Source: Candidatus Yanofskybacteria bacterium RIFCSPLOWO2_02_FULL_44_18
Lineage (GTDB): Bacteria; Patescibacteriota; Minisyncoccia; 2-02-FULL-40-12; GWA2-44-9
NCBI GenBank assembly: GCA_001794755.1
Contig: MGKT01000002.1
Coordinates: 1-63,129 of the forward strand
Reading direction: 5' to 3'
Length of the DNA stretch: 63,129 nucleotides
Shown here: piece after piece, positions 1 through 63,129 of the stretch
How positions within the stretch are numbered: position 1 is the stretch's first letter
Layout: the number at the start of each line of letters is the position of its first letter
Translations under genes and position numbers: made by a program
Notes under the pieces: generated by a model
Seen by the model: the letters and a program-made list of their open reading frames with translations, nothing else
The model's database searches: none
Told to the model about the DNA's origin: nothing

Positions 1-7
1 GCCTTCG

Positions 8-208
8 ATGTCAGTTACGCCTATCGCGAATCAATCTGAAACATCGGGCGGATTCATGGGCTGGTTAAGTGATAATTGGCTTTTAGTCCTTTTAATACTA
101 GCCATTCTTGCTGGTTTGGGAACTTGGCTCTGGTTTTCCAAAAACAAATCAAGTTTTTCAAATCTTCCTCCACCCCCTCCGCCTGCAAATCCATCCATGC
201 CAGGGTAA
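8..208 (+). CDS. Membrane-anchored protein with Pro-rich tail, probably the C-terminal end of a gene truncated by the window start
   Basis: One TM helix (WLLVLLILAILAGLGTWLWF), then a basic patch and PPPPPP; the frame is open back to the window edge. Confidence 0.6.
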   Translation: MSVTPIANQSETSGGFMGWLSDNWLLVLLILAILAGLGTWLWFSKNKSSFSNLPPPPPPANPSMPG

Positions 209-254
209 TTTCTAACTGATATTACGCTCAGTAATAGGCAGATACCGTAAATTA

Positions 255-1943
255 ATGAGGACTCGACAAATAAATATCTCGGTGGTGATTTGTTCCTTTA
301 TTCTCGGGTTGGTTTTGATGATCCAATTAACTGCTGCTGCCGAAGAAGCTGAAACAGGCAAAGATTGCGGCCCGGCCGAAAAATATTTTCCCAAATCGCA
401 AGTTGAATCTATCTACGGCAAAAAGATTAGTTATACGATTCTAATCAAAGCCGGGGCTATAAATCCGGCCGGAACTAAGGAGTCGGCTAATTGCCGAATA
501 TTTTTTGATTCCAGCGGCCCGCTTTCAAGAAGCGACAATTTGGCAACGAGTTATGTGATTTATAATTCTGATTCGTCGGCGATCAGTGCGGCCGCCAAGC
601 CGGATAATCCGAATAATGTCCAAATGGATAAAGTCGCCGATATTAATATCGGCGACAGGGGAACATTATGGGTTGTCGGCGCCGGCTCTCCATTACCTAC
701 CTATATGATGCAAATCCATAAAGGACCTCTGCTTCTGGGCGTTCTATATTGGGATTCTAATAATCGCTCAAAAGCGGAAGATCTTTTGAGAGGAGCTGTC
801 CAAGATTCAAAATCCAGTCCGACTCCAAACCCAAGCAAGTCAGTTCAACCATCCGTTTCCAAGACTCCCGAAACTAAGGCGCCGGTCATAACTTCCATAA
901 CTAGGAGCGGAACAAAAAGTTCAGATTTTCCGGCCGGGATTTTCAGCAACTTTACCCCTGACGGCCAAGCTCTGTACAAATATTATTACGGCTATGCGAC
1001 AATAAGGGGCAAAAATCTGTCCGGAAGCGTATTAAGCAGCGACAATAAGGGCAATCTTGCTGGAGATCCGGCGATTGAATTCAGAAAAATCGAATCTTAC
1101 GACAACGGCAAGATGCTCATTGCCCAGATAGTCGTCAAGACATTCGCCAAGGAGGGAACCACCAATATTATCGCTACCGATTACAATGGCCAATCTAAAT
1201 ATCCGGTGACAATCACCATAACCGGCACTCAATATCTGCAAAGATTATACAAAGATAAGCCCATATTTTTCGGCGGTGACTGGGCAGATAAAGCTCCGAA
1301 TTCAAACATTACTAATCTTATCCAGGCGATAAATAAGGGCTTGTTAACTATCAATCACCCGAGTTATCAAAAACTTTTTATAATACCGTATATATTTGAA
1401 GCTGACGCATGGAATGATTTTGCTGAGACTCGGTTTTGCGGAGACTCTGCTAGCAGAGGTTTCAGGGCCGCGGGCTGTGCATCGCCCGGCGATTCAATAA
1501 TTTATCAGCAGGCGGATTTGTCAGACCTAGATTGGTTATCACAAACCATACTGCACGAATCAGCCCATAAGCTTCATTTTTATAATTTAGGAAAATACTT
1601 CCCAATACCCAGTCGTCCCAGTGGTTTTCAAGCAAGAATTAAGACCTTGTCTGACCCAGAAGTTGCTTATTGTCTATACATCCCAGTTAAAATATTGGAC
1701 GGTAGATTTTACTGGTTCGGCGATAATGATTCCCTAAGGAAGCCGCGCTGTGGATTTATATATCAATACGGCGCATCGGGGGTTTATAGAAATTTAAAAA
1801 ATAATGATTATTATGAACATGTTGCAACTCTAACCCAGGCGCGTGTATTTGCTGGCGATTTATTCAACTACCCTGAAGCAAAAAACAACCCAGCATACGG
1901 CAAGGAAATAAATCTGTTAAAAGAATATGGATTCGTCAAATAA
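255..1943 (+). CDS. Secreted 562-aa protein with Ig/IPT-like segment and C-terminal zincin-type metallopeptidase motif
   Basis: N-terminal signal peptide; S/P/T linker; APVITSI...TIRGKNL (IPT/TIG-like); HESAH (HExxH) plus downstream YYEHVA. Confidence 0.7.
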   Translation: MRTRQINISVVICSFILGLVLMIQLTAAAEEAETGKDCGPAEKYFPKSQVESIYGKKISYTILIKAGAINPAGTKESANCRIFFDSSGPLSRSDNLATSYVIYNSDSSAISAAAKPDNPNNVQMDKVADINIGDRGTLWVVGAGSPLPTYMMQIHKGPLLLGVLYWDSNNRSKAEDLLRGAVQDSKSSPTPNPSKSVQPSVSKTPETKAPVITSITRSGTKSSDFPAGIFSNFTPDGQALYKYYYGYATIRGKNLSGSVLSSDNKGNLAGDPAIEFRKIESYDNGKMLIAQIVVKTFAKEGTTNIIATDYNGQSKYPVTITITGTQYLQRLYKDKPIFFGGDWADKAPNSNITNLIQAINKGLLTINHPSYQKLFIIPYIFEADAWNDFAETRFCGDSASRGFRAAGCASPGDSIIYQQADLSDLDWLSQTILHESAHKLHFYNLGKYFPIPSRPSGFQARIKTLSDPEVAYCLYIPVKILDGRFYWFGDNDSLRKPRCGFIYQYGASGVYRNLKNNDYYEHVATLTQARVFAGDLFNYPEAKNNPAYGKEINLLKEYGFVK

Positions 1944-2604
1944 ACAAAAGAGGATAATGGTAGCACTCAGCGCCACTTTCTTTATTTTGCTATCGGCAAG
2001 CTTTGTCTTGGCTTCAGAAAAAGACTATCTGATTCTCTCCGTTTCAATAACAAACGAAAATATTAATATTAATTCCATAACGCAAAAGATTTTTGATGAC
2101 GCCAATTTACCCATACCAACAGAAGGGACTTACGTAGTGAGTCTAATCGATGGGAGTACTGTAGTTTCCAGAGGATTTTTTGAAGTTTCTGACAATACCG
2201 CCGACCTGGAGGTAATCGGGAAACGTTCCGGGGATGCTGGAGATCAATATGGCGAATCCCAAAGCAACCGTAAAGATGCACTTATATTCCTGCCCCTGAC
2301 TGTGAGTGCTGAAGCCGCAAATAGTTCAATTAGGATATCAAAAAACGGGCAAACACTTCTCGCTCAAAAATTAAGTGAAATTCCAATCAATATTGTCAGC
2401 GGCCTGAATGCGAGGATAATCACACCCATGCCGTCAGCCTCCTTTCCGCCATTTCCGACTGAAGATATACCTTCCAACAACTGGCTGTTCTGGTTTTTTG
2501 GATTAGCGGCAGTAATATCAGTGGCACTTACCATCTTTCTTATAAGACACAAGGGACAAAAACCACAACCGTCAATAAATACTCCTCAAATCCCGTTGCC
2601 GTAG
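1927..2604 (+). CDS. Hypothetical surface protein with N-terminal signal and C-terminal TM anchor
   Basis: Hydrophobic N-terminus; C-terminal WLFWFFGLAAVISVALTIFLI + RHK + Pro-rich tail; overlaps upstream gene. Confidence 0.7.
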   Translation: MDSSNKQKRIMVALSATFFILLSASFVLASEKDYLILSVSITNENININSITQKIFDDANLPIPTEGTYVVSLIDGSTVVSRGFFEVSDNTADLEVIGKRSGDAGDQYGESQSNRKDALIFLPLTVSAEAANSSIRISKNGQTLLAQKLSEIPINIVSGLNARIITPMPSASFPPFPTEDIPSNNWLFWFFGLAAVISVALTIFLIRHKGQKPQPSINTPQIPLP

Positions 2605-2670
2605 ATCCATTTCTTTTGTTGACGACAAAATCCATAATCAAGAGTATAATTTACATATCATTTTAAGTAG

Positions 2671-2946
2671 ATGTTAACCATGAAAGGTTTTATTTCTGCG
2701 TTTCTGTTCGTGATTCAGCTTTTGATTGTCTTTTTAGTTCTTCTTGGCTTTGTTTTGCAGAATGAATTAGCATTATTATTGTTTTATTTTCCGCTGCCGC
2801 TATTAATTATTAGCGTGATTCAGGTTCTCTTAACGAAAAATTTGATGCGAAAGATTCACATCACTCTGAGTATAATTTCTGGTATTGCATGGCTGGGGAC
2901 AGCTATTTCTATTGGCGGAAATCCCTTATTAGATTTTTTTAGGTAG
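2671..2946 (+). CDS. Small hypothetical integral membrane protein (about 3 TM)
   Basis: 91 aa, almost entirely hydrophobic; fills the intergenic gap in operon orientation. Confidence 0.6.
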   Translation: MLTMKGFISAFLFVIQLLIVFLVLLGFVLQNELALLLFYFPLPLLIISVIQVLLTKNLMRKIHITLSIISGIAWLGTAISIGGNPLLDFFR

Positions 2947-2947
2947 A

Positions 2948-3814
2948 ATGATGTCTCAATATATTTCTGAACAGAAAATCGAAGAGTTGGAAATGAAAGC
3001 CAATGAAGCGCGGGAACTTTTGATTGAGATGCTGGTTGAGGCAGGGTCGGGACACACGGCCGGGCCGCTGGGGATGGCCGATATTTTTACGGCCATGTAT
3101 TTTCATGTTTTAAAACATAATCCGGCAAAGCCGGATTGGGAAGAAAGAGATAGATTAATTCTCTCTAACGGCCATATTACCCCGATCAGATACGTTTTAA
3201 TGGCCATGGCCGGATATTTTCCGGTTGGGGAATTAAAAACTTTGCGAAAACTCGGCACGCGTTTGCAGGGCCATCCCGAAAGAGAAAGATTGTCGGGCGT
3301 TGAAACGACATCGGGACCGCTCGGTTCCGGTCTGGGCCAAGCGGCGGGTTACGCTTTTGGCGCGAGAATGGATAAGAAAAAATTTAGAATATATTGTTTT
3401 ATGTCTGACGGTGAACAGGATGCCGGGGCGACATGGGAGTCGGTAATGTTTGCCGGAAAATACAGACTTAGCAATCTGACGGTGGTAATAGACAGGAACA
3501 ACATCCAGATTGACGGCACGACGGAAAATGTCATGCCTCTGGAGCCCCTGCGGGCGAAATACGAATCATTCGGTTGGCATGTGTTGGAAGCGGATGGGCA
3601 CAATATAGAGAAGTTTATTGACGCGGTTGAAGAAGCCAAAGCAATACACGAAAAACCAACATTGATTATCGCTCACACTATACCGGGAAAGGGAATCCAC
3701 CAAATTGAAAACGATTTTAAGTGGCACGGTATTCCGCCGACGGCCGAACAGGCAAAGGAATTTTTACATGAATTAAGAACGTTAAGAGGCAAAATTAAGT
3801 CAGAACATCAATGA
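2948..3814 (+). CDS. Transketolase, N-terminal (TPP-binding) subunit
   Basis: AGSGH, RDRLILSNGH, LQGHP, GPLGSGLG, SDGEQDAG...N TPP motif, HTIPGKG. Confidence 0.95.
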   Translation: MMSQYISEQKIEELEMKANEARELLIEMLVEAGSGHTAGPLGMADIFTAMYFHVLKHNPAKPDWEERDRLILSNGHITPIRYVLMAMAGYFPVGELKTLRKLGTRLQGHPERERLSGVETTSGPLGSGLGQAAGYAFGARMDKKKFRIYCFMSDGEQDAGATWESVMFAGKYRLSNLTVVIDRNNIQIDGTTENVMPLEPLRAKYESFGWHVLEADGHNIEKFIDAVEEAKAIHEKPTLIIAHTIPGKGIHQIENDFKWHGIPPTAEQAKEFLHELRTLRGKIKSEHQ

Positions 3815-3827
3815 AAGGAGGTGTCAT

Positions 3828-4076
3828 ATGTTAGGAAAAACAAGAGGGTGCGGATGCGGTCATCACGGTTTGAGCAGAGCAATCGGCTGGCTAACTGTAA
3901 TTGCCGGTTTGGTTTTCTTATATACGGTTTGGTGGAACACGACCTTGTTTGGATTTGATGCCACGGCCTGGTTCGAACACGTTGTGGTATTCGGGGTCGG
4001 TCTGTTCGCATTGTCAGGTTGTAGCTGCTGTTGCGGCAAAGAATGCTGCGGCACTTGCCCGGTTCAGAAATCCTAA
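3828..4076 (+). CDS. Small Cys-rich two-TM membrane protein
   Basis: Strong SD (aaaggaggtg) before ATG; CGCGHH, two hydrophobic helices, CSCCCGKECCGTC; hairpin downstream. Confidence 0.7.
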   Translation: MLGKTRGCGCGHHGLSRAIGWLTVIAGLVFLYTVWWNTTLFGFDATAWFEHVVVFGVGLFALSGCSCCCGKECCGTCPVQKS

Positions 4077-4126
4077 ACTCTGATGCCTGAACCCTGAATG
4101 CAGGGTTTAGGATTTAGAGTTTATAT

Positions 4127-5104
4127 ATGATTAATCCCGAAGCCAAACTTATATCCGATATAAATAATCCGGAGATGGTCCCTTTGAGGGATGGTTTTGG
4201 TTCGGGAGTGTTCGAGGCGGGGGAGAAGGACGAGAGAGTCGTAGTCTTGTGTGCTGACTTAAAAGAATCAACGCGTTGCGACAAGTTTGCCGATAAATTT
4301 TCGGACAGATTTCTGGAAATGGGCGTCGCCGAGCAGAACATGGCTCTCGTGGCGTCAGGCCTGGCTAACTACGGAAAGATACCGTTTATCGCGTCATACG
4401 CGACGTTCAGCCCAGGGCGAAATAATGAGCAGATTAGGACTAACATCGCTTTAAATAACGTATCCGTCAAAATTGCGGGACACCATGCCGGCGTTTCCGT
4501 CGGTCCCGACGGCGCGACCCATCAAGCCCTGGAAGATATCGCCTTGATGAGAGTCTTGCCGAATATGGTTGTAATAGTCCCTTGCGACGTCATAGAAGCT
4601 CGTAAAGCTACGGTAGCCGCCGCTTCAAACGGGAAACCGACATACATCAGATACGGCCGCGAAAAGTCGCCGGTTATTACCACCGAAAATAGTCCGTTTG
4701 AAATCGGCGAGGCGTTGATTTTAAGAGAGGGGAAAGACGTGTCGATAATCGGCTGCGGGATTTTGCTTCATAACGCTTTATTGGCCGCCGAAGAATTATC
4801 CAAAGAGGGCATAGAGTGCGAAGTAATTAATTGTCATACCATAAAACCGATTGATGAAAAGACCATAATTAAATCGGCAAAAAAAACGGGTTGCGTAGTT
4901 TCAGTCGAAGAGCATCAAATTGCCGGCGGTCTTGGTTCAGCCGTTGCCGAAACGCTTTCCCGAAATTATCCCGTGCCGCAGGAGTATGTGGGGATGCAGG
5001 ATCGGTTCGGAGAATCAGGCAAGGCCGAAGAATTGATTGAATACTTCGAAATGGGGAAGGAGAGTATTAAAAATGCCGCCAGAAAGGCGATATCTAGAAA
5101 ATAG
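4127..5104 (+). CDS. Transketolase, C-terminal (pyrimidine-binding/C) subunit
   Basis: ADL..ST, EMGVAEQNM, GPDGATHQALEDIA, EEHQIAGGLGSAVAE. Confidence 0.95.
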   Translation: MINPEAKLISDINNPEMVPLRDGFGSGVFEAGEKDERVVVLCADLKESTRCDKFADKFSDRFLEMGVAEQNMALVASGLANYGKIPFIASYATFSPGRNNEQIRTNIALNNVSVKIAGHHAGVSVGPDGATHQALEDIALMRVLPNMVVIVPCDVIEARKATVAAASNGKPTYIRYGREKSPVITTENSPFEIGEALILREGKDVSIIGCGILLHNALLAAEELSKEGIECEVINCHTIKPIDEKTIIKSAKKTGCVVSVEEHQIAGGLGSAVAETLSRNYPVPQEYVGMQDRFGESGKAEELIEYFEMGKESIKNAARKAISRK

Positions 5105-5110
5105 GCCCAT

Positions 5111-5145
5111 AAAAACCGCCCTGAGAGTGTCGAAGGACGGTTTTT
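5111..5145. terminator. Bidirectional intrinsic terminator between convergent tkt-C and UDG genes
   Basis: AAAAACCG...CGGTTTTT hairpin with A/T tracts on both sides. Confidence 0.65.
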
Positions 5146-5683
5146 AGTTCGGTTTATTTATTATTTCCTTTAATTTCACGAAATCAGCTTCCAGCTGATT
5201 TCGAATTTGTTCGCTCTGCAGAGCGTGTTTGGGATGGAAAGTGGGAAAAAGATTATACGGACCCAGGTTGAAAGTCTTTCCATGGATATTGTCCAAGGGC
5301 TGTCGTAGGCCGATGCCGTTTAAAGCACTAGTCCCCAGCGTGACCACGATATTGGGGCCGACGCTCTTTATTTCTTCTTTTAAAAATGGCAGATGGGCTT
5401 TTATTTCCTTAGCGGTTAACGCGTGGCCGGAAGGAAAAAATTTGACTACATTCGTTATGTATACTTTGCGTTTATCAACTCCCAAAGAGCGAAGAAGTTT
5501 GTTGAGATATTTTTCGGATGGGCCGGCGACGGGCTTGTTGCTTTTGTCTTCATCCGAGCCCGGAATTTCAGCCACGAAAACAATTTTTGAGCCGACTGAA
5601 CCCTGGCCAAAGATTAGTTTTTTGCCCTGAAACTTTTGTTTTAAAGCATTATGAACATGCTTAAGATTAGGGTCTATCGCCAT
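5144..5683 (-). CDS. Uracil-DNA glycosylase family 4-like protein (divergent)
   Basis: IVFVAEIPG..ED, VYITNVVK, IVVTLGTSAL, PTFHP motifs; Fe-S cysteines absent. Confidence 0.85.
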   Translation of the reverse strand: MAIDPNLKHVHNALKQKFQGKKLIFGQGSVGSKIVFVAEIPGSDEDKSNKPVAGPSEKYLNKLLRSLGVDKRKVYITNVVKFFPSGHALTAKEIKAHLPFLKEEIKSVGPNIVVTLGTSALNGIGLRQPLDNIHGKTFNLGPYNLFPTFHPKHALQSEQIRNQLEADFVKLKEIINKPN

Positions 5684-5752
5684 ATTGGTAGGGATTGACT
5701 GATACTAGCATTTTTAGGGATTTTTGGCAAGGTATCGAACTATGGCGTGGAA

Positions 5753-5781
5753 TTGATAACACGGGAAGTTGATGTTATAAT
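5753..5781 (+). promoter_or_regulatory. Sigma70 promoter for the tRNA-Ile/tRNA-Ala pair
   Basis: TTGATA - 17 bp - TATAAT, 26 nt before tRNA-Ile. Confidence 0.8.
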
Positions 5782-5807
5782 TTAAAATATTTTGAACAAT
5801 AAATACC

Positions 5808-5879
5808 GCGCGCGTAGTTCAGTGGTAGAACGCGTTCCTGATAAGAACGAGGCCCTTGGTCCGATTCCAAGCGCGCGCA
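5808..5879 (+). tRNA. tRNA-Ile(GAU)
   Basis: Cloverleaf: GCGCGCG/CGCGCGC acceptor, CGTTC-CT GAT AA-GAACG anticodon arm, CTTGG/CCAAG T-stem. Confidence 0.95.
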
Positions 5880-5886
5880 CATTCGC

Positions 5887-5959
5887 GGGCCGTTAGCTCA
5901 GTTGGTAGAGCGCCTCATTTGCAATGAGGAGGTCACCAGTTCAAGTCTGGTACGGTCCA
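5887..5959 (+). tRNA. tRNA-Ala(UGC)
   Basis: Cloverleaf with G3:U70, CCTCA-TT TGC AA-TGAGG anticodon arm, TTCAAGT T-loop. Confidence 0.97.
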
Positions 5960-5966
5960 CTATCGC

Positions 5967-6539
5967 ATGTTCTCAACTATCCTATACTTCATCACCACCC
6001 ACCAGCTGCTCGGTTATCTGGTAATATTTCTAGGCATGATTTTGGAGGGAGATATTATTCTTTTTACCGCTGCTTTTTTGACTCACTATGGATTTTTCGA
6101 TCCTGTTAAAATAATTTTTGTTGTCGTGGCCGGTGTTATTCTTGGTGACATTATCTGGTATTATCTCGGCATCTTCGCCGTTAAATACCCGAGAATAAAC
6201 AAGTGGCTTGACCGCATAACCCACCGAGTCGACAGTCATCTGGAAAAAAGTCCTTTTAAAACTTTATTTTTTTCTAAGTTCATATACGGCCTCCACCACC
6301 CCATACTAATGAGAATCGGTTCCAAGAAAATGGGATTGAAAAAATATTTAAAGTCGGATATCATCGCCAGCCTTATATGGATTGTAATCATAGCTGTTTT
6401 GGGCTATCTTTTCGGCGCTTCATTTTTTCTGGTCAAGAAATATATCCGCTACGCCGAACTGCTTTTTTTAGCCGGTGTCATCATCTTTTTCTTGTTTGAA
6501 AAAGGTTTAGTGTCCAGAAAACTAGAAGAGAAGATATAA
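5967..6539 (+). CDS. DedA/SNARE-associated family membrane protein
   Basis: LEGDIILF.AAFL, G..LGD..WYYLG, FFSKFIYGL..P pattern. Confidence 0.85.
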   Translation: MFSTILYFITTHQLLGYLVIFLGMILEGDIILFTAAFLTHYGFFDPVKIIFVVVAGVILGDIIWYYLGIFAVKYPRINKWLDRITHRVDSHLEKSPFKTLFFSKFIYGLHHPILMRIGSKKMGLKKYLKSDIIASLIWIVIIAVLGYLFGASFFLVKKYIRYAELLFLAGVIIFFLFEKGLVSRKLEEKI

Positions 6540-6561
6540 TAGTGGTAAAGTAACAAATCAT

Positions 6562-7590
6562 ATGTCCAGCCAGCTTACAATTTTGCTTTTTTCCGTCGGG
6601 GCGGCCGTTATCGTCCTTTTGGGCATTAATTTGTATGTCTTATTCAAACCCAAGAAACAGGAACCGGATGACACATATTTGGCTTTGCACCAAAGATTGG
6701 ATTCATTTTCCCAGCTCATTTCCGACCAGCTTGAAAAAAACCGCCAGGCTTCCGAGAAGGCGACCGTCACCGTCCATCAGCAAGTCCAGGGATTTACGCA
6801 AGGTATGACTTTGCTGCAGGAAAACATGCGGCAAATGCACGAATCGGTAAAAGGCGTTGTTTCGTTCCAGGACATCTTCAAGTCTCCCAAATTAAGAGGT
6901 ATATGGGGCGAAGCTTCATTGGAGTCAGCCCTTGACGAGTATTTTCCCAAGGATCGTTACGAGCTCCAGCATTATTTCAGGTCTGGGGAAGCGGTTGATG
7001 CCATTTTGAAATTGCCGAATAACTTACTGCTTCCGATTGACTCAAAATTCAACTGGGAGAATTTTGAAAAAATGATCAATGCCGAAAACGATATTAATAG
7101 AGAAATACACCGCAAACAATTCTATAACGACGTAAAAAAGAAAATTGACGAGATAGCGTCCAAATATATATTGCCGGGAGAGGGCACGATTGACCGGGCT
7201 TTGATGTATGTTCCGGCCGAGACTGTATATTATGAAATCATAAACAATATTAAAGACGTGGATATACCCAAATACGCACGATCAAAGAAGGTCTATTTGG
7301 TTTCGCCGAATACGTTCGCTCTTTCCGTTTCCGCTATTTTGCACTGGTTTCGTGACGTTCAGCTTAATAAGCAAACGCAGGATATCATGAAGCGTCTCGA
7401 TCGCATTCTCGTTGATTCCACGAAACTCACGGATGAATTTCAAAAGCTGGGCCGGCACATCTCAAACGTCAAATCTTCTTATGATGAATCGGAAAAAAGA
7501 GTGGCGTTGATGGTAGACAGAGTCAGAAATGTCATTGAAATAGGGGAAAGTGAAGACGGCGCCGCGAAAATAGAAGCGCCGACCGTCTGA
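6562..7590 (+). CDS. rmuC: DNA recombination protein RmuC
   Basis: N-terminal TM and coiled coil; KLRGIWGE, VDAILKLP..LLPIDSKF, I.SKYI.P.EGT.D.A.MYVP.E. Confidence 0.93.
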   Translation: MSSQLTILLFSVGAAVIVLLGINLYVLFKPKKQEPDDTYLALHQRLDSFSQLISDQLEKNRQASEKATVTVHQQVQGFTQGMTLLQENMRQMHESVKGVVSFQDIFKSPKLRGIWGEASLESALDEYFPKDRYELQHYFRSGEAVDAILKLPNNLLLPIDSKFNWENFEKMINAENDINREIHRKQFYNDVKKKIDEIASKYILPGEGTIDRALMYVPAETVYYEIINNIKDVDIPKYARSKKVYLVSPNTFALSVSAILHWFRDVQLNKQTQDIMKRLDRILVDSTKLTDEFQKLGRHISNVKSSYDESEKRVALMVDRVRNVIEIGESEDGAAKIEAPTV

Positions 7591-7709
7591 TTGCCTTTAT
7601 TTTATCAACATTTCTGCTTGCATTTTCTGCTTTCGAAAGTGTTAAAATGCAGTTGTGATTAAGAATAAAAAGTCCTCGATTCATCGAGGCAGGGAATGGA
7701 GGTGTCTAC

Positions 7710-8393
7710 ATGATTGAAGTTGTAATGGCATCAGATATCGTCAGGTCATCGCTGGTTACCCTGTGGGCCGGCGTCGCTGGTTTCGTCCCTCGGCTTGTCG
7801 CCGCTATTGTTGTATTCATCGTCGGCTGGATTATCGCTGTCTTGCTGGGCAAAGTTGCTTACCATATTATTCGTGTTTTGCATATTGACGCGGCATTATC
7901 ACGCGTCGGATTCAGAAGAGCTTGGGAAAAAAGCGGATTCCGCTTAGATACTCCCAAGTTCTTTTATGAATTGGTAAAATGGTTCTTTATCGTCGTCTTC
8001 TTGATGGCGTCAACGAATATAATGGGTTTGGATCAGGTTACCGAATTCCTGCGAACCGTCGTCTACTATATTCCTAACGTAATAGTGGCCACGTTGATAC
8101 TTTTAATCGGTATCTTGGTTGCCAAATTCCTGGAAGATTTAGTTCGGGCATCGGTTAAGGCGGCGGGATTGGTATCTGGAAATTTCCTGGGCGCGTTAAC
8201 CAAGTGGTCAGTATTTATCTTCAGCTTCCTTATCGCTTTGGATCGCTTGCAGGTGGCCGGAGATATAATAAAAATTCTCGTTACAGGATTGATTGCGGCC
8301 GGCGCATTGGCTGCCGGATTGGCCTTTGGCCTTGGCGGAGCCAAGCATACTGAAGAAGCACTGGCTAACCTTAAAAAGAGAATCGGGGAGTGA
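7710..8393 (+). CDS. MscS-associated TM-helix repeat membrane protein (CmpX-like)
   Basis: Repeated (F/Y)(V/I)P...A..I...G....K helices; ALAFGLGG C-terminus; SD ggaggtg. Confidence 0.8.
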   Translation: MIEVVMASDIVRSSLVTLWAGVAGFVPRLVAAIVVFIVGWIIAVLLGKVAYHIIRVLHIDAALSRVGFRRAWEKSGFRLDTPKFFYELVKWFFIVVFLMASTNIMGLDQVTEFLRTVVYYIPNVIVATLILLIGILVAKFLEDLVRASVKAAGLVSGNFLGALTKWSVFIFSFLIALDRLQVAGDIIKILVTGLIAAGALAAGLAFGLGGAKHTEEALANLKKRIGE

Positions 8394-8397
8394 TTCC

Positions 8398-8433
8398 AAA
8401 CTAAAATCCGCTCACAAAGGCGGATTTTAGTTT
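8398..8433. terminator. Bidirectional intrinsic terminator
   Basis: AAACTAAAATCCGC / GCGGATTTTAGTTT 14-bp stem between convergent genes. Confidence 0.8.
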
Positions 8434-8435
8434 GG

Positions 8436-9008
8436 CTATATTATCTGCAATAATCGAATTTCGGCTTCTTTGAAAACTTGTTTCAATGTTTCATTCTCTT
8501 TTTTTGAAAATTTTGACAAAACGAAATCTCTCACGAACTCATCTCTTTTCTTCTCGGACAGCTGCCGAGCCTTTTGCAGTGATTTGACCGATATGCCCAG
8601 GCGGATGCGGTAGAATTTTTTTGTTTTCAGGGATTTCATAATTGATTCAACGCCCTTGTGGCCGCCGGAATTCTTTTCAAAGGATAATTTCACTTTACCG
8701 AATTCTATATCAAGATCGTCCTGAAATACGATAATATCCTCCGGTTTTGTTTTATAAAAATTCTTTAGCTTGGAAACCGCGTCGCCCGACTTATTAACAA
8801 ATGTAGTCGGCTTGGCGAAAATGACGGAAGTTTTTTCGATCTCGCCTTTGGCAGCATGGCTCAATAATTTAGGTTGGCTTGAAAATTTTTCTAATCCGTA
8901 TTTCCTGGCCAAGAAATCAAGCGCCATAAATCCTATATTGTGCCTTGTTTCCTGGTATTCGGAATCGGGATTGCCCAGACCGATTATTAGTTTTAGATTT
9001 GACTTCAT
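8436..9008 (-). CDS. pth: Peptidyl-tRNA hydrolase
   Basis: LIIGLGNP..Y..TRHNIGF, KPTTFVN.SG, DDLD, GGHKG. Confidence 0.96.
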   Translation of the reverse strand: MKSNLKLIIGLGNPDSEYQETRHNIGFMALDFLARKYGLEKFSSQPKLLSHAAKGEIEKTSVIFAKPTTFVNKSGDAVSKLKNFYKTKPEDIIVFQDDLDIEFGKVKLSFEKNSGGHKGVESIMKSLKTKKFYRIRLGISVKSLQKARQLSEKKRDEFVRDFVLSKFSKKENETLKQVFKEAEIRLLQII

Positions 9009-9056
9009 GCGTTCTCCATTGTAGGATAAAAGAAGCTTTTGTGCAATGAGGTGCTT

Positions 9057-9278
9057 ATGGTATCCCTTAAACTACATTCGCCTCCGTGCCTTGTTTCCGT
9101 TCCTTACAAAAATCTGGAAAATATGGATAATTTTTTTGATGACGCGGGATTTAAGTGTGTCGCTCGAGGAAATAGCCTTGGCCATCTGGTTTTGCCCCAA
9201 AGAGCCGGCGAATTTACGAGCCATATTGTACAGCCGCTGAATCCTGAAAAAAGAGTTCTAAAGATATTCAGGCCCTGA
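9057..9278 (+). CDS. Small orphan protein (73 aa) with own SD and terminator
   Basis: GAGGTG at 9048-9053 before ATG 9057; AGGCCC/GGGCCT hairpin plus T-tract at the stop. Confidence 0.5.
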   Translation: MVSLKLHSPPCLVSVPYKNLENMDNFFDDAGFKCVARGNSLGHLVLPQRAGEFTSHIVQPLNPEKRVLKIFRP

Positions 9279-9309
9279 TTGCGGAGGGGCCTTTTGTTTT
9301 GTCCTAGAT

Positions 9310-9921
9310 ATGGTAAAATGCATGTCAATGTCCGAACAGGAACTCAATAATGACAGGCAAAATCAAGGATTCGGCGACGAGATTAAGTCTTTTTTCTGGG
9401 AAACATTCAAAGTTGTCTTTTTGGCCCTTATAATAATCCTTCCCATCCGCTACTATGTGATGCAGCCTTTTTTTGTTAAAGGCGCGTCAATGGAGCCGAA
9501 TTTTGAGGATGGCGACTATCTTTTAATCGACGAATTGAGCTATCAATTCGGCAATCCCGAGAGAGGCGATGTCATCGTTTTCCGATATCCGCTGGATCAC
9601 CGCCAGTTTTTCATCAAACGGGTAATAGCTCTGCCGGCTGAAACGGTTGAAATTAAAGAAAATATGGTTAAGATATACAACAAACAAAATCCCGGCGGAT
9701 TTGTTTTGAAAGAACCATATCTCGAACCGAATCAGAAAACGATAGGAAATATGGTCGTAAAACTGGACGATAACGAGTACTTTGTTTTGGGCGACAACCG
9801 CCTGGAAAGCTCCGACTCCCGCCGCTGGGGAGCGGTCAACAAATCGTTAATTACCGGCCGAGCTTTCATCCGGCCTTGGCCAGTTTCCAAAATCTCAAAA
9901 ATTCCGGATGTCGCATATTGA
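9310..9921 (+). CDS. lepB: Signal peptidase I (true start may be a downstream Met)
   Basis: V.G.SM.PNF..GD, FIKRVI, YFVLGDNR..SSDSRRWG. Confidence 0.95.
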   Translation: MVKCMSMSEQELNNDRQNQGFGDEIKSFFWETFKVVFLALIIILPIRYYVMQPFFVKGASMEPNFEDGDYLLIDELSYQFGNPERGDVIVFRYPLDHRQFFIKRVIALPAETVEIKENMVKIYNKQNPGGFVLKEPYLEPNQKTIGNMVVKLDDNEYFVLGDNRLESSDSRRWGAVNKSLITGRAFIRPWPVSKISKIPDVAY

Positions 9922-9923
9922 AC

Positions 9924-11192
9924 ATGTCTAAGAAAGGAAAACCAATCGATCCCCCCAAAGGCATTTCCACGATTTTGCCCGAGGATCAGAAATATTACCG
10001 GTATATCTTAAAGAAAGCCGAAGCCATATTTGATTATTACGGCTTTGAGAGAATCGATGCCGGCATATTGGAATCATCAGACGTATTCACGCGGACAATG
10101 ACCGCGGATTCAGATGAAGAAAAAGAACTCTTTTCTTTCAAAACCAAAAACAGCGAGTATCTGGCCTTAAAATATGACAATCAAGTTTCCGTAGCCCAGG
10201 CGTATATCAACAATGGAATGAACTCCCGGCCTCACCCGGTAAAACTTTTTTACGTTTCCTCTTCCTTCAGGAATATTGAGGGTAGGCGGCAAACATTGGA
10301 AATGGGAGTGGAAACGATAGGGGACGATTCGGAAATAATAGACGCCGAGCTCATATTCATGGCTCACAAACTCATTGAAAGCATGTCAATCGGAGAATAC
10401 AGCGCTTACGTGAACAGTATGGGCGAATCTTCATGCCGCCCGGCGTATATTCGCGCCCTTAAAGACTATTTCAAGAATAAATCGAAAAAACTTTGCTCGG
10501 CCTGCCGGGATAATCTAAAAACCAATCCTTTAAAAATTCTCAATTGCCAAGTGGAAACTTGCAAAGAAGTAAACAAAGAAGTGCCGCAAACGGTGGACTA
10601 TCTTTGCGATGAATGCCACGTCCATTTCAAGCATACTCTTGAATACCTCGACGAAGTCGGCGTGCCGTATATTCTGAATCCGATTTTAATAAGAGGGCGG
10701 GAGTATCATACTAGAACGGCATTTGATTTTATTTCCGATGCCAATCCGGAATTAGCACCCGTGATTCAGGGCGGACGCCATGATCGTTTGATTGACACCT
10801 TGGGCGGATCAAGAACGCCGGCGGCCGGCTGGACCATGAATCTGGACCAGATTGTAACCGCTTTAAAGGAAAAGCAGGCTAGTGTGCCGGACGGAAAAAT
10901 AAAACCTAAAATTTTCTTGATTCAGCTTGGCGAAATGGCCAAAAAGAAAAGCCTGATTCTTTTTGAGAATTTCCGAAAAGCTGGAATTGAAGCCAAATCT
11001 TCCCTAGGCCGAGACAGCATTAAGTCGCAATTGCGGATAGCCCATAGGCTGGGCGTTAAATTCGCTCTGATATTCGGACAGAAAGAGGCTTTAGACAACA
11101 CCATGATTGTCAGGGAAATAAATACGGGAGTCCAGGAAACGATTCCGGTGGAAAAAATAATAGAGGAAATTAAAAAGAAACTGAAAACATGA
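9924..11192 (+). CDS. Histidyl-tRNA synthetase-like protein with degenerate catalytic motifs
   Basis: HisRS architecture (PPKG, YGF, Cys-rich insert, GGR.D.L, C-terminal anticodon-binding domain), but RPEGT is KYDNQ and the motif 3 Arg is Gln. Confidence 0.8.
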   Translation: MSKKGKPIDPPKGISTILPEDQKYYRYILKKAEAIFDYYGFERIDAGILESSDVFTRTMTADSDEEKELFSFKTKNSEYLALKYDNQVSVAQAYINNGMNSRPHPVKLFYVSSSFRNIEGRRQTLEMGVETIGDDSEIIDAELIFMAHKLIESMSIGEYSAYVNSMGESSCRPAYIRALKDYFKNKSKKLCSACRDNLKTNPLKILNCQVETCKEVNKEVPQTVDYLCDECHVHFKHTLEYLDEVGVPYILNPILIRGREYHTRTAFDFISDANPELAPVIQGGRHDRLIDTLGGSRTPAAGWTMNLDQIVTALKEKQASVPDGKIKPKIFLIQLGEMAKKKSLILFENFRKAGIEAKSSLGRDSIKSQLRIAHRLGVKFALIFGQKEALDNTMIVREINTGVQETIPVEKIIEEIKKKLKT

Positions 11193-11545
11193 TTACGGAC
11201 GTTTTCTGCAAAATCATAAAAGGCGAACTGCCGGCGGATAAGGTATATGAGGACAAAGACTACTTTGTCGTTAAGGATATTGCGCCCCAAGCACCGGTCC
11301 ATCTTTTGATTATTCCCAAAAAACATTTTGAAGCTCTGCATGATTTCAAAAATTCCGACGCCGAACTTTTAGGCAAGGCTTTGCTTGTGGCCGAAAAAGT
11401 CGCAAAAAAAATGGGCATCCATGACAAGGGCTATCGCCTCATCATCAACGAAGGCGTCCATGGCGGAAAGCTTGTGCCGCACCTCCATATTCATCTTCTG
11501 GGCGGCAAACGGCTTGGTGCGAAACTAGTAAAACAGGATATTTGA
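11189..11545 (+). CDS. HIT family nucleotide hydrolase (Hint)
   Basis: FCKII, DIAPQAPVHLLIIPKKH, PHLHIHLLGG histidine triad. Confidence 0.95.
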   Translation: MITDVFCKIIKGELPADKVYEDKDYFVVKDIAPQAPVHLLIIPKKHFEALHDFKNSDAELLGKALLVAEKVAKKMGIHDKGYRLIINEGVHGGKLVPHLHIHLLGGKRLGAKLVKQDI

Positions 11546-11592
11546 GTTAGAACATGAAATGGTGTAAGATGTAAGTGAAAAGGAGGTATTTT

Positions 11593-11859
11593 ATGGTTGA
11601 AGTTAAAAGAAAACCAAATGAATCAATCGGCAGTCTAATGCGCCGATTCAATCGCTTTGTCCAGCAAAGCGGAGTTTTGATTAAAGCCAAAAAAACGCAG
11701 TTTAGAATAAAGAAAGAAACCGATAGAAAAGAAAAGCTATCGGCCATTATGGGCATGCATTTAAGCCAGCTGAGGAGAAAACTCGAGAAAATGGGTAAAT
11801 ACGACGATGAAACGTTCGAACTGGAAAAGCGCAAATTAAAACAGGAACTGGATATATAA
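11593..11859 (+). CDS. rpsU: 30S ribosomal protein bS21 (C-terminally extended)
   Basis: SD AGGAGG; VEVKRK.NES..SLMRRF.R; next to yqeY as is typical. Confidence 0.75.
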   Translation: MVEVKRKPNESIGSLMRRFNRFVQQSGVLIKAKKTQFRIKKETDRKEKLSAIMGMHLSQLRRKLEKMGKYDDETFELEKRKLKQELDI

Positions 11860-12344
11860 TGCTAAAAGAAAAAATTCAAGCGGATATTAAAGAAGCGATG
11901 AAATCGGGAAATTCTGAAAAGAAAATGGTTTTAAGCTTGGTACTCAACGCCATTAAGAACAAAGAACTCGAAAAAAGAACTCAATTAAGCAAAACCGAAC
12001 AAGACCCGGCGATTCTTGAAGAGAAAAGCAAACTGAGCGAAGACGAGGTCGTTTCGGTCATATCTTCAGAGGTCAAAAAAAGAAAAGAATCAGCCCAAAG
12101 CTTTAAAAGCGGGGGCCGTCCCGAATTAGCCGAAAAAGAAGAATCGGAAATTAATATTCTGGTTCCGTATTTGCCCGAGCAAATGAGCGAAGAAGATATT
12201 CGGGCGGAAGTTAAAAAAACAATTTCTGAATTGAGCGCGGGACCAAAAGACGCGGGCAAGGTAATCGGTTCGGTAATGGCCAGAGTAAAGGGCAAAGCCG
12301 ACGGTCAGGTGGTAAGCAAATTAGTAAAGGAGGAGTTGGGATGA
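11859..12344 (+). CDS. GatB/YqeY domain protein
   Basis: I..AMKS, EVKKRKESA..F..GGR.ELAEKE..E..IL..YLP.Q, G.ADG..V. Confidence 0.93.
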   Translation: MLKEKIQADIKEAMKSGNSEKKMVLSLVLNAIKNKELEKRTQLSKTEQDPAILEEKSKLSEDEVVSVISSEVKKRKESAQSFKSGGRPELAEKEESEINILVPYLPEQMSEEDIRAEVKKTISELSAGPKDAGKVIGSVMARVKGKADGQVVSKLVKEELG

Positions 12345-12787
12345 AGTTTGATATCGTATTTCGCAATCAGACCGGATATAAAAAATTTAAGGAATCATTC
12401 TTCAAGGCCGTTTTGAATACGGCCTTTGAAGTTTTAAAATTTAAAAAAAACATCGAATTAAGCGTCAATTTAGTTTCCGAAAAAGACATATCAAGACTGA
12501 ACAAGAAATATCGGGGATTAAACAAAACGACAGATGTCCTGTCTTTTCCACTAGGGGAACACAAATCATATGATATACTGCCATTAGGTGACATTTTCAT
12601 ATGCCCGGGTTTTGCAGTAAAAGAAGCCGCCAAGCTGAATATCGCGATTGAAAAGGAAATGGCCTGGCTCGCAATTCACGGAGTTCTGCATCTTCTCGGT
12701 TTTGACCATGAAAAATCAAAAAAGGCGGCCGGAAAAATGTCGAAAACAGAGCAACTAATTTTAAAAAAATGGGAAAACCGTATTTAA
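12341..12787 (+). CDS. ybeY: rRNA maturation endoribonuclease YbeY
   Basis: LNKKYRG.NKTTDVLSF, LGDIFIC, IHGVLHLLGFDH. Confidence 0.95.
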   Translation: MKFDIVFRNQTGYKKFKESFFKAVLNTAFEVLKFKKNIELSVNLVSEKDISRLNKKYRGLNKTTDVLSFPLGEHKSYDILPLGDIFICPGFAVKEAAKLNIAIEKEMAWLAIHGVLHLLGFDHEKSKKAAGKMSKTEQLILKKWENRI

Positions 12788-14001
12788 TATCCGGAATTGA
12801 CATCGGAAACTCGCAAGTTAAGGCCGTAATCGCCAAAATCGAACGGAATTCTTCGCGGCCGGAAATAATCGGATTCGGGAACTCGCCGTCACTTGGTTTA
12901 AGGCGGGGCATGGTCGTGGATATGGAAGAAACGATTGACAACGTTCGAACCGCTGTCCATCGCGCCCAAACCATGGCCGGGGCGAGTATTCAAAGAGCCT
13001 ATGTCTCCGTGAACGGGCTGCATATCGGCAATCAAACGTCGCGCGGAGTGATTGCCGTATCCCGAGCCGATAATGAAATATCTCAGAACGATATTGATCG
13101 CGTCGTCCAGGCTGCATCCGTCGTCAGTCTTCCGGCAAATAGGGAAATAATTCACGTCATTCCCCGAAATTATATTGTTGACGGCACCGAGAATGTTAAA
13201 AATCCGTTAGGGATGAAGGGCGTCCGTTTAGAAGCCGAAGTATTCATAATCGACGGCCTATCTCCCCATATTCGCAATATCGCCAAATGCGTAAATGAAA
13301 ACAATATCGAAGTGGCCGGTCTGGTTTTCGCTCCGGTTGCTGCGGCGATGGCGGTTTTGGATAAAAATCAGAAGGAATACGGCGTTTTGCACTTGGATTT
13401 CGGCGGCGGAACCTCGACGCTCACGGTCTTTGAAGAGGCCGACTTATTGCACACCTCGGTGCTTCCCATCGGCTCAAAGCATATAACAAATGACTTGGCC
13501 ATCGCGCTAAGGACGTCTTTGGACGTCGCCGAAAAAATCAAGCTTGATTACGGCGCGACTTCAGAAACCGAAGATTTGCGGCGCAAAGACATGATTGATC
13601 TTTCCGCACTTTTAGCCGAAGAAAATTTCGTAGTTTCTAAAAAACAATTAATCAAAGTCGTGGATGCGCGCGCCCATGAGTTGATGGATATGGTCAACGC
13701 TGAAATGAAAAAGATTTCCCGGAACGGGATGCTTCCGGCCGGCATTGTTTTAAGCGGCGGCGGATCAAATTTACCCGGGTTCGCCATGCTTGTGAAAGAG
13801 GCGCTTAAGTTGCCGGTCCGGTTGGCGACGACTCTCAATATGACCGGAGCCGAAAATGTCAGCGATCCGTCGTATGCCGTCGGCCTGGGTCTCGTAGCAT
13901 GGGGTTTCGAAAAAGAATTCAGCAAGGGTCAAAAAGGCCCCAGCGGAAACAATAGATTCATTAGTAATGTAGTTAGGTGGTTCAAAAATTTTATGCCCTG
14001 A
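12769..14001 (+). CDS. ftsA: Cell division protein FtsA
   Basis: GIDIG..QV, GLRRG.VVD, NPLGM.GVRLE, DFGGGT, P.G..HITNDLA. Confidence 0.96.
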   Translation: MGKPYLISGIDIGNSQVKAVIAKIERNSSRPEIIGFGNSPSLGLRRGMVVDMEETIDNVRTAVHRAQTMAGASIQRAYVSVNGLHIGNQTSRGVIAVSRADNEISQNDIDRVVQAASVVSLPANREIIHVIPRNYIVDGTENVKNPLGMKGVRLEAEVFIIDGLSPHIRNIAKCVNENNIEVAGLVFAPVAAAMAVLDKNQKEYGVLHLDFGGGTSTLTVFEEADLLHTSVLPIGSKHITNDLAIALRTSLDVAEKIKLDYGATSETEDLRRKDMIDLSALLAEENFVVSKKQLIKVVDARAHELMDMVNAEMKKISRNGMLPAGIVLSGGGSNLPGFAMLVKEALKLPVRLATTLNMTGAENVSDPSYAVGLGLVAWGFEKEFSKGQKGPSGNNRFISNVVRWFKNFMP

Positions 14002-14018
14002 GTCCGTTTTCAACAGAA

Positions 14019-14027
14019 TTATCCACA
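14019..14027 (+). promoter_or_regulatory. Consensus DnaA box in the ftsA-ftsZ intergenic region
   Basis: Perfect TTATCCACA; function unproven. Confidence 0.5.
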
Positions 14028-14150
14028 GAAAATGAGTTGCCGGTTGCAACTCATTTTTATTTGTGATAATACGAGATAACGAAAACAGCGCTGACAAAGA
14101 AATTGCCTTTCGGAGATACGATAAAATTTCACCCAGTCATCAATATTAAT

Positions 14151-15317
14151 ATGCCTCAGATTAAACCTCAATTTGAAACATTTGCCCGAATAAAAGTCGT
14201 TGGCGTCGGCGGTTCGGGCAATAACGCGCTTAGCCGGATGATTGAAGCCAGAATCCACGGCGTCGAATTTATTGCCGTGAATACGGACGCCCAGGCACTG
14301 CATACATCCAACGCGCCGATAAAAATACATATTGGAAAGAGCCTCACTAAAGGGTTGGGAGCGGGCATGAATCCGGAAATCGGCCGCCAAGCCGCCGAGG
14401 ACACGAAAGAAGAAATAATGAACGCTCTTAAAGGGGCGGATATGGTTTTCATAACATGCGGCATGGGGGGCGGCACCGGAACGGGAGGCGCACCCGTGGT
14501 GGCGGACATTGCTCGCGAAGTCGGAGCTCTGACTGTGGCCGTTGTCACAAAGCCGTTCAGTTTCGAAGGGGCGCAGAGAATGAGAATTGCCGAGGAAGGC
14601 TGGAATACTTTGCGCGATAAAGTCGATGCCTTAATCACAATTCCCAACGACAGGCTGCTTTCAATAATCGACCGCAAGACTCCGCTTTTGGAATCCTTCG
14701 CCATCGTTGATGATGTGTTGAGACAGGGCGTCCAGGGCATTTCCGATTTAATCACTATTCCCGGTATCATTAATGTTGATTTTGCGGATGTTAAAGCAGT
14801 CATGGTTAACTCCGGTTCGGCGTTGATGGGTATTGGCCGGGCTAGCGGAGAAGACAGGGCAATTGAGGCGGCCAAGATGGCAATTAATTCTCCCTTGCTG
14901 GAAGTTTCGATTGACGGAGCCCGAGGAGTGCTTTTCAACGTGTCGGGCGGCACGGACATGGCTATGGCTGAAATCAACGAAGCGGCCCGGATTATTACCG
15001 AACACATTGATCCCGATGCCAAAGTAATATTCGGCGCCGTTATCGACGACAAGTTAAAGAAAGGGGAGATAAAAATAACCGTTGTCGCCACCGGTTTTTC
15101 CAATTTGGGTGTTTCACCGAGACCGGCCGGGTACGATGCCGGGCCAAGCCTGTTTGAAACAATCAAGAAACAGCAGAATCAGATATATGCCGATGGCCCC
15201 CGAAATTCACAGCCTCAAGTTCAAGATCCCGCTCCGGTGAAAGAATTCGTTGACGCGTCTGTTGAAGAAGAACAATTTGACATTCCCGCGTTTATTAGAA
15301 GAAAGATGAAGAACTAG
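14151..15317 (+). CDS. ftsZ: Cell division protein FtsZ
   Basis: [21 protein letters not shown] signature, INVDFADV, C-terminal DIPAFIR. Confidence 0.98.
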
Positions 15318-15331
15318 TATAAAAAACCCCA

Positions 15332-16180
15332 TCAGATTGACGGGGAGACAGCTTCGGAATTATCGGCGGAAGCCGGTTTTTGTTTTGGAGTAAGAAGATG
15401 CCAGGCGTTCAAGTATTGATAGACGTTCACTTTTATTTTCGGTTTTGAATGATAATCAGAATAACCATCAAGTGGGACATTGAATGAAAAGTGTTCCCTC
15501 GTATCAAGAATATGACGAATGGGAAATATATATAATGAATATACGCTTTCTGATATGGTAATGCATAGCCAATAATCATCAACAATTCTTTTGGTATACT
15601 CACAGAACTTGTAATATCCTGAAGATGGATTCGCGGTTTTTATTGCACAGACCCACTCATTAATTTGAATTGTAATTTTTCCGTGTGAGCTTTTCAGATG
15701 GCCGATCTTAAAGCCTGTTTTTTTGATTTCATCGATTAGCCACTTAATTACAGATCTTGATTTAATGTCATTTACTTTATCTTCTTCTTTTTTTCTTTTT
15801 AAAAAAGCTCGGGTCTTAATCGTGCAGACTTTCGTTCGTTGATGGCCGCGTACACGGAAGGGCAATATCAATGAGAATTCCTGCCTAATTTGGCGAACTC
15901 TCTCCTTAGAGATATTAAGTTGGTTGGCAATTTGTGCAAAAGACATACAATCATTTCTGAACCAAGCCATGAGGGTGTCGGCGTTAACGGGACTACCGTT
16001 TGCGTCTACGTAATTGCGTTTTCCGATTATTTTTCTCGCCATATCAATCGATTTGAAATATATCCTTTGCTTAATATAAAAGCATATTGAACAGACAAAC
16101 TTTCCATCAACGAATCTATTTCTAATATTTCTCCACTTTTTGCGTCCGCACTTTGAACAAATTAAGGCGTTTTCAGCCAT
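15332..16180 (-). CDS. AT-rich hypothetical protein with N-terminal Zn finger and sigma70 region 4-like HTH
   Basis: CSKC...CSIC; FAQIANQLNISKERVRQI; opposite strand and lower GC than neighbours. Confidence 0.7.
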   Translation of the reverse strand: MAENALICSKCGRKKWRNIRNRFVDGKFVCSICFYIKQRIYFKSIDMARKIIGKRNYVDANGSPVNADTLMAWFRNDCMSFAQIANQLNISKERVRQIRQEFSLILPFRVRGHQRTKVCTIKTRAFLKRKKEEDKVNDIKSRSVIKWLIDEIKKTGFKIGHLKSSHGKITIQINEWVCAIKTANPSSGYYKFCEYTKRIVDDYWLCITISESVYSLYIFPIRHILDTREHFSFNVPLDGYSDYHSKPKIKVNVYQYLNAWHLLTPKQKPASADNSEAVSPSI

Positions 16181-16231
16181 ATTTACTGTCCTTTCAATGA
16201 GCTTGCGCGATTATATCACCAAGACCCGGAA

Positions 16232-16240
16232 TTATCCACA
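16232..16240 (+). promoter_or_regulatory. Consensus DnaA box upstream of nrdJ
   Basis: Perfect TTATCCACA about 100 nt before the nrdJ start. Confidence 0.5.
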
Positions 16241-16342
16241 TTTGGCAATTCCGACACAGCTGTTAAACTAGGATTACCTTAAAAGCCCCCTAACCAAAAA
16301 CTGGCTTCGAGATGCTTGCCAGTTTAAATTTTTGATTTTGCC

Positions 16343-19117
16343 ATGGAACATCAACCAAATCTTTTAAATCCGGTCGGAGAGCCAAAACATTTTGGCAATG
16401 GCCACGCTAAAGATCTTGCCGATCCGGGAAACAGGAAAAGAGGAATCGTTTGGCCAAGATTATTCGGTTTTGGCAATCCTTATGATGATATCGTTTGGGA
16501 AAAAAGGACCGCGAAGATAACGAAGGGAGACGGAACCGTAGTTTTTGAACAAAATGAAGTGGAAGTTCCTAATTTTTGGAGTCAAACGGCAACGGATATT
16601 GTAGCGTCAAAATATTTCAGGGGCAGATCGGATTCTCCTGATCGTGAGTTTAGCGCCAAGCAGATGGTGGACCGAGTGGCCAAAACGGTCGGTTACTGGG
16701 GCATGAAAGACGGGTACTTTGCCACGGCCGCAGATTGTGAAAATTTCATTGATGATTTGCGCTATTTATTAGTCAATCAGTATTTTGCCTTCAACTCGCC
16801 GGTTTGGTTTAACGTTGGCGTGCAGGAAAAACCCCAATGTTCAGCATGTTTTATCTTAGCCGTGGAAGATACGATGGATTCTATTCTTGAGTGGTATCAC
16901 GACGAAGGTAAAATTTTCCAACGCGGTTCGGGGTCGGGTTTGAATGTTTCCAAATTGCGCTCCTCTAAAGAACCATTATCAAAAGGAGGATTTTCTTCCG
17001 GGCCGGTTTCTTTCATGAAAGGAGCTGATGGTGTGGCCAACTCAATCAAATCGGGCGGGGCCACAAGAAGGGCGGCCAAAATGGTAGTAATGAATACTGA
17101 TCACCCGGATTTGAAAGATTTTATATATTGTAAAAAAGTTGTTGAGGATATGACAAAAGCTTTGGCTGTCGCCGGCATAAAAGATTCGATTGCCGCCGAG
17201 CTTTTTGATCCCTACACGCTACTCCCTTACCAGAATGCCAACAACTCGGTCAGAGTTACCGATGAATTCATGCGTTCTCTTGAAGCAGACGGATACTGGG
17301 ATCTTAAGGCAGTCACAACCGGAAATACTTTGGAAACAGTTAAGGCCCGGGAAATTATGGATTGGATAACCGATGCTGCTTGGCATAGCGCGGATCCGGG
17401 TATTCAGTATGACACCACAATCAACGAATGGCATACTTGCCCCAATACCGGCCGTATCAACGCTTCTAATCCTTGTAGTGAATACATGCATCTTGACAAT
17501 TCGGCTTGCAATTTAGCATCTCTTAATCTTTTGAAATTTTTGAAAGAGGGTGGAAAATTAAATGTTGAGTTGTTCAAAAAAGCGGTGGATACTGTTATTT
17601 TGGCACAGGATATTTTGGTTGATAATTCTTCTTATCCAACCCCGAAAATTACGCAAAATGCCAAGGATTATCGGGAGCTTGGCTTGGGCTATGCGAATTT
17701 AGGAGCGTTGTTAATGGTTTTGGGCTGGCCGTACGATTCCGATGGCGGCCGGGCTTTGGCCGGGCATATTACTTCTTTAATGTGCGGCGAGGCCTATCGA
17801 ATGTCGGCCCTGCTGGCTGATGTTAAGGGTTCTTATGCGGGATTTGAAAAAAATAAAGCGCCCCAATTAAACGTCATTTCAAAGCATCTGGCGGCGGCTG
17901 AAAAACTTTATGAGGAATCGCAATCGGCCGGTCTTAATGATGTTGAACTGCAAACTGCGTCGCGGCTGGTATGGCACGAAGCTTTGGATATGGCCAGGCA
18001 CACCGGTATTCGCAATTCACAGATGACCGTGCTCGCGCCAACCGGCACCATCGCTTTTTTAATGGACTGCCAGACGACAGGCATTGAACCGGATTTAGCC
18101 CTTGTAAAATACAAAAAACTGGTTGGTGGAGGTACTTTGAAATTAATTAATAATCAGGTGCCTTTGGCTCTATCACGCTTGGGTTATGCGAATCAAGAGA
18201 TAGAAGAAATTTCTAATTTCATTTTGGAAAAAGACACTATTGAGGAAGCGCCTCATCTTAAGCCTGACCATCTGCCTGTTTTTGATTGTTCTTTCCGTCC
18301 CATTAACGGCCAACGCAGTATCAGTTGGCAAGGTCATGTCAAAATGATGGCCGCGGCCCAGCCTTTCATCTCCGGCGCAATATCAAAAACGGTTAATCTG
18401 CCGGCCGATGCCACCAGAGAAGACATTAAGAATGTATTTATTGAAGGCTGGCGCTTAGGATTAAAAGCCATTGCCGTCTATCGCGACGGATGTAAATCAA
18501 TTCAGCCGTTGAATTTATCGAACAACGATAAGTTCGTGGAACGTTCGAATGGATACACAAGAATTAAACTGCCGGACGAGCGGCCGGCTGTCACTCACAA
18601 ATTCAAAGTGGCCGGCCATAAGGGTTATTTGACTGTCGGATTATACCCGGAAACAAACCAGCCCGGCGAGACGTTTCTAACCATCGCCAAGGAGGGAAGC
18701 ACCATATCGGGATTGCTTGACGTAATTGCGACCATGACATCAATTTGCCTCCAATCCGGCGTCCCCCTTAAAACTCTGGTTAATAAATTTAAAGACATGA
18801 GATTTGATCCGGCCGGGTTCACGACAAATCCCGAAATACCTATGGCCAAATCAGTCGTTGACTACATGTTTAGATATATGGGCATGAAATATCTTAATGC
18901 GTCCGACAGAGAAGAGTTGTTTGGAATGCCGAACACGGATAACAGTATGGAAAATCGGGCAGATTTTATTCAGGCCCCGGCCGTTCAGGCATCTCATGCT
19001 CATATAACTACGAATATGGACGCGCCGGCTTGCGGAAACTGCGGGACATTGATGGTCAAGGCCGGATCATGTTACTCTTGCCCAAATTGCTTCACGACGA
19101 CGGGAGTTTGTAATTAA
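16343..19117 (+). CDS. nrdJ: Class II (adenosylcobalamin-dependent) ribonucleotide reductase
   Basis: FNSPVWFN, QCSACFI, GATRRAAKM, NPCSEY, APTGTI, GAISKTVN, C-terminal TSCPD-like domain and Zn ribbon. Confidence 0.96.
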   Translation: MEHQPNLLNPVGEPKHFGNGHAKDLADPGNRKRGIVWPRLFGFGNPYDDIVWEKRTAKITKGDGTVVFEQNEVEVPNFWSQTATDIVASKYFRGRSDSPDREFSAKQMVDRVAKTVGYWGMKDGYFATAADCENFIDDLRYLLVNQYFAFNSPVWFNVGVQEKPQCSACFILAVEDTMDSILEWYHDEGKIFQRGSGSGLNVSKLRSSKEPLSKGGFSSGPVSFMKGADGVANSIKSGGATRRAAKMVVMNTDHPDLKDFIYCKKVVEDMTKALAVAGIKDSIAAELFDPYTLLPYQNANNSVRVTDEFMRSLEADGYWDLKAVTTGNTLETVKAREIMDWITDAAWHSADPGIQYDTTINEWHTCPNTGRINASNPCSEYMHLDNSACNLASLNLLKFLKEGGKLNVELFKKAVDTVILAQDILVDNSSYPTPKITQNAKDYRELGLGYANLGALLMVLGWPYDSDGGRALAGHITSLMCGEAYRMSALLADVKGSYAGFEKNKAPQLNVISKHLAAAEKLYEESQSAGLNDVELQTASRLVWHEALDMARHTGIRNSQMTVLAPTGTIAFLMDCQTTGIEPDLALVKYKKLVGGGTLKLINNQVPLALSRLGYANQEIEEISNFILEKDTIEEAPHLKPDHLPVFDCSFRPINGQRSISWQGHVKMMAAAQPFISGAISKTVNLPADATREDIKNVFIEGWRLGLKAIAVYRDGCKSIQPLNLSNNDKFVERSNGYTRIKLPDERPAVTHKFKVAGHKGYLTVGLYPETNQPGETFLTIAKEGSTISGLLDVIATMTSICLQSGVPLKTLVNKFKDMRFDPAGFTTNPEIPMAKSVVDYMFRYMGMKYLNASDREELFGMPNTDNSMENRADFIQAPAVQASHAHITTNMDAPACGNCGTLMVKAGSCYSCPNCFTTTGVCN

Positions 19118-20640
19118 TGCACAGATCTCAAGTCCTATTCGCGTTGCTCTCTGCTTTTTTGGCTGGCGTTTTCCTGGCTTCTCTGATGCGAATTTCCTGG
19201 AGTCTTATTCTGATTTTTTCAATACTCGGGATTTCTATAATCGCGGTAGCGGGATACGAGAAAACATTCGGCCGTTTTGTTTCAAAAAGAAAAAAGGGGA
19301 TTGTCATCGGTTTTCTTCTTCTGGTTTTTGCTCTGGGGCTGGGCCGTTATTCGGCGTTTGAATACGGTCATACTCTTCTTGAGGAATTTAATAACCGCGA
19401 CAGCGAGGTGATTTTACGGGGATACATATCCGATGAGCTGGAAAATGACGGTGCAAAAACAAAATTCACATTTCGGGTAAAAGAAATCCAAACGCCGCAG
19501 ATTACGATTCCGGTTGACGAGAATGTTCTTATCAGGACGGATATTTTTCCGCCCAAGGCGTATGGCGATTTCTTGGAGATATCCGGAGTGCCCGAGAAAC
19601 CTCAGAATTTTTCCAATTTCGACTATATTATTTATTTAAAAAAGGAAGGCATCCGATCGATAATTGCTTTTCCGAGAATCAGGAAAATAGACGCGGTCAG
19701 AATCGGTATCTTCGAAAAATATAAAATCCCCGTTTTTAAAATGCTGTTTTCCGTAAAAAATAATTTTCAGGCGAGTATAAAAAAAGTTATGGCCGAACCC
19801 GATTCGGAATATATGAACGGCATATTGCTTGGTTCGCGGCAAAATATTCCGATTGAGATAAGGGAATCTTTCAATAAGACAGGCACAACGCATGTTTTGG
19901 CCTTGTCCGGATTCAACATAACGATAATAGCAAACGCACTTTTAATAACTCTCACTCAATTTATGCGCCGGAAAAAAGCATTTTGGGTTTCAAGCGGCAT
20001 AATCGTCCTCTTCACGATAATGGTCGGCGCCGGTCCATCAATCGCGAGAGCGACGATTATGGGTCTCATACTTCTTTTTGCTCAAAGCTACGGCCGGCTG
20101 TATAATCCGATGAACGCCATTTTATTCGCGGCCGCGCTGATGGTCTGGCTTAATCCTCTTATCTTAGTTCATGATATCGGTTTCCAGCTCTCCTTTATGG
20201 CCGTTATGGGCATTATCATGTTTCATCCCGTCTTTGAGAGGGCAATGCGTGCGTGGCCCGACAAATTCAAGATAAGGGAAAATTTGCAGATGACAATTTC
20301 TGCTCAAGTTTTAGTGATTCCTCTTTTGATGTATTATTTTCAGCAGTTTTCACTTGTTTCGTTGCCGGCGAATATTTTAATTTTGCCGCTTATACCTTTG
20401 GCCATGCTTCTTGGATTTTTGAGCGGCCTGGCCGGTTTAATCTTTATCCCTTTGGGCAAGGCTTTGGGAATCTTGGCCACCCTGGTATCCACATATCAGC
20501 TGACAGTCGTCGAATGGCTAGGGTCTTTTGAATTTTCCTCCTTGACGATTTCGATTAACGCGTATGTTTTATTCTTTTCATACTCGATCATTATTATATC
20601 CTTCTTAATCATGAGACAAAAAAATTCCCATGAAATTTAG
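19117..20640 (+). CDS. comEC: ComEC/Rec2 DNA uptake channel (no C-terminal metallo-beta-lactamase domain)
   Basis: G.LLG, F.KTGTTHVLALSGFNI, PSI.RA.IM, GFQLSF.A, S.P.N.L.LP. Confidence 0.93.
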   Translation: MHRSQVLFALLSAFLAGVFLASLMRISWSLILIFSILGISIIAVAGYEKTFGRFVSKRKKGIVIGFLLLVFALGLGRYSAFEYGHTLLEEFNNRDSEVILRGYISDELENDGAKTKFTFRVKEIQTPQITIPVDENVLIRTDIFPPKAYGDFLEISGVPEKPQNFSNFDYIIYLKKEGIRSIIAFPRIRKIDAVRIGIFEKYKIPVFKMLFSVKNNFQASIKKVMAEPDSEYMNGILLGSRQNIPIEIRESFNKTGTTHVLALSGFNITIIANALLITLTQFMRRKKAFWVSSGIIVLFTIMVGAGPSIARATIMGLILLFAQSYGRLYNPMNAILFAAALMVWLNPLILVHDIGFQLSFMAVMGIIMFHPVFERAMRAWPDKFKIRENLQMTISAQVLVIPLLMYYFQQFSLVSLPANILILPLIPLAMLLGFLSGLAGLIFIPLGKALGILATLVSTYQLTVVEWLGSFEFSSLTISINAYVLFFSYSIIIISFLIMRQKNSHEI

Positions 20641-21232
20641 TTGGTTTTTAATCATTCTGGCCGTATCGGGCCTGACCGGATATTATTGGGGACTTGGAAC
20701 TTCAGATAGATCGCAGGCGGCTTTTGTCCAATATAACACGGAGTCTTTTGCCCCGAAATTACCGACAAAAACGGAGCAGTGCGCGATGATAGGAAGTTTG
20801 CCGGATTCGGAATGCACGCCGGGATCTATATTTCCAAACGCAACGGTTGATAAAATATGCGTCAGCGGATACACGAAAACGGTCCGCAGCGTACCCGTAT
20901 CATTAAAAAAGAAGATTTATCGGATGTACGGCATCAAATATCCCCAACCGTTCGGAACCTATGAAGCCGACCATTTCATTCCTTTGGCTTTAGGCGGTGA
21001 CAATGACGTAGCCAATCTTTTTCCCGAGCCGGCCGAACCCCGCCCGGGATTTAAAGAAAAGGATTTGGTGGAAAGCTACTTATATGAAAAAGTTTGTTCC
21101 GGGGAGATAGAATTGCCGGCGGCTCAAAGAGCGATATCGGGGAATTGGCTTCAGGTTTATGATTCTTTGTCCGATTCTGAAATATCCAGATTAAAGAATA
21201 AATACAAAGATTGGACAAAAAGAGGAGATTAA
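20630..21232 (+). CDS. Membrane-anchored/secreted HNH-like nuclease
   Basis: N-terminal hydrophobic helix; YEADHFIPLALGGDNDVANL (DHxxP..GG...NL). Confidence 0.75.
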   Translation: MKFSWFLIILAVSGLTGYYWGLGTSDRSQAAFVQYNTESFAPKLPTKTEQCAMIGSLPDSECTPGSIFPNATVDKICVSGYTKTVRSVPVSLKKKIYRMYGIKYPQPFGTYEADHFIPLALGGDNDVANLFPEPAEPRPGFKEKDLVESYLYEKVCSGEIELPAAQRAISGNWLQVYDSLSDSEISRLKNKYKDWTKRGD

Positions 21233-21244
21233 TATTAATATTGA

Positions 21245-21784
21245 TTGAATATGAAAAAAGATTCTAGAAAGAAAAATATTAAATTGCAGCGAACTCTGAT
21301 TCTTCTGAAACCCGATGCCGTTAACCGCGGGATAGTCGGGGAAATTATCCAAAGATTTGAAAGAGTTGGCGCGAAAATGATGGGGCTCAAGCTCTTGGTT
21401 TCCGAAAAAGACACGGCCATGAGTCATTATACAGAGGATATTTCTATCAGACGCGGAGAAAGGGTAAGAAAAGCGATGATTGAAATGCTCACATCGGGCC
21501 CGATTATAGCCCTCGTTCTGGAGGGCGTTGACATGGTTGAGGTGGCTCGCAAACTTGTCGGATCAACCGAGCCAAAGGGTGCACAACCGGGGACAATCCG
21601 CGGGGATTACGCCCATGTGTCTTACGGATATTGCGATGAAAAACAGATAGGCATTTTCAATTTAATCCATGCATCGGGCAACGCAGAAGAAGCGGCGAGC
21701 GAAATTAATGTCTGGTTCAAACCCGAAGAACTCGTTACGCACAAGCCCCGCTACACCTACTACACCTTAAACGAGGATTTTTAG
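21245..21784 (+). CDS. ndk: Nucleoside diphosphate kinase
   Basis: RTLILLKPDAV.RG..GEI, G.T.P..A.PGTIRGD, NLIHASG catalytic His. Confidence 0.96.
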   Translation: MNMKKDSRKKNIKLQRTLILLKPDAVNRGIVGEIIQRFERVGAKMMGLKLLVSEKDTAMSHYTEDISIRRGERVRKAMIEMLTSGPIIALVLEGVDMVEVARKLVGSTEPKGAQPGTIRGDYAHVSYGYCDEKQIGIFNLIHASGNAEEAASEINVWFKPEELVTHKPRYTYYTLNEDF

Positions 21785-21902
21785 GCATAATTGATGAGAT
21801 TTTGAACGCCTAATCGACAACTTACTAACACGTTGTTCACAAATTAAAAAGCCGTCTCTCGAAAATGACGGCTATCCAAGTTTTAATATTAAAGCAAATT
21901 AA

Positions 21903-22691
21903 CTACATGATACCAAATCTTTCCTTGGCTTTTCTTGCTTCAGATCCTTTGTACATTAACTCAAACACTCTAAACAGGGTTCTTTTGTAAATAAGTTGCC
22001 CGGCAAAATAGTAGGCCACTTCATGTTGCTTCACATCCGGAAACATCAGGGGTAATCTAGGGTTGGTTAAATTAAGCGAATCATATTGGCCGTTCGTGTG
22101 GTCTTCCATAATGTATGGCATATCGTCTCTAATGGATTCTTTGTATCCCGGTAAATTCAGATCGTCCAATATTCCGAATTGAAATTCATAGGCATCAACC
22201 TCAACTCCGGCATTAGTAGCTCGACGGTTACCGAGGCGGGATTTAACATACAACTCTCTGACCAGAATTAATCCTCTTACTAATTCCGGCATAGGCAGAT
22301 CGCTTCTAAGGAGAATAACATTTGGCCGTGGCTCATACTGCGCGCCACGATGAATGATTCTTAGGACATCTTGCCATGGTTCGGGAGTGGATTTAACCTC
22401 ACAGATCGGCAATAGACCAAGCCAATCTTCAGTTGAAGTGTCGTCTAGGTATTCATATCCTCGTTTTTCCCGTGCAGGTGCTATTTTTACTAGAATTGCA
22501 CGATCATATATTTGTCTTAATCTTTGAAGATCTCCATTCTTGGTACTTCTCTTGAGCAGAGCGTCAAAAGCCATTGTCCACGGCTTTAGGCAACTCCTCT
22601 GCGTTTGAATATCTTTTGATATATTATTTCTTTGCGTTGTTAATGAACTTGTTGAGGCGGCAAGTAGAAGCATAATCAGTGTTCTGAACAT
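21903..22691 (-). CDS. Hypothetical secreted protein (262 aa), possibly degenerate zincin fold
   Basis: Signal-like N-terminus; LVRELYV...EVDAYEFQ; AT-rich. Confidence 0.65.
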   Translation of the reverse strand: MFRTLIMLLLAASTSSLTTQRNNISKDIQTQRSCLKPWTMAFDALLKRSTKNGDLQRLRQIYDRAILVKIAPAREKRGYEYLDDTSTEDWLGLLPICEVKSTPEPWQDVLRIIHRGAQYEPRPNVILLRSDLPMPELVRGLILVRELYVKSRLGNRRATNAGVEVDAYEFQFGILDDLNLPGYKESIRDDMPYIMEDHTNGQYDSLNLTNPRLPLMFPDVKQHEVAYYFAGQLIYKRTLFRVFELMYKGSEARKAKERFGIM

Positions 22692-22940
22692 ATTTACCCC
22701 CGATACTAAAAATAGAATAAATAAAAATTAGCCGGCCGTCAATTTTGCAAATGGGCAGGAATGGTATACTTGTATCAGCTTCTCTTTTGTCTGCAAAAGC
22801 TTTAGTCTAATTGACTATTTAGGGATCCTCATATTTTGTAGTTCTGATGATATCTCCTTGTTTGGGATTTCTGACGGGCTGCTCTGCGGGAACCCATCTT
22901 GGGAAAAATAGCTAAGCTTGGCAGATAGAAGTGAAGCCCA

Positions 22941-22969
22941 CTCAAAAACCGCCACTGGCGGTTTTTGAG
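22941..22969 (-). terminator. Intrinsic terminator downstream of tRNA-Pro
   Basis: CTCAAAAACCGCC / GGCGGTTTTTGAG perfect 13-bp stem. Confidence 0.8.
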
Positions 22970-22972
22970 TGA

Positions 22973-23046
22973 TGGTCGGGCCGTCGGGAATCGAACCCGA
23001 TCTACATCCACCCCATGGACGCGTACTACCGGCATACTCCGGCCCG
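22973..23046 (-). tRNA. tRNA-Pro(GGG) with encoded CCA
   Basis: Reverse complement: CGGGCCG..CGTCC-AT GGG GT-GGATG..TCGGG TTCGATT CCCGA CGGCCCG A CCA. Confidence 0.92.
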
Positions 23047-23087
23047 TTTTTGTGGTAAAATGATATCATATAATATAGCCAAAAAAA

Positions 23088-23510
23088 ATGACGTCAGAGG
23101 ATCCATTTTTAAAAGAGTTGTGGAAACATAAAGCCGACGAGGAGAAGGGGGAAACCCAGGAAGATAAGGATTTAAATTTATATTTTAAATTTAAAACCGA
23201 CGCAGCAAAATTCCATTCACTGATTCCGCTCATTGTGGAGTTGGAAAAAACGGTTGGTAAGTACGCACAGTCGGTTGCCAGATGGTCATCGGTGAGACAA
23301 GGTAAATCGGAAAAAGAAGTTATGATGGCAGCGGATCAAAATAGAAAACTGGCGCATAACATATTAATCGATATTGTGAATCAAATATCAAGGGAATACA
23401 AAAAACTTGGTTTGACAAATTCATGGCGAAGTGACATAATAGGTAACACGAGAGCAGAGCTTGGCGACTGGGCTCTGACCATAGCCAGAAAGGCTCTCAA
23501 CCATGAGTAA
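23088..23510 (+). CDS. Hypothetical protein, DUF3232-like
   Basis: R..AHN.LID..N..SR....G..NSWR..IG..R..LGDWA pattern; family recalled, not searched. Confidence 0.6.
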   Translation: MTSEDPFLKELWKHKADEEKGETQEDKDLNLYFKFKTDAAKFHSLIPLIVELEKTVGKYAQSVARWSSVRQGKSEKEVMMAADQNRKLAHNILIDIVNQISREYKKLGLTNSWRSDIIGNTRAELGDWALTIARKALNHE

Positions 23511-23521
23511 AGGGGGTAGCC

Positions 23522-23773
23522 GTGACATTGGGTGAATTCGCACAGGTTTGCCGCGGTCGCCCGGAACTGGACGGCCTTTGGCAAAAACTCGTTGACGAGG
23601 CCCATCGCCTCGTCTCAAGCAAGATTGGTTTCGTTTTTTTTGGCAGCGAGAATGCCGTCGAAGCCCCGTTTCTCGAAGCGAAGAATAAACTCGAAGAGGC
23701 GGCAATGAAGATCGGAGTCGAATATCCGGACTTGAGCTTCAAAGAGTTTAAGAACTGGATTCTTCGTTACTAA
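23522..23773 (+). CDS. Small orphan protein (83 aa)
   Basis: GTG start with purine-rich SD; followed by the AACCCCGTG/CACGGGGTT hairpin. Confidence 0.55.
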   Translation: MTLGEFAQVCRGRPELDGLWQKLVDEAHRLVSSKIGFVFFGSENAVEAPFLEAKNKLEEAAMKIGVEYPDLSFKEFKNWILRY

Positions 23774-23802
23774 AACCCCGTGTTGTTTACACGGGGTTCA
23801 TT

Positions 23803-23991
23803 TTAAGCAACTTTTAGTTTAGTCAGCGTTTTGATGCAATCAGTACAAATTTTGATTCTTTTACCATCAAGCCTGGCCCATTGAAGATTAATGTATCTCT
23901 TGGATTTTAAGGTCGGGTTATATTTGCCACGCAAAAGGACGCGCCTGGTGGCCATGATTGGTTTTTTCCCGCATTTTGGACATCTAGTCAT
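23803..23991 (-). CDS. rpmB: 50S ribosomal protein bL28 (Zn-ribbon type)
   Basis: CPKCGK...RGKYNPT.K...NLQW....KRIKICTDC. Confidence 0.88.
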   Translation of the reverse strand: MTRCPKCGKKPIMATRRVLLRGKYNPTLKSKRYINLQWARLDGKRIKICTDCIKTLTKLKVA

Positions 23992-24002
23992 TTTAAACTT
24001 GT

Positions 24003-24045
24003 CGACCGCTCTGCCAACCGCTTCGCGGTAATGGCAGAGCGGTCG
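24003..24045. repeat. GC-rich palindromic (REP-like) element, copy 1
   Basis: 14-bp stem CGACCGCTCTGCCA/TGGCAGAGCGGTCG; 35 nt identical to 25678-25712. Confidence 0.85.
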
Positions 24046-24098
24046 GTTGCGTTACATTAAATCTTTTACATAGTACATCAAAAATGATACTCTAGCAA

Positions 24099-24719
24099 GT
24101 GACCATAATGTTAGATATATTCAAAATCGTTGTCTTTATTTTATCCGTCGTTATTCACGAAGTCAGCCATGGCGTAATGGCTAATTCTTTGGGAGATTCG
24201 ACGGCTAAGGATTTGGGCCGGATAACGCTTAATCCCTTCAAGCATATTGATATTTTTGGTTCTGTTATATTACCCCTGATGCTCTTACTGACGAATGTCG
24301 GATTTATTTTCGGGTATGCCAAGCCCGTGCCGTACAACCCCGCGAATTTGAGAGACAAAAAATACGGACCGGCCAAAGTGGCGTTTGCCGGTCCCGCTTC
24401 CAATATTATTTTGGCGATAGTGTTCGGCATATTATTGAGATTCATGCCGGATATATTCGCATCGCCGTTGATCCCTCAGCTCTTTTTGTACATTGTTTGG
24501 ATTAATTTGGCTTTGGCCATATTCAATCTCTTTCCGATTCCGCCTTTAGACGGTCACTGGCTTTTGATGGCGATTCTGCCGGACAGACTGCAGGCGGTTA
24601 AAATATTTTTGTACCGGTACAGCATCGTATTATTTTTGGCCCTTCTTTTCTTTATCGGCCCGATTCTTTCGGCAATTGTTTTCTCCTTAATGTCGCTATT
24701 AACGGGCATCAGGTTATGA
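24099..24719 (+). CDS. Site-2 protease (peptidase M50)
   Basis: HEVSH, GRITLNP..H.D..G, AGP.SN, NL.P.PPLDG. Confidence 0.94.
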   Translation: MTIMLDIFKIVVFILSVVIHEVSHGVMANSLGDSTAKDLGRITLNPFKHIDIFGSVILPLMLLLTNVGFIFGYAKPVPYNPANLRDKKYGPAKVAFAGPASNIILAIVFGILLRFMPDIFASPLIPQLFLYIVWINLALAIFNLFPIPPLDGHWLLMAILPDRLQAVKIFLYRYSIVLFLALLFFIGPILSAIVFSLMSLLTGIRL

Positions 24720-24722
24720 TTA

Positions 24723-24752
24723 TTGACGGTTCTTCCATTTCTCTGATATACT
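24723..24752 (+). promoter_or_regulatory. Promoter of the str operon
   Basis: TTGACG - 18 bp - TATACT with TG extension. Confidence 0.65.
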
Positions 24753-24780
24753 ACATCTCGCCTTCGGGCTTTATTTGTAT

Positions 24781-25197
24781 ATGCCAACATTCAGACAGCT
24801 TTTAAAAAATCCGAGAAGGAAAGTCAAAGCGAAAACAAAGTCGCCGGCTTTGACTTTCGGTTTCAATTCTATTCACAATCGGCCGGTTGTATATCCGGCT
24901 CCTTTCAAGCGAGGCGTGTGCATTCAGGTTAGAACCATGACGCCTAAAAAACCAAATTCGGCCTTAAGAAAAATAGCCAGAGTCAGGTTAACCAACGGAC
25001 AAGAAGTGACCGCGTATATTCCCGGTATCGGCCATAATCTGCAAGAACACTCGGTGGTCATAATCCGCGGCGGGCGCGTAAAGGATTTGCCGGGCGTGCG
25101 CTATCATATCGTCAGAGGCCGGCTTGACGCGAGCGGCGTAGACGGCCGAAAACAAGAGCGCTCAAAATACGGGGCTAAAAAACCTAGAACAGCTTAA
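24781..25197 (+). CDS. rpsL: 30S ribosomal protein uS12
   Basis: [30 protein letters not shown]. Confidence 0.98.
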
Positions 25198-25664
25198 TGA
25201 GAAGACCGATTAAAAAAAGAATTGTCATAGAACCGGACATTAAGTACGGCAGTCTTTTGGTTTCTAAATTGACGAATAAGATAATGAACAACGGCAAGAA
25301 AGCTGTGGCGGAAAAAATCGTCTACGGCGCTTTGGAAATCGCTGAGAAAAAAGTAAACAAGCCGGCGCTGGAGCTTTTAGAAATCGCGATTCAAAATGCC
25401 GGTCCGAATCAGGAGCTCAAATCTCGCCGAATCGGTGGGGCTAATTACCAGGTTCCGATTGAAGTTCGTCCGGAACGAAAGCTGGCTTTAGCCATCCGCT
25501 GGATTACTGGCGCCGCCCGCAGTCAAAAAGGAAAGCCGATGCGGGAAAAATTAGCCGAGGAACTGATTAATGCTTTTAACAATACGGGGGGAGCGGTCAA
25601 GAAAAAAATGGATACTCACCGAATGGCCGAGGCCAACAAAGCATTTGCTCATTTTGCCTGGTAA
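25197..25664 (+). CDS. rpsG: 30S ribosomal protein uS7
   Basis: SRRIGGANYQVP, H.MAEANKAFAHF. Confidence 0.98.
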   Translation: MRRPIKKRIVIEPDIKYGSLLVSKLTNKIMNNGKKAVAEKIVYGALEIAEKKVNKPALELLEIAIQNAGPNQELKSRRIGGANYQVPIEVRPERKLALAIRWITGAARSQKGKPMREKLAEELINAFNNTGGAVKKKMDTHRMAEANKAFAHFAW

Positions 25665-25677
25665 TTGAATAACTTGC

Positions 25678-25821
25678 CGACCGCTCTGCCAACCGCTTCG
25701 CGGTAATGGCAGTACGCTCTTGGCCATCTGCTTCGTTAAAAGCTTCGTTTGATTCTCGCCGTAGCTAAAGTACGCCTCGAATCAATCCTCGCTTTATGCC
25801 TCGCAGATGGCCAAGTCGGCG
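25678..25821. repeat. Composite palindromic element (REP-like copy 2 plus a second inverted repeat)
   Basis: 35-nt repeat at 25678-25712, then 13-bp IR CTTGGCCATCTGC (25719-25731) / GCAGATGGCCAAG (25803-25815). Confidence 0.8.
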
Positions 25822-25870
25822 CCGTTATTGTTAGCGACACTATTATTATAGGAAAGGATAAATAATTTAT

Positions 25871-27976
25871 ATGGCACGAGAATATCCGTTAGAAAAAGTC
25901 AGAAATATAGGGGTCATTGCCCACATTGATGCCGGAAAAACAACCGTTTCCGAGCGCATTTTGTTTTACACTGGAATTTCTCATAAAATCGGCGAGGTCC
26001 ATGAGGGCGATACGGTGATGGATTGGATGGAACAGGAAAGGGAAAGAGGAATCACAATAACTGCCGCGGCCACGACCGCGTACTGGACGCCGACCACGGC
26101 CGGCAGCGACGCGAGCCAGAAGATAAAAATAAACTTGATTGACACTCCCGGCCATATTGATTTTACAATCGAAGTCAAAAGATCTCTTCGGGTTCTGGAC
26201 GGCGCGGTTGTCGTTTTTGACGGTGTGGCCGGCGTGGAACCGCAATCGGAAACGAACTGGCGCTATGCCGACGATTATAACGTTCCCCGAATCTGTTTTA
26301 TAAACAAGCTCGACCGCTTAGGCGCCTCTTTTGACAGATCGTTTGAGTCGATACTGGAACGGCTTTCTCCAAACGCCGTTAAAATGCAGATTCCTGACGG
26401 CCACGAAGATAAATTTACGGGCGTGGTTGATTTGCTTTCTATGAAATTCGTTCAGTTTGAGGGCCAAAAAGGAGAAAATGTCGCGTATAAAGATATACCC
26501 GAAGATTTGAAAGCCTTGGCCGAAAAAGAAAGAGCCATTTTAATCGAAAAAATTGTAGAAACAGACGATCAGGCGATGCAAAAGTATTTGGACGGCAAAG
26601 AAATTAATCCGGATCAGCTTAAAATTATTCTTCGCAACGCGGTTATAGCCGGAAAAATATATCCCGTCTTCTGCGGTTCAGCTCTAAAAAATAAAGGCGT
26701 CCAGCTGGTATTGGATGCCGTGGCTTGGTACTTGCCGGCCCCAATCGATATTCCGCCCACTACCGGCACGGATGATAAGGGCAACTCGGTGGCGGTTGAA
26801 GCAAAAGACGAAGCTCCTTTCAGGGCTTTGGCCTTCAAAGTGGCAACGGATCCTTTTGTCGGCCAGCTTACATTCTTCAGGGTATACTCGGGCGTTCTAT
26901 CGGCCGGGTCATATGTTTTAAATACGAGAACGGGCCAGCAGGAAAGAATAGGCCGGATTGTGAGATTGCATGCCAATCAGAGAGAAGACATAAAAGAAAT
27001 CGATGCCGGTGGCATTGCGGCCGCTGTTGGCTTAAAAGCGACAAAAACCGGAGATACTCTTTGCGATCCCGACAATCCAATTATTTTGATGGGGATTGAT
27101 GCTCCGGAGCCGGTCATATCTCTTAGAATTGAACCGAAAACAAAAGCCGATCAGGAAAAAATGGGTATTGCTTTGAGGAAACTTTCCGACGAAGACCCCA
27201 CATTCAGAATTAAAGGCGATGAAGAAACGGGCGAGATTATCATTTCCGGCATGGGCGAGCTGCATTTAGAAGTATTGGTAGACAGAATGAGAAGAGAATT
27301 CAGCGTTGAAGCCAATACCGGCCGGCCTCAAGTGGCGTACAAGGAAACAATATCCAATGAAGCCCAGGCCGAAGGTAAATATATCCGTCAGTCCGGCGGC
27401 CGGGGCCAGTATGGCCACGTTTGGCTTAAAGTCGAACCTTTGGAAAGAGGGAAGGGTTATGAATTCGTTGATGCCATCAAGGGCGGTGCCATTCCCCAAG
27501 AATTCATACCGGCTACTGAAAAAGGCGTCCGAGAAGCTTTGGACAAAGGAATACTGGCCGGCTTTCCGGTCGTCGACATGAAGGTTACATTATATGACGG
27601 CTCGTACCACGATGTTGATTCTTCGGAAATGGCGTTTAAGATTGCCGGATCTATGGCTTTGCAGGAAGCGGCCAAAAGAGCAAAGCCTCTGATACTGGAA
27701 CCGATTATGAAAGTCGAAATTATAACTCCGGAAGTAACGCTGGGAGAAACAACGGGAGACTTGGCGTCAAGAAGAGGCCAGATTATGAGCATAGAAGACA
27801 GAAATCCTTTGAATCTTAAAATCATCGACGCCAGAGTGCCGCTTTCGGAAATGTTCGGCTACGCCACGACCCTTAGATCTCTTACTCAAGGCCGAGGCAC
27901 GTTTACCATGGAATTTGATCATTATGAACCTGTACCCCAGAATATTGCCCAGCAGATAATAGAAGGGAAAAAGTAA
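25871..27976 (+). CDS. fusA: Elongation factor G
   Basis: [23 protein letters not shown], full domain set. Confidence 0.99.
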
Positions 27977-28014
27977 GTTGCCTTAAATAAATAATTTTGG
28001 TATTACACCGCTAT

Positions 28015-28290
28015 ATGAATATCAACGAACTCAAGCAGTTGTTAAAGGATGGTAAGACAAATGTACTGGTGCTCGATAATGGTGAGCCGGTCTTTGTCGT
28101 GGTTTCATACGATCAATTCAAATCTATGAACATGGAAAAAGAAATAAAGGTAAACCACGCGCCGGAAATTCCCAGGCCGGAAAAGCAGCCGCTAGGCGAG
28201 GGAGAATTGGAAATATTAGAGAGAATAAACAAAGACATTCAGGCCTTGAAAGACGAACTCGAGAAGGAAGAAAAAATGCTGGACTTATAA
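28015..28290 (+). CDS. Small Phd/YefM-like hypothetical protein
   Basis: V.VL.NGEP.FVV.SY..F strand pattern plus acidic helical C-terminus. Confidence 0.6.
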   Translation: MNINELKQLLKDGKTNVLVLDNGEPVFVVVSYDQFKSMNMEKEIKVNHAPEIPRPEKQPLGEGELEILERINKDIQALKDELEKEEKMLDL

Positions 28291-28293
28291 ATA

Positions 28294-28322
28294 TTGACAT
28301 ATCTTTCTCATTGGATTAGAAT
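28294..28322 (+). promoter_or_regulatory. Promoter upstream of tuf
   Basis: TTGACA - 17 bp - TAGAAT. Confidence 0.8.
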
Positions 28323-28429
28323 ATAATCACTAGTTTGCGTCTATATACATAAACATAGACTACGGGATAAAAACTTAGAGCCGGAGGAATATCTTGCGCT
28401 AAATTTCTAACCCCTAGTAATCAGACCAG

Positions 28430-29632
28430 ATGGCAGGAAAATTTGAGAGATCCAAGCCGCACATGAATGTCGGCACAATCGGGCACGTCGACCACGGTAA
28501 AACAACTTTAACCGCGTCTATTTTGCGCGTCGCCGATTTGTTAAAAGATGAAGGCTACAGCGCTCGGGTTGAAGGAATTGATCAGATTGATAAGGCGCCG
28601 GAAGAAAAAGCCAGAGGCATTACCATTTCATTGCACCACTCCGAATATGAGACGCCGAAAAGGCACTATGCCCACGTTGACGCTCCAGGCCATGCCGATT
28701 ACATCAAAAACATGATAACCGGTGCTGCACAGATGGACGGCGCCGTATTGGTTGTCGCCGCGACTGACGGTCCTATGCCTCAAACTCGGGAACACATTCT
28801 TTTGGCTCGCCAAGTCGGCGTCCCATCCATAGTCGTATTCATGAATAAGTGCGATCAGGTTGATGATCCGGAAATGCTTGATTTGGTTGAAGCGGAAATC
28901 AGGGAACTTTTAAACAAATACCAATTTCCCGGTGATACCACTCCGATTATCCGCGGTTCCGGTTTGAAAGCCTTGGAGGCTAAATCAAAAGATGATCCCG
29001 CTGTTCAGCCAATCAAAGAACTCTTGAACGCTTTGGATACATTTTTCTCCGATCCGGTCAGAGATATCGACAAGCCGTTTCTTATGCCTATCGAGGATAT
29101 ATTTTCAATCGAAGGCCGAGGCACGGTTGTTACCGGACGAGTTGAAAGAGGAAAGGTTAAAGTTAATGAAGAAATTGAAATTGTCGGTTTAAAACCAACA
29201 GCCAAAACAGTTGTTACTGGTATTGAAATGTTCAACAAGCAGCTTGACGAGGGTTTGGCTGGAGATAATGCCGGTATTTTGCTTCGAGGCACTAAGAAAG
29301 AAGATATCGAAAGAGGCCAAGTATTGGCCAAGCCCGGTACCATTACTCCCCATACCGATTTCGACGCCGAAATATATATATTAACAAAGGAAGAAGGCGG
29401 AAGGCATACCCCGTTTTTCAAGGGCTATAAGCCGCAATTCTATTTCCGAACCACAGACGTTACCGGAGAAGTATTCTTGCCCGAAGGAACCGAAATGATT
29501 ATGCCCGGCGACACCGTTAACCTTAAAGTTAAACTTATTGCACCAATTGCCATGGAGGAAAAACAGAGATTTGCCATCCGAGAAGGCGGTAAAACCGTAG
29601 GCGCGGGAGCAGTAACAAAAATAAACGCATAA
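28430..29632 (+). CDS. tuf: Elongation factor Tu
   Basis: [26 protein letters not shown]. Confidence 0.99.
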
Positions 29633-29679
29633 ATTAAAGACACGCTCTGAGAGCGTGTCTCCTGTTCTTTATTAACAGC

Positions 29680-30009
29680 ATGGCCACAAAAAAAAAGACG
29701 GATAATAACCAGAGGATAAGAATAAAGCTGAAAGCCTATGACAATAAAATCATAGACAAATCAGCCAATCAGATTGTCGAAACGATAGAGCGCTATGGCG
29801 GAAAGCCGATCGGGCCGGTGCCATTGCCGACGGAAATACGCAAGTATACGGTAAATCGCTCGACGTTTATAGATAAAAATTCCAGAGAACAGTATGAGAT
29901 GAGGATTCACAAAAGACTCATTGATATCACCGCCCCGACACCGAAAATAATAGACGCTTTGATGAATCTGAATCTGCCCGCAGGAGTGGATATCGAGGTT
30001 AAGATGTGA
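29680..30009 (+). CDS. rpsJ: 30S ribosomal protein uS10
   Basis: [24 protein letters not shown]. Confidence 0.98.
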
Positions 30010-30255
30010 TTATTTCTTTACTTCTCGCCTCAGGTAAATGGGACGAGAGAATAAGGCAGTAATTGCAAAATGGAATTAATCCGGAAACTGTCGCGAGGCA
30101 ACCGGTTTATTAAAAATTCATTATTGCAAAAAATGTCTTTGTCAGGATTGTTGGCGCAAAAATCTAACTAAATACGTTTATTTAAATAGTTAGTTTGGAT
30201 TGCCCAGTAATCTGGGTTTTTCGTTGGAATGAAAATGTTTAGAACGAGAGCAAAT

Positions 30256-30843
30256 ATGAAATTTATTGTAGGCAAAAAGATAGGCATGACCCAGATATTC
30301 AAGGAAGACGGAACCGTCGTCCCGGTTACGCTTGTCAAAGCTGAACCAAACATCGTGACCCAGCTGAAAACGAAAGATAAAGACGGGTATGAAGCCGTGC
30401 AAATCGGATACGGCAAAAAGAGAAGCGTAAAAAAACCCCAAAAGAAAACGGGCGACTTCGCCGGATTGAGAGAATTTAAGAACGACGGAGAATTGAAAAT
30501 CGGAGACAAAATCGACGTTACCGTGTTTTCCGAAGGTGACAACGTTAAGGTTTCTGGAACAACAAAAGGAAAGGGCTTTCAGGGCGTGGTTAAAAGGCAC
30601 GGCTTTCACGGTGCACCGGCGAGTCACGGCCACCATCACGTCTTGCGCCATGGTGGTTCAATCGGCCAGAGATTTCCTCAACATACGCTAAAAGGCATGC
30701 GCATGGCCGGACACATGGGAAATGTAAGAGCGTCGACGAGAGGATTGAAAATCATAAAAGTTGATTCGGAAAAGAACATTCTGGTAATAAATGGAGCGAT
30801 TCCGGGGAATAACGGGGGAATTGTGGAAATATATGGAAATTAA
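30256..30843 (+). CDS. rplC: 50S ribosomal protein uL3
   Basis: GKKIGMTQIF, KGKGFQGVVKRHGF, MAGHMG. Confidence 0.97.
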   Translation: MKFIVGKKIGMTQIFKEDGTVVPVTLVKAEPNIVTQLKTKDKDGYEAVQIGYGKKRSVKKPQKKTGDFAGLREFKNDGELKIGDKIDVTVFSEGDNVKVSGTTKGKGFQGVVKRHGFHGAPASHGHHHVLRHGGSIGQRFPQHTLKGMRMAGHMGNVRASTRGLKIIKVDSEKNILVINGAIPGNNGGIVEIYGN

Positions 30844-31468
30844 TGTATACAACCAAAACGCCGAAAATGTGGGGTCCGTAGAGATATCGGACAAAGTTTT
30901 TGGCGCGGCCATGAACAAAGATTTGCTTTATCAAGTTGTCAATTCGGAAATGGCGAATAAGAGACAGGTCATAGCCCACACCAAAGGCCGATCCGAAGTC
31001 AGGGGCGGAGGAGTTAAGCCTTGGCGCCAAAAGGGAACGGGCCGGGCCCGGCATGGATCCATCCGATCGCCGATATGGAAAGGCGGAGGCGTAACCCACG
31101 GACCGCTCAAATGGGAAAGTTATAAAAAAGGAATAAATAAAAAAATGGCCAAAAAAGCATTGGCTGTTGCTCTATCGGCCAAATTCAAAGACAACGAAGT
31201 GGCTGTTGTTGATTCAATCAACATGCCACGGCCGAAAACAAAAGAGATGGCCATTATCGTAAAGAATTTTTCCAAAATAGTTTCCGGAAAAGGTGGGTCA
31301 TACATATTAATCACGCCAGACCACAGTCCGGAATTGGTTCGATTGTCGAATAATATTAAAAACATAGATATTATTGAAGCCAGGAATTTGAGTCCGCTGA
31401 CGGTTATGTCCCACAAATACGCGGTTATATTGAAAGACTCATTGGAAGTTTTGAATAAAAGAATATGA
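30833..31468 (+). CDS. rplD: 50S ribosomal protein uL4
   Basis: KPWRQKGTGRARHGS.RSP.W.GGG. Confidence 0.97.
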   Translation: MEINVYNQNAENVGSVEISDKVFGAAMNKDLLYQVVNSEMANKRQVIAHTKGRSEVRGGGVKPWRQKGTGRARHGSIRSPIWKGGGVTHGPLKWESYKKGINKKMAKKALAVALSAKFKDNEVAVVDSINMPRPKTKEMAIIVKNFSKIVSGKGGSYILITPDHSPELVRLSNNIKNIDIIEARNLSPLTVMSHKYAVILKDSLEVLNKRI

Positions 31469-31845
31469 AATTAAATCCTTTTAAAAAAGAAGATAAAAAG
31501 AAAGAGGCCGATAAGGCCGAAGTTTCGGTTCCCGAAAAAAAGGAAACAATACTGGTTTCCGATTCCGGCGCCTACAAAGTTTTAACCAGTTTATATATTT
31601 CCGAAAAAGCCTCGCTTTTAACAAATATTAATCAATATGTTTTTAAGGTTACGGCGGTTGCGACCAAATCGGAAATTGCCAAGAAGGTTGAAAAACTTTT
31701 CAGCGTAAAAGTTAAAAAAGTAAAAATCGTGAAACTTCCGGCCAAACGAAGAACCGTGGGTAAGTATCAAGGAAAAACAAACGCGGTTAAAAAAGCAATC
31801 GTAGTATTGAAGCCTGGCTACGCGATTGAGCAAGCCAAAGCATAA
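31465..31845 (+). CDS. rplW: 50S ribosomal protein uL23 (N-terminal extension)
   Basis: SEKA, Y.F.V...ATK.EI, KKAIV.L. Confidence 0.95.
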   Translation: MKLNPFKKEDKKKEADKAEVSVPEKKETILVSDSGAYKVLTSLYISEKASLLTNINQYVFKVTAVATKSEIAKKVEKLFSVKVKKVKIVKLPAKRRTVGKYQGKTNAVKKAIVVLKPGYAIEQAKA

Positions 31846-31847
31846 CC

Positions 31848-32672
31848 ATGAAGAAATATAATCCGACAACGCCGTCGCGAAGGCACATGATGGGATATGA
31901 TTTTTCAAAACTGTCCGCAGTTGAGCCTTTGAAGTCTTTGAAAAAAAGTTTCAAACGGTCTGTCGGACGCAACAATCAGGGCCGGGTGACCAGTCTTCAC
32001 AGAGGCGGCGGCGTCAAAAGATTATACCGGACGATAGATTTTAAACAGCAGAAGATGGATGTACCCGGAAAAGTTTTTTCCATCGAGTATGATCCGAACA
32101 GAACGGCTAGGATAGCTCGTATTACATATGCTGACGGCGAGCGGCGCTATATTTTGGCCCCGGAGGGACTTAACGTCGGCGACAAAATTGTAACCGCTGA
32201 CAAAGCAGCCTTAAAGCCCGGAAATAGGATGAGGTTGAAAAATATTCCCCAAGGATCACTGGTATACAATATTGAATTGTTCCCAGGCCGGGGCGGCATG
32301 GCCGTCAGGTCTGCCGGAACAGCAGCTTCGGTTTTAGCCAGTGAGGGCGGATATGTCCAGCTGGTAATGCCTTCTTCGGAAGTCCGGAAGGTTTCAGACA
32401 ATTGTTTTGCTTCGTACGGACAGGTATCCAATATGGAGCACAGCACGATATCGCTCGGAAAAGCCGGACGAAACAGGTGGTTGGGCAAAAGGCCAAAAGT
32501 CAGGGGAACAGCCATGAATCCGGTTGACCATCCGCACGGCGGCGGTGAAGGCCGACAAGGCCGAGGCACAAGAAGGCCGAAGACCGCCCAGGGCAAAGTT
32601 ACCGGCGGCCGAAAAACAAGAAACAAGAAAAAGAAATCAGGCGTGTTTATTATAAGACGCAGAAACAAGTAG
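31848..32672 (+). CDS. rplB: 50S ribosomal protein uL2
   Basis: EYDPNR.ARIA, P.VRG.AMNPVDHPHGGGEG. Confidence 0.98.
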   Translation: MKKYNPTTPSRRHMMGYDFSKLSAVEPLKSLKKSFKRSVGRNNQGRVTSLHRGGGVKRLYRTIDFKQQKMDVPGKVFSIEYDPNRTARIARITYADGERRYILAPEGLNVGDKIVTADKAALKPGNRMRLKNIPQGSLVYNIELFPGRGGMAVRSAGTAASVLASEGGYVQLVMPSSEVRKVSDNCFASYGQVSNMEHSTISLGKAGRNRWLGKRPKVRGTAMNPVDHPHGGGEGRQGRGTRRPKTAQGKVTGGRKTRNKKKKSGVFIIRRRNK

Positions 32673-32703
32673 AGTTTCGCCCCATGACCAAACACAATAA
32701 TAT

Positions 32704-33042
32704 ATGAGCAGATCACTAAAAAAAGGCCCTTATGTAGACGAAAAACTCCTTAAAAAAGTAGGCCGTCTTAAAGTTGGAGATAAAACAATTATCAAAACAT
32801 GGGCCCGCGCGTCCACGATTGTTCCGGAAATGATTGGCTTTACTTTCGGGGTTCACAATGGTAAAGTCCATGTCCCCGTCTTTGTTACAGAGGATATGGT
32901 CGGTCATAAATTGGGTGAGTTTTCTCTAACCCGCAAATTCTCCCGCCACGGCGGACGAATGCAGAAAGAGATTGAAACAGCGGCCAAACAGAAAGAATTA
33001 GATGCGGCTAAAGCGGCCAAAATTGAGCCTGAGAAAAAATAA
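32704..33042 (+). CDS. rpsS: 30S ribosomal protein uS19
   Basis: [23 protein letters not shown]. Confidence 0.98.
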
Positions 33043-33044
33043 TC

Positions 33045-33542
33045 ATGCAAACCGTAACTAAATTAAACAATTTAAGATTAGCGCCCAGAAAAGTCAGATC
33101 CGTAGCCAATCTATTGAAGGGCAAAGATGTGTTGGCGGCTTTGGACCAGCTGGAGTTCTTTGTTAAAAGGCCCAGTCCGCACATGATTAAGCTTTTGAAA
33201 TCGGCTTTAGCTAACGCCGAAAATAATTTCCACATGGTTAAAGAAAATCTATACATCAAAAGTATTTTAGTTAACGAGGGCGTAAAATTAAGAAGATTTG
33301 AGCCAAAGGGTTTTGGCCGGGTGTCACCGATTCAAAAGAAAACCAGCCTGATTACTGTTGTTCTTGATGAAAAAGTGGCCGGTCTGAAAAGGACGGTTAA
33401 GTCGAAGCCCGAACACGTGCACGAACATAAAGTTGAAACCGAGGCAAAAACAGACAAGAAGCCCGAAATTAAAACGGAAATTGGCAAAAAAGTAAGTAAA
33501 AAAGGTTTTGTAAAAAGAATTTTCCAAAGAAAGACAGTTTAA
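33045..33542 (+). CDS. rplV: 50S ribosomal protein uL22 (C-terminal extension)
   Basis: APRKVR.VA, SA.ANAE.N, V.EG..L.R..P...GR. Confidence 0.96.
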   Translation: MQTVTKLNNLRLAPRKVRSVANLLKGKDVLAALDQLEFFVKRPSPHMIKLLKSALANAENNFHMVKENLYIKSILVNEGVKLRRFEPKGFGRVSPIQKKTSLITVVLDEKVAGLKRTVKSKPEHVHEHKVETEAKTDKKPEIKTEIGKKVSKKGFVKRIFQRKTV

Positions 33543-33543
33543 T

Positions 33544-34179
33544 ATGGGACAAAAAACATCACCAACGGCATTTAGGGTAGGTATTACGAAGGATTGGTAT
33601 TCCCGCTGGTTTAGCGCGAAGAAATACATTCCTTTTTTGAAAGATGACGTTTCGGTCCGAAGTTTTTTGGTCAGGAAATTAAAGGGCATGTCCGTGGATC
33701 GGATTGAAATTGAAAGAGGAACGGACATGCTCAATATCATCGTCTACACATCCAGGCCGGGTTTGATAATCGGCCGTGGTGGAGGCGGCATCGAAGATCT
33801 GAAAAAAGCTTTGCAGAGAGTTTTGAAAAATAAAGTAAGCGTTCGGATTGAAATCCAAGAAATAAAAAGTCCCGAATCTTCCGCCGCTATCATGGCTGAA
33901 TCCATCGTAGAACAAATTGAAAAGAGGATTCCATACCGAAGAATCATGAAGCAAACACTGGCCAAGATGATGGCCAATAAACAGGTTAAAGGGGCCAAGA
34001 TATATATCGGCGGCCGATTAGACGGAGCAGAAATTGCTCGAGCCGAACATTTAGAAGAAGGCAATTTGCCCTTGCAGACGTTGAGAGCCGATATAGACTA
34101 TGCCAAGGCAACTGCGATGACGACATTCGGAACAATCGGTATTAAGGTTTGGATATATAAAGGTGAAAAATTCGATTAA
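33544..34179 (+). CDS. rpsC: 30S ribosomal protein uS3
   Basis: MGQK..P..FR.G, GRLDGAEIAR, PLQTLRADIDY. Confidence 0.98.
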   Translation: MGQKTSPTAFRVGITKDWYSRWFSAKKYIPFLKDDVSVRSFLVRKLKGMSVDRIEIERGTDMLNIIVYTSRPGLIIGRGGGGIEDLKKALQRVLKNKVSVRIEIQEIKSPESSAAIMAESIVEQIEKRIPYRRIMKQTLAKMMANKQVKGAKIYIGGRLDGAEIARAEHLEEGNLPLQTLRADIDYAKATAMTTFGTIGIKVWIYKGEKFD

Positions 34180-34194
34180 GTCGACAAATTAGAA

Positions 34195-34602
34195 ATGAAA
34201 ATGCAGCCTTCCAGAGTTAAACATACGAAAGTCCATAAAGGCAAAGTAAAAGCCGTGGCTTCGCGCGGCACAAAATTGAGCTTTGGAAGCTTTGGGTTGA
34301 AATCGGAAGAATCTTCGTGGCTTAAGTCGAATCAATTGGAATCGGCCCGGCGGGTCATGGCCAAATTCATTCAGCGCGGCGGCAAAATTTGGATGCGTGT
34401 GTTTCCGGATAAGCCTCGAACCGCCCGTAGTCCGGAATTGGGTATGGGTGGCGGACGAGGTCCATTGTCGCATTTTGTGGTGCCGGTTGAAGCTGGCCGG
34501 GTCATATTTGAAATTGACGGCCTGCCGGAAGCGACGGCCAGAGAAGCCTTAAGATTGGGGGCCCATAAATTGCCCGTTAAAACCAGAATCATAAGCCGAT
34601 GA
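34195..34602 (+). CDS. rplP: 50S ribosomal protein uL16
   Basis: QLESAR, GKIW.RVFPDKP, MG.G.G, KLPVKT. Confidence 0.97.
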   Translation: MKMQPSRVKHTKVHKGKVKAVASRGTKLSFGSFGLKSEESSWLKSNQLESARRVMAKFIQRGGKIWMRVFPDKPRTARSPELGMGGGRGPLSHFVVPVEAGRVIFEIDGLPEATAREALRLGAHKLPVKTRIISR

Positions 34603-34790
34603 AATACACAGATTTAGAAAATAAGTCAGCCCAAGAATTAAAGAATATGCTGGAGGAAACGAAAGCTATGATGCTGCAGCTGCGGTTTGATTTGGCAAAT
34701 AAAAAATTAAATGATGTCAGCAGATTAAAGAAGACTAAAACCAGCATCGCCCAAATATTAACCAAAATAAAAGAACATGCCGGAAAATAA
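34599..34790 (+). CDS. rpmC: 50S ribosomal protein uL29
   Basis: Size, position, L..LRF, K..IA.I.T. Confidence 0.92.
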   Translation: MKYTDLENKSAQELKNMLEETKAMMLQLRFDLANKKLNDVSRLKKTKTSIAQILTKIKEHAGK

Positions 34791-35028
34791 TAAAAAACCA
34801 AGAACGTTAAAAGGGACTGTCGTATCCGATAAGATGACCAAGACGGCTGTGATTGAAATCGCCCGAATGGTCAAGCATCCCAAATACAAGAAATTCGTCA
34901 AATTAAGCAAAAGATTTAAAGCCCATAACCCCGAAAACCAATTTCATGTCGGCGACAAGGTTACGATTCAGGAATCAAAGCCTATATCCAAAGACAAGAG
35001 ATGGGTTATAACCGGGAAGGTTCAATAA
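34777..35028 (+). CDS. rpsQ: 30S ribosomal protein uS17
   Basis: G.VVSDKM.KT, HPKY.K, E.KPISK.KRW. Confidence 0.97.
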
Positions 35029-35029
35029 T

Positions 35030-35395
35030 ATGCTTCAATTACGTTCCATGGTTGGTGTTGCTGATAATTCAGGCGCAAGGCGCGTCGGCGTGTTTAAGGT
35101 TCTCGGCGGTTCAAAGAAGAGATACGCCCGAATCGGCGATATTGTCGTGGTATCCGTCAAGGACGCCGAGCCGAGAAAAACGGTTAAGAAAAAAGATGTT
35201 TTGAAGGCATTAGTTGTCAGGCAGAAACAGCCGTTCAGGCGTAAAGACGGGAGCTATATCCGCTTTGACGACAATGCCGTTATTATTCTTGATGGCAAGG
35301 AGCCTAAAGGCGGCCGAGTATTCGGACCCATTCCTAGAGAAATAAGAGAATTGGGATATTCGACCATTGCTTCTCTGGCCGAAGAATTAGTTTAA
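35030..35395 (+). CDS. rplN: 50S ribosomal protein uL14
   Basis: [24 protein letters not shown]. Confidence 0.98.
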
Positions 35396-35399
35396 TAAT

Positions 35400-35708
35400 A
35401 TGAAATTAAAAAAAGGCGACAACGTGATGATGATGTCCGGAAAAGACAAAGGCAAAAAAGGAAAAATCCTGGCTGTTTTTCCGTCTCAAGACAAAATTGT
35501 GATTGAAGGGTTGAATTTGATAAAAAAAGCAGTCAGGGCCCGAAAGCAGGGTCAAAAAGGCCAGATAATTCACAAGGAAAGATCCGTCAACGCGGCCAGC
35601 GCCGCGCTGATATGCGGCGCCTGCTCGAAACCCACCCGTATTGGATTACGGCTTGATAACGGCAACAAAGTGAGGATATGCAAGAAATGCAACGCCGAAA
35701 TAAAATAA
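35400..35708 (+). CDS. rplX: 50S ribosomal protein uL24
   Basis: KKGD.V...SGKDKGK.G; C-terminal Cys pairs. Confidence 0.97.
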   Translation: MKLKKGDNVMMMSGKDKGKKGKILAVFPSQDKIVIEGLNLIKKAVRARKQGQKGQIIHKERSVNAASAALICGACSKPTRIGLRLDNGNKVRICKKCNAEIK

Positions 35709-35757
35709 GATTGATTTTTTCCAAAAAATATATATAATATAACGGACTAAATAACCC

Positions 35758-36306
35758 ATGACCACGCCCAGATTACAAGAAACATACAGAAAAAAAGTTG
35801 TTCCTGCCCTGAAGGAACAGTTTAAAATACCAAATGTCATGGCGGTGCCAAAAATTGAAAAGGTGGTCATTAATTCGGGAATTGGAAAGATGGTTAAAGA
35901 CGACAAGGGGATTACCAAGCTCGAAAAAGATATTTCTCTTTTGTCGGGCCAGAAGGCAGTGTTCAGAAAAGCCCGCAAGTCCATTTCCGGATTCAAGCTG
36001 CGCGAAGGAACAAATATCGGAATTTCCGTTACTGTCAGAGGCAAAAGAATGTACGATTTCATTGATCGTCTGATATCCATTGCCTTGCCCAGATCAAAGG
36101 ACTTCCGGGGGATAGAAATAAAAAATATCGATTCGGATGGGAACTTAAATCTCGGCGTAAAAGAGCACAATATTTTTCCGGAAGTGACATACGAAAGCAC
36201 GAAAGATATTTTTGGTCTGCAGGTCACGGTTGTAACCAATGCCGGCAGTAGAGAAAAAGGCCTAGCCTTGTTTAAAATGCTGGGTTTTCCATTCAAACAT
36301 GCCTAA
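35758..36306 (+). CDS. rplE: 50S ribosomal protein uL5
   Basis: P.IEKVVIN.G.G, FKLREG, LPR..DFRG. Confidence 0.97.
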
Positions 36307-36484
36307 GAAATCAACAATCGCCCGATCCAACAAAAAACCGAAATTTTCATCACGGATTGTTAAGCGCTGTTTCATTTGCGGCCGCAAGCCGGGCTATATC
36401 GGCAAGTTCGGTTTGTGCCGGATTCATTTCAGAGAATTAGCCAACGCCGGCATGCTGCCCGGTGTTAAAAAATCATCATGGTAA
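36299..36484 (+). CDS. rpsN: 30S ribosomal protein uS14 (type Z)
   Basis: RC..CGR...Y..KFGLCRI.FRE.A..G.LPGV.K.SW. Confidence 0.96.
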
Positions 36485-36879
36485 CAGATCCAATTTCAGA
36501 CATGTTAATACAGATTAAGAATGCCCAGCTTTCCAAAAAAGAGCAGGTTTCGATTCCTTTTTCCAAGATGAAAATGTCTATAGCCGATATCTTGAAGTCA
36601 TCGGGATTTGTGGCTGATGTCGAAAAAAAGTCCAAGAAAATGAAAAATTCCGAGCATGATTACATTTACATTACGTTGAAATACGGCGACGGAACCATAT
36701 TGAATAATGTGAAAATCGTTTCAAAGCCGTCGCGTCGAATGTACATGAAAGCGTCCGAAATCAGGCCGGTAAGATCAGGCTACGGGTTGGCCATTCTTTC
36801 GACATCCAGGGGCATCATGACGTCGGAAAACGCCAAGAAAGAAAAATTGGGAGGCGAAATATTATGTGAAGTCTGGTAA
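36478..36879 (+). CDS. rpsH: 30S ribosomal protein uS8
   Basis: [30 protein letters not shown]. Confidence 0.97.
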
Positions 36880-36881
36880 CT

Positions 36882-37436
36882 ATGAGCAAAATAGGAAAAA
36901 AACAAATCAATATTCCCCAGGGCGTAACCGTTCGAAACGAAAACGGCTCTGTTTTCGTAAAAGGACCCAAGGGAGAACTATCAATGCCTTTGAGTAGTCA
37001 TTTTGTTTTTACCCAATCTGAAAATACGGCTACGATTATGCCAAGAGAAGAAAAAATACTGAAAGACAATAAAATCCATTCCATGTGGGGCCTTTCAACG
37101 GCCGTCCTTTCCAATTTAATTAAAGGCGTCACTGAAGGATTCGAGAAGGCTTTGGAATTCCAGGGCGTCGGCTACAAAGCCAATGTCAAAGGCAACGATT
37201 TGGAACTGGAATTGGGATACTCCCATCCCATAACCGTGTCGGCGCCGGAAGGAATATCTTTTAAAGTTGAAAAAAATGTCATAAAAGTCATGGGAATTGA
37301 TAAAGAATTAATCGGAAAGGTCGCGGCCCACATACGGACGTTGAGAAAACCCGAGCCATACAAGGGGAGCGGCGTCAGATATTTGGGCGAGGTAATAAAG
37401 CGTAAAGCCGGTAAGAAAGCAACCGCGGCTGCATAA
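36882..37436 (+). CDS. rplF: 50S ribosomal protein uL6
   Basis: SKIGK..I, GVGY, LGYSHP, PEPYKG.G.RY. Confidence 0.98.
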   Translation: MSKIGKKQINIPQGVTVRNENGSVFVKGPKGELSMPLSSHFVFTQSENTATIMPREEKILKDNKIHSMWGLSTAVLSNLIKGVTEGFEKALEFQGVGYKANVKGNDLELELGYSHPITVSAPEGISFKVEKNVIKVMGIDKELIGKVAAHIRTLRKPEPYKGSGVRYLGEVIKRKAGKKATAAA

Positions 37437-37438
37437 CA

Positions 37439-37786
37439 ATGAATACAAAAAGAGAAAAAAGAATACGGAGGCACAACCGTGTAAGAGCGACGATAATCGG
37501 AACGGCAAAAAAGCCCCGGGTTTCAGTTTTTAAAAGCAATAAGAATGTCTTTATCCAATTTATTGACGACGTTTCCGGAAAAACTATTCTGGGTAACTCC
37601 ATTGGAGGCAAGACTAAGACTAAGGGAAATAAAACAGAAAAAGCTTCAAGTACGGCTGAAAGCATGGCCAAGAAAGCGGTGGATTTGGGAATAACCGAGG
37701 CTGTATTCGATCGGGGCGGTTTTAAATATCATGGCCGCGTTAAAGCCGTGGCCGAGGGATTAAGAAAAGGCGGAATTAAATTTTAA
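37439..37786 (+). CDS. rplR: 50S ribosomal protein uL18
   Basis: PR.SVFKSN, FDRGG.KYHGRV.A.A. Confidence 0.97.
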   Translation: MNTKREKRIRRHNRVRATIIGTAKKPRVSVFKSNKNVFIQFIDDVSGKTILGNSIGGKTKTKGNKTEKASSTAESMAKKAVDLGITEAVFDRGGFKYHGRVKAVAEGLRKGGIKF

Positions 37787-37788
37787 AT

Positions 37789-38295
37789 ATGGCAAATTTC
37801 CAACAAAACAGAAGAGGGCCGAGACGAGGCGGACAGAGTCGGGATTTCGTGCGGCCGGAATATGAACAAAAAGTTTTAGACATCGCCCGCGTAGCTCGCG
37901 TCACTAAAGGCGGAAAGAGATTTAGTTTCCGGGCCACCATCGCCATCGGCGACATGAAGAGCAAAGTCGGCGTGGGCATGGCTAAAGGCAAAGATGTGGC
38001 CCAGGCCGTCCAAAAAGCGTATAACCAAGCCAAAAAGAATATGCTTTCAGTCCAGCTTGTAAAAGGAACGATTCCACATCAGGTTGAGGCTAAATATTCC
38101 AGTGCCGTGGTAATTTTAAAGCCGGCTAGCGGCGGCGTAAAAGCCGGAGGTCCGGTTCGCGTAGTGGCCAAACTGGCCGGAATCCATTCTTTGACGGGAA
38201 AATTGACCGAAAGAACGAATAATAAAATCAATATCGCCATGGCTACAATCGAAGCCTTGAAAAAATTAAGAATCAAAAACAATGCAGCTGCATAA
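37789..38295 (+). CDS. rpsE: 30S ribosomal protein uS5
   Basis: RV..VTKGGKRFSF, G.GKG..V..A, G..AGG.VR. Confidence 0.97.
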   Translation: MANFQQNRRGPRRGGQSRDFVRPEYEQKVLDIARVARVTKGGKRFSFRATIAIGDMKSKVGVGMAKGKDVAQAVQKAYNQAKKNMLSVQLVKGTIPHQVEAKYSSAVVILKPASGGVKAGGPVRVVAKLAGIHSLTGKLTERTNNKINIAMATIEALKKLRIKNNAAA

Positions 38296-38749
38296 TATAA
38301 AACCGAACACTCCGAGAAAGAATCAAAAAAGAGTCGGCCGCGGCGGAAAGCGGGGGACTTTTTCCGGCCACGGAACTAAGGGACAGAAAGGCCGGGCTGG
38401 AGCCAGCGTGAAGCCCGGATTCAGAGGCGGCGACAATCGGATTTGGCAGTTGTTTCCCAAATTGAGAGGCGCTTCCAAAAAGCCTGGCAACAAGAAACCG
38501 CACGCGAAGCATAAATATTTCCAACTTCGGCATAAAAAGTCGGAAATTATTAATTTGGGCGAACTGAACGCGTTTGACGGCATGATTGAACCCAAGACGC
38601 TTGTTGACGCCGGAATCGTTCAATCCTCGCGCAACGGAGTCAAAATACTGGGCGTAGGAAAAATAGAAAAGAAAATCCAATTAAAAGGTTTCGCCGTTTC
38701 CAAAACCGCTTTGGATAAGATTTTAAAAGCCGGCGGATCAGTAGAATAA
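38282..38749 (+). CDS. rplO: 50S ribosomal protein uL15
   Basis: R.GRGG..G..SG.G.KGQK.R.G, K.LG.G. Confidence 0.96.
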   Translation: MQLHNIKPNTPRKNQKRVGRGGKRGTFSGHGTKGQKGRAGASVKPGFRGGDNRIWQLFPKLRGASKKPGNKKPHAKHKYFQLRHKKSEIINLGELNAFDGMIEPKTLVDAGIVQSSRNGVKILGVGKIEKKIQLKGFAVSKTALDKILKAGGSVE

Positions 38750-38750
38750 T

Positions 38751-40016
38751 ATGGCAAACAGAATTGCTCAAATTTTTAAGAAGGCCGATTTGAGGAATAA
38801 AATTCTCTATATATCTTTTTTGCTCGTTATTTCCCGCCTTATCTCCAACATTCCCATTCCCGCTCTCGATGCTTCCCGTTTAAGGGATTTCTTCGCCCAA
38901 AATCAGTTCTTTGGTTTGGCCAGCGCTTTCACCGGCGGTTCTTTGGCCAATCTTTCAATCGGCATGCTCGGGCTCGGCCCGTATATAACCGGCTCGATTA
39001 TTATGCAGCTTTTGACGATGATATTTCCGTCGCTGGAACAGATGTATAAATACGAAGGCGAAGCCGGCCGAGCTAAATTTAATCAGTATTCAAGGCTTTT
39101 GACCGTGCCGTTGGCGGCTCTGCAGGGCTATAGCTTCTTGGTTTTGCTTTCCCGGCAGGGGATAATAAATGTTCTTTCTCCGATTGAATGGCTGACGGCC
39201 GTTTCGGTCATAATCGCCGGCAGCGTCTTTTTGATGTGGCTGGGCGAATTGATTTCCGAAAAGAATTTGGGCAATGGCGTGTCTCTTCTAATTTTAGCCG
39301 GCATCGTGGCCGCTATTCCGTCGAGCATCCAGCAGTCAATTTTCACATATACTCCCGGAGATTTTTTCACTTACATAATGTTCGCCGTCGTCGCCCTGAT
39401 TGTCATAGTCGGTGTCGTGTATATTTCCGAGGCCCAGAGAAATATTCCCATTAATTACGCCCGCAGGATAAGAGGCATGAAAGTATACGGCGGAGTTTCC
39501 ACATATCTGCCGATGAGAGTCAACAACGCCGGAGTCATTCCAATCATCTTTGCTCTGTCAATTCTTCTGTTTCCCGGACTGATAGCCAACTTTTTCATTA
39601 CCTCAAGCACGCCATGGCTGGCCAGTCTGGCCCGGAGCGTCAATACTTTTATGCAAGCCGGTTCGCTCTGGTATAATTTATTCTACTTTTTCCTTGTTGT
39701 TGTTTTTACGTATTTCTACACTGCCGTCACATTCGACCCAAAATCAATTTCGGAAAATATTCAAAAGCAGGGCGGATACATTCCCGGCATAAGGCCGGGG
39801 CCTAATACCGCCCAATTTCTGAATCATCTTTTGAATCGCGTGACTTTAGTTGGAGCGATATTCTTGGGCTTGATTGCTGTCTTGCCCAATGTGATTCAAA
39901 GCGCTACCGGCATTACGGCATTTACAGTCGGCGGCACTTCCGTCTTAATCGTTGTGTCAGTTGCTCTGGAGGTCATGAAACAAGTTGACGCGCAACTCTC
40001 GATGTACGAGTATTAA
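38751..40016 (+). CDS. secY: Preprotein translocase subunit SecY
   Basis: LG.GPYIT.SII.QLL, GNGVSL.I, N.AGVIP.IFA, G.YIPGIRPG. Confidence 0.98.
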   Translation: MANRIAQIFKKADLRNKILYISFLLVISRLISNIPIPALDASRLRDFFAQNQFFGLASAFTGGSLANLSIGMLGLGPYITGSIIMQLLTMIFPSLEQMYKYEGEAGRAKFNQYSRLLTVPLAALQGYSFLVLLSRQGIINVLSPIEWLTAVSVIIAGSVFLMWLGELISEKNLGNGVSLLILAGIVAAIPSSIQQSIFTYTPGDFFTYIMFAVVALIVIVGVVYISEAQRNIPINYARRIRGMKVYGGVSTYLPMRVNNAGVIPIIFALSILLFPGLIANFFITSSTPWLASLARSVNTFMQAGSLWYNLFYFFLVVVFTYFYTAVTFDPKSISENIQKQGGYIPGIRPGPNTAQFLNHLLNRVTLVGAIFLGLIAVLPNVIQSATGITAFTVGGTSVLIVVSVALEVMKQVDAQLSMYEY

Positions 40017-40096
40017 ACCATTTTTACCACCAAGTCCCTCATTTACTTTTTAATTATTCTTTGATATTATCGCTGACTAGTTGCAGGAGGTTCTTT

Positions 40097-40531
40097 GTGA
40101 ATCTTGTCCAAGGAATGTCATACAGACTTGAAGGGAATTATTACTGGCCGCTTAGTCCAGTTCCGCGATTTTTTCAAGGCAAAATTACAATCCTATCGGA
40201 GTCACGATTTGAGGGACGTTTGATTGACGAGTATGGTGTTGCACGCGTGGAAGGTTGTTTTGATGGCTATTACATGGGATTTTTTAAAACCTATGATAAA
40301 GATCATCCCGCGTATCATGGAGGATCAACAATTCCGATTTCATACTCGCTTGATTTGAGCGAACTTGGAGGATGGGAAGGTCGTTTCACCTTTCCGGAAG
40401 ATGAAGATAAAGAGATGGGATTCGTGACAATGGTCGTTGTTCCTTGGTGTGACGACTGGATGTTGTTTGATGAAAGAACTAAAGATCGTCTTGTATTTGG
40501 AATAAGGACGTGGCATACCTGGTGCAGATAG
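40097..40531 (+). CDS. Orphan protein (about 144 aa) inserted between secY and adk
   Basis: SD GGAGG at 40086-40090 before GTG 40097; own terminator. Confidence 0.65.
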   Translation: MNLVQGMSYRLEGNYYWPLSPVPRFFQGKITILSESRFEGRLIDEYGVARVEGCFDGYYMGFFKTYDKDHPAYHGGSTIPISYSLDLSELGGWEGRFTFPEDEDKEMGFVTMVVVPWCDDWMLFDERTKDRLVFGIRTWHTWCR

Positions 40532-40532
40532 A

Positions 40533-40559
40533 GCGGCATAATGCCGCCTTTTTGTTTTT
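40533..40559 (+). terminator. Intrinsic terminator after the orphan gene
   Basis: GCGGCA-TAA-TGCCGC followed by CTTTTTGTTTTT. Confidence 0.75.
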
Positions 40560-40582
40560 GGGATACATGATAAGATAATCCT

Positions 40583-41251
40583 ATGCCTCAAAAAGTTATC
40601 ATTTTAATTGGGCCGCCGGGGTCGGGTAAAGACACCCAGGCTGATTTATTGGAAAAAGAGCCTGGGGTTGTACATCTAAAAAGTTCAAAAATAATTGAGG
40701 ATAATTTTCGTGCCGATCCGGAAAATCCGGAAATCAAAAAGCAAATTGAGATTAAGAATTCGGGCGGACTCGTTGACCCTCCTATGGTGCAGCGCTGGAT
40801 TAAAGAAGCCATAAATAAGACGCATTCCTCTGGGAGTGGAATTATTTTCAGCGGTTCTCCTAGGACATTGTTGGAAGCCGAGGAGGAGTTGCCAGTTCTT
40901 GAGTCTTTGTACGGCAAAGAAAATATTATCGGCCTGGATATTATTTTATCCGAAGACGAGTCTGTAAAGAGAAATAGTTCTCGTCGCGTTTGCAAAGCAA
41001 ATTCACACCCTGTTCCAAATTTTCCAGAGTATGACAATCTAACGGCTTGTCCTGAAGACGGTAGTGAAATAATAATAAGAGCTGATGATAATGTTGAAAC
41101 AGCAAAGCATCGATATAACGTTTATCTGGAACAGACAAAACCAGTAGTCGATTATTTGAAAAAAAATAATTTTCGCGTAGTCGACATTAACGGCGAACAA
41201 TCAATTGCCGATGTCCATCGCGATATATTAAACAGCTTGCATGATTCTTAA
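40583..41251 (+). CDS. adk: Adenylate kinase
   Basis: GPPGSGKDTQA P-loop, G.LV, GSPRT, LID, R.DD. Confidence 0.95.
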   Translation: MPQKVIILIGPPGSGKDTQADLLEKEPGVVHLKSSKIIEDNFRADPENPEIKKQIEIKNSGGLVDPPMVQRWIKEAINKTHSSGSGIIFSGSPRTLLEAEEELPVLESLYGKENIIGLDIILSEDESVKRNSSRRVCKANSHPVPNFPEYDNLTACPEDGSEIIIRADDNVETAKHRYNVYLEQTKPVVDYLKKNNFRVVDINGEQSIADVHRDILNSLHDS

Positions 41252-41984
41252 ATCGAAAAAAGAAATAGAAATAATGAAAGAAGGCGGCGTGATACTTGCC
41301 GAAATATTGAAAAAAATTTCGGCTGCGGTTCGACCCGGTATTGCCACGCATGATTTGGAAGAGCTCGCCCGTGAGCTTATCTTGTCCTATAAAGTAAAAT
41401 CTTCTTTTTTGGGGTACGATGACTATCCAGCTGTTTTGTGCACTTCGGTTAATGATGAAATTGTTCATGCTTTGCCCTCGGAGAGAATGTTAACAGACGG
41501 GGATTTATTAAAAATTGACACCGGAATTATATACAAAAATTTCCACACGGATACGGCCACGACATTAATTGTCGGTGAGGAAGCGAATCAGGAAAAAAAA
41601 GATTTGATTATCGTTACAAGGCAATCTTTGGAGAAGGGGATATCAAAAGCCCGACCGGGAAATACTCTGGGCGATATCGGATTTGCCGTTCAATCATTCG
41701 TCGAAAGTAAAGGTTTCAATGTTGTCAGAGATTTGGTCGGGCATGGCATCGGCCGCGACCTCCATGAAGCTCCGCAAGTTCCAAATTACGGCGAAGCCGG
41801 TAAAGGCGAGAAACTTCTGCCCGGAATGGTCATAGCTATCGAACCGATGGTCGTTACAGGGAGCTGGAAAATAAAAAACAGCCCTGACGGCTACGGTTTT
41901 ATGACAAAAGATGCCGGACTGGCCGCTCACTTTGAACATACCGTAGCCATAACCGAAAACGGCCCCCTCATTTTGACCTCTTGA
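41241..41984 (+). CDS. map: Methionine aminopeptidase type I
   Basis: CTSVND..VH, D.G, DTA.T, GHGIG, AIEPM, AHFEHTV. Confidence 0.97.
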   Translation: MILKSKKEIEIMKEGGVILAEILKKISAAVRPGIATHDLEELARELILSYKVKSSFLGYDDYPAVLCTSVNDEIVHALPSERMLTDGDLLKIDTGIIYKNFHTDTATTLIVGEEANQEKKDLIIVTRQSLEKGISKARPGNTLGDIGFAVQSFVESKGFNVVRDLVGHGIGRDLHEAPQVPNYGEAGKGEKLLPGMVIAIEPMVVTGSWKIKNSPDGYGFMTKDAGLAAHFEHTVAITENGPLILTS

Positions 41985-42081
41985 CTCTATAACTCATTTA
42001 TCATATAATATAAGATATTGAGCTCTCTTCATGTGGGCTTAATATGAGATTTTTAGCATTGTTACGCATATTTGAAACTCA

Positions 42082-42738
42082 ATGAAAATCACTAATTTCC
42101 AGCGGACGATGTTGGTTTTTCTTGCATCTTTTTTGACGCTCTTTTTCATATTTAATTTCCAGGAGATTTTTGCCTCGATATCCGGTAGTGTTGAAACGGA
42201 ACAGGAGAAAAACGAACGATTAACGGCCCAATTCAGGCAAATGTATGGATACTCGTCTCATCCGGAAATGGTCATGCAGGCCATGGCTCCGACCCCGCAT
42301 TCACTGCCCGTCGCCCAAAGCGTCACGAGCCAAGACGAATTATACATCCCCAAACTCGGCGTGAAAGTTCCCATAATTGTCGGGAGTTCTCCTGATTCAA
42401 GGCGCATCCTAGACGAGCTTCAAAGAGGAGTTGTTCTTTATCCCGGTTCAGCGGCTCCAGGTACTAATGGCACTTCGGTTATTATCGGCCATTCGTCTTC
42501 AACAATACCGAATAAGTTTGGTAGGGTGTTTGCCGGACTGGGGAAATTAAATAACGGCGATGTGGTTGTATTAAATCACGCCGGCCGCGAGTACACATAT
42601 ACCGTTAACACGAAAATGACAGGATCGGTTGACAATATAGCCCAAGCTGGTGTATCAGGTGATTTGATATTGGGAACTTGCTGGCCGATTGGAACTGACA
42701 AGGAAAGAATATTGGTGACGGCAAGTCTTGTAAGATAG
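42082..42738 (+). CDS. Sortase
   Basis: N-terminal TM; IIGHS (His), F..L.KL..GD, GTCWP (Cys), KERILV (Arg). Confidence 0.9.
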   Translation: MKITNFQRTMLVFLASFLTLFFIFNFQEIFASISGSVETEQEKNERLTAQFRQMYGYSSHPEMVMQAMAPTPHSLPVAQSVTSQDELYIPKLGVKVPIIVGSSPDSRRILDELQRGVVLYPGSAAPGTNGTSVIIGHSSSTIPNKFGRVFAGLGKLNNGDVVVLNHAGREYTYTVNTKMTGSVDNIAQAGVSGDLILGTCWPIGTDKERILVTASLVR

Positions 42739-42743
42739 CGGTG

Positions 42744-42787
42744 GCATGGCTATCAAAATTTAAATTCTAAAATTTTGATAGCCATGC
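42744..42787. repeat. Perfect 18-bp inverted repeat
   Basis: GCATGGCTATCAAAATTT / AAATTTTGATAGCCATGC with 8-nt spacer. Confidence 0.85.
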
Positions 42788-42827
42788 TCCTGCGTTTCGC
42801 AGAGCAGTAGTTCCTTGAGGAGGCACC

Positions 42828-43640
42828 ATGCGACGTGTCGCACTCGCACTCGCACTCGCGTTCGTGATTGTGGCGGCGAGCGCCGCCTGGGCCCAGGAAT
42901 CGTCGGAGAAGACCGAGCAGAAATACTTCAAGTGGCAAAAGCTGGGGGGCGACCCCTTCCTGCGCCTGCCGCGAACCGACGAGTCGCTCCAACTGATGTT
43001 CGACTCGAAGTCGAAAGTCTACGCGCGCGTGAAAAATCGCGTGCAGAAGATTTTCGGAACGGATGAGAAATTCTGGGAGGACCTCGTCACGCAAGTGCGC
43101 GAGAAGCAGTGGCTTATCGCGACTTTCGAAAAGGGCGAGCGCTTCGACACCCCCATGGCATACGGGAGCGGGATCACGACGAACCCGCCCGAGATTGCCG
43201 GTGACTTCAAGATGGAATCCTGGGTGATTCCCATGGGCGATATCAATGTTGTTGTGGGCAAAGATTGCCACAACATCGTTGGCAAGAAGCCGGTTCCATC
43301 TATCGTCGAGGAAGCGCAGAAGTTCATCGACGAATCGTTGAGCAATCGACCGCCGGAACCATTTCCGATTCCAAGGCCGCCTCGCCTGAGGATTCCGGAA
43401 GAGCCGGTGCAGCGCGAGCCACCGCCGCAACCGCCATTCCGACCCACACCCGAGCGCGAGAAGCGGATCAAGGGCGGGACTGTGGCGCTGATTGTCGCCG
43501 GTATCGTCGGTGGCGCGCTGGCCGCCTGGCGATTGGGTGGTGACGATAGCGTCGGCAAGATCGATCCGGGAACGGGTCGACGGCCGACGACGGCTCGGTC
43601 CACGACCGGAGCTCGGATATCGATTCGATTCGGTCGTTGA
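42828..43640 (+). CDS. High-GC secreted/membrane hypothetical protein (270 aa), likely horizontally acquired
   Basis: SD GAGGAGG; signal peptide ending AWA; Pro-rich linker; C-terminal TM; GC visibly above flanks. Confidence 0.7.
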   Translation: MRRVALALALAFVIVAASAAWAQESSEKTEQKYFKWQKLGGDPFLRLPRTDESLQLMFDSKSKVYARVKNRVQKIFGTDEKFWEDLVTQVREKQWLIATFEKGERFDTPMAYGSGITTNPPEIAGDFKMESWVIPMGDINVVVGKDCHNIVGKKPVPSIVEEAQKFIDESLSNRPPEPFPIPRPPRLRIPEEPVQREPPPQPPFRPTPEREKRIKGGTVALIVAGIVGGALAAWRLGGDDSVGKIDPGTGRRPTTARSTTGARISIRFGR

Positions 43641-43739
43641 CGAGGGGAGGGCAAGCCGCCGCCGCGGTAAGCCCTCCCAAATTTAATCTTTAGAATAGGA
43701 GAGCCGACAAGCCCTGTTATTCTAAAAATTAAATAAAAA

Positions 43740-45842
43740 ATGACAAACATTTTCAAGAATATATTTGGTCGAGAGTCAGGAACAAAGAAAATATTAATCC
43801 TGTCAGTTTTGGCGGGCGCTTTGGTTATCGGAGCGTCGTTTGCTTTGCAAATGACTTCTTCGAGCGCGTTTACGGATTGTCCTCCGCTTGAAGCAAGCAA
43901 TTGGAGATTCTTTCCGATGGCCTTTGCCATGCCCTGTCCCGATGAAGATGCAGGCGACTCCAGCGGTGGAGGCGGTGATGTGTCCTCAAATGGTGGCCAA
44001 TCCGGTCCCATTGAAACGGATTGCGGCATAGTCGAATCTGAAACAGGCCCGATATTAAATCGTTTTCCGATATCCAATTCAGGCGCGAACTGCACTGACT
44101 TTTCTCTCTTAGCCGCAAAGAATGTTTCTCGAGGCGGTGACTGGGTCAACGGCGGCCAAGTACAGGCTTCAGCAGGCGATACTATTAAATTTGATATTTA
44201 CGTCCATAACGGCGCCGTTGATAAAAATTTCAACGTGGCTCGAAATCTTAATATCAGAGTTTCACTGCCGAACGGATCTGGCACGGTTACGGCTCAAGCA
44301 TGGGCTGATAACGCTGGCGCGATTACGAGCGATGAGAAGGGCGGCAATGTTCAGTTGATGCTCGGCAACGGCGAAAGACTGGAAATAGTTTCCGGATCGG
44401 GAAAAATATACGACCGAGAATCCAATCTTCTTTCTTCTGATATTTCCGTAGAAAGCATTGTCGGCACCGGTTTGTCGCTTGGCGACATGCGCGGCTGTTT
44501 TGAATATGCAAGACAAGTAACATTTGAAGTTCGGGTTTTACCAGCGCAAGTGATACAGACGCCGACACCGACTCCCCAGCCATTATCAAACGGGGCAATC
44601 TGTGTAGATATTGCTGTTCCGTCCAATGTTACTGCTGGCCAGCAATTTTCAGCCGTTGTTAAAATGAGAAATACGGGTACGACCACGTGGACCAGCGGCG
44701 AGAGATATAAGCTGGGCTCGCAAAATCCGGAAAATAACACAATTTGGAGAGACGGACGAGTGGCCTTGCCACAATCAATCATGCCGGGCCAGGAAGCGGT
44801 ATTCAATTTTACGAATACGGCGCCAAATACGACCGGAGCCTATACTTTCAGCTGGAGAATGCTTCAGGAAGATCCAAACGGACAATGGTTCGGTTCGACA
44901 TGCTCCAGAACGATATTTGTAAATCCGGCGCCAACTCCTTTGGTAGTTTCTACCCCGACTCCGACTCCGACACCCACCCCTACTCCGACCCCAACCCCGA
45001 CGCCGACACCTTCGGTTACACCTACTCCAACACCTACGCCCACACCCACACCTACCCCAACCCCGACGCCTTCGGTTACTCCCACCCCGACCCCGACTCC
45101 GACACCGACAATTTCGTGTCCATCAGGATACCAGCAAACTATTCAAAACAATGTGATTGTGTGTATTGCTAATGTAAATAACAACAATAACACCAATACA
45201 AATAACAACACGAATAATAACAATCCGGTAATCAATATTACCTATCCGGTTTTGCATCCAACCCCAACACCCACTCCGACCCCCACACCGACCCCGGTTC
45301 CTCAAGTCGGTTTGGTAATTCAAAAATATGAAAGAAATATTTCGCAGGGCCAGAACGCGAATTACACGACTATATCCGCCCGCAACGGAGAGACAATCCA
45401 GTTCGATACCAGAGTTTGGAATAATTCCAACACGACGCTTTACAATGTCATTGTAACTGATCCGATTTCCGGATATCTCACATATGTAAATAACAGCACA
45501 AGCGTGAACGGCAATCAGGTTGGAAACGGCATCACGAGCGGCGGTATCAACATCGGCACATTGAATCCGGGACAAGAAACATGGATTAGATTCTTCGTGA
45601 CTGTGAATTCCTCAATCGTGACTCAAATCAACAATGTATCGCAAGCCAGAGCGGATAATCTTGGCACTGTAAATTCAAATCCGGTGTACATTAATTTGAA
45701 CGCCAATATCATTACCGGCGCCATAAGAATAAGAACCGGCGCTGTCGGCGGCATGACCATTCCATTCCTCGGTTCGCTCGCTTCGGCGGCCGGATACGCA
45801 TGGTTCTCGCGAAAGAAAATACTGCTGGATTTGATGGCTTAA
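43740..45842 (+). CDS. 700-aa cell-surface protein (NBR1-Ig-like and DUF11-like domains, PT repeats, sortase-type C-terminal signal)
   Basis: [11 protein letters not shown]...L...I.PG....F...AP...G.Y...WRM; (PT)n; Asn-rich stretch; IRTG + hydrophobic helix + RKK. Confidence 0.85.
44951..45110 (+). repeat. Pro-Thr coding tandem repeat (linker)
   Basis: Degenerate hexamer array encoding (TP)n with two SV interruptions; shorter copy near 45259-45298. Confidence 0.9.
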
Positions 45843-45850
45843 ACACATAT

Positions 45851-45879
45851 TAAAACTCCGCTTAAAAGGCGGAGTTTTA
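45851..45879. terminator. Intrinsic terminator after the surface protein gene
   Basis: TAAAACTCCGC / GCGGAGTTTTA stem. Confidence 0.8.
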
Positions 45880-45907
45880 ATATGTGCACATGATACCCAC
45901 ACCGGGT

Positions 45908-45937
45908 TTGACATGGTTCGGCCGCCTCTGATATACT
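45908..45937 (+). promoter_or_regulatory. Sigma70 promoter upstream of the 23S rRNA leader
   Basis: TTGACA - 18 bp - TATACT with TG extension. Confidence 0.7.
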
Positions 45938-47424
45938 ACCCTTACTAAATACATGAATACTTCAAGACAACTTCGACTCAAACGCGGCTAGGAACCATGG
46001 GGATTAGTATGCTCTGAAAAAGCCGCGCCAAACGCGGTTTTTCATTGTCTAGGGAATCTGTGATTGGCTTTCGGCGATAGGTTTGAAGACTCTTCGCGGA
46101 AAGCTAATGGATAGAATCTTGAAAATTAATGATAGCGGGTTAGTAAATCTTATAAAGTTGAACTTTATAAGGAATCATATAAGTATCATTCGTCTTTATG
46201 TTACTCATTAAAGAATTAAGGGCGTATGGAGGATGCCTTGACACGAAAGAGCGAAGAAGGTCGTGGCGTGACTGCGATAAGCTTCGGGGAGCCGTCTAGC
46301 GGGCTTTGATCCGGAGATGACCGAATGGGGGAACCCCATCGAGCAAACCTCGATGACCCGGCGCAAGCTGGGAGCGTACCTGGCGAAGTGAAACATCTCA
46401 GTAGCCAGAGGAAAAGAAATCAACAAGATTCCCTTAGTAGCGGCGAGCGAAAAGGGATAAGCCTAAACTTTTTTAACGCAAGTTAAAAAGGGGTAATAAG
46501 GATAGAACACTTGAATTTTTATCGTTGCGCTTTCGAAGGCAGCGGTAAAAATTTGAAAGAAGTTACAAATTCCAAAGTTAGCAGAACGGCCTTGGAACAG
46601 CCGGCCAAAGAAGGTGATAGCCCTGTAAGCGAAAACTTCTGGAACTTCTGTTTTATTGCGGCGCAAGCCGCCTTGCTTGAGTAGCCCGGGATAAGAATGT
46701 CCTGGGTGAATTTGCCCATACTACTGGGTAAGGCTAAATATCTTTCGTGATCGATAGTGAACCAGTACCGTGAGGGAAAGGTGAAAAGCACCCCGGTGAG
46801 GGGAGTGAAATAGCAACTGAAACCATATGCCTACAAAGAGCGGAAGTCCTTCGGCGGCAGCAATGCCGTCTGGGATGACCGTGTGCCTATTGAAGAATGA
46901 CCCAACGAGTTTATCCAAATTGCTCTATAAGTGCCTCTGGCACGTATGGAAAGGGAAACCGAGTGTTAAAAGCGCGTATTAGAACTAAATAAAATTTTCT
47001 TTAAAAAGAAAGTTTTAATAGTTCTAGAAGCAGTTTGGGTAAGACCCGAAGCCAGGCGAGCTAACCATGCCCAGGATGAAGGTTGTCGAAAGACAACTGG
47101 AGGTCCGAACTGGTTGGTAGCGCAATACCATCGGATGAGGTGTGGTTCGTAGTGAAAAGCTTATCGAGCCTGGTAATAGCTGGTTCTCCCCGAAATGCCT
47201 TTAGGGGCAGCGGCGGATTGTAGTTGAGGGGGTAGAGCACTGATTGGTTTGCCGTGCCCGCAAGGGTAGGCTTACCAAATAAACTCCGAATACCTCAGCG
47301 TAATTTCCGCCAGTGAGTAAGCGAGGGCAAAGCTTCGTTTACGCGAGGGAAACAGCCCAGATCATCAATTAAGGTCCCAAAATCTATGCTAAGTGAAAAG
47401 GAAGTATTCTGCCTTAGACAGGTA

Positions 47425-47474
<50 letters not shown>

Positions 47475-47553
47475 TACTCGATTTCGCCGCAAGGCGACGA
47501 GGCAGGATGCGCCGAAAATTTATAGGGGCTAAGCATAGTACCGAAATTATGGG

Positions 47554-47710
47554 TTTGATGATTTCGAAAAGGATTTGTGGTGCCGTAGCTCAGTCAGAGC
47601 ACTGGGTCCCGGGCCCAGAGGTCGACGGTTCAAATCCGTCCGGCGCCACCAACCTGTCGGATTAAAATCAGGCGAGACCTGATAATCCGATCTTTTTCGA
47701 AATCATCAAG
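47554..47710 (+). other. Intervening sequence in 23S helix 45
   Basis: Replaces h45 between CCGAA..GGG and GGTAGGGGAGC; about 20-bp closing stem TTTGATGATTTCGAAAAGGA / TCTTTTTCGAAATCATCAAG. Confidence 0.85.
47579..47651 (+). ncRNA. tRNA-like cloverleaf with CCA end (nominal anticodon CCG) embedded in the 23S IVS
   Basis: GGTGCCG/CGGCGCC acceptor + ACCA; GCTC/GAGC D-stem; CTGGG/CCCAG anticodon stem; GACGG-TTCAAAT-CCGTC T-arm; lacks G18G19 and U33. Confidence 0.85.
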
Positions 47711-49011
47711 CGGTAGGGGAGCATTCTGATTGCTGTGAAGGTGAACTGTGAAGTTTGCTGGAGCGTTCAGAAGGGAGAATGTTGGGATGAGTAACCGCAA
47801 GTGGCGTGAAAACCGCCACCGCCGAAAGCCTAAGGTTTCCTCCGCGATGTCAATCATCGGAGGGTTAGGCGTCCCTAAGCGTAACCTAGCTTGCGGGCTA
47901 GGGATCGCGATGGTGAGCCGGTTAATATTCCGGCCCCGCTTACATATTCGAAGGAGTGACGGGCTAAATTAGATCGAGCGCATTATTGGATTTGACGTCT
48001 TTGCTCATAGAGTGGGAACCAGGCAAATCCGGTTCCAGCCGAAAGGCGCACTCGAGAGTGAAAGAAATGGCCGTTAGGCCAGATTCGATTGACGAGGGCT
48101 CCAAGAAAAGCTTCTAAGATTAATATGTAAGCGCACGTACCGAAAACCGAAACAGGTGGGCTGGTGTAAGTGCACCAAGGCGAACGGGTGATTATTGGCT
48201 AAGGAACTCGGCAAAAAAGCGGCCGTAAGTTCGCGATAAGGCCTTCCCCAGCTAACGCAAGTTAGATGGGGACGCAGCTAAAGACCCTCTGGCGACTGTT
48301 TATCAAAAACACAACTCCGTGCTAAGCCGTAAGGCGCTGTATACGGGGTGACGCTTGTCCGGTGCCGGAACGTTAACGGTGAAGGTGGCGGGTAGCAATA
48401 CCCTCTGCCAACGCCCGAAGCGCCGGTGAACGACGGCAGTAACTATAACTGTCTAAAAGTAGCAAAATACCTTGTGGGGTAAGTTCCCACGCGCATGAAT
48501 AGCGGAACGACTGGAGGACTGTCTCAGCCAATAGCCCGGTGAAAATGCAATGTCGGTAAAGATGCCGACTACCCGCACCTAGACGGAAAGACCCCGGAAG
48601 CTTTACTGTAGCTTGGTATTGGTCTATGGGTTTTAATGCGTAGCGTAGTGGGTACACTTTGAAGCGTCTCTCTCGGGAGACGTGGAGTGGCCAATGAAAC
48701 ACCCATCTTTAAAATCTATAGCTCTAACCGGTGACACCCTAAAAGCGTGAAATGAAAATTTCAAATTTTTAGGGTTTCATCGAGACAGTGCCTGGCGGGC
48801 AGTTTTTGTGGGGCACAATCCTCCTAAAAGGTAATGGAGGAGTTCATCAAGGTTGGCTAGCTCCGGATGGAAATCGGAGCGATAGTGTAAAGGCACAAGC
48901 CAGCTTAACTGCAAGGCGGATATGCCGCGCAGATGCGAAAGCAGGACCTAGTGAACCGACCGTGGCTCGTAGGAGCGCGGAAGATCATCAGATAAAAGCT
49001 ACTCCGGGGAT

Positions 49012-49919
49012 AAACTCTGCGTAACACATACATAATTTTGTGTTACAATAAGAGTATGTTGTCCCGTTTGTCCGTAAGGACAAACATGATTACGGCTTAT
49101 AACGAAGAACCTATAGAACGGTCTTTCCTGTGCGAAAGCACATTTCTCTTCTATAGCAACCTCGTGGGAAGTCGTGAGCGTCTTGAATCTAAACAAAACA
49201 CAATTAGCTGTAATTTACGGCTCAATTATGGGCGATGCTTATTTGCAGTCCAACGGCACGAATGCCAGATTGCGATTTGAACATTCTCTTAATCAAGAGC
49301 AGTACGTTGTTTGGAAATTTAATTTCCTAAAGAATATATTTTCAGATTCGGCTATTGTAAAAATTAACAGGATTCATCCTAAAACCAAGCAAGAATATAA
49401 ATACGTTCGATGCCAATCTAAAACATTGCCGGAATTGAAGAAAATTAAAGTTATTTTCTATCCAGCGGGCAAAAAGATTGTGCCGTTAAGTATTAAAAAG
49501 TATTTGATAGAACCTATTTCTCTTGCGGTGTGGTTTATGGATGACGGATATTATTATCTTAGAGATAAATGCGGATATTTATATCTTGGAAATATAACGA
49601 AAGAAGAAGCTGAAGTTTGCAGCGATACCTTGCAGAATAATTTTAATCTAAAAACTAAGGTTCTAGCAAAGAAAAAAGGGTATGCGTTATATTTTTCAAG
49701 ATTAGAGATGTTAAAACTCAAAAAAGTAGTTTCTGAATTCATGATCCCAATGTTTAGATACAAGTTACCTCATTGACCCCGTAACGACTTGTTCTGGGTA
49801 CAGTTTTTAAAAACTGGCCAGACTTATAGCCCCCATTCATTAATGGCTATAATACGCCGTCTCCAGTCTTTTTACAGAAAAAGCTGGATGAAGATATAGT
49901 CTAATACATTAATGTATTG
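49012..49919 (+). mobile_element. Group I intron 1 at about U2449 (E. coli numbering) with homing endonuclease gene
   Basis: Splits GGGAT/AACAGGCT; IGS GTTGTCCC (49058-49065) gives a U.G pair; R (CCGTAACGACT) and S (GAAGATATAGTCT) elements; terminal G. Confidence 0.92.
49174..49776 (+). CDS. LAGLIDADG homing endonuclease (intron 1)
   Basis: IYGSIMGDAYL and LAVWFMDDG motifs. Confidence 0.93.
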   Translation: MSVLNLNKTQLAVIYGSIMGDAYLQSNGTNARLRFEHSLNQEQYVVWKFNFLKNIFSDSAIVKINRIHPKTKQEYKYVRCQSKTLPELKKIKVIFYPAGKKIVPLSIKKYLIEPISLAVWFMDDGYYYLRDKCGYLYLGNITKEEAEVCSDTLQNNFNLKTKVLAKKKGYALYFSRLEMLKLKKVVSEFMIPMFRYKLPH

Positions 49920-50045
49920 AACAGGCTGGTACCGCCCGAGCGTCCTTAGCGACGGCGGTGTTCGGCACCTCGATGTCGGCTCGGCTTATCCTGGGACTGA
50001 AGAAGGCCCCAAGGGTTTGGCTGTTCGCCAATTAAAAAGCTACGC

Positions 50046-50977
50046 GAGAAATCACGTGTCCAAGTAGTAATATTTGGAGCGAGCCAAATATATTTCTTTA
50101 TGTTAAAATTAAAGAAATATATACTCTAGCTTATATCGGTAGAACCCATGAAAATTAACCCCTTTCACGGGCAGTACCGAGGGAAGATTAGCTAGGAATT
50201 AATGCTTACGAGAGAAGAAAAGAATATTTTAGTCGGTTCACTTCTCGGAGATGGATGTTTAAGAATAATGCAGAAATGCAAAGTTCCAGCATTCTCAGTT
50301 TCTCATAGTGAAGTTCAGAAAGACTACGTTTTTTGGAAGTATGAGAAATTAAAACGGTGGGTTAAAAATCCGCCGTGGCGAGAAGAGAGAATCTACCACA
50401 AAGATAAAAGTAGAAAAACTTTTTCTTGGAGATTTCAAACTTTAAGCAATGAAGTATTTTCTGATTTGTATCAAACTTTCTATGAAAATGGAAAGAAAAT
50501 TATACCGGAAAATATAGAATTTCTGCTTAAAGATTCACCATTGATATTGGCTGTATGGCTAATGGACGATGGGAATAAAAATCATCAAGCGGTTTTTCTT
50601 AACACCCAATCATTCTCTCTGAGTGAGCAACAGAAGCTATGCCAGGTGTTGCATAAAATCTATGGATTTGATGCGAATATAAACAAACATAGTAAAAGCA
50701 ATGGAGTAGAACTGTATAGAATTAGAATAAATACCGAGAGCACACGAAAATTAAAAACCGTTGTGAAGAATTATTTATTACCACTGTTTTACTATAAAAT
50801 TCCTGACTTTTCCCCGTAACGACTTGTGAGTTTAGCTCACAGATAGTAAGTGAGGAGACTCCTTCGACTGAAGGAATCAAAGGCTTACTATAAAACGCTG
50901 GTACCCGAACCGAGCTTAGCTCGGAGGGTAGAGATATAGTCTGTGCCCCTAGTGATAGGGGAAGAATAAAAAACACG
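50046..50977 (+). mobile_element. Group I intron 2 at about position 2575 with homing endonuclease gene (junction ambiguous by up to 3 nt)
   Basis: Splits CTACGC/GAGCTGGG; R (CCGTAACGACT) and S (GAGATATAGTCT) elements. Confidence 0.9.
50202..50819 (+). CDS. LAGLIDADG homing endonuclease (intron 2)
   Basis: LVGSLLGDGCL and LAVWLMDDG motifs. Confidence 0.93.
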   Translation: MLTREEKNILVGSLLGDGCLRIMQKCKVPAFSVSHSEVQKDYVFWKYEKLKRWVKNPPWREERIYHKDKSRKTFSWRFQTLSNEVFSDLYQTFYENGKKIIPENIEFLLKDSPLILAVWLMDDGNKNHQAVFLNTQSFSLSEQQKLCQVLHKIYGFDANINKHSKSNGVELYRIRINTESTRKLKTVVKNYLLPLFYYKIPDFSP

Positions 50978-51206
50978 GAGCTGGGTTCAAACCGTCGTGA
51001 GACAGGTTGGTCCATATCTGGTGCGGGCGTTGATACTTGAGAGGAGTTGTCCCTAGTAAATAATTGCTACTTCGCGAAGTAATTCGCGATGACAATTCGG
51101 CTAATAACGGTGGATGCTCTTGTTTGCCATGCAATTCGGTCCGAAAAGCATGAATTAAAACTGCCAAGAGTTAATACCGTGGGAAGTCACCCGCTCAAAT
51201 TTTTGG

Positions 51207-51234
51207 AAAAAAAATGGCACAACCGAAGTTGTGC
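51207..51234 (-). terminator. Antisense-strand intrinsic terminator inside intron 3
   Basis: Minus strand reads GCACAAC-TTCG-GTTGTGC-CA-T8. Confidence 0.8.
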
Positions 51235-51257
51235 ATAGAACTGATGTTGGGTTTAAC

Positions 51258-51509
51258 TTAATAGTAATGAGCGGTATCGGCAGTAGGTTCAACAAATGCT
51301 TTGTACAAGTATGTTCCATCCACACGACCTACCTCATCTCGTATTTCGCCTTGGAGTGTGAAATCTCCAGAGAGACGATAGTTTCGGCCCTTGAACGGAC
51401 CGTACTTCATGGATACGACCCGACCATGTAAGGGGACCGTATCGAGGCAAATCTGTCCGACATAACAGAGGGGTTCTCGAGTGTACAGATAGATTATAGC
51501 AGTTATCAT
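51258..51509 (-). CDS. 83-aa orphan protein encoded antisense within intron 3
   Basis: SD GGGGAGG 5 nt before ATG; consensus promoter upstream; terminator downstream. Confidence 0.65.
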   Translation of the reverse strand: MITAIIYLYTREPLCYVGQICLDTVPLHGRVVSMKYGPFKGRNYRLSGDFTLQGEIRDEVGRVDGTYLYKAFVEPTADTAHYY

Positions 51510-51539
51510 GATTGCCTCCCCTGAGATACCAACTTAAAA

Positions 51540-51568
51540 AGCATAACGATTTATTTTATAAATGTCAA
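51540..51568 (-). promoter_or_regulatory. Antisense sigma70 promoter inside intron 3
   Basis: TTGACA - 17 bp - TATGCT on the minus strand. Confidence 0.7.
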
Positions 51569-52075
51569 GATTAAACTTGACTCCAAAAATTTGAGCGTGG
51601 TTGACCCCGTAACGACTTGGCCCATCATTTATTGATGGCCGGATGGAAATCTTTTCAGCTTCCATAATATGCCGATCCCCGATTCGCCTTTTGCTGGGCT
51701 TGCTATGAGCGAGCATAGCGAGTCGAAGGGGAAAGATATAGTCTGCACTTCTAGTGATAGGAGATTATGTGACGAGAGGACCGGGATGAACGAACCTCTG
51801 GTCTACGAGCTGTCCTGCCAAGGGCATTGCTCGGTAGCTATGTTCGGTTCTGATAAGCGCTGAAAGCATATAAGCGCGAAGCAGGCCTCAAGATTAGGTA
51901 TCGTAGATCCGCAGTAGACTACTGCGTTAATAGGACTCAGGTGTAAGCACAGTAATGTGTTGAGCCGAGAGCCACTAATAGATCATCTTTAATGAGTCCA
52001 TAGAGACTGAATGCTTATTTTGATTCCTTATAAAGTTTAATTTCGAGTGCGATTGCGTTCGCCGTCGCGGTGAGC

Positions 52076-52216
52076 GTAGGGTAGCTATACTGAGAGTGCT
52101 CCACCTGATCCCATTCCGAACTCAGAAGTGAAATCTCTCGAGGCCCATGATACCCAGCACCATTTTCACAATCAGATTGCGGAAATGGTGCTGGGGAAAG
52201 TAGGTAGCTGCCTTAC
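52076..52216 (+). rRNA. rrf: 5S rRNA with extended helix IV
   Basis: CCACCTGATCCCATTCCGAACTCAGAAGTGAAA core; terminal helix GTAGGGTAGCT/AGCTGCCTTAC; 141 nt. Confidence 0.92.
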
Positions 52217-52266
52217 CCTCATCGGGACGGTTTTTCGTTTTCATGTTTAAGATATATAATATTTAA

Positions 52267-53079
52267 ATGGGGCGTTTTCTGAAACAGATTGTCTTCGGGC
52301 TTGTGTATCTGGTAATTTTTTTGGCTGTCGGTTATGGCATATATTATTCATCAATAGACAGGCCTTCGTGCGGCGATGGCATTCAAAACGGCAAAGAGGA
52401 GGGAATCGATTGCGGAACATTGGCTTGCGCTAAAACGTGCGAAGAAGCGATAAAACCGTTAGTGGTCAATAATATTAATTTCCATTCCAGCATTGAGCCC
52501 GAAGCTATATATGAGATATTGATTGAAATTAACAATCCCAATCCGCAGTATGCCGTAAAATCAGGCGTATACGAACTGGCAATCACTGATGTCAACGGAA
52601 GCGTGGTCAAGAAAAGAGAGTACAGCATTTATATGCTTCCCGGCCAGACGAGATATTTCGGACATATCGAAGACATTGATGTCGGCCTGGTCGGTGAGAA
52701 AGCCGATGTGAAGATAAAATCCGTTGATTGGGTGAAAAGCGGCGATTTTCCGAGCGGCGTATTTATAACAAAAAGAGAATCATTGCCCGTTAACGGCCAG
52801 ACGTTTTATGAAGCAGTCATAACCAATAATTCCGATTATGATTTTGATAATGTTGACGTGATTGTATTTGTTTCGGATAATGCCGGTGATTTCGTGTCTG
52901 TTAATACGACCAATCTTCAGACGTTTCTGGCCAAAACAGACAGATCGATTAAGGTTGATTGGCCGTACTCATTCTCATCGGGATACAGATTTGAAATTCA
53001 AGTTACGACCAATATTTTCGATAACGCCAATTACATTAAAAGCCATGGCACTCAAGAACAATTTCAAAAATACTATTAG
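52267..53079 (+). CDS. Membrane-anchored hypothetical protein with Cys-rich C.DG..N..EEG.DCG motif
   Basis: N-terminal TM; SCGDGIQNGKEEGIDCGTLAC; beta-rich C-terminus. Confidence 0.8.
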   Translation: MGRFLKQIVFGLVYLVIFLAVGYGIYYSSIDRPSCGDGIQNGKEEGIDCGTLACAKTCEEAIKPLVVNNINFHSSIEPEAIYEILIEINNPNPQYAVKSGVYELAITDVNGSVVKKREYSIYMLPGQTRYFGHIEDIDVGLVGEKADVKIKSVDWVKSGDFPSGVFITKRESLPVNGQTFYEAVITNNSDYDFDNVDVIVFVSDNAGDFVSVNTTNLQTFLAKTDRSIKVDWPYSFSSGYRFEIQVTTNIFDNANYIKSHGTQEQFQKYY

Positions 53080-54151
53080 ACAATACTCGCGAGCAATTGA
53101 CATGCCTCTTTTTGCCACGACAGTGGCAATTTCTTTTTTCGGAGTCATCAACATGTTCGGCATCGCCGGCTGGGAAGGACCCTTTTTTGAAAAACAACTC
53201 ATCCTGGTATTAATCGGGATTGCCGTCATGATTCTCTTTTCCTTTTTTAATTTCAGGTATTTTAAAAATTCTTCAATTCTGGTATTCGCTTTGTACATCT
53301 TTTCATTACTGCTCTTGGCATTTCCTTCTTTTTTTCAATCAATCCGGGGCGTTAACTCCTGGATAATCATCGGAAATTTCACTCTGGAACCGTCGGAGCT
53401 TATGAAGCTGGCTTTTATCATTGTAATGGCGAAGTATTTTTCCCAGAGGCATATCCACATTCATCAGTTCAGGCATATTTTCGTTTCCGGAATATACTAC
53501 GCGGTACCGGCAGCCATGATTATCAGCCAGCCGGACCTGGGATCGGCCATAATATTCACTCTAATCTGGTTCGGCATGCTTATCGCTTCGGGAATAAATA
53601 AGAAACAGCTTGGAATACTGGCCGCGGTGGGTTTGTGCATTTTAATCATCGGCTGGGTGTTTGTTTTGAAGCCTTATCAGAAAAGCCGAATCATTTCTTT
53701 TCTTGATCCGTACGGAGATCCGAAAGGAACGGGCTATAATCTGATTCAATCCAAAATCGCCATCGGCAACGGGTATATTTGGGGGGAAGGACTGGGAAGG
53801 GGATCACAAACGAATTTAGGCTTTCTACCAGAACCCAAAAATGATTTTGTCTTTTCAGCCGTTGCGGAACAATTCGGATTGTTGGGGATAACGGGAATAC
53901 TGGCGGCGATAGCCCACATCATTTCTCGAATCCTAAATGTGGGCTTGCGAGCCGGCAGTAATTTCGGCAAATTATTTTCCATCGGCATGGCCATATTCAT
54001 ATTCGCTCATGCTTTTGTCGGGGCGGGCGTAAACGTCGGCCTGCTGCCCGTGACGGGTATTCCTTTCCCGTTTCTGTCGTACGGCGGAAGCAATTTAATT
54101 TCGATTATGATCGGTTTGGGAATTATCCAGAGTATTAAGAGGTACTCGTAG
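53045..54151 (+). CDS. rodA: SEDS family peptidoglycan glycosyltransferase (RodA/FtsW)
   Basis: G.NSWI....LEPSEL.K, QPDLGSA, GYNL.QS.IAIG.G, LPE..NDF.F, TGIP.PF.SYGGS. Confidence 0.9.
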   Translation: MALKNNFKNTIRQYSRAIDMPLFATTVAISFFGVINMFGIAGWEGPFFEKQLILVLIGIAVMILFSFFNFRYFKNSSILVFALYIFSLLLLAFPSFFQSIRGVNSWIIIGNFTLEPSELMKLAFIIVMAKYFSQRHIHIHQFRHIFVSGIYYAVPAAMIISQPDLGSAIIFTLIWFGMLIASGINKKQLGILAAVGLCILIIGWVFVLKPYQKSRIISFLDPYGDPKGTGYNLIQSKIAIGNGYIWGEGLGRGSQTNLGFLPEPKNDFVFSAVAEQFGLLGITGILAAIAHIISRILNVGLRAGSNFGKLFSIGMAIFIFAHAFVGAGVNVGLLPVTGIPFPFLSYGGSNLISIMIGLGIIQSIKRYS

Positions 54152-54201
54152 GATAGCAGGCGTTTATTGCTATATTTTTGACAATGCCCTAGTATATACT
54201 G

Positions 54202-54462
54202 ATGGATTTGGTAATAACTCTCGGTAAAGAAAATAAAGTTATTCTGGAGCTGCGCAACAAAAAGGGACTGATTGACCGGCTTCAAATTGAACCCCATCTT
54301 CATTTGGACTCCATCTTGATTTCCTCTGTTGACAAATTTTTTAAAAGGAATAAGATAAAGGCAGAGTTTATTGACAACGTAAAAGTCAAGGGGATAGCCA
54401 GTCCGACAAGCTCAAGCCATAGAATCATCCAGACTTTCGCCCAAGCTCTAAAAAGCCAGTAA
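54202..54462 (+). CDS. Short TsaB(YeaZ) N-terminal-like protein
   Basis: L...VD......I....ID.V.V.G...S.RI....A.AL pattern; degenerate and only 86 aa. Confidence 0.45.
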   Translation: MDLVITLGKENKVILELRNKKGLIDRLQIEPHLHLDSILISSVDKFFKRNKIKAEFIDNVKVKGIASPTSSSHRIIQTFAQALKSQ

Positions 54463-54635
54463 TTTCAATAGGTTTTTATATACCCGCACCGCACGTTTCA
54501 CTGTTGGTATTTGAAAGCTAATTGAGGAGAGATCAATTTGGGTCCAATAAATAAACGATGAATTAGATGAAATCGTTAAACACGGGAGTCTGTGCCTGTG
54601 TTTTTGTCGTCGTGTCTGGGCATATATTTACATAA

Positions 54636-57600
54636 ATGGCAAGAAAAATATTTTCAAAATACAGTGTTGATACATTTGAAGCGCCGAATTTAGTTCAGGT
54701 TCAACTCGACTCATACAGATGGTTTACAGAAGTCGGTCTCAAAGAACTCTTAAAAGAAGTTTCTCCAATCACGGACTGGACCGGCAAAGAACTGGAATTG
54801 AGCTTCATTGATTTCCATTTAGACGAACCCAAATACGACGAAAGAACTTCGATAGAAAAAAACATAACGCACGAAGCTCCTCTAAAAGTAAAAGTCGGAT
54901 TGAGGAACAAAAAGACCGACCAGTACCGGGAACAAGAATTATTCTTGGCTGATTTTCCCTTAATGACGCCTCGGGGCACGTTCATAATCAATGGCGTCGA
55001 GCGTGTCGTCATTTCCCAGCTTATTCGAAGTCCTGGCGCCTTTTTTTCCATGTCCCGCTCCAGCCGTTACAAGCGATTTTTTGGCGCTAAATTAATTCCG
55101 TCCCGCGGCGCTTGGCTTGAATTCGAAACGGAATTTAACGGCGTCATTTCGGTTCGCATAGACCGCAAAAGAAAGATTCCGGCCTCCGCCCTGTTAAGAG
55201 CCTTCGGTTTGACAACCGATGATGAAATTAAGAAAAGATTTGAAGACGTCGATACCGACGCGAACATGAAATATATCCTGGCGACGATATTGCAAGATCC
55301 TTCTTCAAATGAAGCTGAAGGTCTCATTGAATTATATAAAAGAATAAGACCGGGCGATCCGGCGACACCGGACAACGCCAAGCAGATGATTCACAACTTA
55401 TTCTTCAATGCAGCCCGATACGATTTGTCTAAAGTCGGGCGGTTTAGAATGAATAAGCGGTTTGAAGAAGATTTGGATATCGATGAGCCCAAAAACAGAG
55501 TCTTGAGGCTTGACGACGTGGTTCACATATTAAGGGAAATTATCAAATTAAATAATGACCCCAACTCAACGGCGGACAGCATCGATCATTTGGGCAATCG
55601 CCGCGTGAAAACTTTGGGTGAACTCCTGCAGGACCGATTAAGAATATCCTTTGCCAGAATGGAAAGAATAATTAAAGACAGGATGAGCACTCTTGATATC
55701 GCCACCGTTTTACCTTCCCAACTAATAAATTCCAGGCCATTTGTGGCGGCTTTGAAAGAATTTTTCGCTTCGGGCCAACTGTCTCAATTCATGGATCAAG
55801 AGAATCCGCTTTCTGAACTTGAACACAAGAGAAGGCTGTCGGCTCTTGGCCCCGGCGGATTAACCCGAGAAAGGGCCAGCTTTGACGTCAGAGACGTCCA
55901 TCCTTCCCACTACGGCCGCATTTGTCCTATTCAAACTCCGGAAGGGCCGAACATTGGTCTGGTAGGACACCTTTCTTTGTATGCCAAGATTTCCCCTCTC
56001 GGTTTCATATTGACTCCATACCGCAAGGTTGTTAAGGGAAAAGTAAATGATGATGTCACGTACATGGATGCGACTGAAGAGCAAAGATACATCATTGCTC
56101 AAGCCGGCGCCGAGACTGACAAAAATGGAAAACTCGTGGGTCATGAACTGGAAGCCCGCATTTACGGCGAACCGGGCACGGCTGAACCGGAAGAAATTGA
56201 ATATATTGATGTTTCTCCGCGCCAGCAATTTTCTGTGGCGACATCTCTAATTCCATTTTTGGAACATGATGACGCCAACCGAGCATTGATGGGATCGAAC
56301 ATGCAAAGACAAGCCGTGCCTTTGGTTACCCCTGAAGCGCCATATATCGGTACGGGCCTGGAAGGCAAAGTGGCTAGAGATTCAGGACTGGTTCTTCTGG
56401 CTCCGGAATCGGGAGTCATAAAAGAATGCGACGCCTCAAAAATCATATTGGAAACCGACAAAAAGAAGCACGAGTTCAAGCTCATGAAATTCGTGAGATC
56501 GAATAAATTTACATGCATTAACCAAAGACCGGTCGTTAAAAAGGGCGACAAAGTTAAAAAGGGCGATGTCTTGGCTGACGGCCCGTCGACTGACGGCGGC
56601 GAACTTTCCCTCGGCCGCAATCTTTTAATGGCTTTCATGTCCTGGGAGGGATGTAATTTTGAAGACGCCATCGTATTGTCCGAACGTCTTGTCCGGGAAG
56701 ACGTATTTTCATCAATACACATTGAAGACTATTCAACAGATGTCAGAGAAACAAAGCTCGGTCCTGAGCTGACCACGTATGACATTCCCAACGTCGCCAT
56801 GGAAAGACTGAACGATCTCGATCCAGACGGCGTTGTTCGGGTCGGGGCCGAAGTCCGATCACAGGATATTCTAGTGGGAAAAATTTCTCCTAAAGGCGAA
56901 AGTGATCTTACCGCCGAAGAGAGGCTGCTTAGGGCTATATTCGGAGAAAAATCCCGTGATGTAAAAGATACGTCTTTAAGATTGGATTACGGCAAGCAGG
57001 GACGCGTTGTCGGCGTCAAAACTTTTTCCCGCGAAGAGGGGGACAAGCTTGATGTCGGCGTAATAAAAAGAATACAGGTATCCGTGGCCCAATTAAGAAA
57101 AATACAAGTCGGAGACAAAATGGCCGGCCGGCACGGCAACAAAGGAGTCGTGTCTATCGTTCTGCCCGAACAGGATATGCCTTTTCTGTCCGATGGAACA
57201 CCGGTTGATATTGTTTTAAGCCCTCTCGGTATTATTTCTCGCATGAATATCGGCCAGGTTCTTGAGGCCCATTTGGGTTTAGCGGCTCGGAAACTGGGAT
57301 ACAAAGCCGCTACCCCGGCCATGGCCGGACCGACGGAGAAGGATATAAAGGAAGAACTCAACAAAGCCGGTTTTCCTGAAAATGGAAAAATGCAGCTGTA
57401 TGACGGCCGCACCGGTTTGCCTTTCGACCAGAAATCATTTGTCGGAGTTACATATTTCTTGAAACTGATTCATATGGTTGAAGATAAAATCCACATGCGC
57501 TCAATCGGGCCATACTCGCTTATTACCCAGCAGCCGTTGGGCGGCAAAGCCCAATTCGGCGGCCAGAGATTCGGTGAAATGGAAGTTTGGGCACTGGAAG

Positions 57601-57791
57601 GATACGGCGCGGCGGCGACATTGCAGGAAATGCTGACCATTAAATCGGATGATGTTTTAGGGCGGGCCAAGACATACGAGTCAATTGTCAACGGGGAAGA
57701 AATAAGGGCGCCCCATCTGCCCGAATCGTTTAAAGTTCTGCTTTCGGAAATCAAGGGATTGGGGTTAAATGTGGAGCTGATTGAAAGATGA
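54636..57791 (+). CDS. rpoB: DNA-directed RNA polymerase subunit beta
   Basis: NGVERV..SQL.RSPG, TPEGPNIGL, GSNMQRQAVP, GDKMAGRHGNKG, GQRFGEMEVWALE. Confidence 0.99.
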   Translation: MARKIFSKYSVDTFEAPNLVQVQLDSYRWFTEVGLKELLKEVSPITDWTGKELELSFIDFHLDEPKYDERTSIEKNITHEAPLKVKVGLRNKKTDQYREQELFLADFPLMTPRGTFIINGVERVVISQLIRSPGAFFSMSRSSRYKRFFGAKLIPSRGAWLEFETEFNGVISVRIDRKRKIPASALLRAFGLTTDDEIKKRFEDVDTDANMKYILATILQDPSSNEAEGLIELYKRIRPGDPATPDNAKQMIHNLFFNAARYDLSKVGRFRMNKRFEEDLDIDEPKNRVLRLDDVVHILREIIKLNNDPNSTADSIDHLGNRRVKTLGELLQDRLRISFARMERIIKDRMSTLDIATVLPSQLINSRPFVAALKEFFASGQLSQFMDQENPLSELEHKRRLSALGPGGLTRERASFDVRDVHPSHYGRICPIQTPEGPNIGLVGHLSLYAKISPLGFILTPYRKVVKGKVNDDVTYMDATEEQRYIIAQAGAETDKNGKLVGHELEARIYGEPGTAEPEEIEYIDVSPRQQFSVATSLIPFLEHDDANRALMGSNMQRQAVPLVTPEAPYIGTGLEGKVARDSGLVLLAPESGVIKECDASKIILETDKKKHEFKLMKFVRSNKFTCINQRPVVKKGDKVKKGDVLADGPSTDGGELSLGRNLLMAFMSWEGCNFEDAIVLSERLVREDVFSSIHIEDYSTDVRETKLGPELTTYDIPNVAMERLNDLDPDGVVRVGAEVRSQDILVGKISPKGESDLTAEERLLRAIFGEKSRDVKDTSLRLDYGKQGRVVGVKTFSREEGDKLDVGVIKRIQVSVAQLRKIQVGDKMAGRHGNKGVVSIVLPEQDMPFLSDGTPVDIVLSPLGIISRMNIGQVLEAHLGLAARKLGYKAATPAMAGPTEKDIKEELNKAGFPENGKMQLYDGRTGLPFDQKSFVGVTYFLKLIHMVEDKIHMRSIGPYSLITQQPLGGKAQFGGQRFGEMEVWALEGYGAAATLQEMLTIKSDDVLGRAKTYESIVNGEEIRAPHLPESFKVLLSEIKGLGLNVELIER

Positions 57792-57795
57792 TTAT

Positions 57796-57899
57796 GACAA
57801 ATCTGACGATATCAGCGGGCCGGAAAAATTCTGACTGAATTTTTCCTAGGCTTCGCGCCAGTCGCGCTGCAGATTCCCGCTGATACCGTCAGGTTTGTC
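57796..57899. other. Structured palindromic element between rpoB and rpoC
   Basis: Long outer stem GACAAATCTGACG..ATCAGCGGG / CCCGCTGAT..CGTCAGGTTTGTC enclosing two hairpins. Confidence 0.75.
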
Positions 57900-57945
57900 G
57901 AATATTGTTGTTAATCTTAAACCATCGAGATTCATTAATTAAAAT

Positions 57946-60900
57946 ATGTTATCAAGTATAAAACTAAAAATCGCGTCGCCGGAGGACATTATGTCCTGGT
58001 CTTATGGCGAGGTAACCAAGCCGGAGACCATCAACTATCGAACCCAGAAGCCGGAGAGAGAGGGTTTGTTTTCCGAAGCCATATTCGGTCCGGTTAAAGA
58101 TTGGGAATGTTATTGCGGCAAATACAAGCGCATTAGATACAAGGGAATAATATGCGATCGCTGCGGAGTCGAAGTCACCAGATCCATAGTCCGCAGAGAA
58201 AGAATGGGCCATATTAAATTAGCCGCTCCGGTGGCCCATATTTGGTTTCTGCGCGGCGTACCTTCGAAGATTGCATCAATCTTGGGCGTTTCTTTGCCGG
58301 AACTTGAAAAGGTCGTGTATTTCGCCAGTTATGTCATTATCAAAGTCAACGAGGATTTGAAGGTTGAAGCCATGAAAAGAGTTGAATCGGAATTTAAATC
58401 CCGCATTAAAAACGCGCAGAATACTGAAGAAGAGGAAAATCTCAAACAGTTGAAGGACAGAGAGAGGAATAATTTAAAGAATTTAAGGAAGTATCAAATC
58501 ATTTCCGAACTTGATTTTCGGGATTTATCCACGAAGTACGGGGAAGTTTTTGAAGCTGGAATCGGAGCCGACGCCATCCACAGACTGCTGACTGAAATTC
58601 AGCTGGATCAATTAATCGTAAGTCTGGATGGGGAATTGAAGAATGAAGGTAATCCGCTGGAAATCAAAAAAATGTCCCGCCGCTTGAAATTCTTGAAAGG
58701 CATGAACAAGGCCGGCATCAGGCCGGAGTGGATGATTATAACAATCCTGCCCGTCATTCCGCCGGCTCTGCGGCCGATGGTGCCTTTGGACGGCGGCCGC
58801 TATGCCACGTCAGATTTAAATGATTTATACCGCCGCGTCATTAACCGCAACAACAGGTTAAAACATCTTTTGGAATTAAAGGCCCCCGAAGTCATAACCA
58901 AGAACGAAAAAAGAATGCTTCAGGAAGCGGTTGATGCTTTGATTGACAACTCAATGAGGCGAGGCCAGATTACGACAGCGGCATCCACCGGCCAGAAGAG
59001 AGCGTTAAGGTCTCTGGCTGATATGCTTAAAGGCAAACAAGGCCGTTTTCGGCAGAACTTGCTCGGAAAAAGAGTAGACTATTCAGGCCGGTCAGTCATC
59101 GTTGTCGGCCCGAAATTGGGCATAGAGGAATGCGGTCTACCGAAACACATGGCTCTGGAATTGTTCAAGCCGTTTGTAATCGGCATTCTTATCCGCCGGG
59201 AATTGGCGCATAACATCAAATCAGCCAGTCGTTTAATCGACCAGGAAACGTCGGACGTCTGGTCGGCTTTGGAAGAGGCAATGGCCGGCAAATTGGTTTT
59301 ATTAAATCGCGCTCCGACTCTGCACCGTTTGTCAGTCCAGGCCTTCAAACCGATATTGATAGAAGGAAAAGCCATTAAAATTCCGGCTCTGGTAACGAAC
59401 GCGTTTAACGCCGATTTTGACGGCGACCAGATGGCGGTTCATTTGCCTTTGACCCAGGGCGCCCAAGAGGAAGCCCGCACTTTAATGATGTCCAGTTTCG
59501 GAATATTGAAGCCGGCGACGGGAGACCCAGTGGCCGTCCCCAAGAACGATGTTGTTTTGGGCTGCTATTATCTGACTACCGTAAAAGAAGGCGGTAAAGG
59601 TGAAGGCAAGATATTCTCCGGCCAAACCGAAGCACTGTATGCTCACGATGTCGGCGTCATAGACTTAAGGGCCAAGATAAAAATTCCCAATAAAGAAGAA
59701 GGTGAGAATAAATTAATGGAAACGACAGCCGGCAGAATAATTTTCAACAGATCTTTGCCCAAAGGCCACCGTTTCATAAACAAAGCCTTAGCCCGTTCGG
59801 ACCTTAGAACCATCGAGTCGGATATTTGGGATGAATATCCCCATGAAGTGGTTGTAAATTTCTTAAACACGATTTCCAATCTTGGTTTTCATTACGCCAC
59901 CATATCCGGCTTGTCTTGGGGCATTGATGACTTGAAAACTCCAAAAGACAAGCCTGCCATTATCGCCGAAGCCGACAAACAAATTGACGAGAATGTCAGA
60001 TTGTACGAAGAAGGATTGCTGACCGCGTATGAGAGAAAGGCTAAAGCTATTGAAATATGGAATAACGCCAAGAATAAAATAGGCCAGCTGATTAAAAAAG
60101 AACTTGATCCAAATAACCCGGCGGTCATGATGGTTGAATCAGGCGCCCGCCGAGGCGATCTTAATCAAATGATGGGAATGAGAGGCATATTCGCCAATCC
60201 GTCCGGCGAGCTGATTGAACTTCCGGTCCGCAATTCATTCAAAGAAGGTCTTCTGCCTCTTGAGTATTTCATATCCACCCACGGAGCCCGAAAAGGATTG
60301 GTGGACACGGCCTTGAAGACGGCCACGGCCGGATACTTGACTCGCCGCTTGGTTGACGTGGCTCAAGATGTCGTTGTCGTGGAGGAAGACTGCAAAGACA
60401 AAGAAGGCTATGTTCTGCACGCTGATGACAGCAAATACAGCGGCGAACAAATCCCTCGTCGCTTGAAGGGACGGGTAATAATGGAAGACATAATTGATCC
60501 CGTTTCGGGCGACATTGTGGTTAAAAAAGGCAAGATTGTCGACAAAGAGGCGGTTAAGAAAATAGAAAATTTCGGAATACAAAAAATTAAAATTAGATCG
60601 CTTTTGACGTGCAAATCAGCAACCGGGGTCTGCCGCCAATGCTACGGCTATGATCTTTCTAAAAATAAGTTAGTTGAGATTGGCGAAGCGGTCGGTATCG
60701 TCACCGCCCAGGCCATCGGCGAACCGGGAACCCAGCTTACGATGAGGACATTCCATACCGGAGGCGTAGCCGGAGGCGCCGACATTACCATGGGTCTGCC
60801 CCGAGTCGAAGAAATATTGGAATCCCGCCCGCCCCAATTTAAAGCTCTGATTGCCGATGCCGACGGCACCGTGTTAAACGTGGACGACAAGGGCAAACAA

Positions 60901-61524
60901 AGAGTAATACAAATAGAGACGTCCGAAGGCGAAAAAGTCGAATACGCAGTCGCCCCCAATATTGCAATATCGGTGGCGGCCGGCGATTTGGTTGCTCGGG
61001 GCCAGCAATTAAGCGAAGGCAATGTTGATATTAAAGAACTCTTTGCCACAACAAATGACGTAAATCTTGTGGCTCGGCAGATTATACGGGAAGTTCAGAG
61101 TATTTATGCTCCGACCGGAGACAGCATCAATGATAAGCACGTAGAATTGATTACCAGACAGATGTTCTCGAGGGTTAAGATAATGGATCCGGGAGACACC
61201 GATTTGCTTTCGGGCGATATTGTTGAGAAGAGACGGCTTTGGATGGAAAATGCCCGAGCCAAAAACGATAAAAAAAGAGAAGCGACATTCGAACAATTAT
61301 TGCTCGGCATTACCAAAGTATCGTTGACGACAGACAGTTTCTTGTCTTCCGCTTCCTTCCAGGAAACAGCTAAAGTATTAATCGAAAGTGCCACTATTGG
61401 CAAGGAAGATCATCTCCGCGGTCTCAAAGAAAACGTCATTATCGGTCGCCTCATTCCGGCTGGCACTGGCTACAATATTGACCACGGCGCCGTGGAAGAA
61501 CAACTAGCCGCCAACATCGAGTAA
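57946..61524 (+). CDS. rpoC: DNA-directed RNA polymerase subunit beta'
   Basis: KPETINYRT, C.CGKYK, NADFDGDQMAVH, GEPGTQLTMRTFH. Confidence 0.99.
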   Translation: MLSSIKLKIASPEDIMSWSYGEVTKPETINYRTQKPEREGLFSEAIFGPVKDWECYCGKYKRIRYKGIICDRCGVEVTRSIVRRERMGHIKLAAPVAHIWFLRGVPSKIASILGVSLPELEKVVYFASYVIIKVNEDLKVEAMKRVESEFKSRIKNAQNTEEEENLKQLKDRERNNLKNLRKYQIISELDFRDLSTKYGEVFEAGIGADAIHRLLTEIQLDQLIVSLDGELKNEGNPLEIKKMSRRLKFLKGMNKAGIRPEWMIITILPVIPPALRPMVPLDGGRYATSDLNDLYRRVINRNNRLKHLLELKAPEVITKNEKRMLQEAVDALIDNSMRRGQITTAASTGQKRALRSLADMLKGKQGRFRQNLLGKRVDYSGRSVIVVGPKLGIEECGLPKHMALELFKPFVIGILIRRELAHNIKSASRLIDQETSDVWSALEEAMAGKLVLLNRAPTLHRLSVQAFKPILIEGKAIKIPALVTNAFNADFDGDQMAVHLPLTQGAQEEARTLMMSSFGILKPATGDPVAVPKNDVVLGCYYLTTVKEGGKGEGKIFSGQTEALYAHDVGVIDLRAKIKIPNKEEGENKLMETTAGRIIFNRSLPKGHRFINKALARSDLRTIESDIWDEYPHEVVVNFLNTISNLGFHYATISGLSWGIDDLKTPKDKPAIIAEADKQIDENVRLYEEGLLTAYERKAKAIEIWNNAKNKIGQLIKKELDPNNPAVMMVESGARRGDLNQMMGMRGIFANPSGELIELPVRNSFKEGLLPLEYFISTHGARKGLVDTALKTATAGYLTRRLVDVAQDVVVVEEDCKDKEGYVLHADDSKYSGEQIPRRLKGRVIMEDIIDPVSGDIVVKKGKIVDKEAVKKIENFGIQKIKIRSLLTCKSATGVCRQCYGYDLSKNKLVEIGEAVGIVTAQAIGEPGTQLTMRTFHTGGVAGGADITMGLPRVEEILESRPPQFKALIADADGTVLNVDDKGKQRVIQIETSEGEKVEYAVAPNIAISVAAGDLVARGQQLSEGNVDIKELFATTNDVNLVARQIIREVQSIYAPTGDSINDKHVELITRQMFSRVKIMDPGDTDLLSGDIVEKRRLWMENARAKNDKKREATFEQLLLGITKVSLTTDSFLSSASFQETAKVLIESATIGKEDHLRGLKENVIIGRLIPAGTGYNIDHGAVEEQLAANIE

Positions 61525-61533
61525 GATTTCATC

Positions 61534-61562
61534 TAAAAACCGCTTTTAGAAGGCGGTTTTTA
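61534..61562 (+). terminator. Intrinsic terminator after rpoC
   Basis: AAAAACCGC / GCGGTTTTT hairpin. Confidence 0.8.
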
Positions 61563-61577
61563 GCGTCTCAAAATGTC

Positions 61578-61606
61578 TTGACGAAAGGCTCTTTTTGTGA
61601 TACCAT
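61578..61606 (+). promoter_or_regulatory. Promoter of the RT gene
   Basis: TTGACG - 17 bp - TACCAT with TG extension; SD AAGGAGG follows. Confidence 0.7.
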
Positions 61607-61644
61607 TTGTGGGTTCTTAACAAACAGGCTCAAAGGAGGGCCAT

Positions 61645-62958
61645 ATGGCCAAAAAGGCCAAGAAACCGCGGGGCACAGCCCCGGAAGAACAGAAGAAGCG
61701 TCGCCGCCGTCGCAAGGAGTGGACGTTTACGAATTTCCAGAACGTTCTGGCGCTGCCCGAACGGCTGGCGACGTATCTACGTCTTCTTCTGCACCTGGAC
61801 AAAACGTCCTGGGACTTCTGTCTCGACAAACTCCGCCAGCACGTGAAGTGGGAAGCGGAGGTTGAGGACAAGCGTCCCAAGGTGCAAATCAACGTCAAGG
61901 GTCGCGAGCGCACCTCGCGCAGCGGTCCGGCGTATCTTGCATGGTCCAAGTCAAAGGGCCGCGGCAAGGGCCGTCGGTACTTTGCGGCGCCGTGCGATGA
62001 GCTGGGTCGGGTTCAGAAATCGATTCTGCACCGATTCATCTCGCAGGTGTTCGTTCACTTCGCCCGCTACGGCGGACAAGTCGGCTCGAGCATCATGGCG
62101 AATGCCGGGCATCACGCCGGATTCGCAAAGTCAGTGTTCTCACTGGACATCGTCAACGCGTATCCGACGGTGTATCGAAGCCGGGTTCGCGCGACGCTGC
62201 GAAAGCCGTTCGAGTTCGCACTGCGGCAGTTCAAGGGCGTGACATTCTCAGAGGAAGATGTGTTGAAGATGCTTGACAGCATCACCGACCTCATCGTTTT
62301 CAAGGATCGTCTACCCCAAGGACCGCCGACATCGCCTCGGGTCTTCGATATCGTCTGCGGTAAGATGGACCAGGAGATCTTCCAATGGCTGGAATCGAAC
62401 GCGACGCCCTTTCAGGGGTATCGCTACAGCGCCTGGACTGACAACCTGACCATTTCGTCCGACGGCGAGATTCCGCTGGAGGTCCGACAGAAGGTCATCG
62501 AAATCGTCCGCGAGAATGGGTTCTTCCCGCACATGCGCGAGGACAAGATGAAGTATTTCTCGCCGGAGACAGGCGAACGGCCAATCGTAACCGGGCTCGT
62601 GGTTCTGCCTGATGGCCGGATTACGATGGCGCCGCGCAAGGTCAACCAGCTCCGGGCTCGGCTTCACCAGCTCATGCTCCGCAAGGCATGGGATAAAGAG
62701 GCGATGATGCTCATCGACGGTACGATCGGATTCGTTCGGGAGATTTATCCGAAAAATCTGCCGTCGAAGCTTCGTGATGTTGTCTTGGCTGTTGAAGCCC
62801 GACGGGCTTCGATGCGAGTGCCCGTCGTTCATGACGAGTCGATCGAAGATGAAGATGCGATCATGCTCGACGAGGATCCGGAAACCAAGGTCCCGAGTCC
62901 GTCCAAGAAGAAGGACGAGGGACCCACGGAAACCGTCTCGGAAGTTGTTCTGATGTAA
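61645..62958 (+). CDS. Retron-family reverse transcriptase with atypical WTDN active-site motif
   Basis: R.FAAP..EL..VQ..I, SI.ANAGHH (NAxxH), SLDIVNAYPTV, LPQGPPTSP, YSAWTDNLTIS, IVTGLVV (VTG). Confidence 0.9.
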   Translation: MAKKAKKPRGTAPEEQKKRRRRRKEWTFTNFQNVLALPERLATYLRLLLHLDKTSWDFCLDKLRQHVKWEAEVEDKRPKVQINVKGRERTSRSGPAYLAWSKSKGRGKGRRYFAAPCDELGRVQKSILHRFISQVFVHFARYGGQVGSSIMANAGHHAGFAKSVFSLDIVNAYPTVYRSRVRATLRKPFEFALRQFKGVTFSEEDVLKMLDSITDLIVFKDRLPQGPPTSPRVFDIVCGKMDQEIFQWLESNATPFQGYRYSAWTDNLTISSDGEIPLEVRQKVIEIVRENGFFPHMREDKMKYFSPETGERPIVTGLVVLPDGRITMAPRKVNQLRARLHQLMLRKAWDKEAMMLIDGTIGFVREIYPKNLPSKLRDVVLAVEARRASMRVPVVHDESIEDEDAIMLDEDPETKVPSPSKKKDEGPTETVSEVVLM

Positions 62959-62966
62959 GTTGTTCA

Positions 62967-63129
62967 CCCTCCTTTGAGTAATGAATCAGTTTTCTTGACT
63001 GCCAACACGCGTTGGAAGTAGCGCTTCTGCGTTACGCACCAGCGGGTCGCTTGTAGCCAATCCTGCAACGGGATTGGTGAGACCGCAGTCCGTAGAGAGT
63101 GCGATTCACCTGACAGCGTAGCTGTCAGC
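62967..63129 (+). ncRNA. Candidate structured ncRNA downstream of the RT (truncated by window end; strand uncertain)
   Basis: Nested stems TGAATC/GATTCA and GACTG/CAGTC enclosing several hairpins, plus CTGACAGC/GCTGTCAG; anti-SD 12-mer at its 5' end. Confidence 0.5.

Follow-up and report, generated by a model that had tools for sequence, protein, structure and literature searches.

The window, i.e., the whole 63,129-nt stretch of DNA analyzed here, comes from an uncultured groundwater bacterium of the Patescibacteria/CPR and carries three introns. The third, a group I intron of the 23S rRNA gene, occupies positions 51059 to 51771 on the plus strand, as delimited by mapping the exons against E. 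coli rrlB, and is inserted between E. coli U2656 and A2657, in the sarcin-ricin loop (SRL). The 5' exon ends in CCCTAGT, and the intron ends in ATTATGTG, with a terminal G (AUGUG in the RNA), after which the exon resumes with ACGAGAGGACC. P1 pairs UAGU|AA with UUGCUA of the internal guide and places a U.G pair at the 5' splice site. The J6/7-P7 segment (R element; CCCCGTAACGACTT, 51606 to 51619, plus strand) is common to all three window introns and is aligned with the RF00028 R region in an ORF-less homologue of intron 3 (locus L077), and the J8/7-P7' segment (S element; AAGATATAGTCT, 51733 to 51744, plus strand) was recognized from the repeat family in the window and from the RF00028 alignment. 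At the sequence level, the hallmarks of group I membership (a conserved core with R and S elements, the P1 U.G pair, and the terminal G) are all present, and intron 3, a group I intron, has extra hairpins of the P7.1/P7.2 type, as in subgroup IA.

The homologue L077 aligned with RF00028 over its full length (all 253 model positions; 41.1 bits, E = 2.8e-9), a score below the Rfam gathering score of 50. At the gathering threshold none of these SRL-site introns was called, and detection by RF00028 required both an ORF-less intron copy and E-value mode. The window intron itself was left unscored by Rfam because its 406-nt insert breaks the alignment; its 5' core is 78% identical to that of L077 (range of 78 to 90% over L077 and L067). 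The RF00028 alignment places the insert in the P6 terminal loop.

A complete predicted gene on the antisense strand of the P6 loop

A perfect stem of 16 bp closes the P6 terminal loop (51192 to 51207 with 51582 to 51597); its arms are complementary at 16 of 16 positions and are spaced 374 nt apart. The stem continues into GTCACC (51186 to 51191) and GGTTGAC (51599 to 51605). The extended P6 stem is thus an inverted-repeat pair on the plus strand, with a 5' strand composed of GTCACC and the arm CGCTCAAATTTTTGGA (51186 to 51207) and a 3' strand composed of the arm TCCAAAAATTTGAGCG and TGGTTGAC (51582 to 51605), directly followed by the R element.

All the signals of a small gene can be read on the minus strand of this loop. 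A sigma-70-type promoter (51540 to 51568; 10/12 consensus matches) consists of a −35 box TTGACA (51568 to 51563), a 17-nt spacer, and an imperfect −10 box TATGCT (51545 to 51540), with the −35 box lying within the palindrome GTCAAG-N6-CTTGAC (51564 to 51581). The organism appears to use sigma-70-like promoters, judging from the five window sites with at least 11 of 12 matches, all of which are upstream of genes or RNA genes. A Shine-Dalgarno (SD) sequence, GGGGAGG (51515 to 51521), stands 5 nt before an ATG at 51509 that opens an ORF of 83 amino acids (aa) with no known relatives (51509 to 51258; MITAIIYLYTREPL...TADTAHYY). A predicted intrinsic terminator follows (51234 to 51207); it is composed of GCACAAC-UUCG-GUUGUGC, CA, and U8 and runs as far as the base of the P6 stem arm. 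When the antisense RNA was folded, its minimum-energy structure contained the terminator hairpin with the C(UUCG)G loop (51234 to 51217, with T8 at 51214 to 51207). The promoter comes first and is followed in turn by the ribosome-binding site, the ORF, and the terminator, all nested in a host element, as would be predicted of an autonomous unit. The initial annotation had described a complete antisense unit in the loop that normally holds a homing endonuclease gene (HEG), and every element lies where it had placed it.

The same annotation had reported LAGLIDADG ORFs at the equivalent place in introns 1 and 2, and both were confirmed as LAGLIDADG_2 (E = 7e-38 and 1.9e-41); the inserts of introns 1, 2, and 3 all stop directly 5' of TTGACCCCGTAACGACTTG. 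An intron at the SRL site was found in at least 119 genome contigs. Among the 117 SRL loops that could be delimited, 84 hold an insert of at least 440 nt and 24 hold one of at most 60 nt. Most of the long inserts contain a sense ORF of 131 to 155 aa (LAGLIDADG_1, E = 8.6e-10).

The 83-aa ORF

An antisense ORF of 83 codons is, taken alone, not remarkable. The probability of this frame staying open by chance is 0.0125, and its codon log-odds score (0.115 per codon) is the highest of the six frames and comparable to those of the two window HEGs but is surpassed by 11% of spurious ORFs. Only the ORF itself was found in a search of 5.8 billion clusters, and a search of 1.84 billion representatives returned the ORF and one 867-aa tandem-repeat protein, a match that we treated as spurious because its E value of 6.8e-15 adds up 11 weak matches to the repeats (31% identity over 39 aa). 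Pfam and NCBIfam gave no family with an E value of ≤10; the profiles without a match include those for GIY-YIG, HNH, His-Cys box, PD-(D/E)xK, and EDxHD domains and for the four-helix bundle of PF05635 (23S_rRNA_IVP), for which the sense IVP gene of another SRL-site intron (L057) served as a positive control (E = 1.8e-20). A single-sequence AlphaFold model of the protein is all-beta (pLDDT of 56.7), and the Foldseek check suggested in the initial annotation gave no fold match in PDB with this low-confidence model (best E value of 0.94). [quoted passage not shown] Intron 3 is 100% identical in eight contigs, with no sequence variants in the ORF; differences among contigs fall mainly in the region of introns 1 and 2 and, in L006/L007, are confined to intron 2.

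A family of cassettes in Patescibacteria rRNA operons

The search of homologous introns for alternative cargo, which had been proposed as a check, was productive. A first metagenome scan with the arm plus the R element yielded 23 distinct inserts, and a search with the arm pair brought the total to 30 distinct cassettes, a lower bound, which have common arms (..AAATTTTTGGA / TCCAAAAATTT..), an antisense layout, and unrelated ORF bodies. Some sit in the 23S-5S spacer, the others in several 23S introns, and all 30 are antisense to the flanking intron or rRNA. Of the 30, 22 have a promoter that agrees with the consensus at 10 or more of 12 positions, and 29 have an SD-led ORF of 30 aa or more; the ORFs range from 31 to 109 codons. 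The shared frame comprises the arms, near-consensus −35 and −10 boxes at one arm (with the −35 box adjoining the arm at the same position in most members), a strong SD, a unit-filling ORF, and a terminator at the other arm, which it adjoins in 19 of 22 members. The arms covary across the family (GCACATATTTTTGGAG/CTCCAAAAATATGTGC in L110 and CCGTTCAAATTTTTGGA/TCCAAAAATTTGAACGG in L130), as does the inner hairpin GTCAAG/CTTGAC, and near-identical arms (TTCCGTTCAAATTTTTGGA) were found in different introns and in one spacer. Because arms and layout recur in the 23S-5S spacer, the unit is an inverted-repeat-flanked module of rRNA operons. The initial annotation regarded the intron as a vehicle for cargo; cargo does lie in the loop, but the intron as such is not the carrier.

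Two loci illustrate how the interiors behave. The cores of L136 and L141 are 93 to 95% identical through the arms (local-alignment z = 121), whereas their interiors are unrelated (z = 1.7), and the ORF-bearing interior is, as these alignments indicate, swapped wholesale between otherwise near-identical introns. Other rRNA operons hold two to three cassettes with different interiors, and an empty site (L146) retains one arm copy. A predicted transmembrane (TM) segment is present in 17 of 29 family ORFs, which would encode small membrane peptides of 34 to 79 aa, and the other 12 are soluble; most members thus appear to encode toxin-like small membrane peptides, a type to which the window protein does not belong. 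One pair of ORFs from different introns is homologous (37.5% identity, E = 8e-10), with in-frame indels and a pN/pS of 0.53. The initial annotation had set a lack of protein homologues against its own reading, and such a lack is literally what was found; however, searches with the ORFs of L110 and L143 also returned only themselves, and thus none of the three family ORFs tested (3/3) has a homologue. The arm-plus-R pattern had no match in viral contigs.

It is the ordered combination of these signals that is remarkable. A strict composite signature (promoter, SD-led ORF, and terminator, in order) was detected on 12 of 22 cassette antisense strands and on none of the 22 cassette sense strands, none of 84 HEG inserts on either strand, and none of 1,100 shuffles. 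The strict detector failed in 10 of the 22 cassettes, which we attribute mostly to subthreshold promoters or terminators and not to missing parts. SD-led ORFs of at least 35 aa occur in 20/22 cassettes versus 10/84 HEG antisense strands, and terminator-like sites occur on 19/22 antisense strands versus 1/22 sense strands. In 17 of 19 cassettes, the ORF takes up the whole stretch between promoter and terminator, coming to within −19 to +39 nt of the terminator stem; with the longest SD-led ORF picked in each cassette, the chance of such a fill is 0.0025 to 0.18 per cassette, and the summed log10 P is −26 over all 19.

Comparison with known systems

The classic LAGLIDADG-carrying group I intron is Cr.LSU, with I-CreI. 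Introns that carry LAGLIDADG genes share with intron 3 the intron family, the rRNA site, the P6 loop, and the closing stem, whereas the cassette differs in having nonendonuclease cargo on the opposite strand with its own predicted promoter and terminator. The CPR 23S site at 2657 has been described as "23IS14" with LAGLIDADG_1 (Tsurumaki et al. 2024; PMC11270868). Because that survey, the most thorough one for rRNA insertions in CPR, annotated only Pfam-matching ORFs, its 222 "ORF-less" 23S group I introns presumably include introns such as this one; the words "antisense" and "promoter" are absent from its text (PMC11270868).

Antisense His-Cys-box HEGs in nuclear rDNA group I introns, e.g., L2066 (PMC9548176), are likewise antisense protein genes in rDNA group I introns that are expressed independently of the rRNA transcript. 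However, these are eukaryotic endonuclease genes with Pol II-type signals and spliceosomal introns, whereas the window cassette is bacterial, its predicted signals are a sigma-70 promoter, an SD, and an intrinsic terminator, and its family has diverse, nonendonuclease cargo. The 23S rRNA IVS, some with 23S_rRNA_IVP / S23p (PF05635), e.g., in Coxiella (PMC4990558), are also inserts at rRNA stem-loop tips that are closed by inverted repeats and may hold a small ORF. A further similarity is that the cassettes also occur outside introns, in the 23S-5S spacer. One SRL intron (L057) has an IVP gene, which is in the sense orientation, unlike the cassette ORFs. To our knowledge, IVP genes are generally sense and lack a promoter and terminator of their own.

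Phage morons, as autonomous units of promoter, ORF, and terminator, are found inside a larger element, and in integron cassettes interchangeable small ORFs, most of them without relatives, are framed by conserved ends. The rRNA operon cassettes are similarly self-contained units in a host element but lie outside prophages, and they have no integrase or attC site, their ends being the RNA stem of an rRNA intron or spacer. Like MITE-like elements, the window cassette has terminal inverted repeats (16/16). A target-site duplication and several near-identical copies per genome, which would also mark such elements, were not observed: no direct repeat surrounds the arms, no second copy is present in the 63-kb window, and no match was returned when 119 related loci and the remaining window were searched with the cassette by blastn. 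Overall, the cassettes form a family in Patescibacteria rRNA operons, in an arrangement that appears undescribed in the literature searched.

Proposed mechanism and alternative explanations

The intron 3 loop probably holds one member of a family of autonomous, inverted-repeat-flanked cassettes for antisense small proteins. According to this model, the arms would pair in the pre-rRNA and extend P6, and the ribozyme core could therefore fold and splice whatever the loop holds. Polymerase starting at the cassette promoter would run head-on to rRNA transcription and produce an mRNA of ~330 nt, stopping at the hairpin and U8 before it reaches the P4-P6 core or an exon, and the mRNA would be translated into an 83-aa soluble protein without known relatives. 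Presumably only the antisense orientation is tolerated, because a terminator in the sense orientation would abort 23S synthesis. The antisense orientation noted in the initial annotation holds throughout, but, given the strand bias of the terminators, terminator avoidance is the simplest reason for it, instead of the suggested escape from expression with the rRNA transcript.

The pre-rRNA or the excised intron would be a perfect full-length antisense partner of the cassette mRNA. Expression would be expected to be low during high rRNA synthesis, because of head-on interference and cleavage of the duplex by RNase III, and to rise as rRNA synthesis falls; this coupling to rRNA transcription we infer from geometry alone. 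A comparable case is the cis-antisense RNA to the 23S-5S precursor in H. pylori, where the duplex is cleaved by RNase III and the antisense RNA decays rapidly (PMC6582327). There, too, a promoter inside the rRNA operon fires against rRNA transcription, but the RNA is noncoding and lies in the leader, whereas the predicted cassette transcript is situated in an intron loop and includes an SD-led ORF. Function is the least certain step of the model, and the cassette may be selfish or accessory cargo.

A more specific role, as an addiction or dormancy module resembling type I TA systems, is possible but on balance unlikely. In known examples such as hok/sok, tisB/istR, and zorO/orzO (PMC3919570), a gene for a small, often hydrophobic peptide is fully overlapped by an abundant complementary RNA. 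By analogy, the small protein would be toxic and the pre-rRNA or excised intron would act as the antisense antitoxin, either stabilizing an intron that has lost its HEG or arresting growth once rRNA synthesis stops. Several observations are in line with this idea: the membrane peptides in the family (17/29) are typical of type I toxins, the mRNA would be covered along its full length by a highly expressed sense transcript, the cassette sits at the HEG position, extreme sequence diversity would suit a role that needs toxicity only, and the H. pylori duplex offers a precedent for RNase III cleavage. However, there is no dedicated antitoxin sRNA gene here, the partner instead being the rRNA precursor; the window ORF has neither the hydrophobicity nor a TM segment; the soluble ORFs (12/29) do not fit; family ORFs tested against Pfam and NCBIfam matched no known toxin family; and the orientation is already accounted for by terminator avoidance.

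The antisense transcript might instead act as RNA only, pairing with the P6 loop and thereby triggering RNase III processing or intron turnover, with the ORFs being incidental. This would agree with ORF bodies that are unrelated and, in the three tested, without homologues, with conservation of the frame (arms, promoter, and terminator) only, and again with the H. pylori precedent. We consider it improbable, as the SDs are strong and correctly spaced, the ORF fills the unit far more often than expected, SD-led ORFs are enriched over controls, one ORF pair is conserved at the protein level with in-frame indels, and the interior of the window cassette has an ordinary fold energy (z = −1.44) and no unusual structure on either strand.

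That last result, together with interiors that differ between near-identical introns and with a UUCG tetraloop and U-tract, SD, and ORF that are all on the antisense strand, makes it very improbable that the 374-nt loop is a structured sense-strand domain of the ribozyme periphery without a gene, despite the long perfect closing stem and the covarying inner hairpin (covariation-supported helices across the interiors are impossible to build because the interiors do not align). It is just as hard to credit that the loop represents a decayed LAGLIDADG gene, with antisense ORF and signals arisen by chance in AT-rich junk: the homing cycle predicts decay of HEGs, truncated HEGs occur at the SRL site (L035, L036, and L083), and antisense ORFs of 60 to 105 aa lie opposite many HEGs, but a profile of 80 SRL-site HEGs, which recovered all degenerate controls at E ≤ 1e-29, gave a best E value of 0.56 for the cassettes in six frames, with the window cassette absent from its matches, which refutes this idea within the sensitivity of the profile. 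In agreement with this, tblastn with 2 plus 41 intron HEGs was negative in the cassette, PF00961, PF03161, and PF14528 found no LAGLIDADG domain, the ordered signature is missing from HEG inserts, and the GC content of the cassette (42 to 46%) differs from that of the two window HEGs (33 to 34%). The ORF is thus without an endonuclease motif, as the initial annotation had it, and its reservation that the ORF might prove to be a degraded homing endonuclease fragment was contradicted by the profile. An inverted 20-nt match (85%) between the HEG of intron 2 and the cassette was considered as an inverted HEG remnant and treated as chance, because tblastn and the profile HMM came back empty.

Implications

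Bacterial group I introns are thought to carry an HEG, its remains, or nothing. These "empty" introns and rRNA spacers hold a conserved antisense frame with interchangeable predicted small genes, and a new kind of cargo is added to self-splicing introns, one whose ORFs gene callers skip or call without context. More speculatively, and in our view with limited likelihood, these may form a new class of cassettes with swappable interiors, each expressing a different, relative-less small protein (mostly membrane peptides) antisense to rRNA, with the rRNA precursor or intron RNA as antitoxin or regulator; they might provide TA-like persistence in place of the HEG or link growth arrest to rRNA shut-off, and their contents might reflect small proteins that are replaced quickly or arise de novo. 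The cassettes may represent a route by which introns persist after endonuclease loss. Protein genes placed antisense in the most heavily transcribed operon of the cell would serve as a test bed both for head-on interference and for regulation by rRNA-derived antisense RNA, and the family would supply a defined collection of lineage-specific small proteins from organisms with a largely uncharted biology.

Organization of the interrupted 23S rRNA gene

The window derives from an uncultured member of the Patescibacteria (CPR) living in groundwater. Rfam places the start of its bacterial 23S rRNA gene at 46207 and the 5S gene at 52077-52216; the 5S rRNA is 140 nt long, with an insertion of ~35 nt at a place that spans 12 nt in the Rfam model. 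Mapping to E. coli rrlB located 23S exons up to window position 49013 and at 49920-50048, 50978-51058, and 51772-51897 and beyond (E. coli 23S positions up to 2451, 2450-2578, 2576-2657, and 2657-2782 and beyond, respectively), so that three insertions split the 3' third of the gene. All three share the S element (J8/7-P7' of the ribozyme core) (A/G)AGATATAGTCT and have (TTGA/TTTT)CCCCGTAACGACTTG directly 3' of a long insert. Inserts 1 and 2 each code for a LAGLIDADG_2 protein (E values of 7e-38 and 1.9e-41). Two loci from the same population (L006 and L007) differ from the window at 88 to 90 positions, all in the intron 2/LAGLIDADG_2 region (50034-51058), and are identical to it across the following 6.4 kb; intron 2 could be polymorphic or have been replaced, or the contig ends could be an assembly mixture.

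A tRNA-Arg(CCG) gene (47579-47651, plus strand; Rfam, 57.7 bits; also found by ARAGORN) is embedded in sense orientation within the 23S rRNA gene, in the gap from 1111 to 1186 (E. coli numbering), the helix-45 IVS site, which suggests that the 23S rRNA is fragmented around it. A near-consensus promoter of its own (TTGACA-18-TATACT, 45908-45937) precedes the 23S-5S unit by ~300 nt. The genes for tRNA-Ile and tRNA-Ala, whose usual place is the 16S-23S spacer, lie 40 kb from the 23S gene (5808-5960) behind TTGATA-17-TATAAT (5753-5781), and no 16S gene was detected within the 63-kb window; together with the separate 23S-5S promoter, this makes the rRNA genes appear unlinked. Just upstream of that promoter, a 700-aa predicted protein (43740-45842, plus strand) is marked by long Pro-Thr repeats together with an Asn-rich tract, and its repeat length varies, as the protein has 673 aa in other contigs of the same population.

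A predicted antisense transcription unit in the P6 loop of intron 3

The 5' exon of intron 3 (51059-51771) ends in ..CCCUAGU, and in P1 UAGU/AA pairs with UUGCUA, giving a U.G at the splice site; the last intron nucleotide is G, followed by ACGAGAGGACC. The intron interrupts the sarcin-ricin loop (SRL) at U2656/A2657, known as site 2657 or 23IS14 (PMC11270868). Rfam leaves this intron unscored because its 406-nt insert disrupts the alignment. An ORF-less homologue (L077) with a 5' core 78% identical to that of intron 3 covers the RF00028 model in full (253 positions) with a score of 41.1 bits (E = 2.8e-9), below the gathering score of 50. This alignment identifies the variable insert as the P6 terminal loop, immediately 5' of J6/7-P7, and the initial annotation was thus correct in placing it in a peripheral loop directly preceding the R element. 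It also reveals extra hairpins following P7 (P7.1/P7.2), which are subgroup IA-like.

The arms, promoter, Shine-Dalgarno sequence (SD), ORF, and terminator described in that annotation were all located. The arms (51192-51207 and 51582-51597) are complementary at 16/16 positions. Between them, on the minus strand, lie TTGACA-17-TATGCT (51568-51540), GGGGAGG (51521-51515) 5 nt ahead of an ATG, an 83-codon ORF (51509-51258), and the terminator GCACAAC-UUCG-GUUGUGC followed by CA and U8 (51234-51207). The unit fits exactly between the arms, with the promoter beginning past one and the U-tract finishing at the other.

The 83-aa protein has no Pfam or NCBIfam match, in keeping with the claim that it lacks an endonuclease motif, and two large protein searches found no homologues; an 867-aa repeat protein was rejected because its match was a summed-repeat artefact. 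Trained on 21 window genes, codon log-odds were 0.115 per codon for this ORF, exceeding the other five frames; this value falls at the 18th percentile among 83-codon chunks of real genes, with 11% of spurious ORFs scoring higher; the window's two homing-endonuclease genes (HEGs) scored 0.155 and 0.088. The protein is not hydrophobic, and AlphaFold gave an all-beta model of low confidence for which no fold match was found. The exact protein is on record in 46 to 49 contigs from groundwater metagenomes, among them the Rifle project PRJNA268031, and the closest intron relatives are in MAGs of Yanofskybacteria, Saccharibacteria, and other Parcubacteria. Intron 3 is identical in eight contigs and hence offers no variation usable in a selection test. 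Given these limits, the case for the ORF rests mainly on the cassette family described below.

Usual occupants of the SRL-site P6 loop

Scanning GTDB genomes with GATATAGTC-N(15-45)-ACGAGAGGACCGG returned SRL-site introns in at least 119 contigs, nearly all Patescibacteria among the matches listed. The P6 insert could be delimited in 117; it was at most 60 nt long in 24 and at least 440 nt in 84 (mostly 453 to 531 nt). Most of these long inserts hold a sense ORF with 131 to 155 aa inside the insert (~157 to 159 aa at full length), identified as LAGLIDADG_1 (E = 8.6e-10) in agreement with PMC11270868. Truncated HEGs occur in six loci (L035, L036, L083, L028, L010, and L062). Antisense ORFs of 60 to 105 aa are common opposite HEGs, and antisense ORF length alone is therefore no proof of a gene.

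A sense 23S_rRNA_IVP gene (PF05635, E = 1.8e-20) bordered by long imperfect inverted repeats occupies the loop in L057 (JBBTUG010000002.1) and is a third cargo type at this position. The loop of an Andersenbacteria locus (L051, MHHQ01000005.1) has a 213-nt insert without an ORF. It consists of several GC hairpins and of short repeats, AATGACC.. to one side and the complementary TTGGGAT.. to the opposite side.

A family of antisense cassettes

The initial annotation had suggested looking in homologous introns for other cargo, and such cargo was found: after an arm-pair search of all fetched rRNA loci, antisense units of this architecture numbered 30 distinct elements. Two GTDB loci carry one without a sense ORF. 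In L067 (Yanofskybacteria), the 5' core is 90% identical to that of the window and the unit codes for a 79-aa membrane protein. In L110, it comprises TTGACT-17-TATAAT, AAGGAG, an 82-aa ORF, and a terminator, and only its ends align with the window, namely, the arms, a GTCAA..TTGAC hairpin with the -35 box, and the T-tract together with the base of the terminator. Scanning metagenomes with TCCAAAAAT-N(5-25)-GACCCCGTAACGAC yielded 29 loci with 23 distinct inserts, nearly all with the window-type layout: an arm (..[AT]ATTTTTGGA); the -35 box TTGACA, often within a covarying hairpin; a 16- to 18-nt spacer and a -10 box; GGAGG or AGGAG 5 to 9 nt ahead of ATG; a small ORF; and a GC-rich hairpin with a T-run adjoining TCCAAAAAT.

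Promoters with at least 10/12 matches are present in 22 of the 30 cassettes and SD-led ORFs of at least 30 aa in 29 (range, 31 to 109; median, 60), 17 of which have a predicted transmembrane segment. Oriented by its own signals, every cassette (30/30) has its coding strand antisense to the flanking intron or rRNA. Cassettes occur in SRL-site introns, in introns at other 23S sites (e.g., close to E. coli position 2500), and in introns with the R element GACCCCGTAGAGAC or GACCCCTCAACGAC. Others, with the same arms, lie outside introns in the 23S-5S spacer (L077, 1789-2107; L137/L151, L137 6074-6446; L144, ~3374-3660); those of L077 and L137/L151 read promoter-SD-ORF-terminator antisense to the rRNA, and the orientation filter left the L144 copy unoriented. 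In some rRNA operons, two or three cassettes are present together.

Replacement of cassette interiors

Comparison of close relatives indicates that interiors are replaced between conserved ends. The intron cores of L136 and L141 are 93 to 95% identical on both sides, through the arms; homology ends at an A-run past one arm and picks up again at the -35 box (local-alignment z scores of 121 for the 5' core and 1.7 for the interiors, which are thus unrelated). Every close pair tested behaved likewise, including the pairs that the window forms with L155, L141, and L143 (z = 0.1 to 0.4 for the interiors). All-against-all BLASTP of the cassette ORFs found a single pair of homologues, L130 (64 aa) and L155c (49 aa), in different introns, with 37.5% identity (E = 8e-10), in-frame indels, and an uncorrected pN/pS of 0.53; their conserved C terminus partly overlaps the terminator hairpin.

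One metagenomic locus (L146; ERZ1292629 contig 24940) has an empty P6 loop, TCGCCCG/TCCAAAAATTTGAGCGGGTTGAC, with one arm copy left as the loop. Relative to this site, the filled L137/L144 sites have exactly the other arm plus the interior in addition, a comparison suggesting that a cassette has been lost or acquired, with no direct repeats at its flanks. The arms resemble terminal repeats that move along with the module, and a MITE-like element is compatible with a gene cassette rather than opposed to it; there is no target-site duplication or transposase, and the copies vary in their interiors.

Statistical support for the composite signature

A strict detector required, in order, a promoter of at least 10/12 matches, an SD-led ORF that begins 10 to 130 nt downstream and has 35 aa or more, and a terminator -25 to +70 nt from the stop. 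It recognized 12/22 cassette antisense strands, compared with 0/22 cassette sense strands, 0/84 HEG inserts on either strand, and 0/1100 shuffled cassettes. Taken singly, promoters were found on 16/22 cassette antisense strands versus 5/84 HEG antisense strands, SD-led ORFs on 20/22 versus 10/84, and terminators on 19/22 versus 34/84. Terminator-like sites appeared on just 1/22 cassette sense strands, a scarcity expected if selection acts against them within an rRNA gene.

The ORFs themselves bear the mark of maintenance. In 17/19 cassettes the SD-led ORF ends -19 to +39 nt from the terminator stem, and the per-cassette chance of its staying open so long is 0.0025 to 0.18 (window, 0.0125); the summed log10 P is -26 over 19 cassettes, with the longest SD-led ORF picked each time. 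An RNA-only antisense function is possible and has a precedent in H. pylori (PMC6582327), but it leaves the SD sequences and unit-filling ORFs unexplained. A structured sense-strand RNA domain in place of a gene is disfavored, as neither strand of the interior exceeds shuffled sequence in folding (z = -1.44 and -1.38) and the interior is not conserved. The proposal that the ORF is a degraded HEG fragment is rejected, since a profile of 80 site-specific LAGLIDADG_1 proteins gave no match to the cassettes in any frame (best E = 0.56) and detected all degenerate HEG controls (E ≤ 1e-29), and tblastn found no HEG remnants in the cassettes.

Novelty and possible roles of the cassettes

Within the literature searched, the cassette family appears to be undescribed. 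The survey of rRNA insertions in CPR limited annotation to Pfam-matching ORFs, and neither "antisense" nor "promoter" occurs in its text (PMC11270868). A review of bacterial group I introns makes no mention of antisense ORFs, and antisense HEGs are known in eukaryotic nuclear introns only (PMC9548176). A full-text search found no paper linking group I introns with type I toxin-antitoxin systems, and a literature search on IVS and antisense promoters found nothing comparable.

We propose that the arms would extend P6 and make ribozyme folding independent of the cargo, which may be transcribed from its own sigma-70-type promoter. Sites with at least 11/12 promoter matches number five in the window, all upstream of genes or RNA genes, including the one at 45908 ahead of the 23S gene. 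Antisense transcription would stop inside the P6 loop, and the terminator would force the antisense orientation; abundant sense RNA and head-on polymerases may keep cassette expression low during rRNA synthesis. A function resembling type I toxin-antitoxin systems seems rather unlikely. More broadly, the majority of the family are predicted small membrane peptides, which suggests that these cassettes may have toxin-like, selfish, or stress-linked roles.

Follow-up and report, generated by a model that had tools for sequence, protein, structure and literature searches.

Retrons are described as one reverse transcriptase (RT) with one upstream ncRNA, and in the known retrons reverse transcription is primed beside the a1/a2 stem. 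Region X (NAxxH) and region Y (VTG) are criteria for a retron RT (PMC7736814), and in type XIII retrons the RT is accompanied by a WH-SWIM protein (cluster 114), usually together with a HEAT/ARM-repeat protein (Mestre et al. 2020, PMC7736814). Couples of MoxR and vWA genes have been linked to diversity-generating retroelement RTs and to proteolytic cascades (Kaur et al. 2020, PMC7159879), and mostly DGR-type RTs have been reported in CPR bacteria (PMC8632793). Here, we analyzed a stretch of 63,129 nucleotides of Patescibacteria DNA, referred to as the window, at the end of which lies an RT gene that a first-pass annotation had described as enclosed by a 12-nt inverted repeat.

The RT gene and its start site

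The gene upstream is rpoC (57946-61524), identified through the Pfam RNA_pol_Rpb1 domains found on the same gene in contig L001, and the terminator-like hairpin behind it is the left edge of an inserted island. The features from this point to the end of the window are as follows:

61533..61563, + strand: terminator-like hairpin of rpoC, an inverted repeat whose 14-nt arms are 93% complementary, with a T run behind it
61578..61606, + strand: predicted sigma-70-like promoter, TTGACG-17-TACCAT with a TG extension, a consensus match in the promoter scan
61613..61618, + strand: GTTCTT box, predicted 5' end of the RT mRNA, by motif recurrence
61629..61640, + strand: 5' arm of the 12-nt inverted repeat, which includes the Shine-Dalgarno (SD) AAGGAGGG
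61639..61650, + strand: perfect palindrome GGCCATATGGCC, centred on the start codon, read from the sequence
61645..62958, + strand: retron-clade RT of 437 aa, from PADLOC, NCBIfam, PDB profiles, and motifs
62967..62978, + strand: 3' arm of the inverted repeat (CCCTCCTTTGAG, anti-SD-like), in the spacer that follows the RT stop codon and precedes ncRNA unit 1
62981..63129, + strand: 5' (msr-like) domain of ncRNA unit 1, cut by the window end, from covariance model R1
62983..62993, + strand: a1 arm (GAATCAGTTTT) of ncRNA unit 1, from the unit fold, the full-transcript MFE, and the a1/a2 statistics

The promoter scan was run on positions 9934-9962 of L001, which correspond to 61578-61606 of the window, and placed the predicted transcription start at about 61613. 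In 12 of 26 loci, the 90 nt that precede the RT start contain GTTC[T/C]T, for which the background rate is 0.056 per 90 nt, and in L001 this box was also present ahead of ncRNA units 2, 3, and 6 and of the ATPase gene. The palindrome on the start codon could form a small local hairpin, and in the relatives L037 and L040 the start codon likewise sits between GGCC...GGCC or AGCC...GGCT.

The best PADLOC profile for the RT was RT_XIII (7.6e-33); a total of 34 matches were obtained, and among the 25 listed all were retron RT profiles. The NCBIfam profile retron_St85_RT was matched at 3.7e-34, under the cutoff, and a profile of the RT family compared with the PDB gave retron RTs in 12 of 12 matches, the top one being the Ec86 RT (4e-27). 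The protein carries NAGHH at residues 153-157 (H invariant) and VTG at residues 315-317 (G invariant), and its motif C reads WTDN, with xDN found in half of the family. Judging from these profiles and motifs, with regions X and Y both present, the enzyme is a divergent member of the retron clade, called divergent because its scores fell under the NCBIfam and Pfam cutoffs. Membership in retron type XIII was ruled out by the neighbours of the gene, an AAA_5 ATPase and a 560-aa HExxH/DxSGS protein.

An array of retron-like ncRNA units and its partner genes

The ncRNA units were located with a covariance model, since a simple regex for the unit motif was too noisy, and model R1 matched 62981-63108 with 88.3 bits (E = 1.5e-20). 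The window covers about 150 nt of unit 1, which is the first of a 2.2-kb ncRNA array, and the 3' arm has to be seen in the setting of this array. The complete unit 1 corresponds to L001 11337-11616, with the a2 partner (AAAACTGATTC) lying beyond the window at L001 11602-11612, and eight further units were found downstream, so that the contig has nine in total. The units start 4 nt past the 3' arm and are 256-349 nt long, about 270 nt, and the loci carry from 0 to 9 of them, in tandem and mutually different. The predicted fold consists of a closing stem, short 5' hairpins, and a long variable 3' hairpin; a perfect closing repeat of its own, 8 nt or longer, was present in 61 of the 74 units, and 70 distinct a1 sequences were counted. 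The 5' domain was conserved and covarying over 82 units; 92.9% of cells were paired, versus 75.5% in shuffles, and 14 of 17 pairs were compensatory. In retrons, branched msDNA is primed from the 2'-OH of a conserved G beside a1/a2; right after a1, the conserved CTTGAC of the units contains an invariant G, a candidate for this priming G. As modelled, the unit is therefore an RNA with the paired ends, short hairpins, and long stem-loop of an msr-msd, and it departs from it in being downstream of the RT and arrayed.

These data bear on one of the two readings offered by the first-pass annotation, i.e., that the 12-nt repeat closes a retron ncRNA as its a1/a2 duplex, the RT ORF being a loop inside it. 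The length would suit an a1/a2 stem, and the RT itself belongs to the retron clade; however, every downstream unit has its own a1/a2 stem closing an msr-like plus msd-like fold, the 5' domain of the units is conserved and covarying, and the arms are missing in all of the relatives, which retain the ncRNA units. We rejected this reading, which we consider very improbable, because the true a1/a2 stems are those closing the downstream units and the arms are not conserved. When tried as the a1/a2 stem, the flagged repeat was seen to enclose the RT ORF and no ncRNA, with the real a1 of unit 1 placed 4 nt beyond it.

A MoxR-type ATPase gene and an HExxH/VWA-like gene lie among the units, and the units other than the first appear to be separate short transcripts, with their own boxes and predicted terminators. 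The ncRNA array was conserved in 25 of 26 loci, and the layout of RT, units, ATPase, and HExxH/VWA-like gene was found in all 22 loci long enough to hold the partner genes. The hosts are Patescibacteria (CPR). Neither partner, the AAA_5 ATPase nor the 560-aa HExxH/DxSGS protein, had a PADLOC match, and the MoxR/VWA-like accessory pair was not in PADLOC-DB 2.0.0. The gene for the 560-aa protein lies outside the window and was judged by motif, Pfam, and PDB profiles; on its MIDAS-type DxSGS motif and weak matches, we tentatively call it VWA-like. The Rfam search of the last 8 kb of the window returned nothing relevant, with one sub-threshold XIST_A match within rpoC, and that of the longer contig returned zero matches. 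This layout was found undescribed in Rfam, PADLOC, and the searchable literature. The 2.2-kb array, compared by BLAST with 50,697 phage records, gave no match, and therefore no sign that the variable hairpins copy phage sequence.

The conserved cassette of RT, array, ATPase, and VWA-like gene spans about 6-8 kb. The GC content of the island is higher than that of its flanks, and the genomic neighbourhood differs among genomes, with recombinase or transposase genes adjacent in some. These observations would be in line with a mobile cassette that holds the RT only and has the arms as its terminal inverted repeats or recombination sites, but the conserved mobile unit is the whole cassette, the arms are within the transcription unit, downstream of the promoter, and they are missing in relatives. 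Moreover, the bases flanking the two arms differ (aacagg and taatga), indicating no target-site duplication, and the RT ORF was in none of the 26 loci seen excised or inverted exactly at the arms. We regard this explanation as highly unlikely. Terminal repeats of an insertion sequence were also ruled out as a candidate: the arms are internal to the island of about 8 kb, and the gene they enclose is an RT and no transposase.

Position of the inverted repeat and its chance expectation

The perfect 12-nt inverted repeat reported around the RT ORF was verified, both in its coordinates and in its exact reverse complementarity. The sequence CTCAAAGGAGGG occupies 61629-61640 on the + strand and its exact reverse complement CCCTCCTTTGAG occupies 62967-62978, these being the sole two matches in the window at no more than one mismatch. 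The SD AAGGAGGG, at 61633-61640, is inside the 5' arm and 4 nt ahead of the ATG at 61645. At the other end, the 3' arm follows the stop codon TAA (62956-62958) after a gap of 8 nt and is housed in the 22-24 nt spacer that separates the RT stop codon from unit 1. A G·U pair between 61628 and 62979 lengthens the arm helix to 13 bp, and on the inner side the helix is stopped by a C/A mismatch. The 3' arm was also seen in loose alignment with the GTTCYTTT boxes ahead of other ncRNA units. Rfam found no rRNA gene in positions 1-12000 of the window, beside a tRNA-Ile/tRNA-Ala pair, where the 16S 3' end was sought for comparison with the 3' arm.

Read on the minus strand, the 3' arm is CTCAAAGGAGGG and is immediately followed by a GTG that opens a 218-aa ORF (62311-62967, minus strand), as if one ribosome-binding site were used twice, the second time as the SD of an antisense gene. 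However, the final G of the SD-like sequence is part of this GTG, leaving zero spacing, which is incompatible with initiation, and there is no other start codon nearby downstream. In addition, the ORF runs opposite to a conserved coding region of high GC content, a setting that often gives rise to long spurious ORFs. Of all the readings considered, this is the one we find hardest to credit.

The window contains 19 perfect inverted repeats with a length of 12 nt or more and arms no more than 2 kb apart, versus 8.8 ± 2.9 in dinucleotide shuffles. The length of the repeat is by itself common and has no significance; its placement alone is unusual. A complementarity of 12 nt to the start region was reached by 0 of 1000 dinucleotide shuffles of the stop-proximal flank (p≈0.001, local) and by 0 of 176 ordinary genes of the same genomes, and 10 nt was reached by 1.1% of these genes. 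By arithmetic estimate, the chance of 12 perfect pairs between start region and stop flank is ~1e-4 per gene, and that of such a placement at any gene of one window is ~0.004-0.009; therefore, a few chance cases are expected when many windows are scanned, and this candidate was chosen post hoc out of a scan.

Predicted folding of the RT transcript

Both arms are predicted to be in one transcript, as there is a promoter upstream, no terminator between the RT gene and unit 1, and a terminator with a 12-bp stem after unit 1. Upon equilibrium folding of this predicted 1683-nt transcript, all 12 arm pairs were in the MFE structure, with P of 0.96-1.0, values from a calculation that, for a 1.7-kb RNA, leaves out ribosomes, kinetics, and proteins. 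At the nascent lengths modelled, with 3' ends no closer than 14 nt to the end of the arm, the SD had a mean P(unpaired) of 0.51-0.63, and this value went to 0.00 when the 3' arm was included in the equilibrium folding. The arm helix and the a1/a2 stem of unit 1 coexisted in the predicted fold. The other reading of the first-pass annotation, a hok-like fold-back silencing RT translation, is physically plausible on this thermodynamic prediction (P≥0.96, with the SD open in nascent RNA); it is unproven, and the arm is absent in the nearest relatives.

The same folding evidence would suit a processing or stability element, where the leader/spacer duplex serves as a nuclease site splitting the RT mRNA from unit 1 or protects the 5' end from decay. 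The helix stands right at the mRNA/ncRNA junction, 3 nt from a1, and given that the other units are apparently separate short transcripts, unit 1 may need release from the mRNA. Nevertheless, RNase III substrates are usually about 20 bp, for which 12-13 bp is short, and the helix is unconserved in relatives that also have unit 1 directly 3' of the RT, making this alternative improbable. Leader-trailer stems are known to loop out rRNAs; an RNase III stem of this kind, with a duplex of ~20 bp or more, was ruled out by the 12 Watson-Crick pairs plus one G·U present here.

Conservation of the complementarity among relatives

The comparison set comprised 26 loci. The nearest relatives whose DNA was compared were L037 (62% identity) and L040 (60% identity), the protein P0001 (sample ERZ27297570) being closer, with 73% identity. 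In L037, the SD AGGAGGGCC was present and CCTCC after the stop codon was absent, and L040 had only a 5-nt partial match to the 3' arm. Seven contigs with an identical RT (the window, L001-L005, and L044) showed no SNP over the compared 1635-1850 nt; therefore, population variation was uninformative on the arms. A scan of viral contigs found no relatives, and a metagenome scan with the single RT added one identical locus that was new, its other finds being three loci already known or distant.

Among the 26 real transcripts, 6 had 10 or more of the 21 start-region nucleotides paired with the stop-proximal flank, as did 11 of 208 shuffled-flank controls, and with the locus of the window excluded this enrichment gave p = 0.009 against shuffled flanks. 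In 4 of the 25 other loci, the SD or start codon was covered by a perfect complement of 8 nt or more, compared with 0.9 expected (p = 0.011) and with 5.1% in real genes (p = 0.037). Under stricter controls, no enrichment was observed among the family loci relative to windows of the same locus (Fisher p = 0.34) or to non-cognate flanks or leaders (p = 0.25 and 0.28), and the six loci added last showed no start/stop complementarity signal. Collectively, p ranged over 0.009-0.047 against shuffles and real genes and over 0.25-0.34 against same-locus and non-cognate controls, and the complementarity between start site and stop region is weakly enriched in the family, in a control-dependent manner. 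Its position varies by locus, i.e., within the last codons, over the stop codon, or past the stop codon. The covariation of the two arms, which the first-pass annotation had put forward as a check, gave a mixed outcome: L037 and L040, the two nearest relatives with DNA, show the absence of conserved complementarity that the annotation had named as refuting its reading, the family tendency is that weak one, and a single compensatory case was found, the related pair L012/L046, where a leader A-to-G and an arm T-to-C preserve the start-codon helix. Across the sequences compared, the predicted arm helix is no conserved hallmark of the RT family.

These results also bear on the possibility that the complementarity is fortuitous or a by-product, with a very strong SD (AAAGGAGGG) facing a pyrimidine-rich spacer built from GTTCYTTT/TTTCCTT pre-unit motifs. 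Conserved pyrimidine-rich motifs near the RT stop, the GTTCYTTT box and CAGTTTCCTTGAC, are inherently anti-SD-like and could produce a weak signal without selection for pairing; motifs such as GTTTCCTTGAC are anti-SD-like in several loci, and the spacer before unit 1 loosely aligns with the boxes ahead of units 2, 3, and 6. The excess of inverted repeats in the window (19, with ~9 expected), the post hoc choice of the candidate, the missing arm in L037 and L040, and the lack of a family signal against non-cognate or same-locus controls all speak in the same direction. Set against this are the per-gene chance of ~1e-4 and a match length reached by neither shuffles nor real genes, the additional CTC/GAG pairs, which the resemblance of SD and anti-SD leaves unaccounted for, and the modest family enrichment versus two nulls, which includes start-codon-centred helices outside the motif argument. 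We take this explanation as a serious possibility, if on balance a doubtful one.

A proposed long-range helix in the RT mRNA

The reading that we find most likely, though we hold it tentatively and at somewhat less than even confidence, is that the repeat forms a long-range RNA helix, specific to this lineage, within the mRNA of a retron-like system. The promoter at 61578-61606 would give one transcript with a leader of ~32 nt, the RT ORF, a spacer of ~22 nt, unit 1, and a strong terminator. During RNA synthesis the SD would be open and the RT translatable. Once the polymerase had gone past the stop codon, CCCUCCUUUGAG could pair with the SD-containing CUCAAAGGAGGG through 12 Watson-Crick pairs and one G·U, looping out the 1.3-kb ORF and occluding the ribosome-binding site, and completed transcripts would become translationally quiet when this helix forms. 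The end of the helix is 3 nt from the a1/a2 stem of unit 1, and as priming occurs beside this stem in known retrons, feedback on the RT is possible: RT binding to unit 1, reverse transcription, or RNA processing could act back on RT synthesis. This fold-back, as modelled, is plausible and unproven.

A broader proposal, possible but in our view rather unlikely in its entirety, is that the locus represents an undescribed retron type of Patescibacteria, in which one RT would serve up to nine msr-msd units to make several msDNAs, with a MoxR-type ATPase and an HExxH/VWA-like effector, and in which, in this lineage, a fold-back helix would gate RT synthesis by bringing the RT's own ribosome-binding site next to the priming stem of unit 1. 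If the helix is functional, translation of a retron RT would be structurally coupled to its own ncRNA, offering a handle on the control of RT dosage. Independently of the helix, a retron-clade RT followed by conserved tandem arrays of distinct msr-msd-like units is the bigger find, and it raises the questions of whether many msDNAs are made by one RT, what is recognised by the variable hairpins, and whether the compact units could be used as multiplex ssDNA producers.

Comparison with known systems

In hok/sok (fbi/tac) and in the fold-back of the IS10 transposase mRNA, a far-downstream segment pairs with the initiation region, and the same is predicted here; as in hok/sok-type fold-back, the nascent RNA would be open and the completed RNA closed. 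Unlike hok/sok, the RT locus lacks a small toxin, an overlapping leader ORF, and an antisense RNA (the ORF list showed no small toxin or leader ORFs of the hok type), and the regulated gene would be a 437-aa RT. The transcript does not finish with the downstream arm, since a 280-nt ncRNA and a terminator come after it; the pairing is on the SD itself, and the helix is unconserved among homologues.

Like retrons, the system has a retron-clade RT with NAxxH and VTG, for which type XIII (Mestre et al. 2020, PMC7736814) is the nearest described profile. Its ncRNA units, too, are closed by inverted repeats at their ends and fold into short hairpins on the 5' side and a long stem-loop on the 3' side, and accessory genes are part of the same operon-like cassette. 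Unlike in retrons, the ncRNA is downstream of the RT and not upstream, and each locus has 0-9 tandem, differing units, some of them between the accessory genes. The partners, a MoxR-type AAA+ ATPase and an HExxH/VWA-like protein, also differ from the WH-SWIM and HEAT/ARM proteins of type XIII, and the system is further set apart from known retrons by the xDN motif C in half of the RT family and by its Patescibacteria (CPR) hosts. The neighbouring genes for a MoxR-class AAA+ ATPase and a DxSGS protein, in a probable defence island, resemble the MoxR-vWA couples of Kaur et al. 2020 (PMC7159879), where no link was made to a retron-clade RT with ncRNA arrays.

Finally, as in the engineered multitrons (PMC10370050), one RT is found with several arrayed msr-msd or msd units, each of its own sequence, although here boxes and terminators apparently divide the units among several short transcription units. 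The multitron arrays are synthetic (PMC10370050), whereas the present array occurs naturally, with conservation in 25 of the 26 loci, and it would be the natural counterpart of those engineered for multiplex genome editing.

Placement of the inverted repeat

Re-reading of the window sequence confirmed the inverted repeat around the RT gene as the first-pass annotation had located and described it, and its sequence, placement and local statistics were established directly:

61629-61640, + strand: 5' arm, CTCAAAGGAGGG, window sequence
62967-62978, + strand: 3' arm, CCCTCCTTTGAG, exact reverse complement of the 5' arm, window sequence

The 5' arm contains the SD-bearing AAGGAGGG, 4 nt ahead of the ATG at 61645, and the 3' arm starts 8 nt past the TAA (62956-62958) of the 437-aa RT ORF; adding one G·U pair to the 12-nt repeat gives a helix of 13 bp. 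The length by itself was not significant, because the window holds 19 perfect inverted repeats ≥12 nt long whose arms lie no more than 2 kb apart, compared with 8.8 ± 2.9 in dinucleotide shuffles. What is unusual is the placement. When the start region (-25 to +6) was matched to the stop-proximal flank (the final 20 nt of the ORF with its stop, and the 50 nt beyond), a 12-nt match was found in 0 of 1000 shuffled flanks (p ≈ 0.001), and among 176 ordinary genes of the same genomes, matches of 8 nt were present in 5.1%, of 10 nt in 1.1%, and of 12 nt in none. By our own arithmetic, the chance of such placement anywhere in one window is about 0.004-0.009, and therefore a few chance cases are expected when many windows are scanned. 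The start codon lies within a perfect 12-nt palindrome, GGCCATATGGCC (61639-61650), and in the family loci L037 and L040 it is likewise bracketed by GGCC...GGCC or AGCC...GGCT; this could be a putative small local hairpin or a putative binding site.

Predicted transcript and folding

61578-61606: predicted sigma-70-like promoter with TG extension

With this promoter, no terminator called between RT and unit 1 (the first of the retron-like ncRNAs downstream), and strong terminators predicted after units 1, 2 and 5, both arms are predicted, from consensus matches, to lie on one transcript of ~1.7 kb. In its fold, all 12 pairs were part of the MFE, with probabilities of 0.96-1.0. The SD was 51-63% unpaired in nascent transcripts ending up to 14 nt before the end of the arm, and 0% when the arm was added, a clean in silico open-to-closed switch that is predicted thermodynamically from folding that takes no account of ribosomes, kinetics or proteins. 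The helix coexisted in these folds with the a1/a2 stem of unit 1, 3 nt apart.

We tentatively favor, at slightly short of an even chance, a lineage-specific fold-back helix: in completed RT-unit 1 transcripts, it would cover the SD of the RT, adjoining the priming stem of unit 1. That translation would be affected is our inference, as is any coupling of the helix to RT binding, to reverse transcription or to processing. The same predicted pairs, so close to unit 1, could alternatively serve as a processing or stability stem, which we consider improbable.

The ncRNA array downstream of the RT

The window ends 151 nt past the 3' arm, and the region beyond was read from L001-L005, longer contigs that code for the identical protein (51644 added to an L001 coordinate gives the window coordinate). 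After the RT, they carry 2.2 kb without a called gene, then an AAA_5 ATPase gene, and then a 560-aa gene. This "gap" is occupied by seven tandemly arrayed units, each 256-349 nt long; two more units between the ATPase and 560-aa genes give nine in total at the locus:

Window 62981-63129, onward L001 11337-13528 and 14768-15239, RT strand: nine-unit array
62983-62993, in the window: a1 of unit 1
Window 61613-61618; L001 11686, 12025, 12914, 13594 and 17131-17137: GTTC[T/C]T(T) boxes

From 5' to 3', each unit opens with a unit-specific arm of 7-12 nt, followed by the conserved TTTGCTTGACCG and a variable hairpin. Next come a helix and hairpin that covary and end in GCGGTCC, then a GC-rich stem-loop, both long and variable, and the motif TC[C/T/A]ATC; the unit closes with the first arm's reverse complement. 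This organization is the retron msr-msd layout, in which hybridizing terminal repeats enclose the msr, with its short hairpins, and the msd, with its long stem-loop (PMC7736814). RNAalifold analysis of 20 unit 5' domains gave 17 pairs, 12 with compensatory changes, and the covariance model built from these domains found 96 matches, spread over 25 of the 26 family loci; every one lies downstream of the RT and on its strand, and six distant retron loci gave no match. In the 81 distinct matches, aligned by fitting to the covariance model itself, 92.9% of cells were paired, versus 75.5% in shuffles (0/500 attained the observed value) and 34-40% with partners slid, and both-side changes were observed in 14 of 17 pairs. 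Perfect closing repeats of their own, 8 nt or longer, were present in 61 of 74 units (median 9, null ~5.8), and these 74 units had 70 distinct a1 sequences. Such sequence patterns are evidence for the units being real structured RNAs. Of unit 1, the window includes the 5' domain alone (62981-63108, 88.3 bits with the covariance model).

The first-pass annotation had alternatively taken the flagged repeat for an a1/a2-like duplex with the RT ORF looped out. This reading was abandoned, since genuine a1/a2 stems close individual units; the flagged arms enclose a protein gene, stop 4 nt short of the real a1 of unit 1, and are missing in relatives that retain units. That the repeat is an a1/a2 stem is thus very unlikely.

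In 12 of 26 loci, ~8x background, a GTTC[T/C]T(T) box precedes the RT start. On L001, boxes lie directly ahead of units 2, 3 and 6, where they are preceded by a terminator, ahead of the ATPase gene, and past the 560-aa gene. Its probable role is that of a promoter or transcription-start element dividing the array into short transcription units: RT plus unit 1, unit 2, units 3-5, and units 6-7. Directly 3' of the 560-aa gene (L001 17119-17180), a GTTCTTT box is followed by a terminator-like hairpin (GAGGGTGC...GCACCCTC plus a T run) that includes GCTTGACC...GCGGTC, a small-scale version of the closing helix conserved in the ncRNA units. A source-annotated 113-aa gene (L001 14772-15113) overlaps two ncRNA units (14768-14905 and 15104-15239) and is probably not real.

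Comparison across the family

Covariation of the arms across homologues, the check named in the first-pass annotation for a hok-like fold-back silencing RT translation, was examined in 26 distinct loci. The nearest relatives represented by DNA, a 73%-identical one being represented by protein only, do not retain the 3' arm: L037 (62% identity) has AGGAGGGCC as its SD, and its spacer is short, unrelated and without the arm, and L040 (60% identity) has a 5-nt partial match to it only. No SNPs were found among contigs with identical protein. The flagged helix is not a conserved element.

The family-wide signal showed a weak enrichment that varied with the control used. With the flagged locus excluded, RNAduplex energies gave Fisher p values of 0.047 against dinucleotide shuffles, 0.34 against same-locus windows, 0.25 against non-cognate flanks, and 0.28 against non-cognate leaders. 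In MFE structures of whole transcripts, 6 of 26 loci had 10 or more of the 21 start-region nt paired with the stop-proximal flank, versus 11 of 208 controls with shuffled flanks (p = 0.009 for the excess, flagged locus excluded). Of the 25 other loci, 4 had perfect complements of 8 nt or longer (L012, 10 nt; L017, 9 nt; L014 and L046, 8 nt each), all four on the SD or start codon; the shuffle mean was 0.9 loci (p = 0.011), and comparison with real genes (5.1%) gave p = 0.037, or 0.009 when the flagged locus was counted. The related loci L012 and L046 both retain a start-codon helix, with a leader A-to-G matched by an arm T-to-C in a hand alignment, the one compensatory pair. The position of the partner segments varies from locus to locus. 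These sequence data lend weak support to a recurrent, non-universal tendency.

The conserved pyrimidine-rich motifs beside the stop codon of the RT resemble an anti-SD by their very composition, and the spacer with the 3' arm aligns loosely to GTTCYTTT boxes ahead of other units. That the complementarity is fortuitous or a by-product is a substantial possibility, if a minority one, to be set against the placement statistics.

The RT gene

Profile matches identify the ORF at 61645-62958 as a divergent retron-clade reverse transcriptase. PADLOC gave 34 matches, and all of the best 25 of 34 were retron RT profiles, led by RT_XIII (7.6e-33) and RT_II-A (4.2e-30). Matches to NCBIfam retron_St85_RT (3.7e-34) and Pfam RVT_1 were under their cutoffs, and a 26-member family profile matched only retron RTs among solved structures (top, Ec86, 4e-27). 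Of the two signatures defining retron RTs (Mestre et al., PMC7736814), NAxxH is at residues 153-157 with an invariant H, and VTG at 315-317 with an invariant G. Catalytic motif C is WTDN instead of YxDD (residues 264-267, window 62434-62445); xDN was found in 13 and xDD in 12 of 26 members, and therefore the second aspartate would be dispensable or replaced in half of the family.

Nearly all of the 94 RT homologues are in Patescibacteria/CPR assemblies. A C-terminal RNase H domain (PF00075/PF13456) is fused to the RT in the homologues P0021, P0042, P0058, P0062, P0074, P0090 and P0091, which is notable because msDNA maturation in retrons normally depends on host RNase H. One family locus, L019 (JBDGRK010000035.1), came from a bin labeled Nanohaloarchaea, and L007, L009, L010, L018 and L020 from bins labeled 'uncultured Gammaproteobacteria'; these are either mis-binned CPR contigs or transfer beyond Patescibacteria.

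Partner genes and genomic setting

The cassette order, RT, 0-7 units, ATPase, 0-5 units and 560-aa protein, was kept in 22/22 loci long enough to include the partner genes, with 0-9 units per locus; the nine of the flagged locus are the highest number. All lie on one strand throughout. The 3' arm, as reverse complement of an SD-bearing segment, could be read as the SD of an antisense gene, the least probable reading of all.

The ATPase (L001 13483-14772) has AAA_5/AAA_3 domains and a CbbQ_C tail, and is assigned by sequence to the MoxR-class AAA+ proteins because its profile matches midasin, McrB and CobS. The ~560-aa protein (L001 15436-17118) has an invariant HExxH near residue 90, an invariant DxSGS (MIDAS-type) near residue 403, and weak matches to VWA domains. 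PADLOC had no match for either protein.

On L001, the cassette (~10000-18000; window from ~61600) lies between rpoC and ftsK, with a GC content of 52-60% versus 45-49% in these flanks. Elsewhere, its neighbors are a resolvase, a ParB-methyltransferase, fragments of transposases or housekeeping genes, as would fit a horizontally mobile, defense-type island. Transposase fragments notwithstanding, arms that bracket the RT gene are very improbable as transposon terminal repeats. At window 5808-5960, tRNA-Ile(GAT) and tRNA-Ala(TGC) stand side by side, as they typically do in the spacers of rRNA operons, but no rRNA gene was detected with Rfam in window 1-12000.

Comparison with known systems

No Rfam family matched the units. 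The searchable full-text literature, itself incomplete, held no report of retron ncRNAs downstream of the RT, natural multi-unit retron arrays, CPR retrons, or a retron with MoxR/VWA partners; the "retron arrays" found there were engineered ones only. The repeat, if functional, would add a new case to a regulatory principle already known. Type XIII retrons, to which the RT comes nearest by profile, have WH-SWIM and HEAT/ARM proteins as their defining partners (PMC7736814); these are absent from the cassette. The paired terminal repeats, short hairpins and long stem-loop of retrons (PMC7736814) are present in the array units described here.

What the first reader, a model, noticed from the sequence alone, without database searches (positions are those of the whole stretch)
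61645..62958. Stand-alone retron-family RT with a WTDN active site, basic head and acidic tail
Seen: retron-diagnostic NAxxH (NAGHH) and VTG (IVTGL) motifs, LPQG..TSP and the motif A Asp (SLDIVN). The usual Y-T-R-Y-A-D-D-L-T-F-S reads Y-S-A-W-T-D-N-L-T-I-S, so the third catalytic Asp is Asn and Tyr is Trp. The protein has a K/R-rich N-terminus (KKRRRRRKE) and an acidic C-terminus (DESIEDEDAIMLDEDPE). GC is visibly higher than in rpoC, and the gene has its own promoter and SD directly after the rpoC terminator. Established: retrons normally have msr-msd upstream of the RT and a linked effector. Here the leader is only about 30 nt, so no ncRNA fits upstream, and no effector is visible. Inference: a distinct retron-like lineage that is either catalytically altered or repurposed as an RNA-binding protein, working with a downstream RNA.
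Basis: partly seen in the sequence, partly recalled or inferred. Interest (0 to 1): 0.88.

Follow-up and report, generated by a model that had tools for sequence, protein, structure and literature searches.

The report
Retron-like RT with downstream RNA array
The gene is a real retron-type reverse transcriptase, but it is not stand-alone: it opens a conserved, apparently undescribed operon of tiny groundwater (CPR) bacteria in which one reverse transcriptase is followed by a tandem array of up to about ten retron-like structured RNAs and a two-protein AAA+ ATPase/vWA machine.

Summary
The 437-aa ORF at 61645-62958 carries NAGHH, SLDIVN, LPQGPPTSP, IVTGL and W-T-D-N where retron Ec86 has Y-A-D-D.

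WTDN is not decay or an assembly error. In 87 homologues the motif is [YW]-x-D-[DN] (52 D, 35 N), with at least 12 D/N switches on a tree. The motif A Asp and the first motif C Asp are invariant. Some D-N enzymes are fused to RNase H.

"Stand-alone, no effector" is a window-edge artefact. The same contig continues as RT, 7 tandem structured RNAs, a MoxR/NorQ-like AAA+ ATPase, 1-2 more RNAs, then a 560-aa protein with an invariant HExxH motif and a NorD-like vWA/MIDAS domain. All 15 related loci with enough downstream DNA keep this order.

Each RNA unit (215-340 nt) resembles a retron msr-msd: covarying flanking inverted repeats, a conserved 5' domain and a long 3' hairpin. Unit 1 starts at 62983 and is cut by the window end.

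The RT fits none of the 13 modelled retron types (112 bits on RT_XIII, against 631 for a true member). The AAA and vWA proteins match no known defence model.

Best reading: a new retron-like variant, probably a defence system. cDNA synthesis and function are inferred, not shown.

The parts
61535..61561 (+). Hairpin plus T-run just after the rpoC stop codon (rpoC ORF ends 61524). Likely the rpoC terminator and the upstream boundary of the element.
   Evidence: Read directly from the sequence: aaaaaCCGCttttagaaGGCGGttttt. The terminator scan did not list it, because the loop exceeds its limit.
61578..61606 (+). Sigma-70-like promoter match: TTGACG, 17 nt, TACCAT, preceded by TG.
   Evidence: L001 9934-9962; window coordinate = L001 + 51644. 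This is a pattern match only; the number of such sites in the region equals the shuffle expectation.
61633..61639 (+). Shine-Dalgarno AAGGAGG, 5 nt before the ATG.
   Evidence: Read from the sequence.
61645..62958 (+). Retron-family reverse transcriptase, 437 aa. Conserved helical N-terminal extension (about aa 30-75), RT core with NAGHH, D168, LPQGPPTSP, WTDN and VTG, then a variable disordered tail (aa 395-437).
   Evidence: AF2 model pLDDT is 89. The Foldseek top 18 hits are all retron RTs.
62434..62445 (+). Motif C codons TGG ACT GAC AAC (W-T-D-N), at the position of retron YADD.
   Evidence: The family motif is [YW]-x-D-[DN]. There are at least 12 D/N switches on an NJ tree.
62983..63129 (+). 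First retron-like ncRNA unit, cut by the window end. It contains a1 (62983-62993 GAATCAGTTTT), the conserved CTTGAC (62994-62999), the structured 5' domain (to about 63105) and the start of the long 3' hairpin. On the longer contig the unit ends at L001 11612, with TCTATC followed by a2 (AAAACTGATTC).
   Evidence: Covariance model R1 hits window 62982-63105 at 78 bits, E 1.2e-14. a1/a2 pairing. Fold z-score of the whole unit is -8.7.

Best explanation
The ORF is the first gene of a retron-like operon carried on a 7.7-kb high-GC island in a Parcubacteria (Candidatus Yanofskybacteria) genome. The operon has three kinds of component.
1. A retron-family RT.
2. A tandem array of 215-340-nt structured RNAs lying downstream of the RT. 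The source contig has 7 between RT and ATPase, plus 1 firm and 1 weaker match between ATPase and vWA gene. Related loci have 1 to about 10.
3. A MoxR/NorQ-like AAA+ ATPase, followed by a 560-aa protein with an invariant N-terminal HExxH motif and a C-terminal NorD/midasin-like vWA domain with an intact MIDAS site.

Shown here: the gene order, the RNA family and its covarying structure, the protein family assignments, and the D/N polymorphism.

Inferred mechanism:
- As in retrons, the RT binds each unit at the duplex formed by its flanking inverted repeats.
- It copies the 3' hairpin into single-stranded DNA. Copying would start at the conserved TC(N)ATC next to a2, perhaps primed from the conserved G of CUUGAC next to a1.
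- One enzyme therefore makes a panel of different RNA-DNA hairpins.
- These RT-nucleic acid complexes hold or license the AAA+/vWA-metallopeptidase pair, which acts as the effector when an invader disturbs them (abortive-infection-type defence).
- Asn in place of the second motif C Asp is a tolerated variant of an active site, not a dead one.
For: RT identity:
- PADLOC's 25 best-scoring models are all retron RT models.
- The best NCBIfam hit is the retron St85 RT.
- All 8 PDB sequence hits and the top 18 fold hits are retron RTs.
- The NAxxH and VTG motifs are conserved.

Operon:
- The same contig and a homologue at about 60% identity show RT, a non-coding gap, an AAA_5 gene and a roughly 560-aa gene.
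- tblastn finds RT, then AAA, then vWA in all 15 genome loci with enough downstream DNA, and in none of 20 ordinary retron loci.
- A clade whose RT is only 33% identical keeps the same order.
- The vWA protein family (86 clusters, all 'hypothetical') sits on the same contigs as the RT family.

RNA array:
- There are 81 covariance-model hits. All are on the RT strand and all are in family loci. None lies upstream of the RT, after the vWA gene, or in the control loci.
- The 5' domain is 95.6% paired, against 27-44% for slid controls, with 112 double-substitution cells.
- The a1/a2 helix is 94.6% paired, with compensatory changes at 9 of 10 pairs.
- When sites are anchored on the TCNATC motif alone, 17 of 26 are followed by a 10-mer that pairs at 8 or more of 10 positions with a1. 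The null rate is 1.9%.
- Unit 1 folds with z = -8.7.

Active-site argument:
- D168 and D266 are invariant in the 51-sequence alignment.
- The fourth residue of motif C is D in 52 and N in 35 homologues, with at least 12 switches.
- One D-N clade of about 27 sequences is otherwise well conserved.
- RNase H domains are fused to both D-D and D-N enzymes: P0021 YADN, P0042 YSDN, P0090 WVDN.
- D-N loci keep complete operons.

Accessory, mobile character:
- The island is 0.55-0.60 GC in a genome of 0.43-0.49 GC.
- Transposase genes flank the homologous locus.
- The scan of 185,579 species genomes returned only 18 family loci.

Effector pair:
- The ATPase has AAA_5 and CbbQ_C domains and matches midasin, McrB and NorQ in the PDB.
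- The AF2 model of the vWA protein (pLDDT 82.7) matches NorD of NorQD and the midasin MIDAS domain.
- H90, E91, H94 and the MIDAS residues D403, S405, S407 are invariant.
Against: - No cDNA, transcript or phenotype data exist. Reverse transcription of the units is inferred from analogy alone.
- The RNAs lie downstream of the RT and occur in many copies, unlike any characterised retron.
- The candidate priming G lies inside a predicted helix (P1), not in a single-stranded stretch.
- The second motif C Asp is required in several well-studied RTs (my recollection of HIV-1 RT mutagenesis), so D-N enzymes could be slow, could prefer a different metal, or could be inactive.
- The AAA and vWA proteins match no PADLOC defence model. 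MoxR-vWA pairs are classically maturation chaperones, so the pair might help assemble the RNP rather than act as a toxin.
- Nothing ties the locus to phages. No family member was found in the IMG/VR viral contigs.
- The model R1 finds no unit in the most divergent loci, L025 and L061. In L061 the units were identified only by eye.
Confidence: 0.55

Rival explanations
1. First reader's version. A stand-alone retron-like protein whose polymerase site is disabled (D to N) and which now acts only as an RNA-binding protein on a downstream RNA.
For: Asn replaces the third catalytic Asp. The N-terminus is strongly basic. A structured RNA starts 25 nt after the stop codon. Pfam RVT_1 scores below its gathering threshold.
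Against: It is not stand-alone: the AAA+ and vWA genes are always linked. D and N interchange at least 12 times within a family that otherwise keeps every polymerase motif and two invariant catalytic Asp. That pattern is unlike a one-way loss of catalysis. RNase H is fused to D-N enzymes, which makes little sense unless RNA-DNA hybrids are formed.
Confidence: 0.12
2. It is an ordinary member of retron type XIII, the best PADLOC hit, with a divergent active site.
For: RT_XIII is the top PADLOC model (7.6e-33, 112 bits) and covers aa 11-388.
Against: A genuine type XIII RT (L028) scores 631 bits on the same model. The CPR family scores 112-131 bits, with types II-A, X, III-A and VI about 10 bits behind. 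Type XIII is defined by a winged-helix/SWIM zinc-finger partner (PMC7736814). Here the partners are AAA_5 and vWA proteins.
Confidence: 0.03
3. The RNA units are not reverse-transcription templates. They are regulatory or guide or scaffold RNAs for the AAA+/vWA machine (or cis-acting leaders), and the RT has another substrate or only binds them.
For: Units sit directly in front of the AAA and vWA genes. Some have their own terminators. The RNA position and copy number are unlike retrons. No cDNA evidence exists.
Against: The unit anatomy is the retron ncRNA anatomy: flanking inverted repeats, a conserved 5' domain and a hypervariable long 3' hairpin. The RT is a retron RT. The hairpins are self-complementary and match nothing else on the contig, which argues against guides. 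Units occur only with this RT family.
Confidence: 0.15
4. It is a housekeeping or symbiosis-related RNP of CPR bacteria rather than an anti-phage system. In this reading the AAA+/vWA pair acts as an assembly chaperone, as NorQD does.
For: NorQ/NorD and midasin are remodelling or maturation machines. There are no hits to defence models. The family is confined almost entirely to CPR-labelled genomes.
Against: Distribution is sporadic. The island has foreign GC, transposases are adjacent, and the genomic context differs between loci. These are signatures of accessory, horizontally moving modules. Characterised retrons are defence systems (PMC7736814 and the abstracts listed).
Confidence: 0.15

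Closest known systems
Retrons (RT + msr-msd ncRNA + effector), e.g. Retron-Eco1/Ec86
   Same: The RT shares sequence and fold, including the NAxxH and VTG signatures. The ncRNA has the retron layout: flanking a1/a2 inverted repeats, a structured 5' part and a long variable 3' hairpin. Protein partner genes are tightly linked.
   Different: The ncRNA lies downstream of the RT, not upstream. It occurs as a tandem array of 1 to about 10 different units spread over two intergenic regions. Motif C is [YW]xD[DN]. The RT has a conserved N-terminal extension of about 95 aa. The partner is an AAA+/HExxH-vWA pair not seen in the 13 retron types. msDNA has not been demonstrated.
Retron type XIII (Mestre et al. 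2020, PMC7736814)
   Same: It is the best-scoring PADLOC RT model.
   Different: The score is about one fifth of a true member's (112 against 631 bits). There is no winged-helix/SWIM partner.
NorQ-NorD / CbbQ-CbbO / midasin-type MoxR AAA+ and vWA(MIDAS) pairs
   Same: The ATPase carries AAA_5 with a CbbQ_C-like C-terminus and matches midasin and NorQ in the PDB. The vWA domain's best structural matches are NorD in the NorQD complex and the midasin MIDAS domain. The MIDAS residues are invariant.
   Different: The pair is linked to an RT and an RNA array instead of a metalloenzyme client. The vWA protein has a family-specific helical N-terminal half with an invariant HExxH and no PDB match by sequence.
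Engineered 'multitron' retron ncRNA arrays (PMC10370050)
   Same: Several msr-msd units in tandem are served by one RT.
   Different: Those arrays are synthetic and use one repeated msr. Here the arrays are natural, their units differ in a1/a2 and in hairpin sequence, and they are conserved across a bacterial lineage.

Membership tests
Retron | RT of the retron clade, with the NAxxH motif and VTG triplet | tested here: met
   NAGHH and IVTGL are present. H157 is nearly invariant (at least 90%) and G317 invariant in the family alignment. All PDB sequence hits and the top 18 fold hits are retron RTs. PADLOC's 25 best-scoring models are all retron RT models.
Retron | Adjacent ncRNA with flanking inverted repeats (a1/a2), a structured msr and an msd hairpin | tested here: met
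   There are 81 covariance-model hits next to family RTs only. Both the a1/a2 helix and the 5' domain covary. Long 3' hairpins are predicted. Departures from the canon: the RNA is downstream of the RT and present in multiple tandem copies.
Retron | Canonical YxDD catalytic motif C | tested here: not met
   This copy has WTDN. The family motif is [YW]xD[DN], with N in 35 of 87.
Retron | Production of msDNA (branched RNA-DNA primed from a 2'-OH of a conserved G) | not testable with these tools
   This needs expression and nucleic-acid analysis. The only pointers are a conserved G in CTTGAC next to a1 and a conserved TC(N)ATC next to a2.
Retron | Linked effector gene(s) co-occurring with the RT | tested here: met
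   RT, AAA_5 and HExxH-vWA occur in that order in 15 of 15 loci with enough sequence and in 0 of 20 control loci. The order also holds in a clade with 33% RT identity. This effector type is not among the known retron types.
Retron type XIII | RT belongs to clade 10 (RT_XIII model) | tested here: not met
   112-131 bits, against 631 bits for a true member; other type models score within about 10 bits.
Retron type XIII | Partner protein with a winged helix and a C-terminal SWIM zinc finger | tested here: not met
   The neighbours are AAA_5 and vWA proteins. Pfam finds no SWIM or winged-helix domain. The type definition is from PMC7736814.
Diversity-generating retroelement | Template repeat matching a variable repeat in a target gene | tested here: not met
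   The units match nothing else on about 80 kb of the contig beyond chance 12-14-mers. A DGR RT ranks only 40th in the fold search.
Group II intron / mobile retroelement | Intron RNA domains around the RT ORF | tested here: not met
   No Rfam family matches L001 9800-15600 at E<=1. Group II RTs rank below all retron RTs in the fold search.
MoxR AAA+ / vWA chaperone pair | AAA_5-type ATPase next to a vWA protein with a MIDAS motif | tested here: met
   AAA_5 scores 4.4e-13, with a weaker CbbQ_C hit (E 0.0014, below its cut-off). PDB matches are midasin and NorQ. The vWA model matches NorD and midasin MIDAS. D403, S405 and S407 are invariant.
DRT / UG / Abi reverse transcriptases | RT of the UG/Abi clade | tested here: not met
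   PADLOC's 25 listed (best-scoring) models include no DRT model. DRT9, DRT2 and Abi-P2 rank 26th or lower in the fold search.

The most novel reading that the evidence does not exclude
A natural multiplexed retron. One RT reverse-transcribes an array of up to about ten different msr-msd-like units into a panel of DNA hairpins. Many of these hairpins carry a short word repeated every 10-11 nt (for example CACGTG, TATCAC, CAACTG). The hairpins would act as baits for sequence-specific DNA-binding, DNA-modifying or DNA-cutting proteins of invaders. A NorQD-like AAA+/vWA-metallopeptidase reads out their state. This would be a new sensor logic and a new effector class for retrons, found in ultra-small CPR bacteria.
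Probability: 0.2. Interest if true: 0.92.

Novelty: new variant of a known kind. Interest (0 to 1): 0.8.

Why it matters
- Every characterised retron pairs one RT with one upstream ncRNA and one of a known set of effectors. This lineage breaks all three rules while keeping the retron RT and the retron RNA anatomy.
- If the units are reverse-transcribed, this is a natural counterpart of the engineered 'multitron' arrays used for multiplex genome editing. It would supply RT/ncRNA pairs that evolved to serve many templates.
- It would add a MoxR-vWA-metallopeptidase module to the list of retron partners.
- It would extend retron-type systems to CPR bacteria, where RTs are reported to be about 80% DGRs (PMC8632793).
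- The repeated D/N exchange at a 'catalytic' Asp is a ready-made natural experiment on what the second motif C carboxylate does in reverse transcriptases.

Tried and rejected
- Type XIII membership: rejected after calibrating against a true member.
- DGR-like template/variable repeat pairs: BLAST of all units against the rest of the contig gave only chance 12-14-mers.
- Known RNA families: no Rfam match in the island at E<=1.
- Phage carriage: the IMG/VR scan found only generic retron RTs at 20-31% identity. PHROGs gave only a generic polymerase family for the RT and a CobS-like 'porphyrin biosynthesis' family for the ATPase.
- Defence-model match for the partners: none in PADLOC.
- A recurring GGTTCTT word after putative promoters: not above chance as a pattern (9 found, 7.3 expected).
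- The 113-aa ORF called between the AAA and vWA genes: rejected as a gene, because it lies on RNA units.
- Model R1 on the divergent loci L025 and L061: no significant hit even with filters off. Units in L061 were seen only by eye.
- Literature: searches for 'retron' with type XIII, Patescibacteria, CPR, vWA/MoxR, von Willebrand and ncRNA arrays found no description of this system.
- One preprint could not be opened: bioRxiv 10.64898/2026.09.22.753630. It contains 'ncRNA array' 10 times and 'reverse transcriptase' 14 times, but neither 'Patescibacteria' nor 'vWA'. It remains unchecked as possible prior art.
Full report
**1. The observation**

The ORF listing gives a 437-aa ORF at 61645..62958 on the + strand.
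- NAGHH at aa 153-157.
- SLDIVN, with the motif A Asp at position 168.
- LPQGPPTSP at aa 223-231.
- YSAWTDNLTISS at aa 261-272.
- IVTGL at aa 314-318.
- A basic N-terminal run, KKRRRRRKE.
- An acidic stretch near the C-terminus.

phmmer against PDB sequences aligns 'ysaWTDNltis' with 'YTRYADDLTLS' of the retron Ec86 RT. WTDN therefore sits where retrons have YADD.

GC rises from 0.44-0.50 in rpoB/rpoC to 0.55-0.60 in the ORF. A TTGACG-17-TACCAT promoter-like match with an upstream TG lies at 61578-61606. AAGGAGG lies 5 nt before the ATG.

The identical protein is encoded on at least 22 contigs (5 places shown, from ENA and NCBI samples). This excludes an assembly error.

**2. Which RT it is**

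- Pfam RVT_1 scores below its threshold.
- The best-scoring PADLOC models are all retron RT models. The best is RT_XIII at 112 bits.
- The best NCBIfam hit is the retron St85 RT, below its cut-off.
- All eight PDB sequence hits are retron RTs.
- An AlphaFold model built on 51 homologues has pLDDT 89. Its 18 best PDB matches are all retron RTs: Ec86, Ec78, Ec83, Eco2, Eco7 and Eco8. Group II intron RTs, G2L4, DRT9, DRT2 and Abi-P2 come after them.

I calibrated the PADLOC models on ordinary retron loci fetched in the same scan:
- A genuine type XIII RT scores 631 bits on RT_XIII.
- A type I-C RT scores 617 bits on its own model.
- This protein and three homologues score 112-131 bits on RT_XIII, with types II-A, X, III-A and VI about 10 bits behind.

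It is therefore a retron-family RT outside the 13 modelled types.

An exhaustive HMMER search of 1.84 billion representatives finds 37 clusters at E<=1e-30, within 4483 retron-like hits at E<=1e-3. This is a small, distinct clade.

**3. The WTDN site**

A word-indexed search returned 93 close homologues. Nearly all named ones come from CPR bacteria: Parcubacteria, Andersenbacteria, Uhrbacteria and Falkowbacteria.

- In the 51-sequence alignment the motif A Asp (D168) is invariant. The first motif C Asp (D266) is conserved in at least 90% of sequences.
- In the 87 sequences where the motif could be read, it is [YW]-x-D-[DN]. The last residue is D in 52 and N in 35. The first residue is Y in 46 and W in 41.
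- On a neighbour-joining tree of 85 sequences, Fitch parsimony needs at least 12 D/N changes and at least 14 Y/W changes. One clade of about 27 sequences, which includes this protein, is uniformly N.
- Seven homologues carry a C-terminal RNase H domain. They include the D-N enzymes P0021 YADN, P0042 YSDN and P0090 WVDN.
- Loci with D-N and D-D enzymes have the same complete gene set.

This pattern fits a tolerated substitution in a working active site. It is not the signature of a decayed or repurposed enzyme. Natural G-D-N motifs in the RNA polymerases of negative-strand RNA viruses are a precedent for Asn at this palm position; this point is from my own knowledge and was not tested here.

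**4. What lies downstream**

The window ends 171 nt after the stop codon. Looking up the protein returned longer contigs. L001 is the same sequence as the window, offset by 51644. After the RT (L001 10001-11314) come:
- 2.3 kb without credible ORFs.
- A 380-aa AAA_5 ATPase (13630-14772).
- A 663-nt gap.
- A 560-aa protein (15436-17118).

A homologue at about 60% identity shows the same layout with a 1.4-kb gap.

A scan of one genome for each of 185,579 species gave 18 family loci and 20 ordinary retron loci. tblastn with the ATPase and the 560-aa protein finds both, in the order RT, AAA, vWA, in all 15 loci with enough downstream DNA. It finds neither in any control locus.

A clade whose RT is only 33% identical (P0199) has RT, an 850-nt gap, AAA_5 and then a 701-aa homologue of the 560-aa protein (hhalign E 2e-81).

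The whole block from the RT to about L001 17800 is a 0.55-0.60 GC island in a 0.43-0.49 GC genome.

**5. The partner proteins**

- ATPase: Pfam gives AAA_5 and AAA_3 above their cut-offs, plus weaker RuvB_N and CbbQ_C hits near or just below theirs. PDB sequence matches are the midasin AAA ring, McrB and NorQ.
- 560-aa protein: Pfam gives only weak CobT_C and VWA hits, and there is no PDB sequence match.
- Across 48 homologues H90-E91-x-x-H94 (HExxH) and the MIDAS residues D403, S405, S407 are invariant.
- Its AlphaFold model (pLDDT 82.7) matches NorD in the NorQD complex and the midasin MIDAS domain over the C-terminal half.
- Neither protein hits any PADLOC model.
- The vWA protein family has 86 clusters, all unnamed or 'hypothetical', found on the same contigs as the RTs.

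**6. The RNA array**

Reading the 2.3-kb gap shows seven tandem units. Each begins ...TTTG-CTTGAC and ends TC(T/A)ATC-CAAA.... The flanks of each unit are mutually complementary but differ from unit to unit.

ViennaRNA folds every unit as follows: a closing a1/a2 helix, a branched 5' domain, and a long 3' hairpin that often carries small GGGC-UUCG-GCCC-like hairpins. Unit 1 folds with z = -8.7 against dinucleotide shuffles.

Evidence for the 5' domain:
- An alignment of 32 units from 14 loci gives an RNAalifold structure of 20 pairs, 14 of them with compensatory changes.
- Counting pairs on that alignment gives 95.6% paired cells, against 27-44% when partners are slid, and 112 double-substitution cells against 10-24.

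Distribution of units:
- A covariance model built from that alignment (R1) finds 81 matches in 605 kb.
- All matches are on the RT strand and all are in family loci.
- None lies upstream of an RT, after a vWA gene, or in the 20 control loci.
- The window's own match is 62982-63105 (78 bits).
- Units occupy the RT-AAA gap, the AAA-vWA gap, or both, with 1 to about 10 per locus.
- L001 has seven before the ATPase. It has one firm match (15097-15355) and one weaker one (14773-15033) after it. The called 113-aa ORF lies on top of these units.

Evidence for the a1/a2 helix:
- Over 35 units it is 94.6% paired, and 9 of 10 positions show compensatory changes.
- Those a2 sites were chosen by complementarity, so I repeated the test anchoring only on the TCNATC word.
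- 17 of 26 such sites are followed by a 10-mer that pairs at 8 or more of 10 positions with the 10 nt before CTTGAC. The background rate is 1.9%.

Intrinsic terminator-like hairpins follow units 1, 2 and 5. The array is therefore probably made as several transcripts. The first would be the RT mRNA carrying unit 1.

**7. What the units are not**

- No Rfam family matches the island.
- No unit matches anything else on about 80 kb of contig beyond chance, so there is no DGR-style template/variable pair.
- The family is absent from IMG/VR viral contigs.

**8. Interpretation**

Shown: a retron-family RT is invariably linked to an array of RNAs with retron ncRNA anatomy and to a NorQD-like AAA+/HExxH-vWA pair.

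Inferred:
- The RT copies the 3' hairpin of each unit into DNA, as retrons do.
- The RT-nucleic acid complexes control the AAA+/vWA-metallopeptidase.
- The whole is an accessory, horizontally moving defence module.

The defence inference rests on three things: the foreign GC of the island, the sporadic distribution with neighbouring transposases, and the established role of retrons. It has no direct support.

The main alternatives are that the RNAs are not templates, or that the module has a housekeeping or assembly role.

**9. Known or new**

- Mestre et al. 2020 define type XIII by a winged-helix/SWIM partner and list no AAA+/vWA partner (PMC7736814).
- A 2026 survey of retron diversity does not mention CPR bacteria.
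- Kaur et al. 2020 link MoxR-vWA systems to DGR RTs, not to retrons, and excluded CPR genomes (PMC7159879).
- No paper in the library holds both whole words 'retron' and 'vWA'.
- Tandem ncRNA arrays exist as an engineering design (PMC10370050).
- One September 2026 preprint that mentions RT-associated 'ncRNA arrays' could not be opened, so prior description cannot be fully excluded.

I rate this a new variant of a known kind. The RT and the RNA anatomy are retron-like. The RNA position, the RNA multiplicity, the active-site polymorphism and the partner proteins are new.

Noticed in passing
L001 12455-12586 and other units (e.g. L013 10775-10895, L022 6307-6405, L026 9591-9712, L012 1824-1949): In about 12 of 47 units the 3' hairpin carries a hexamer repeated 3-5 times, mostly at a 10-11-nt spacing. 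Examples are CAACTG, TATCAC, CACGTG, TATTAT and TGCTAC. This is more than mononucleotide shuffles give (p<0.05 each, where about 2.4 units would be expected). They could be helical-face binding sites, or simply the way the stems grow by duplication.
   Followed up: partly
window 63129 (end); L005 end; L008/L009 ends: Several independent assemblies break inside the RNA array (the window in unit 1, L005 in unit 2, L008/L009 in unit 3). The repeated units probably fragment assemblies, which would hide the array and the partner genes from annotation.
   Followed up: partly
L001 14772-15113: The 113-aa gene called in some assemblies lies on RNA units (14773-15033 and the start of 15097-15355) and has no family hits. 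It is most likely a spurious ORF.
   Followed up: yes
L019 11278-12130; L024 3288-5566; L023 10888-12312: Some arrays hold identical or near-identical units. L019 has three copies at a 366-bp period, L024 has near-identical 5' domains, and L023 repeats the same a1/a2. This indicates recent tandem duplication of units.
   Followed up: partly
P0021, P0042, P0058, P0062, P0074, P0090, P0091; loci L015, L020, L023: A subset of family RTs has a C-terminal RNase H domain (PF00075/PF13456), on both D-D and D-N enzymes. These loci still have the RNA units and the AAA/vWA genes.
   Followed up: partly
L061 1180-2027: In the divergent clade (RT 33% identical) the gap holds two units, seen by eye. Each has a consensus TTGACA-17-TATNNT promoter, a1/a2 repeats (CCCTATTCG/CGGAATAGGG and AATATTCTATTCG/CGGAATAGAATATT) and a terminator. 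Model R1 does not detect them. The vWA homologue there has about 190 extra N-terminal residues.
   Followed up: partly
L024 (JBDGRK010000035.1): One family locus sits in a MAG labelled Candidatus Nanohaloarchaea (a DPANN archaeon). Its vWA gene matches in two separate pieces (5724-6518 and 6723-7622), so it is possibly disrupted. Several other loci carry implausible 'Gammaproteobacteria' labels. Binning or labelling errors and horizontal transfer were not distinguished.
   Followed up: no
window 46207-52216: The 23S rRNA match (46207-49190) contains a tRNA-model hit inside it (47579-47648). The 5S rRNA lies 2.9 kb beyond the 23S end (52077-52216). This suggests insertions in or after the rRNA genes, as is often reported for CPR bacteria.
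   Followed up: no
L001 9968, 11685, 12913, 13593 (window 61612 for the first): GGTTC(T/C)T(T/A) recurs about 5-30 nt before the RT start, before units 2 and 6, and before the ATPase start. As a pattern it is not more frequent than chance on the contig (9 found, 7.3 expected).
   Followed up: yes
L001 17257-18637: The small ORF after the vWA gene (94 aa, 17257-17541) lies inside the high-GC island and could belong to the element. The 177-aa and 105-aa ORFs beyond it lie in normal-GC DNA. None has Pfam, PADLOC or PHROG hits.
   Followed up: partly
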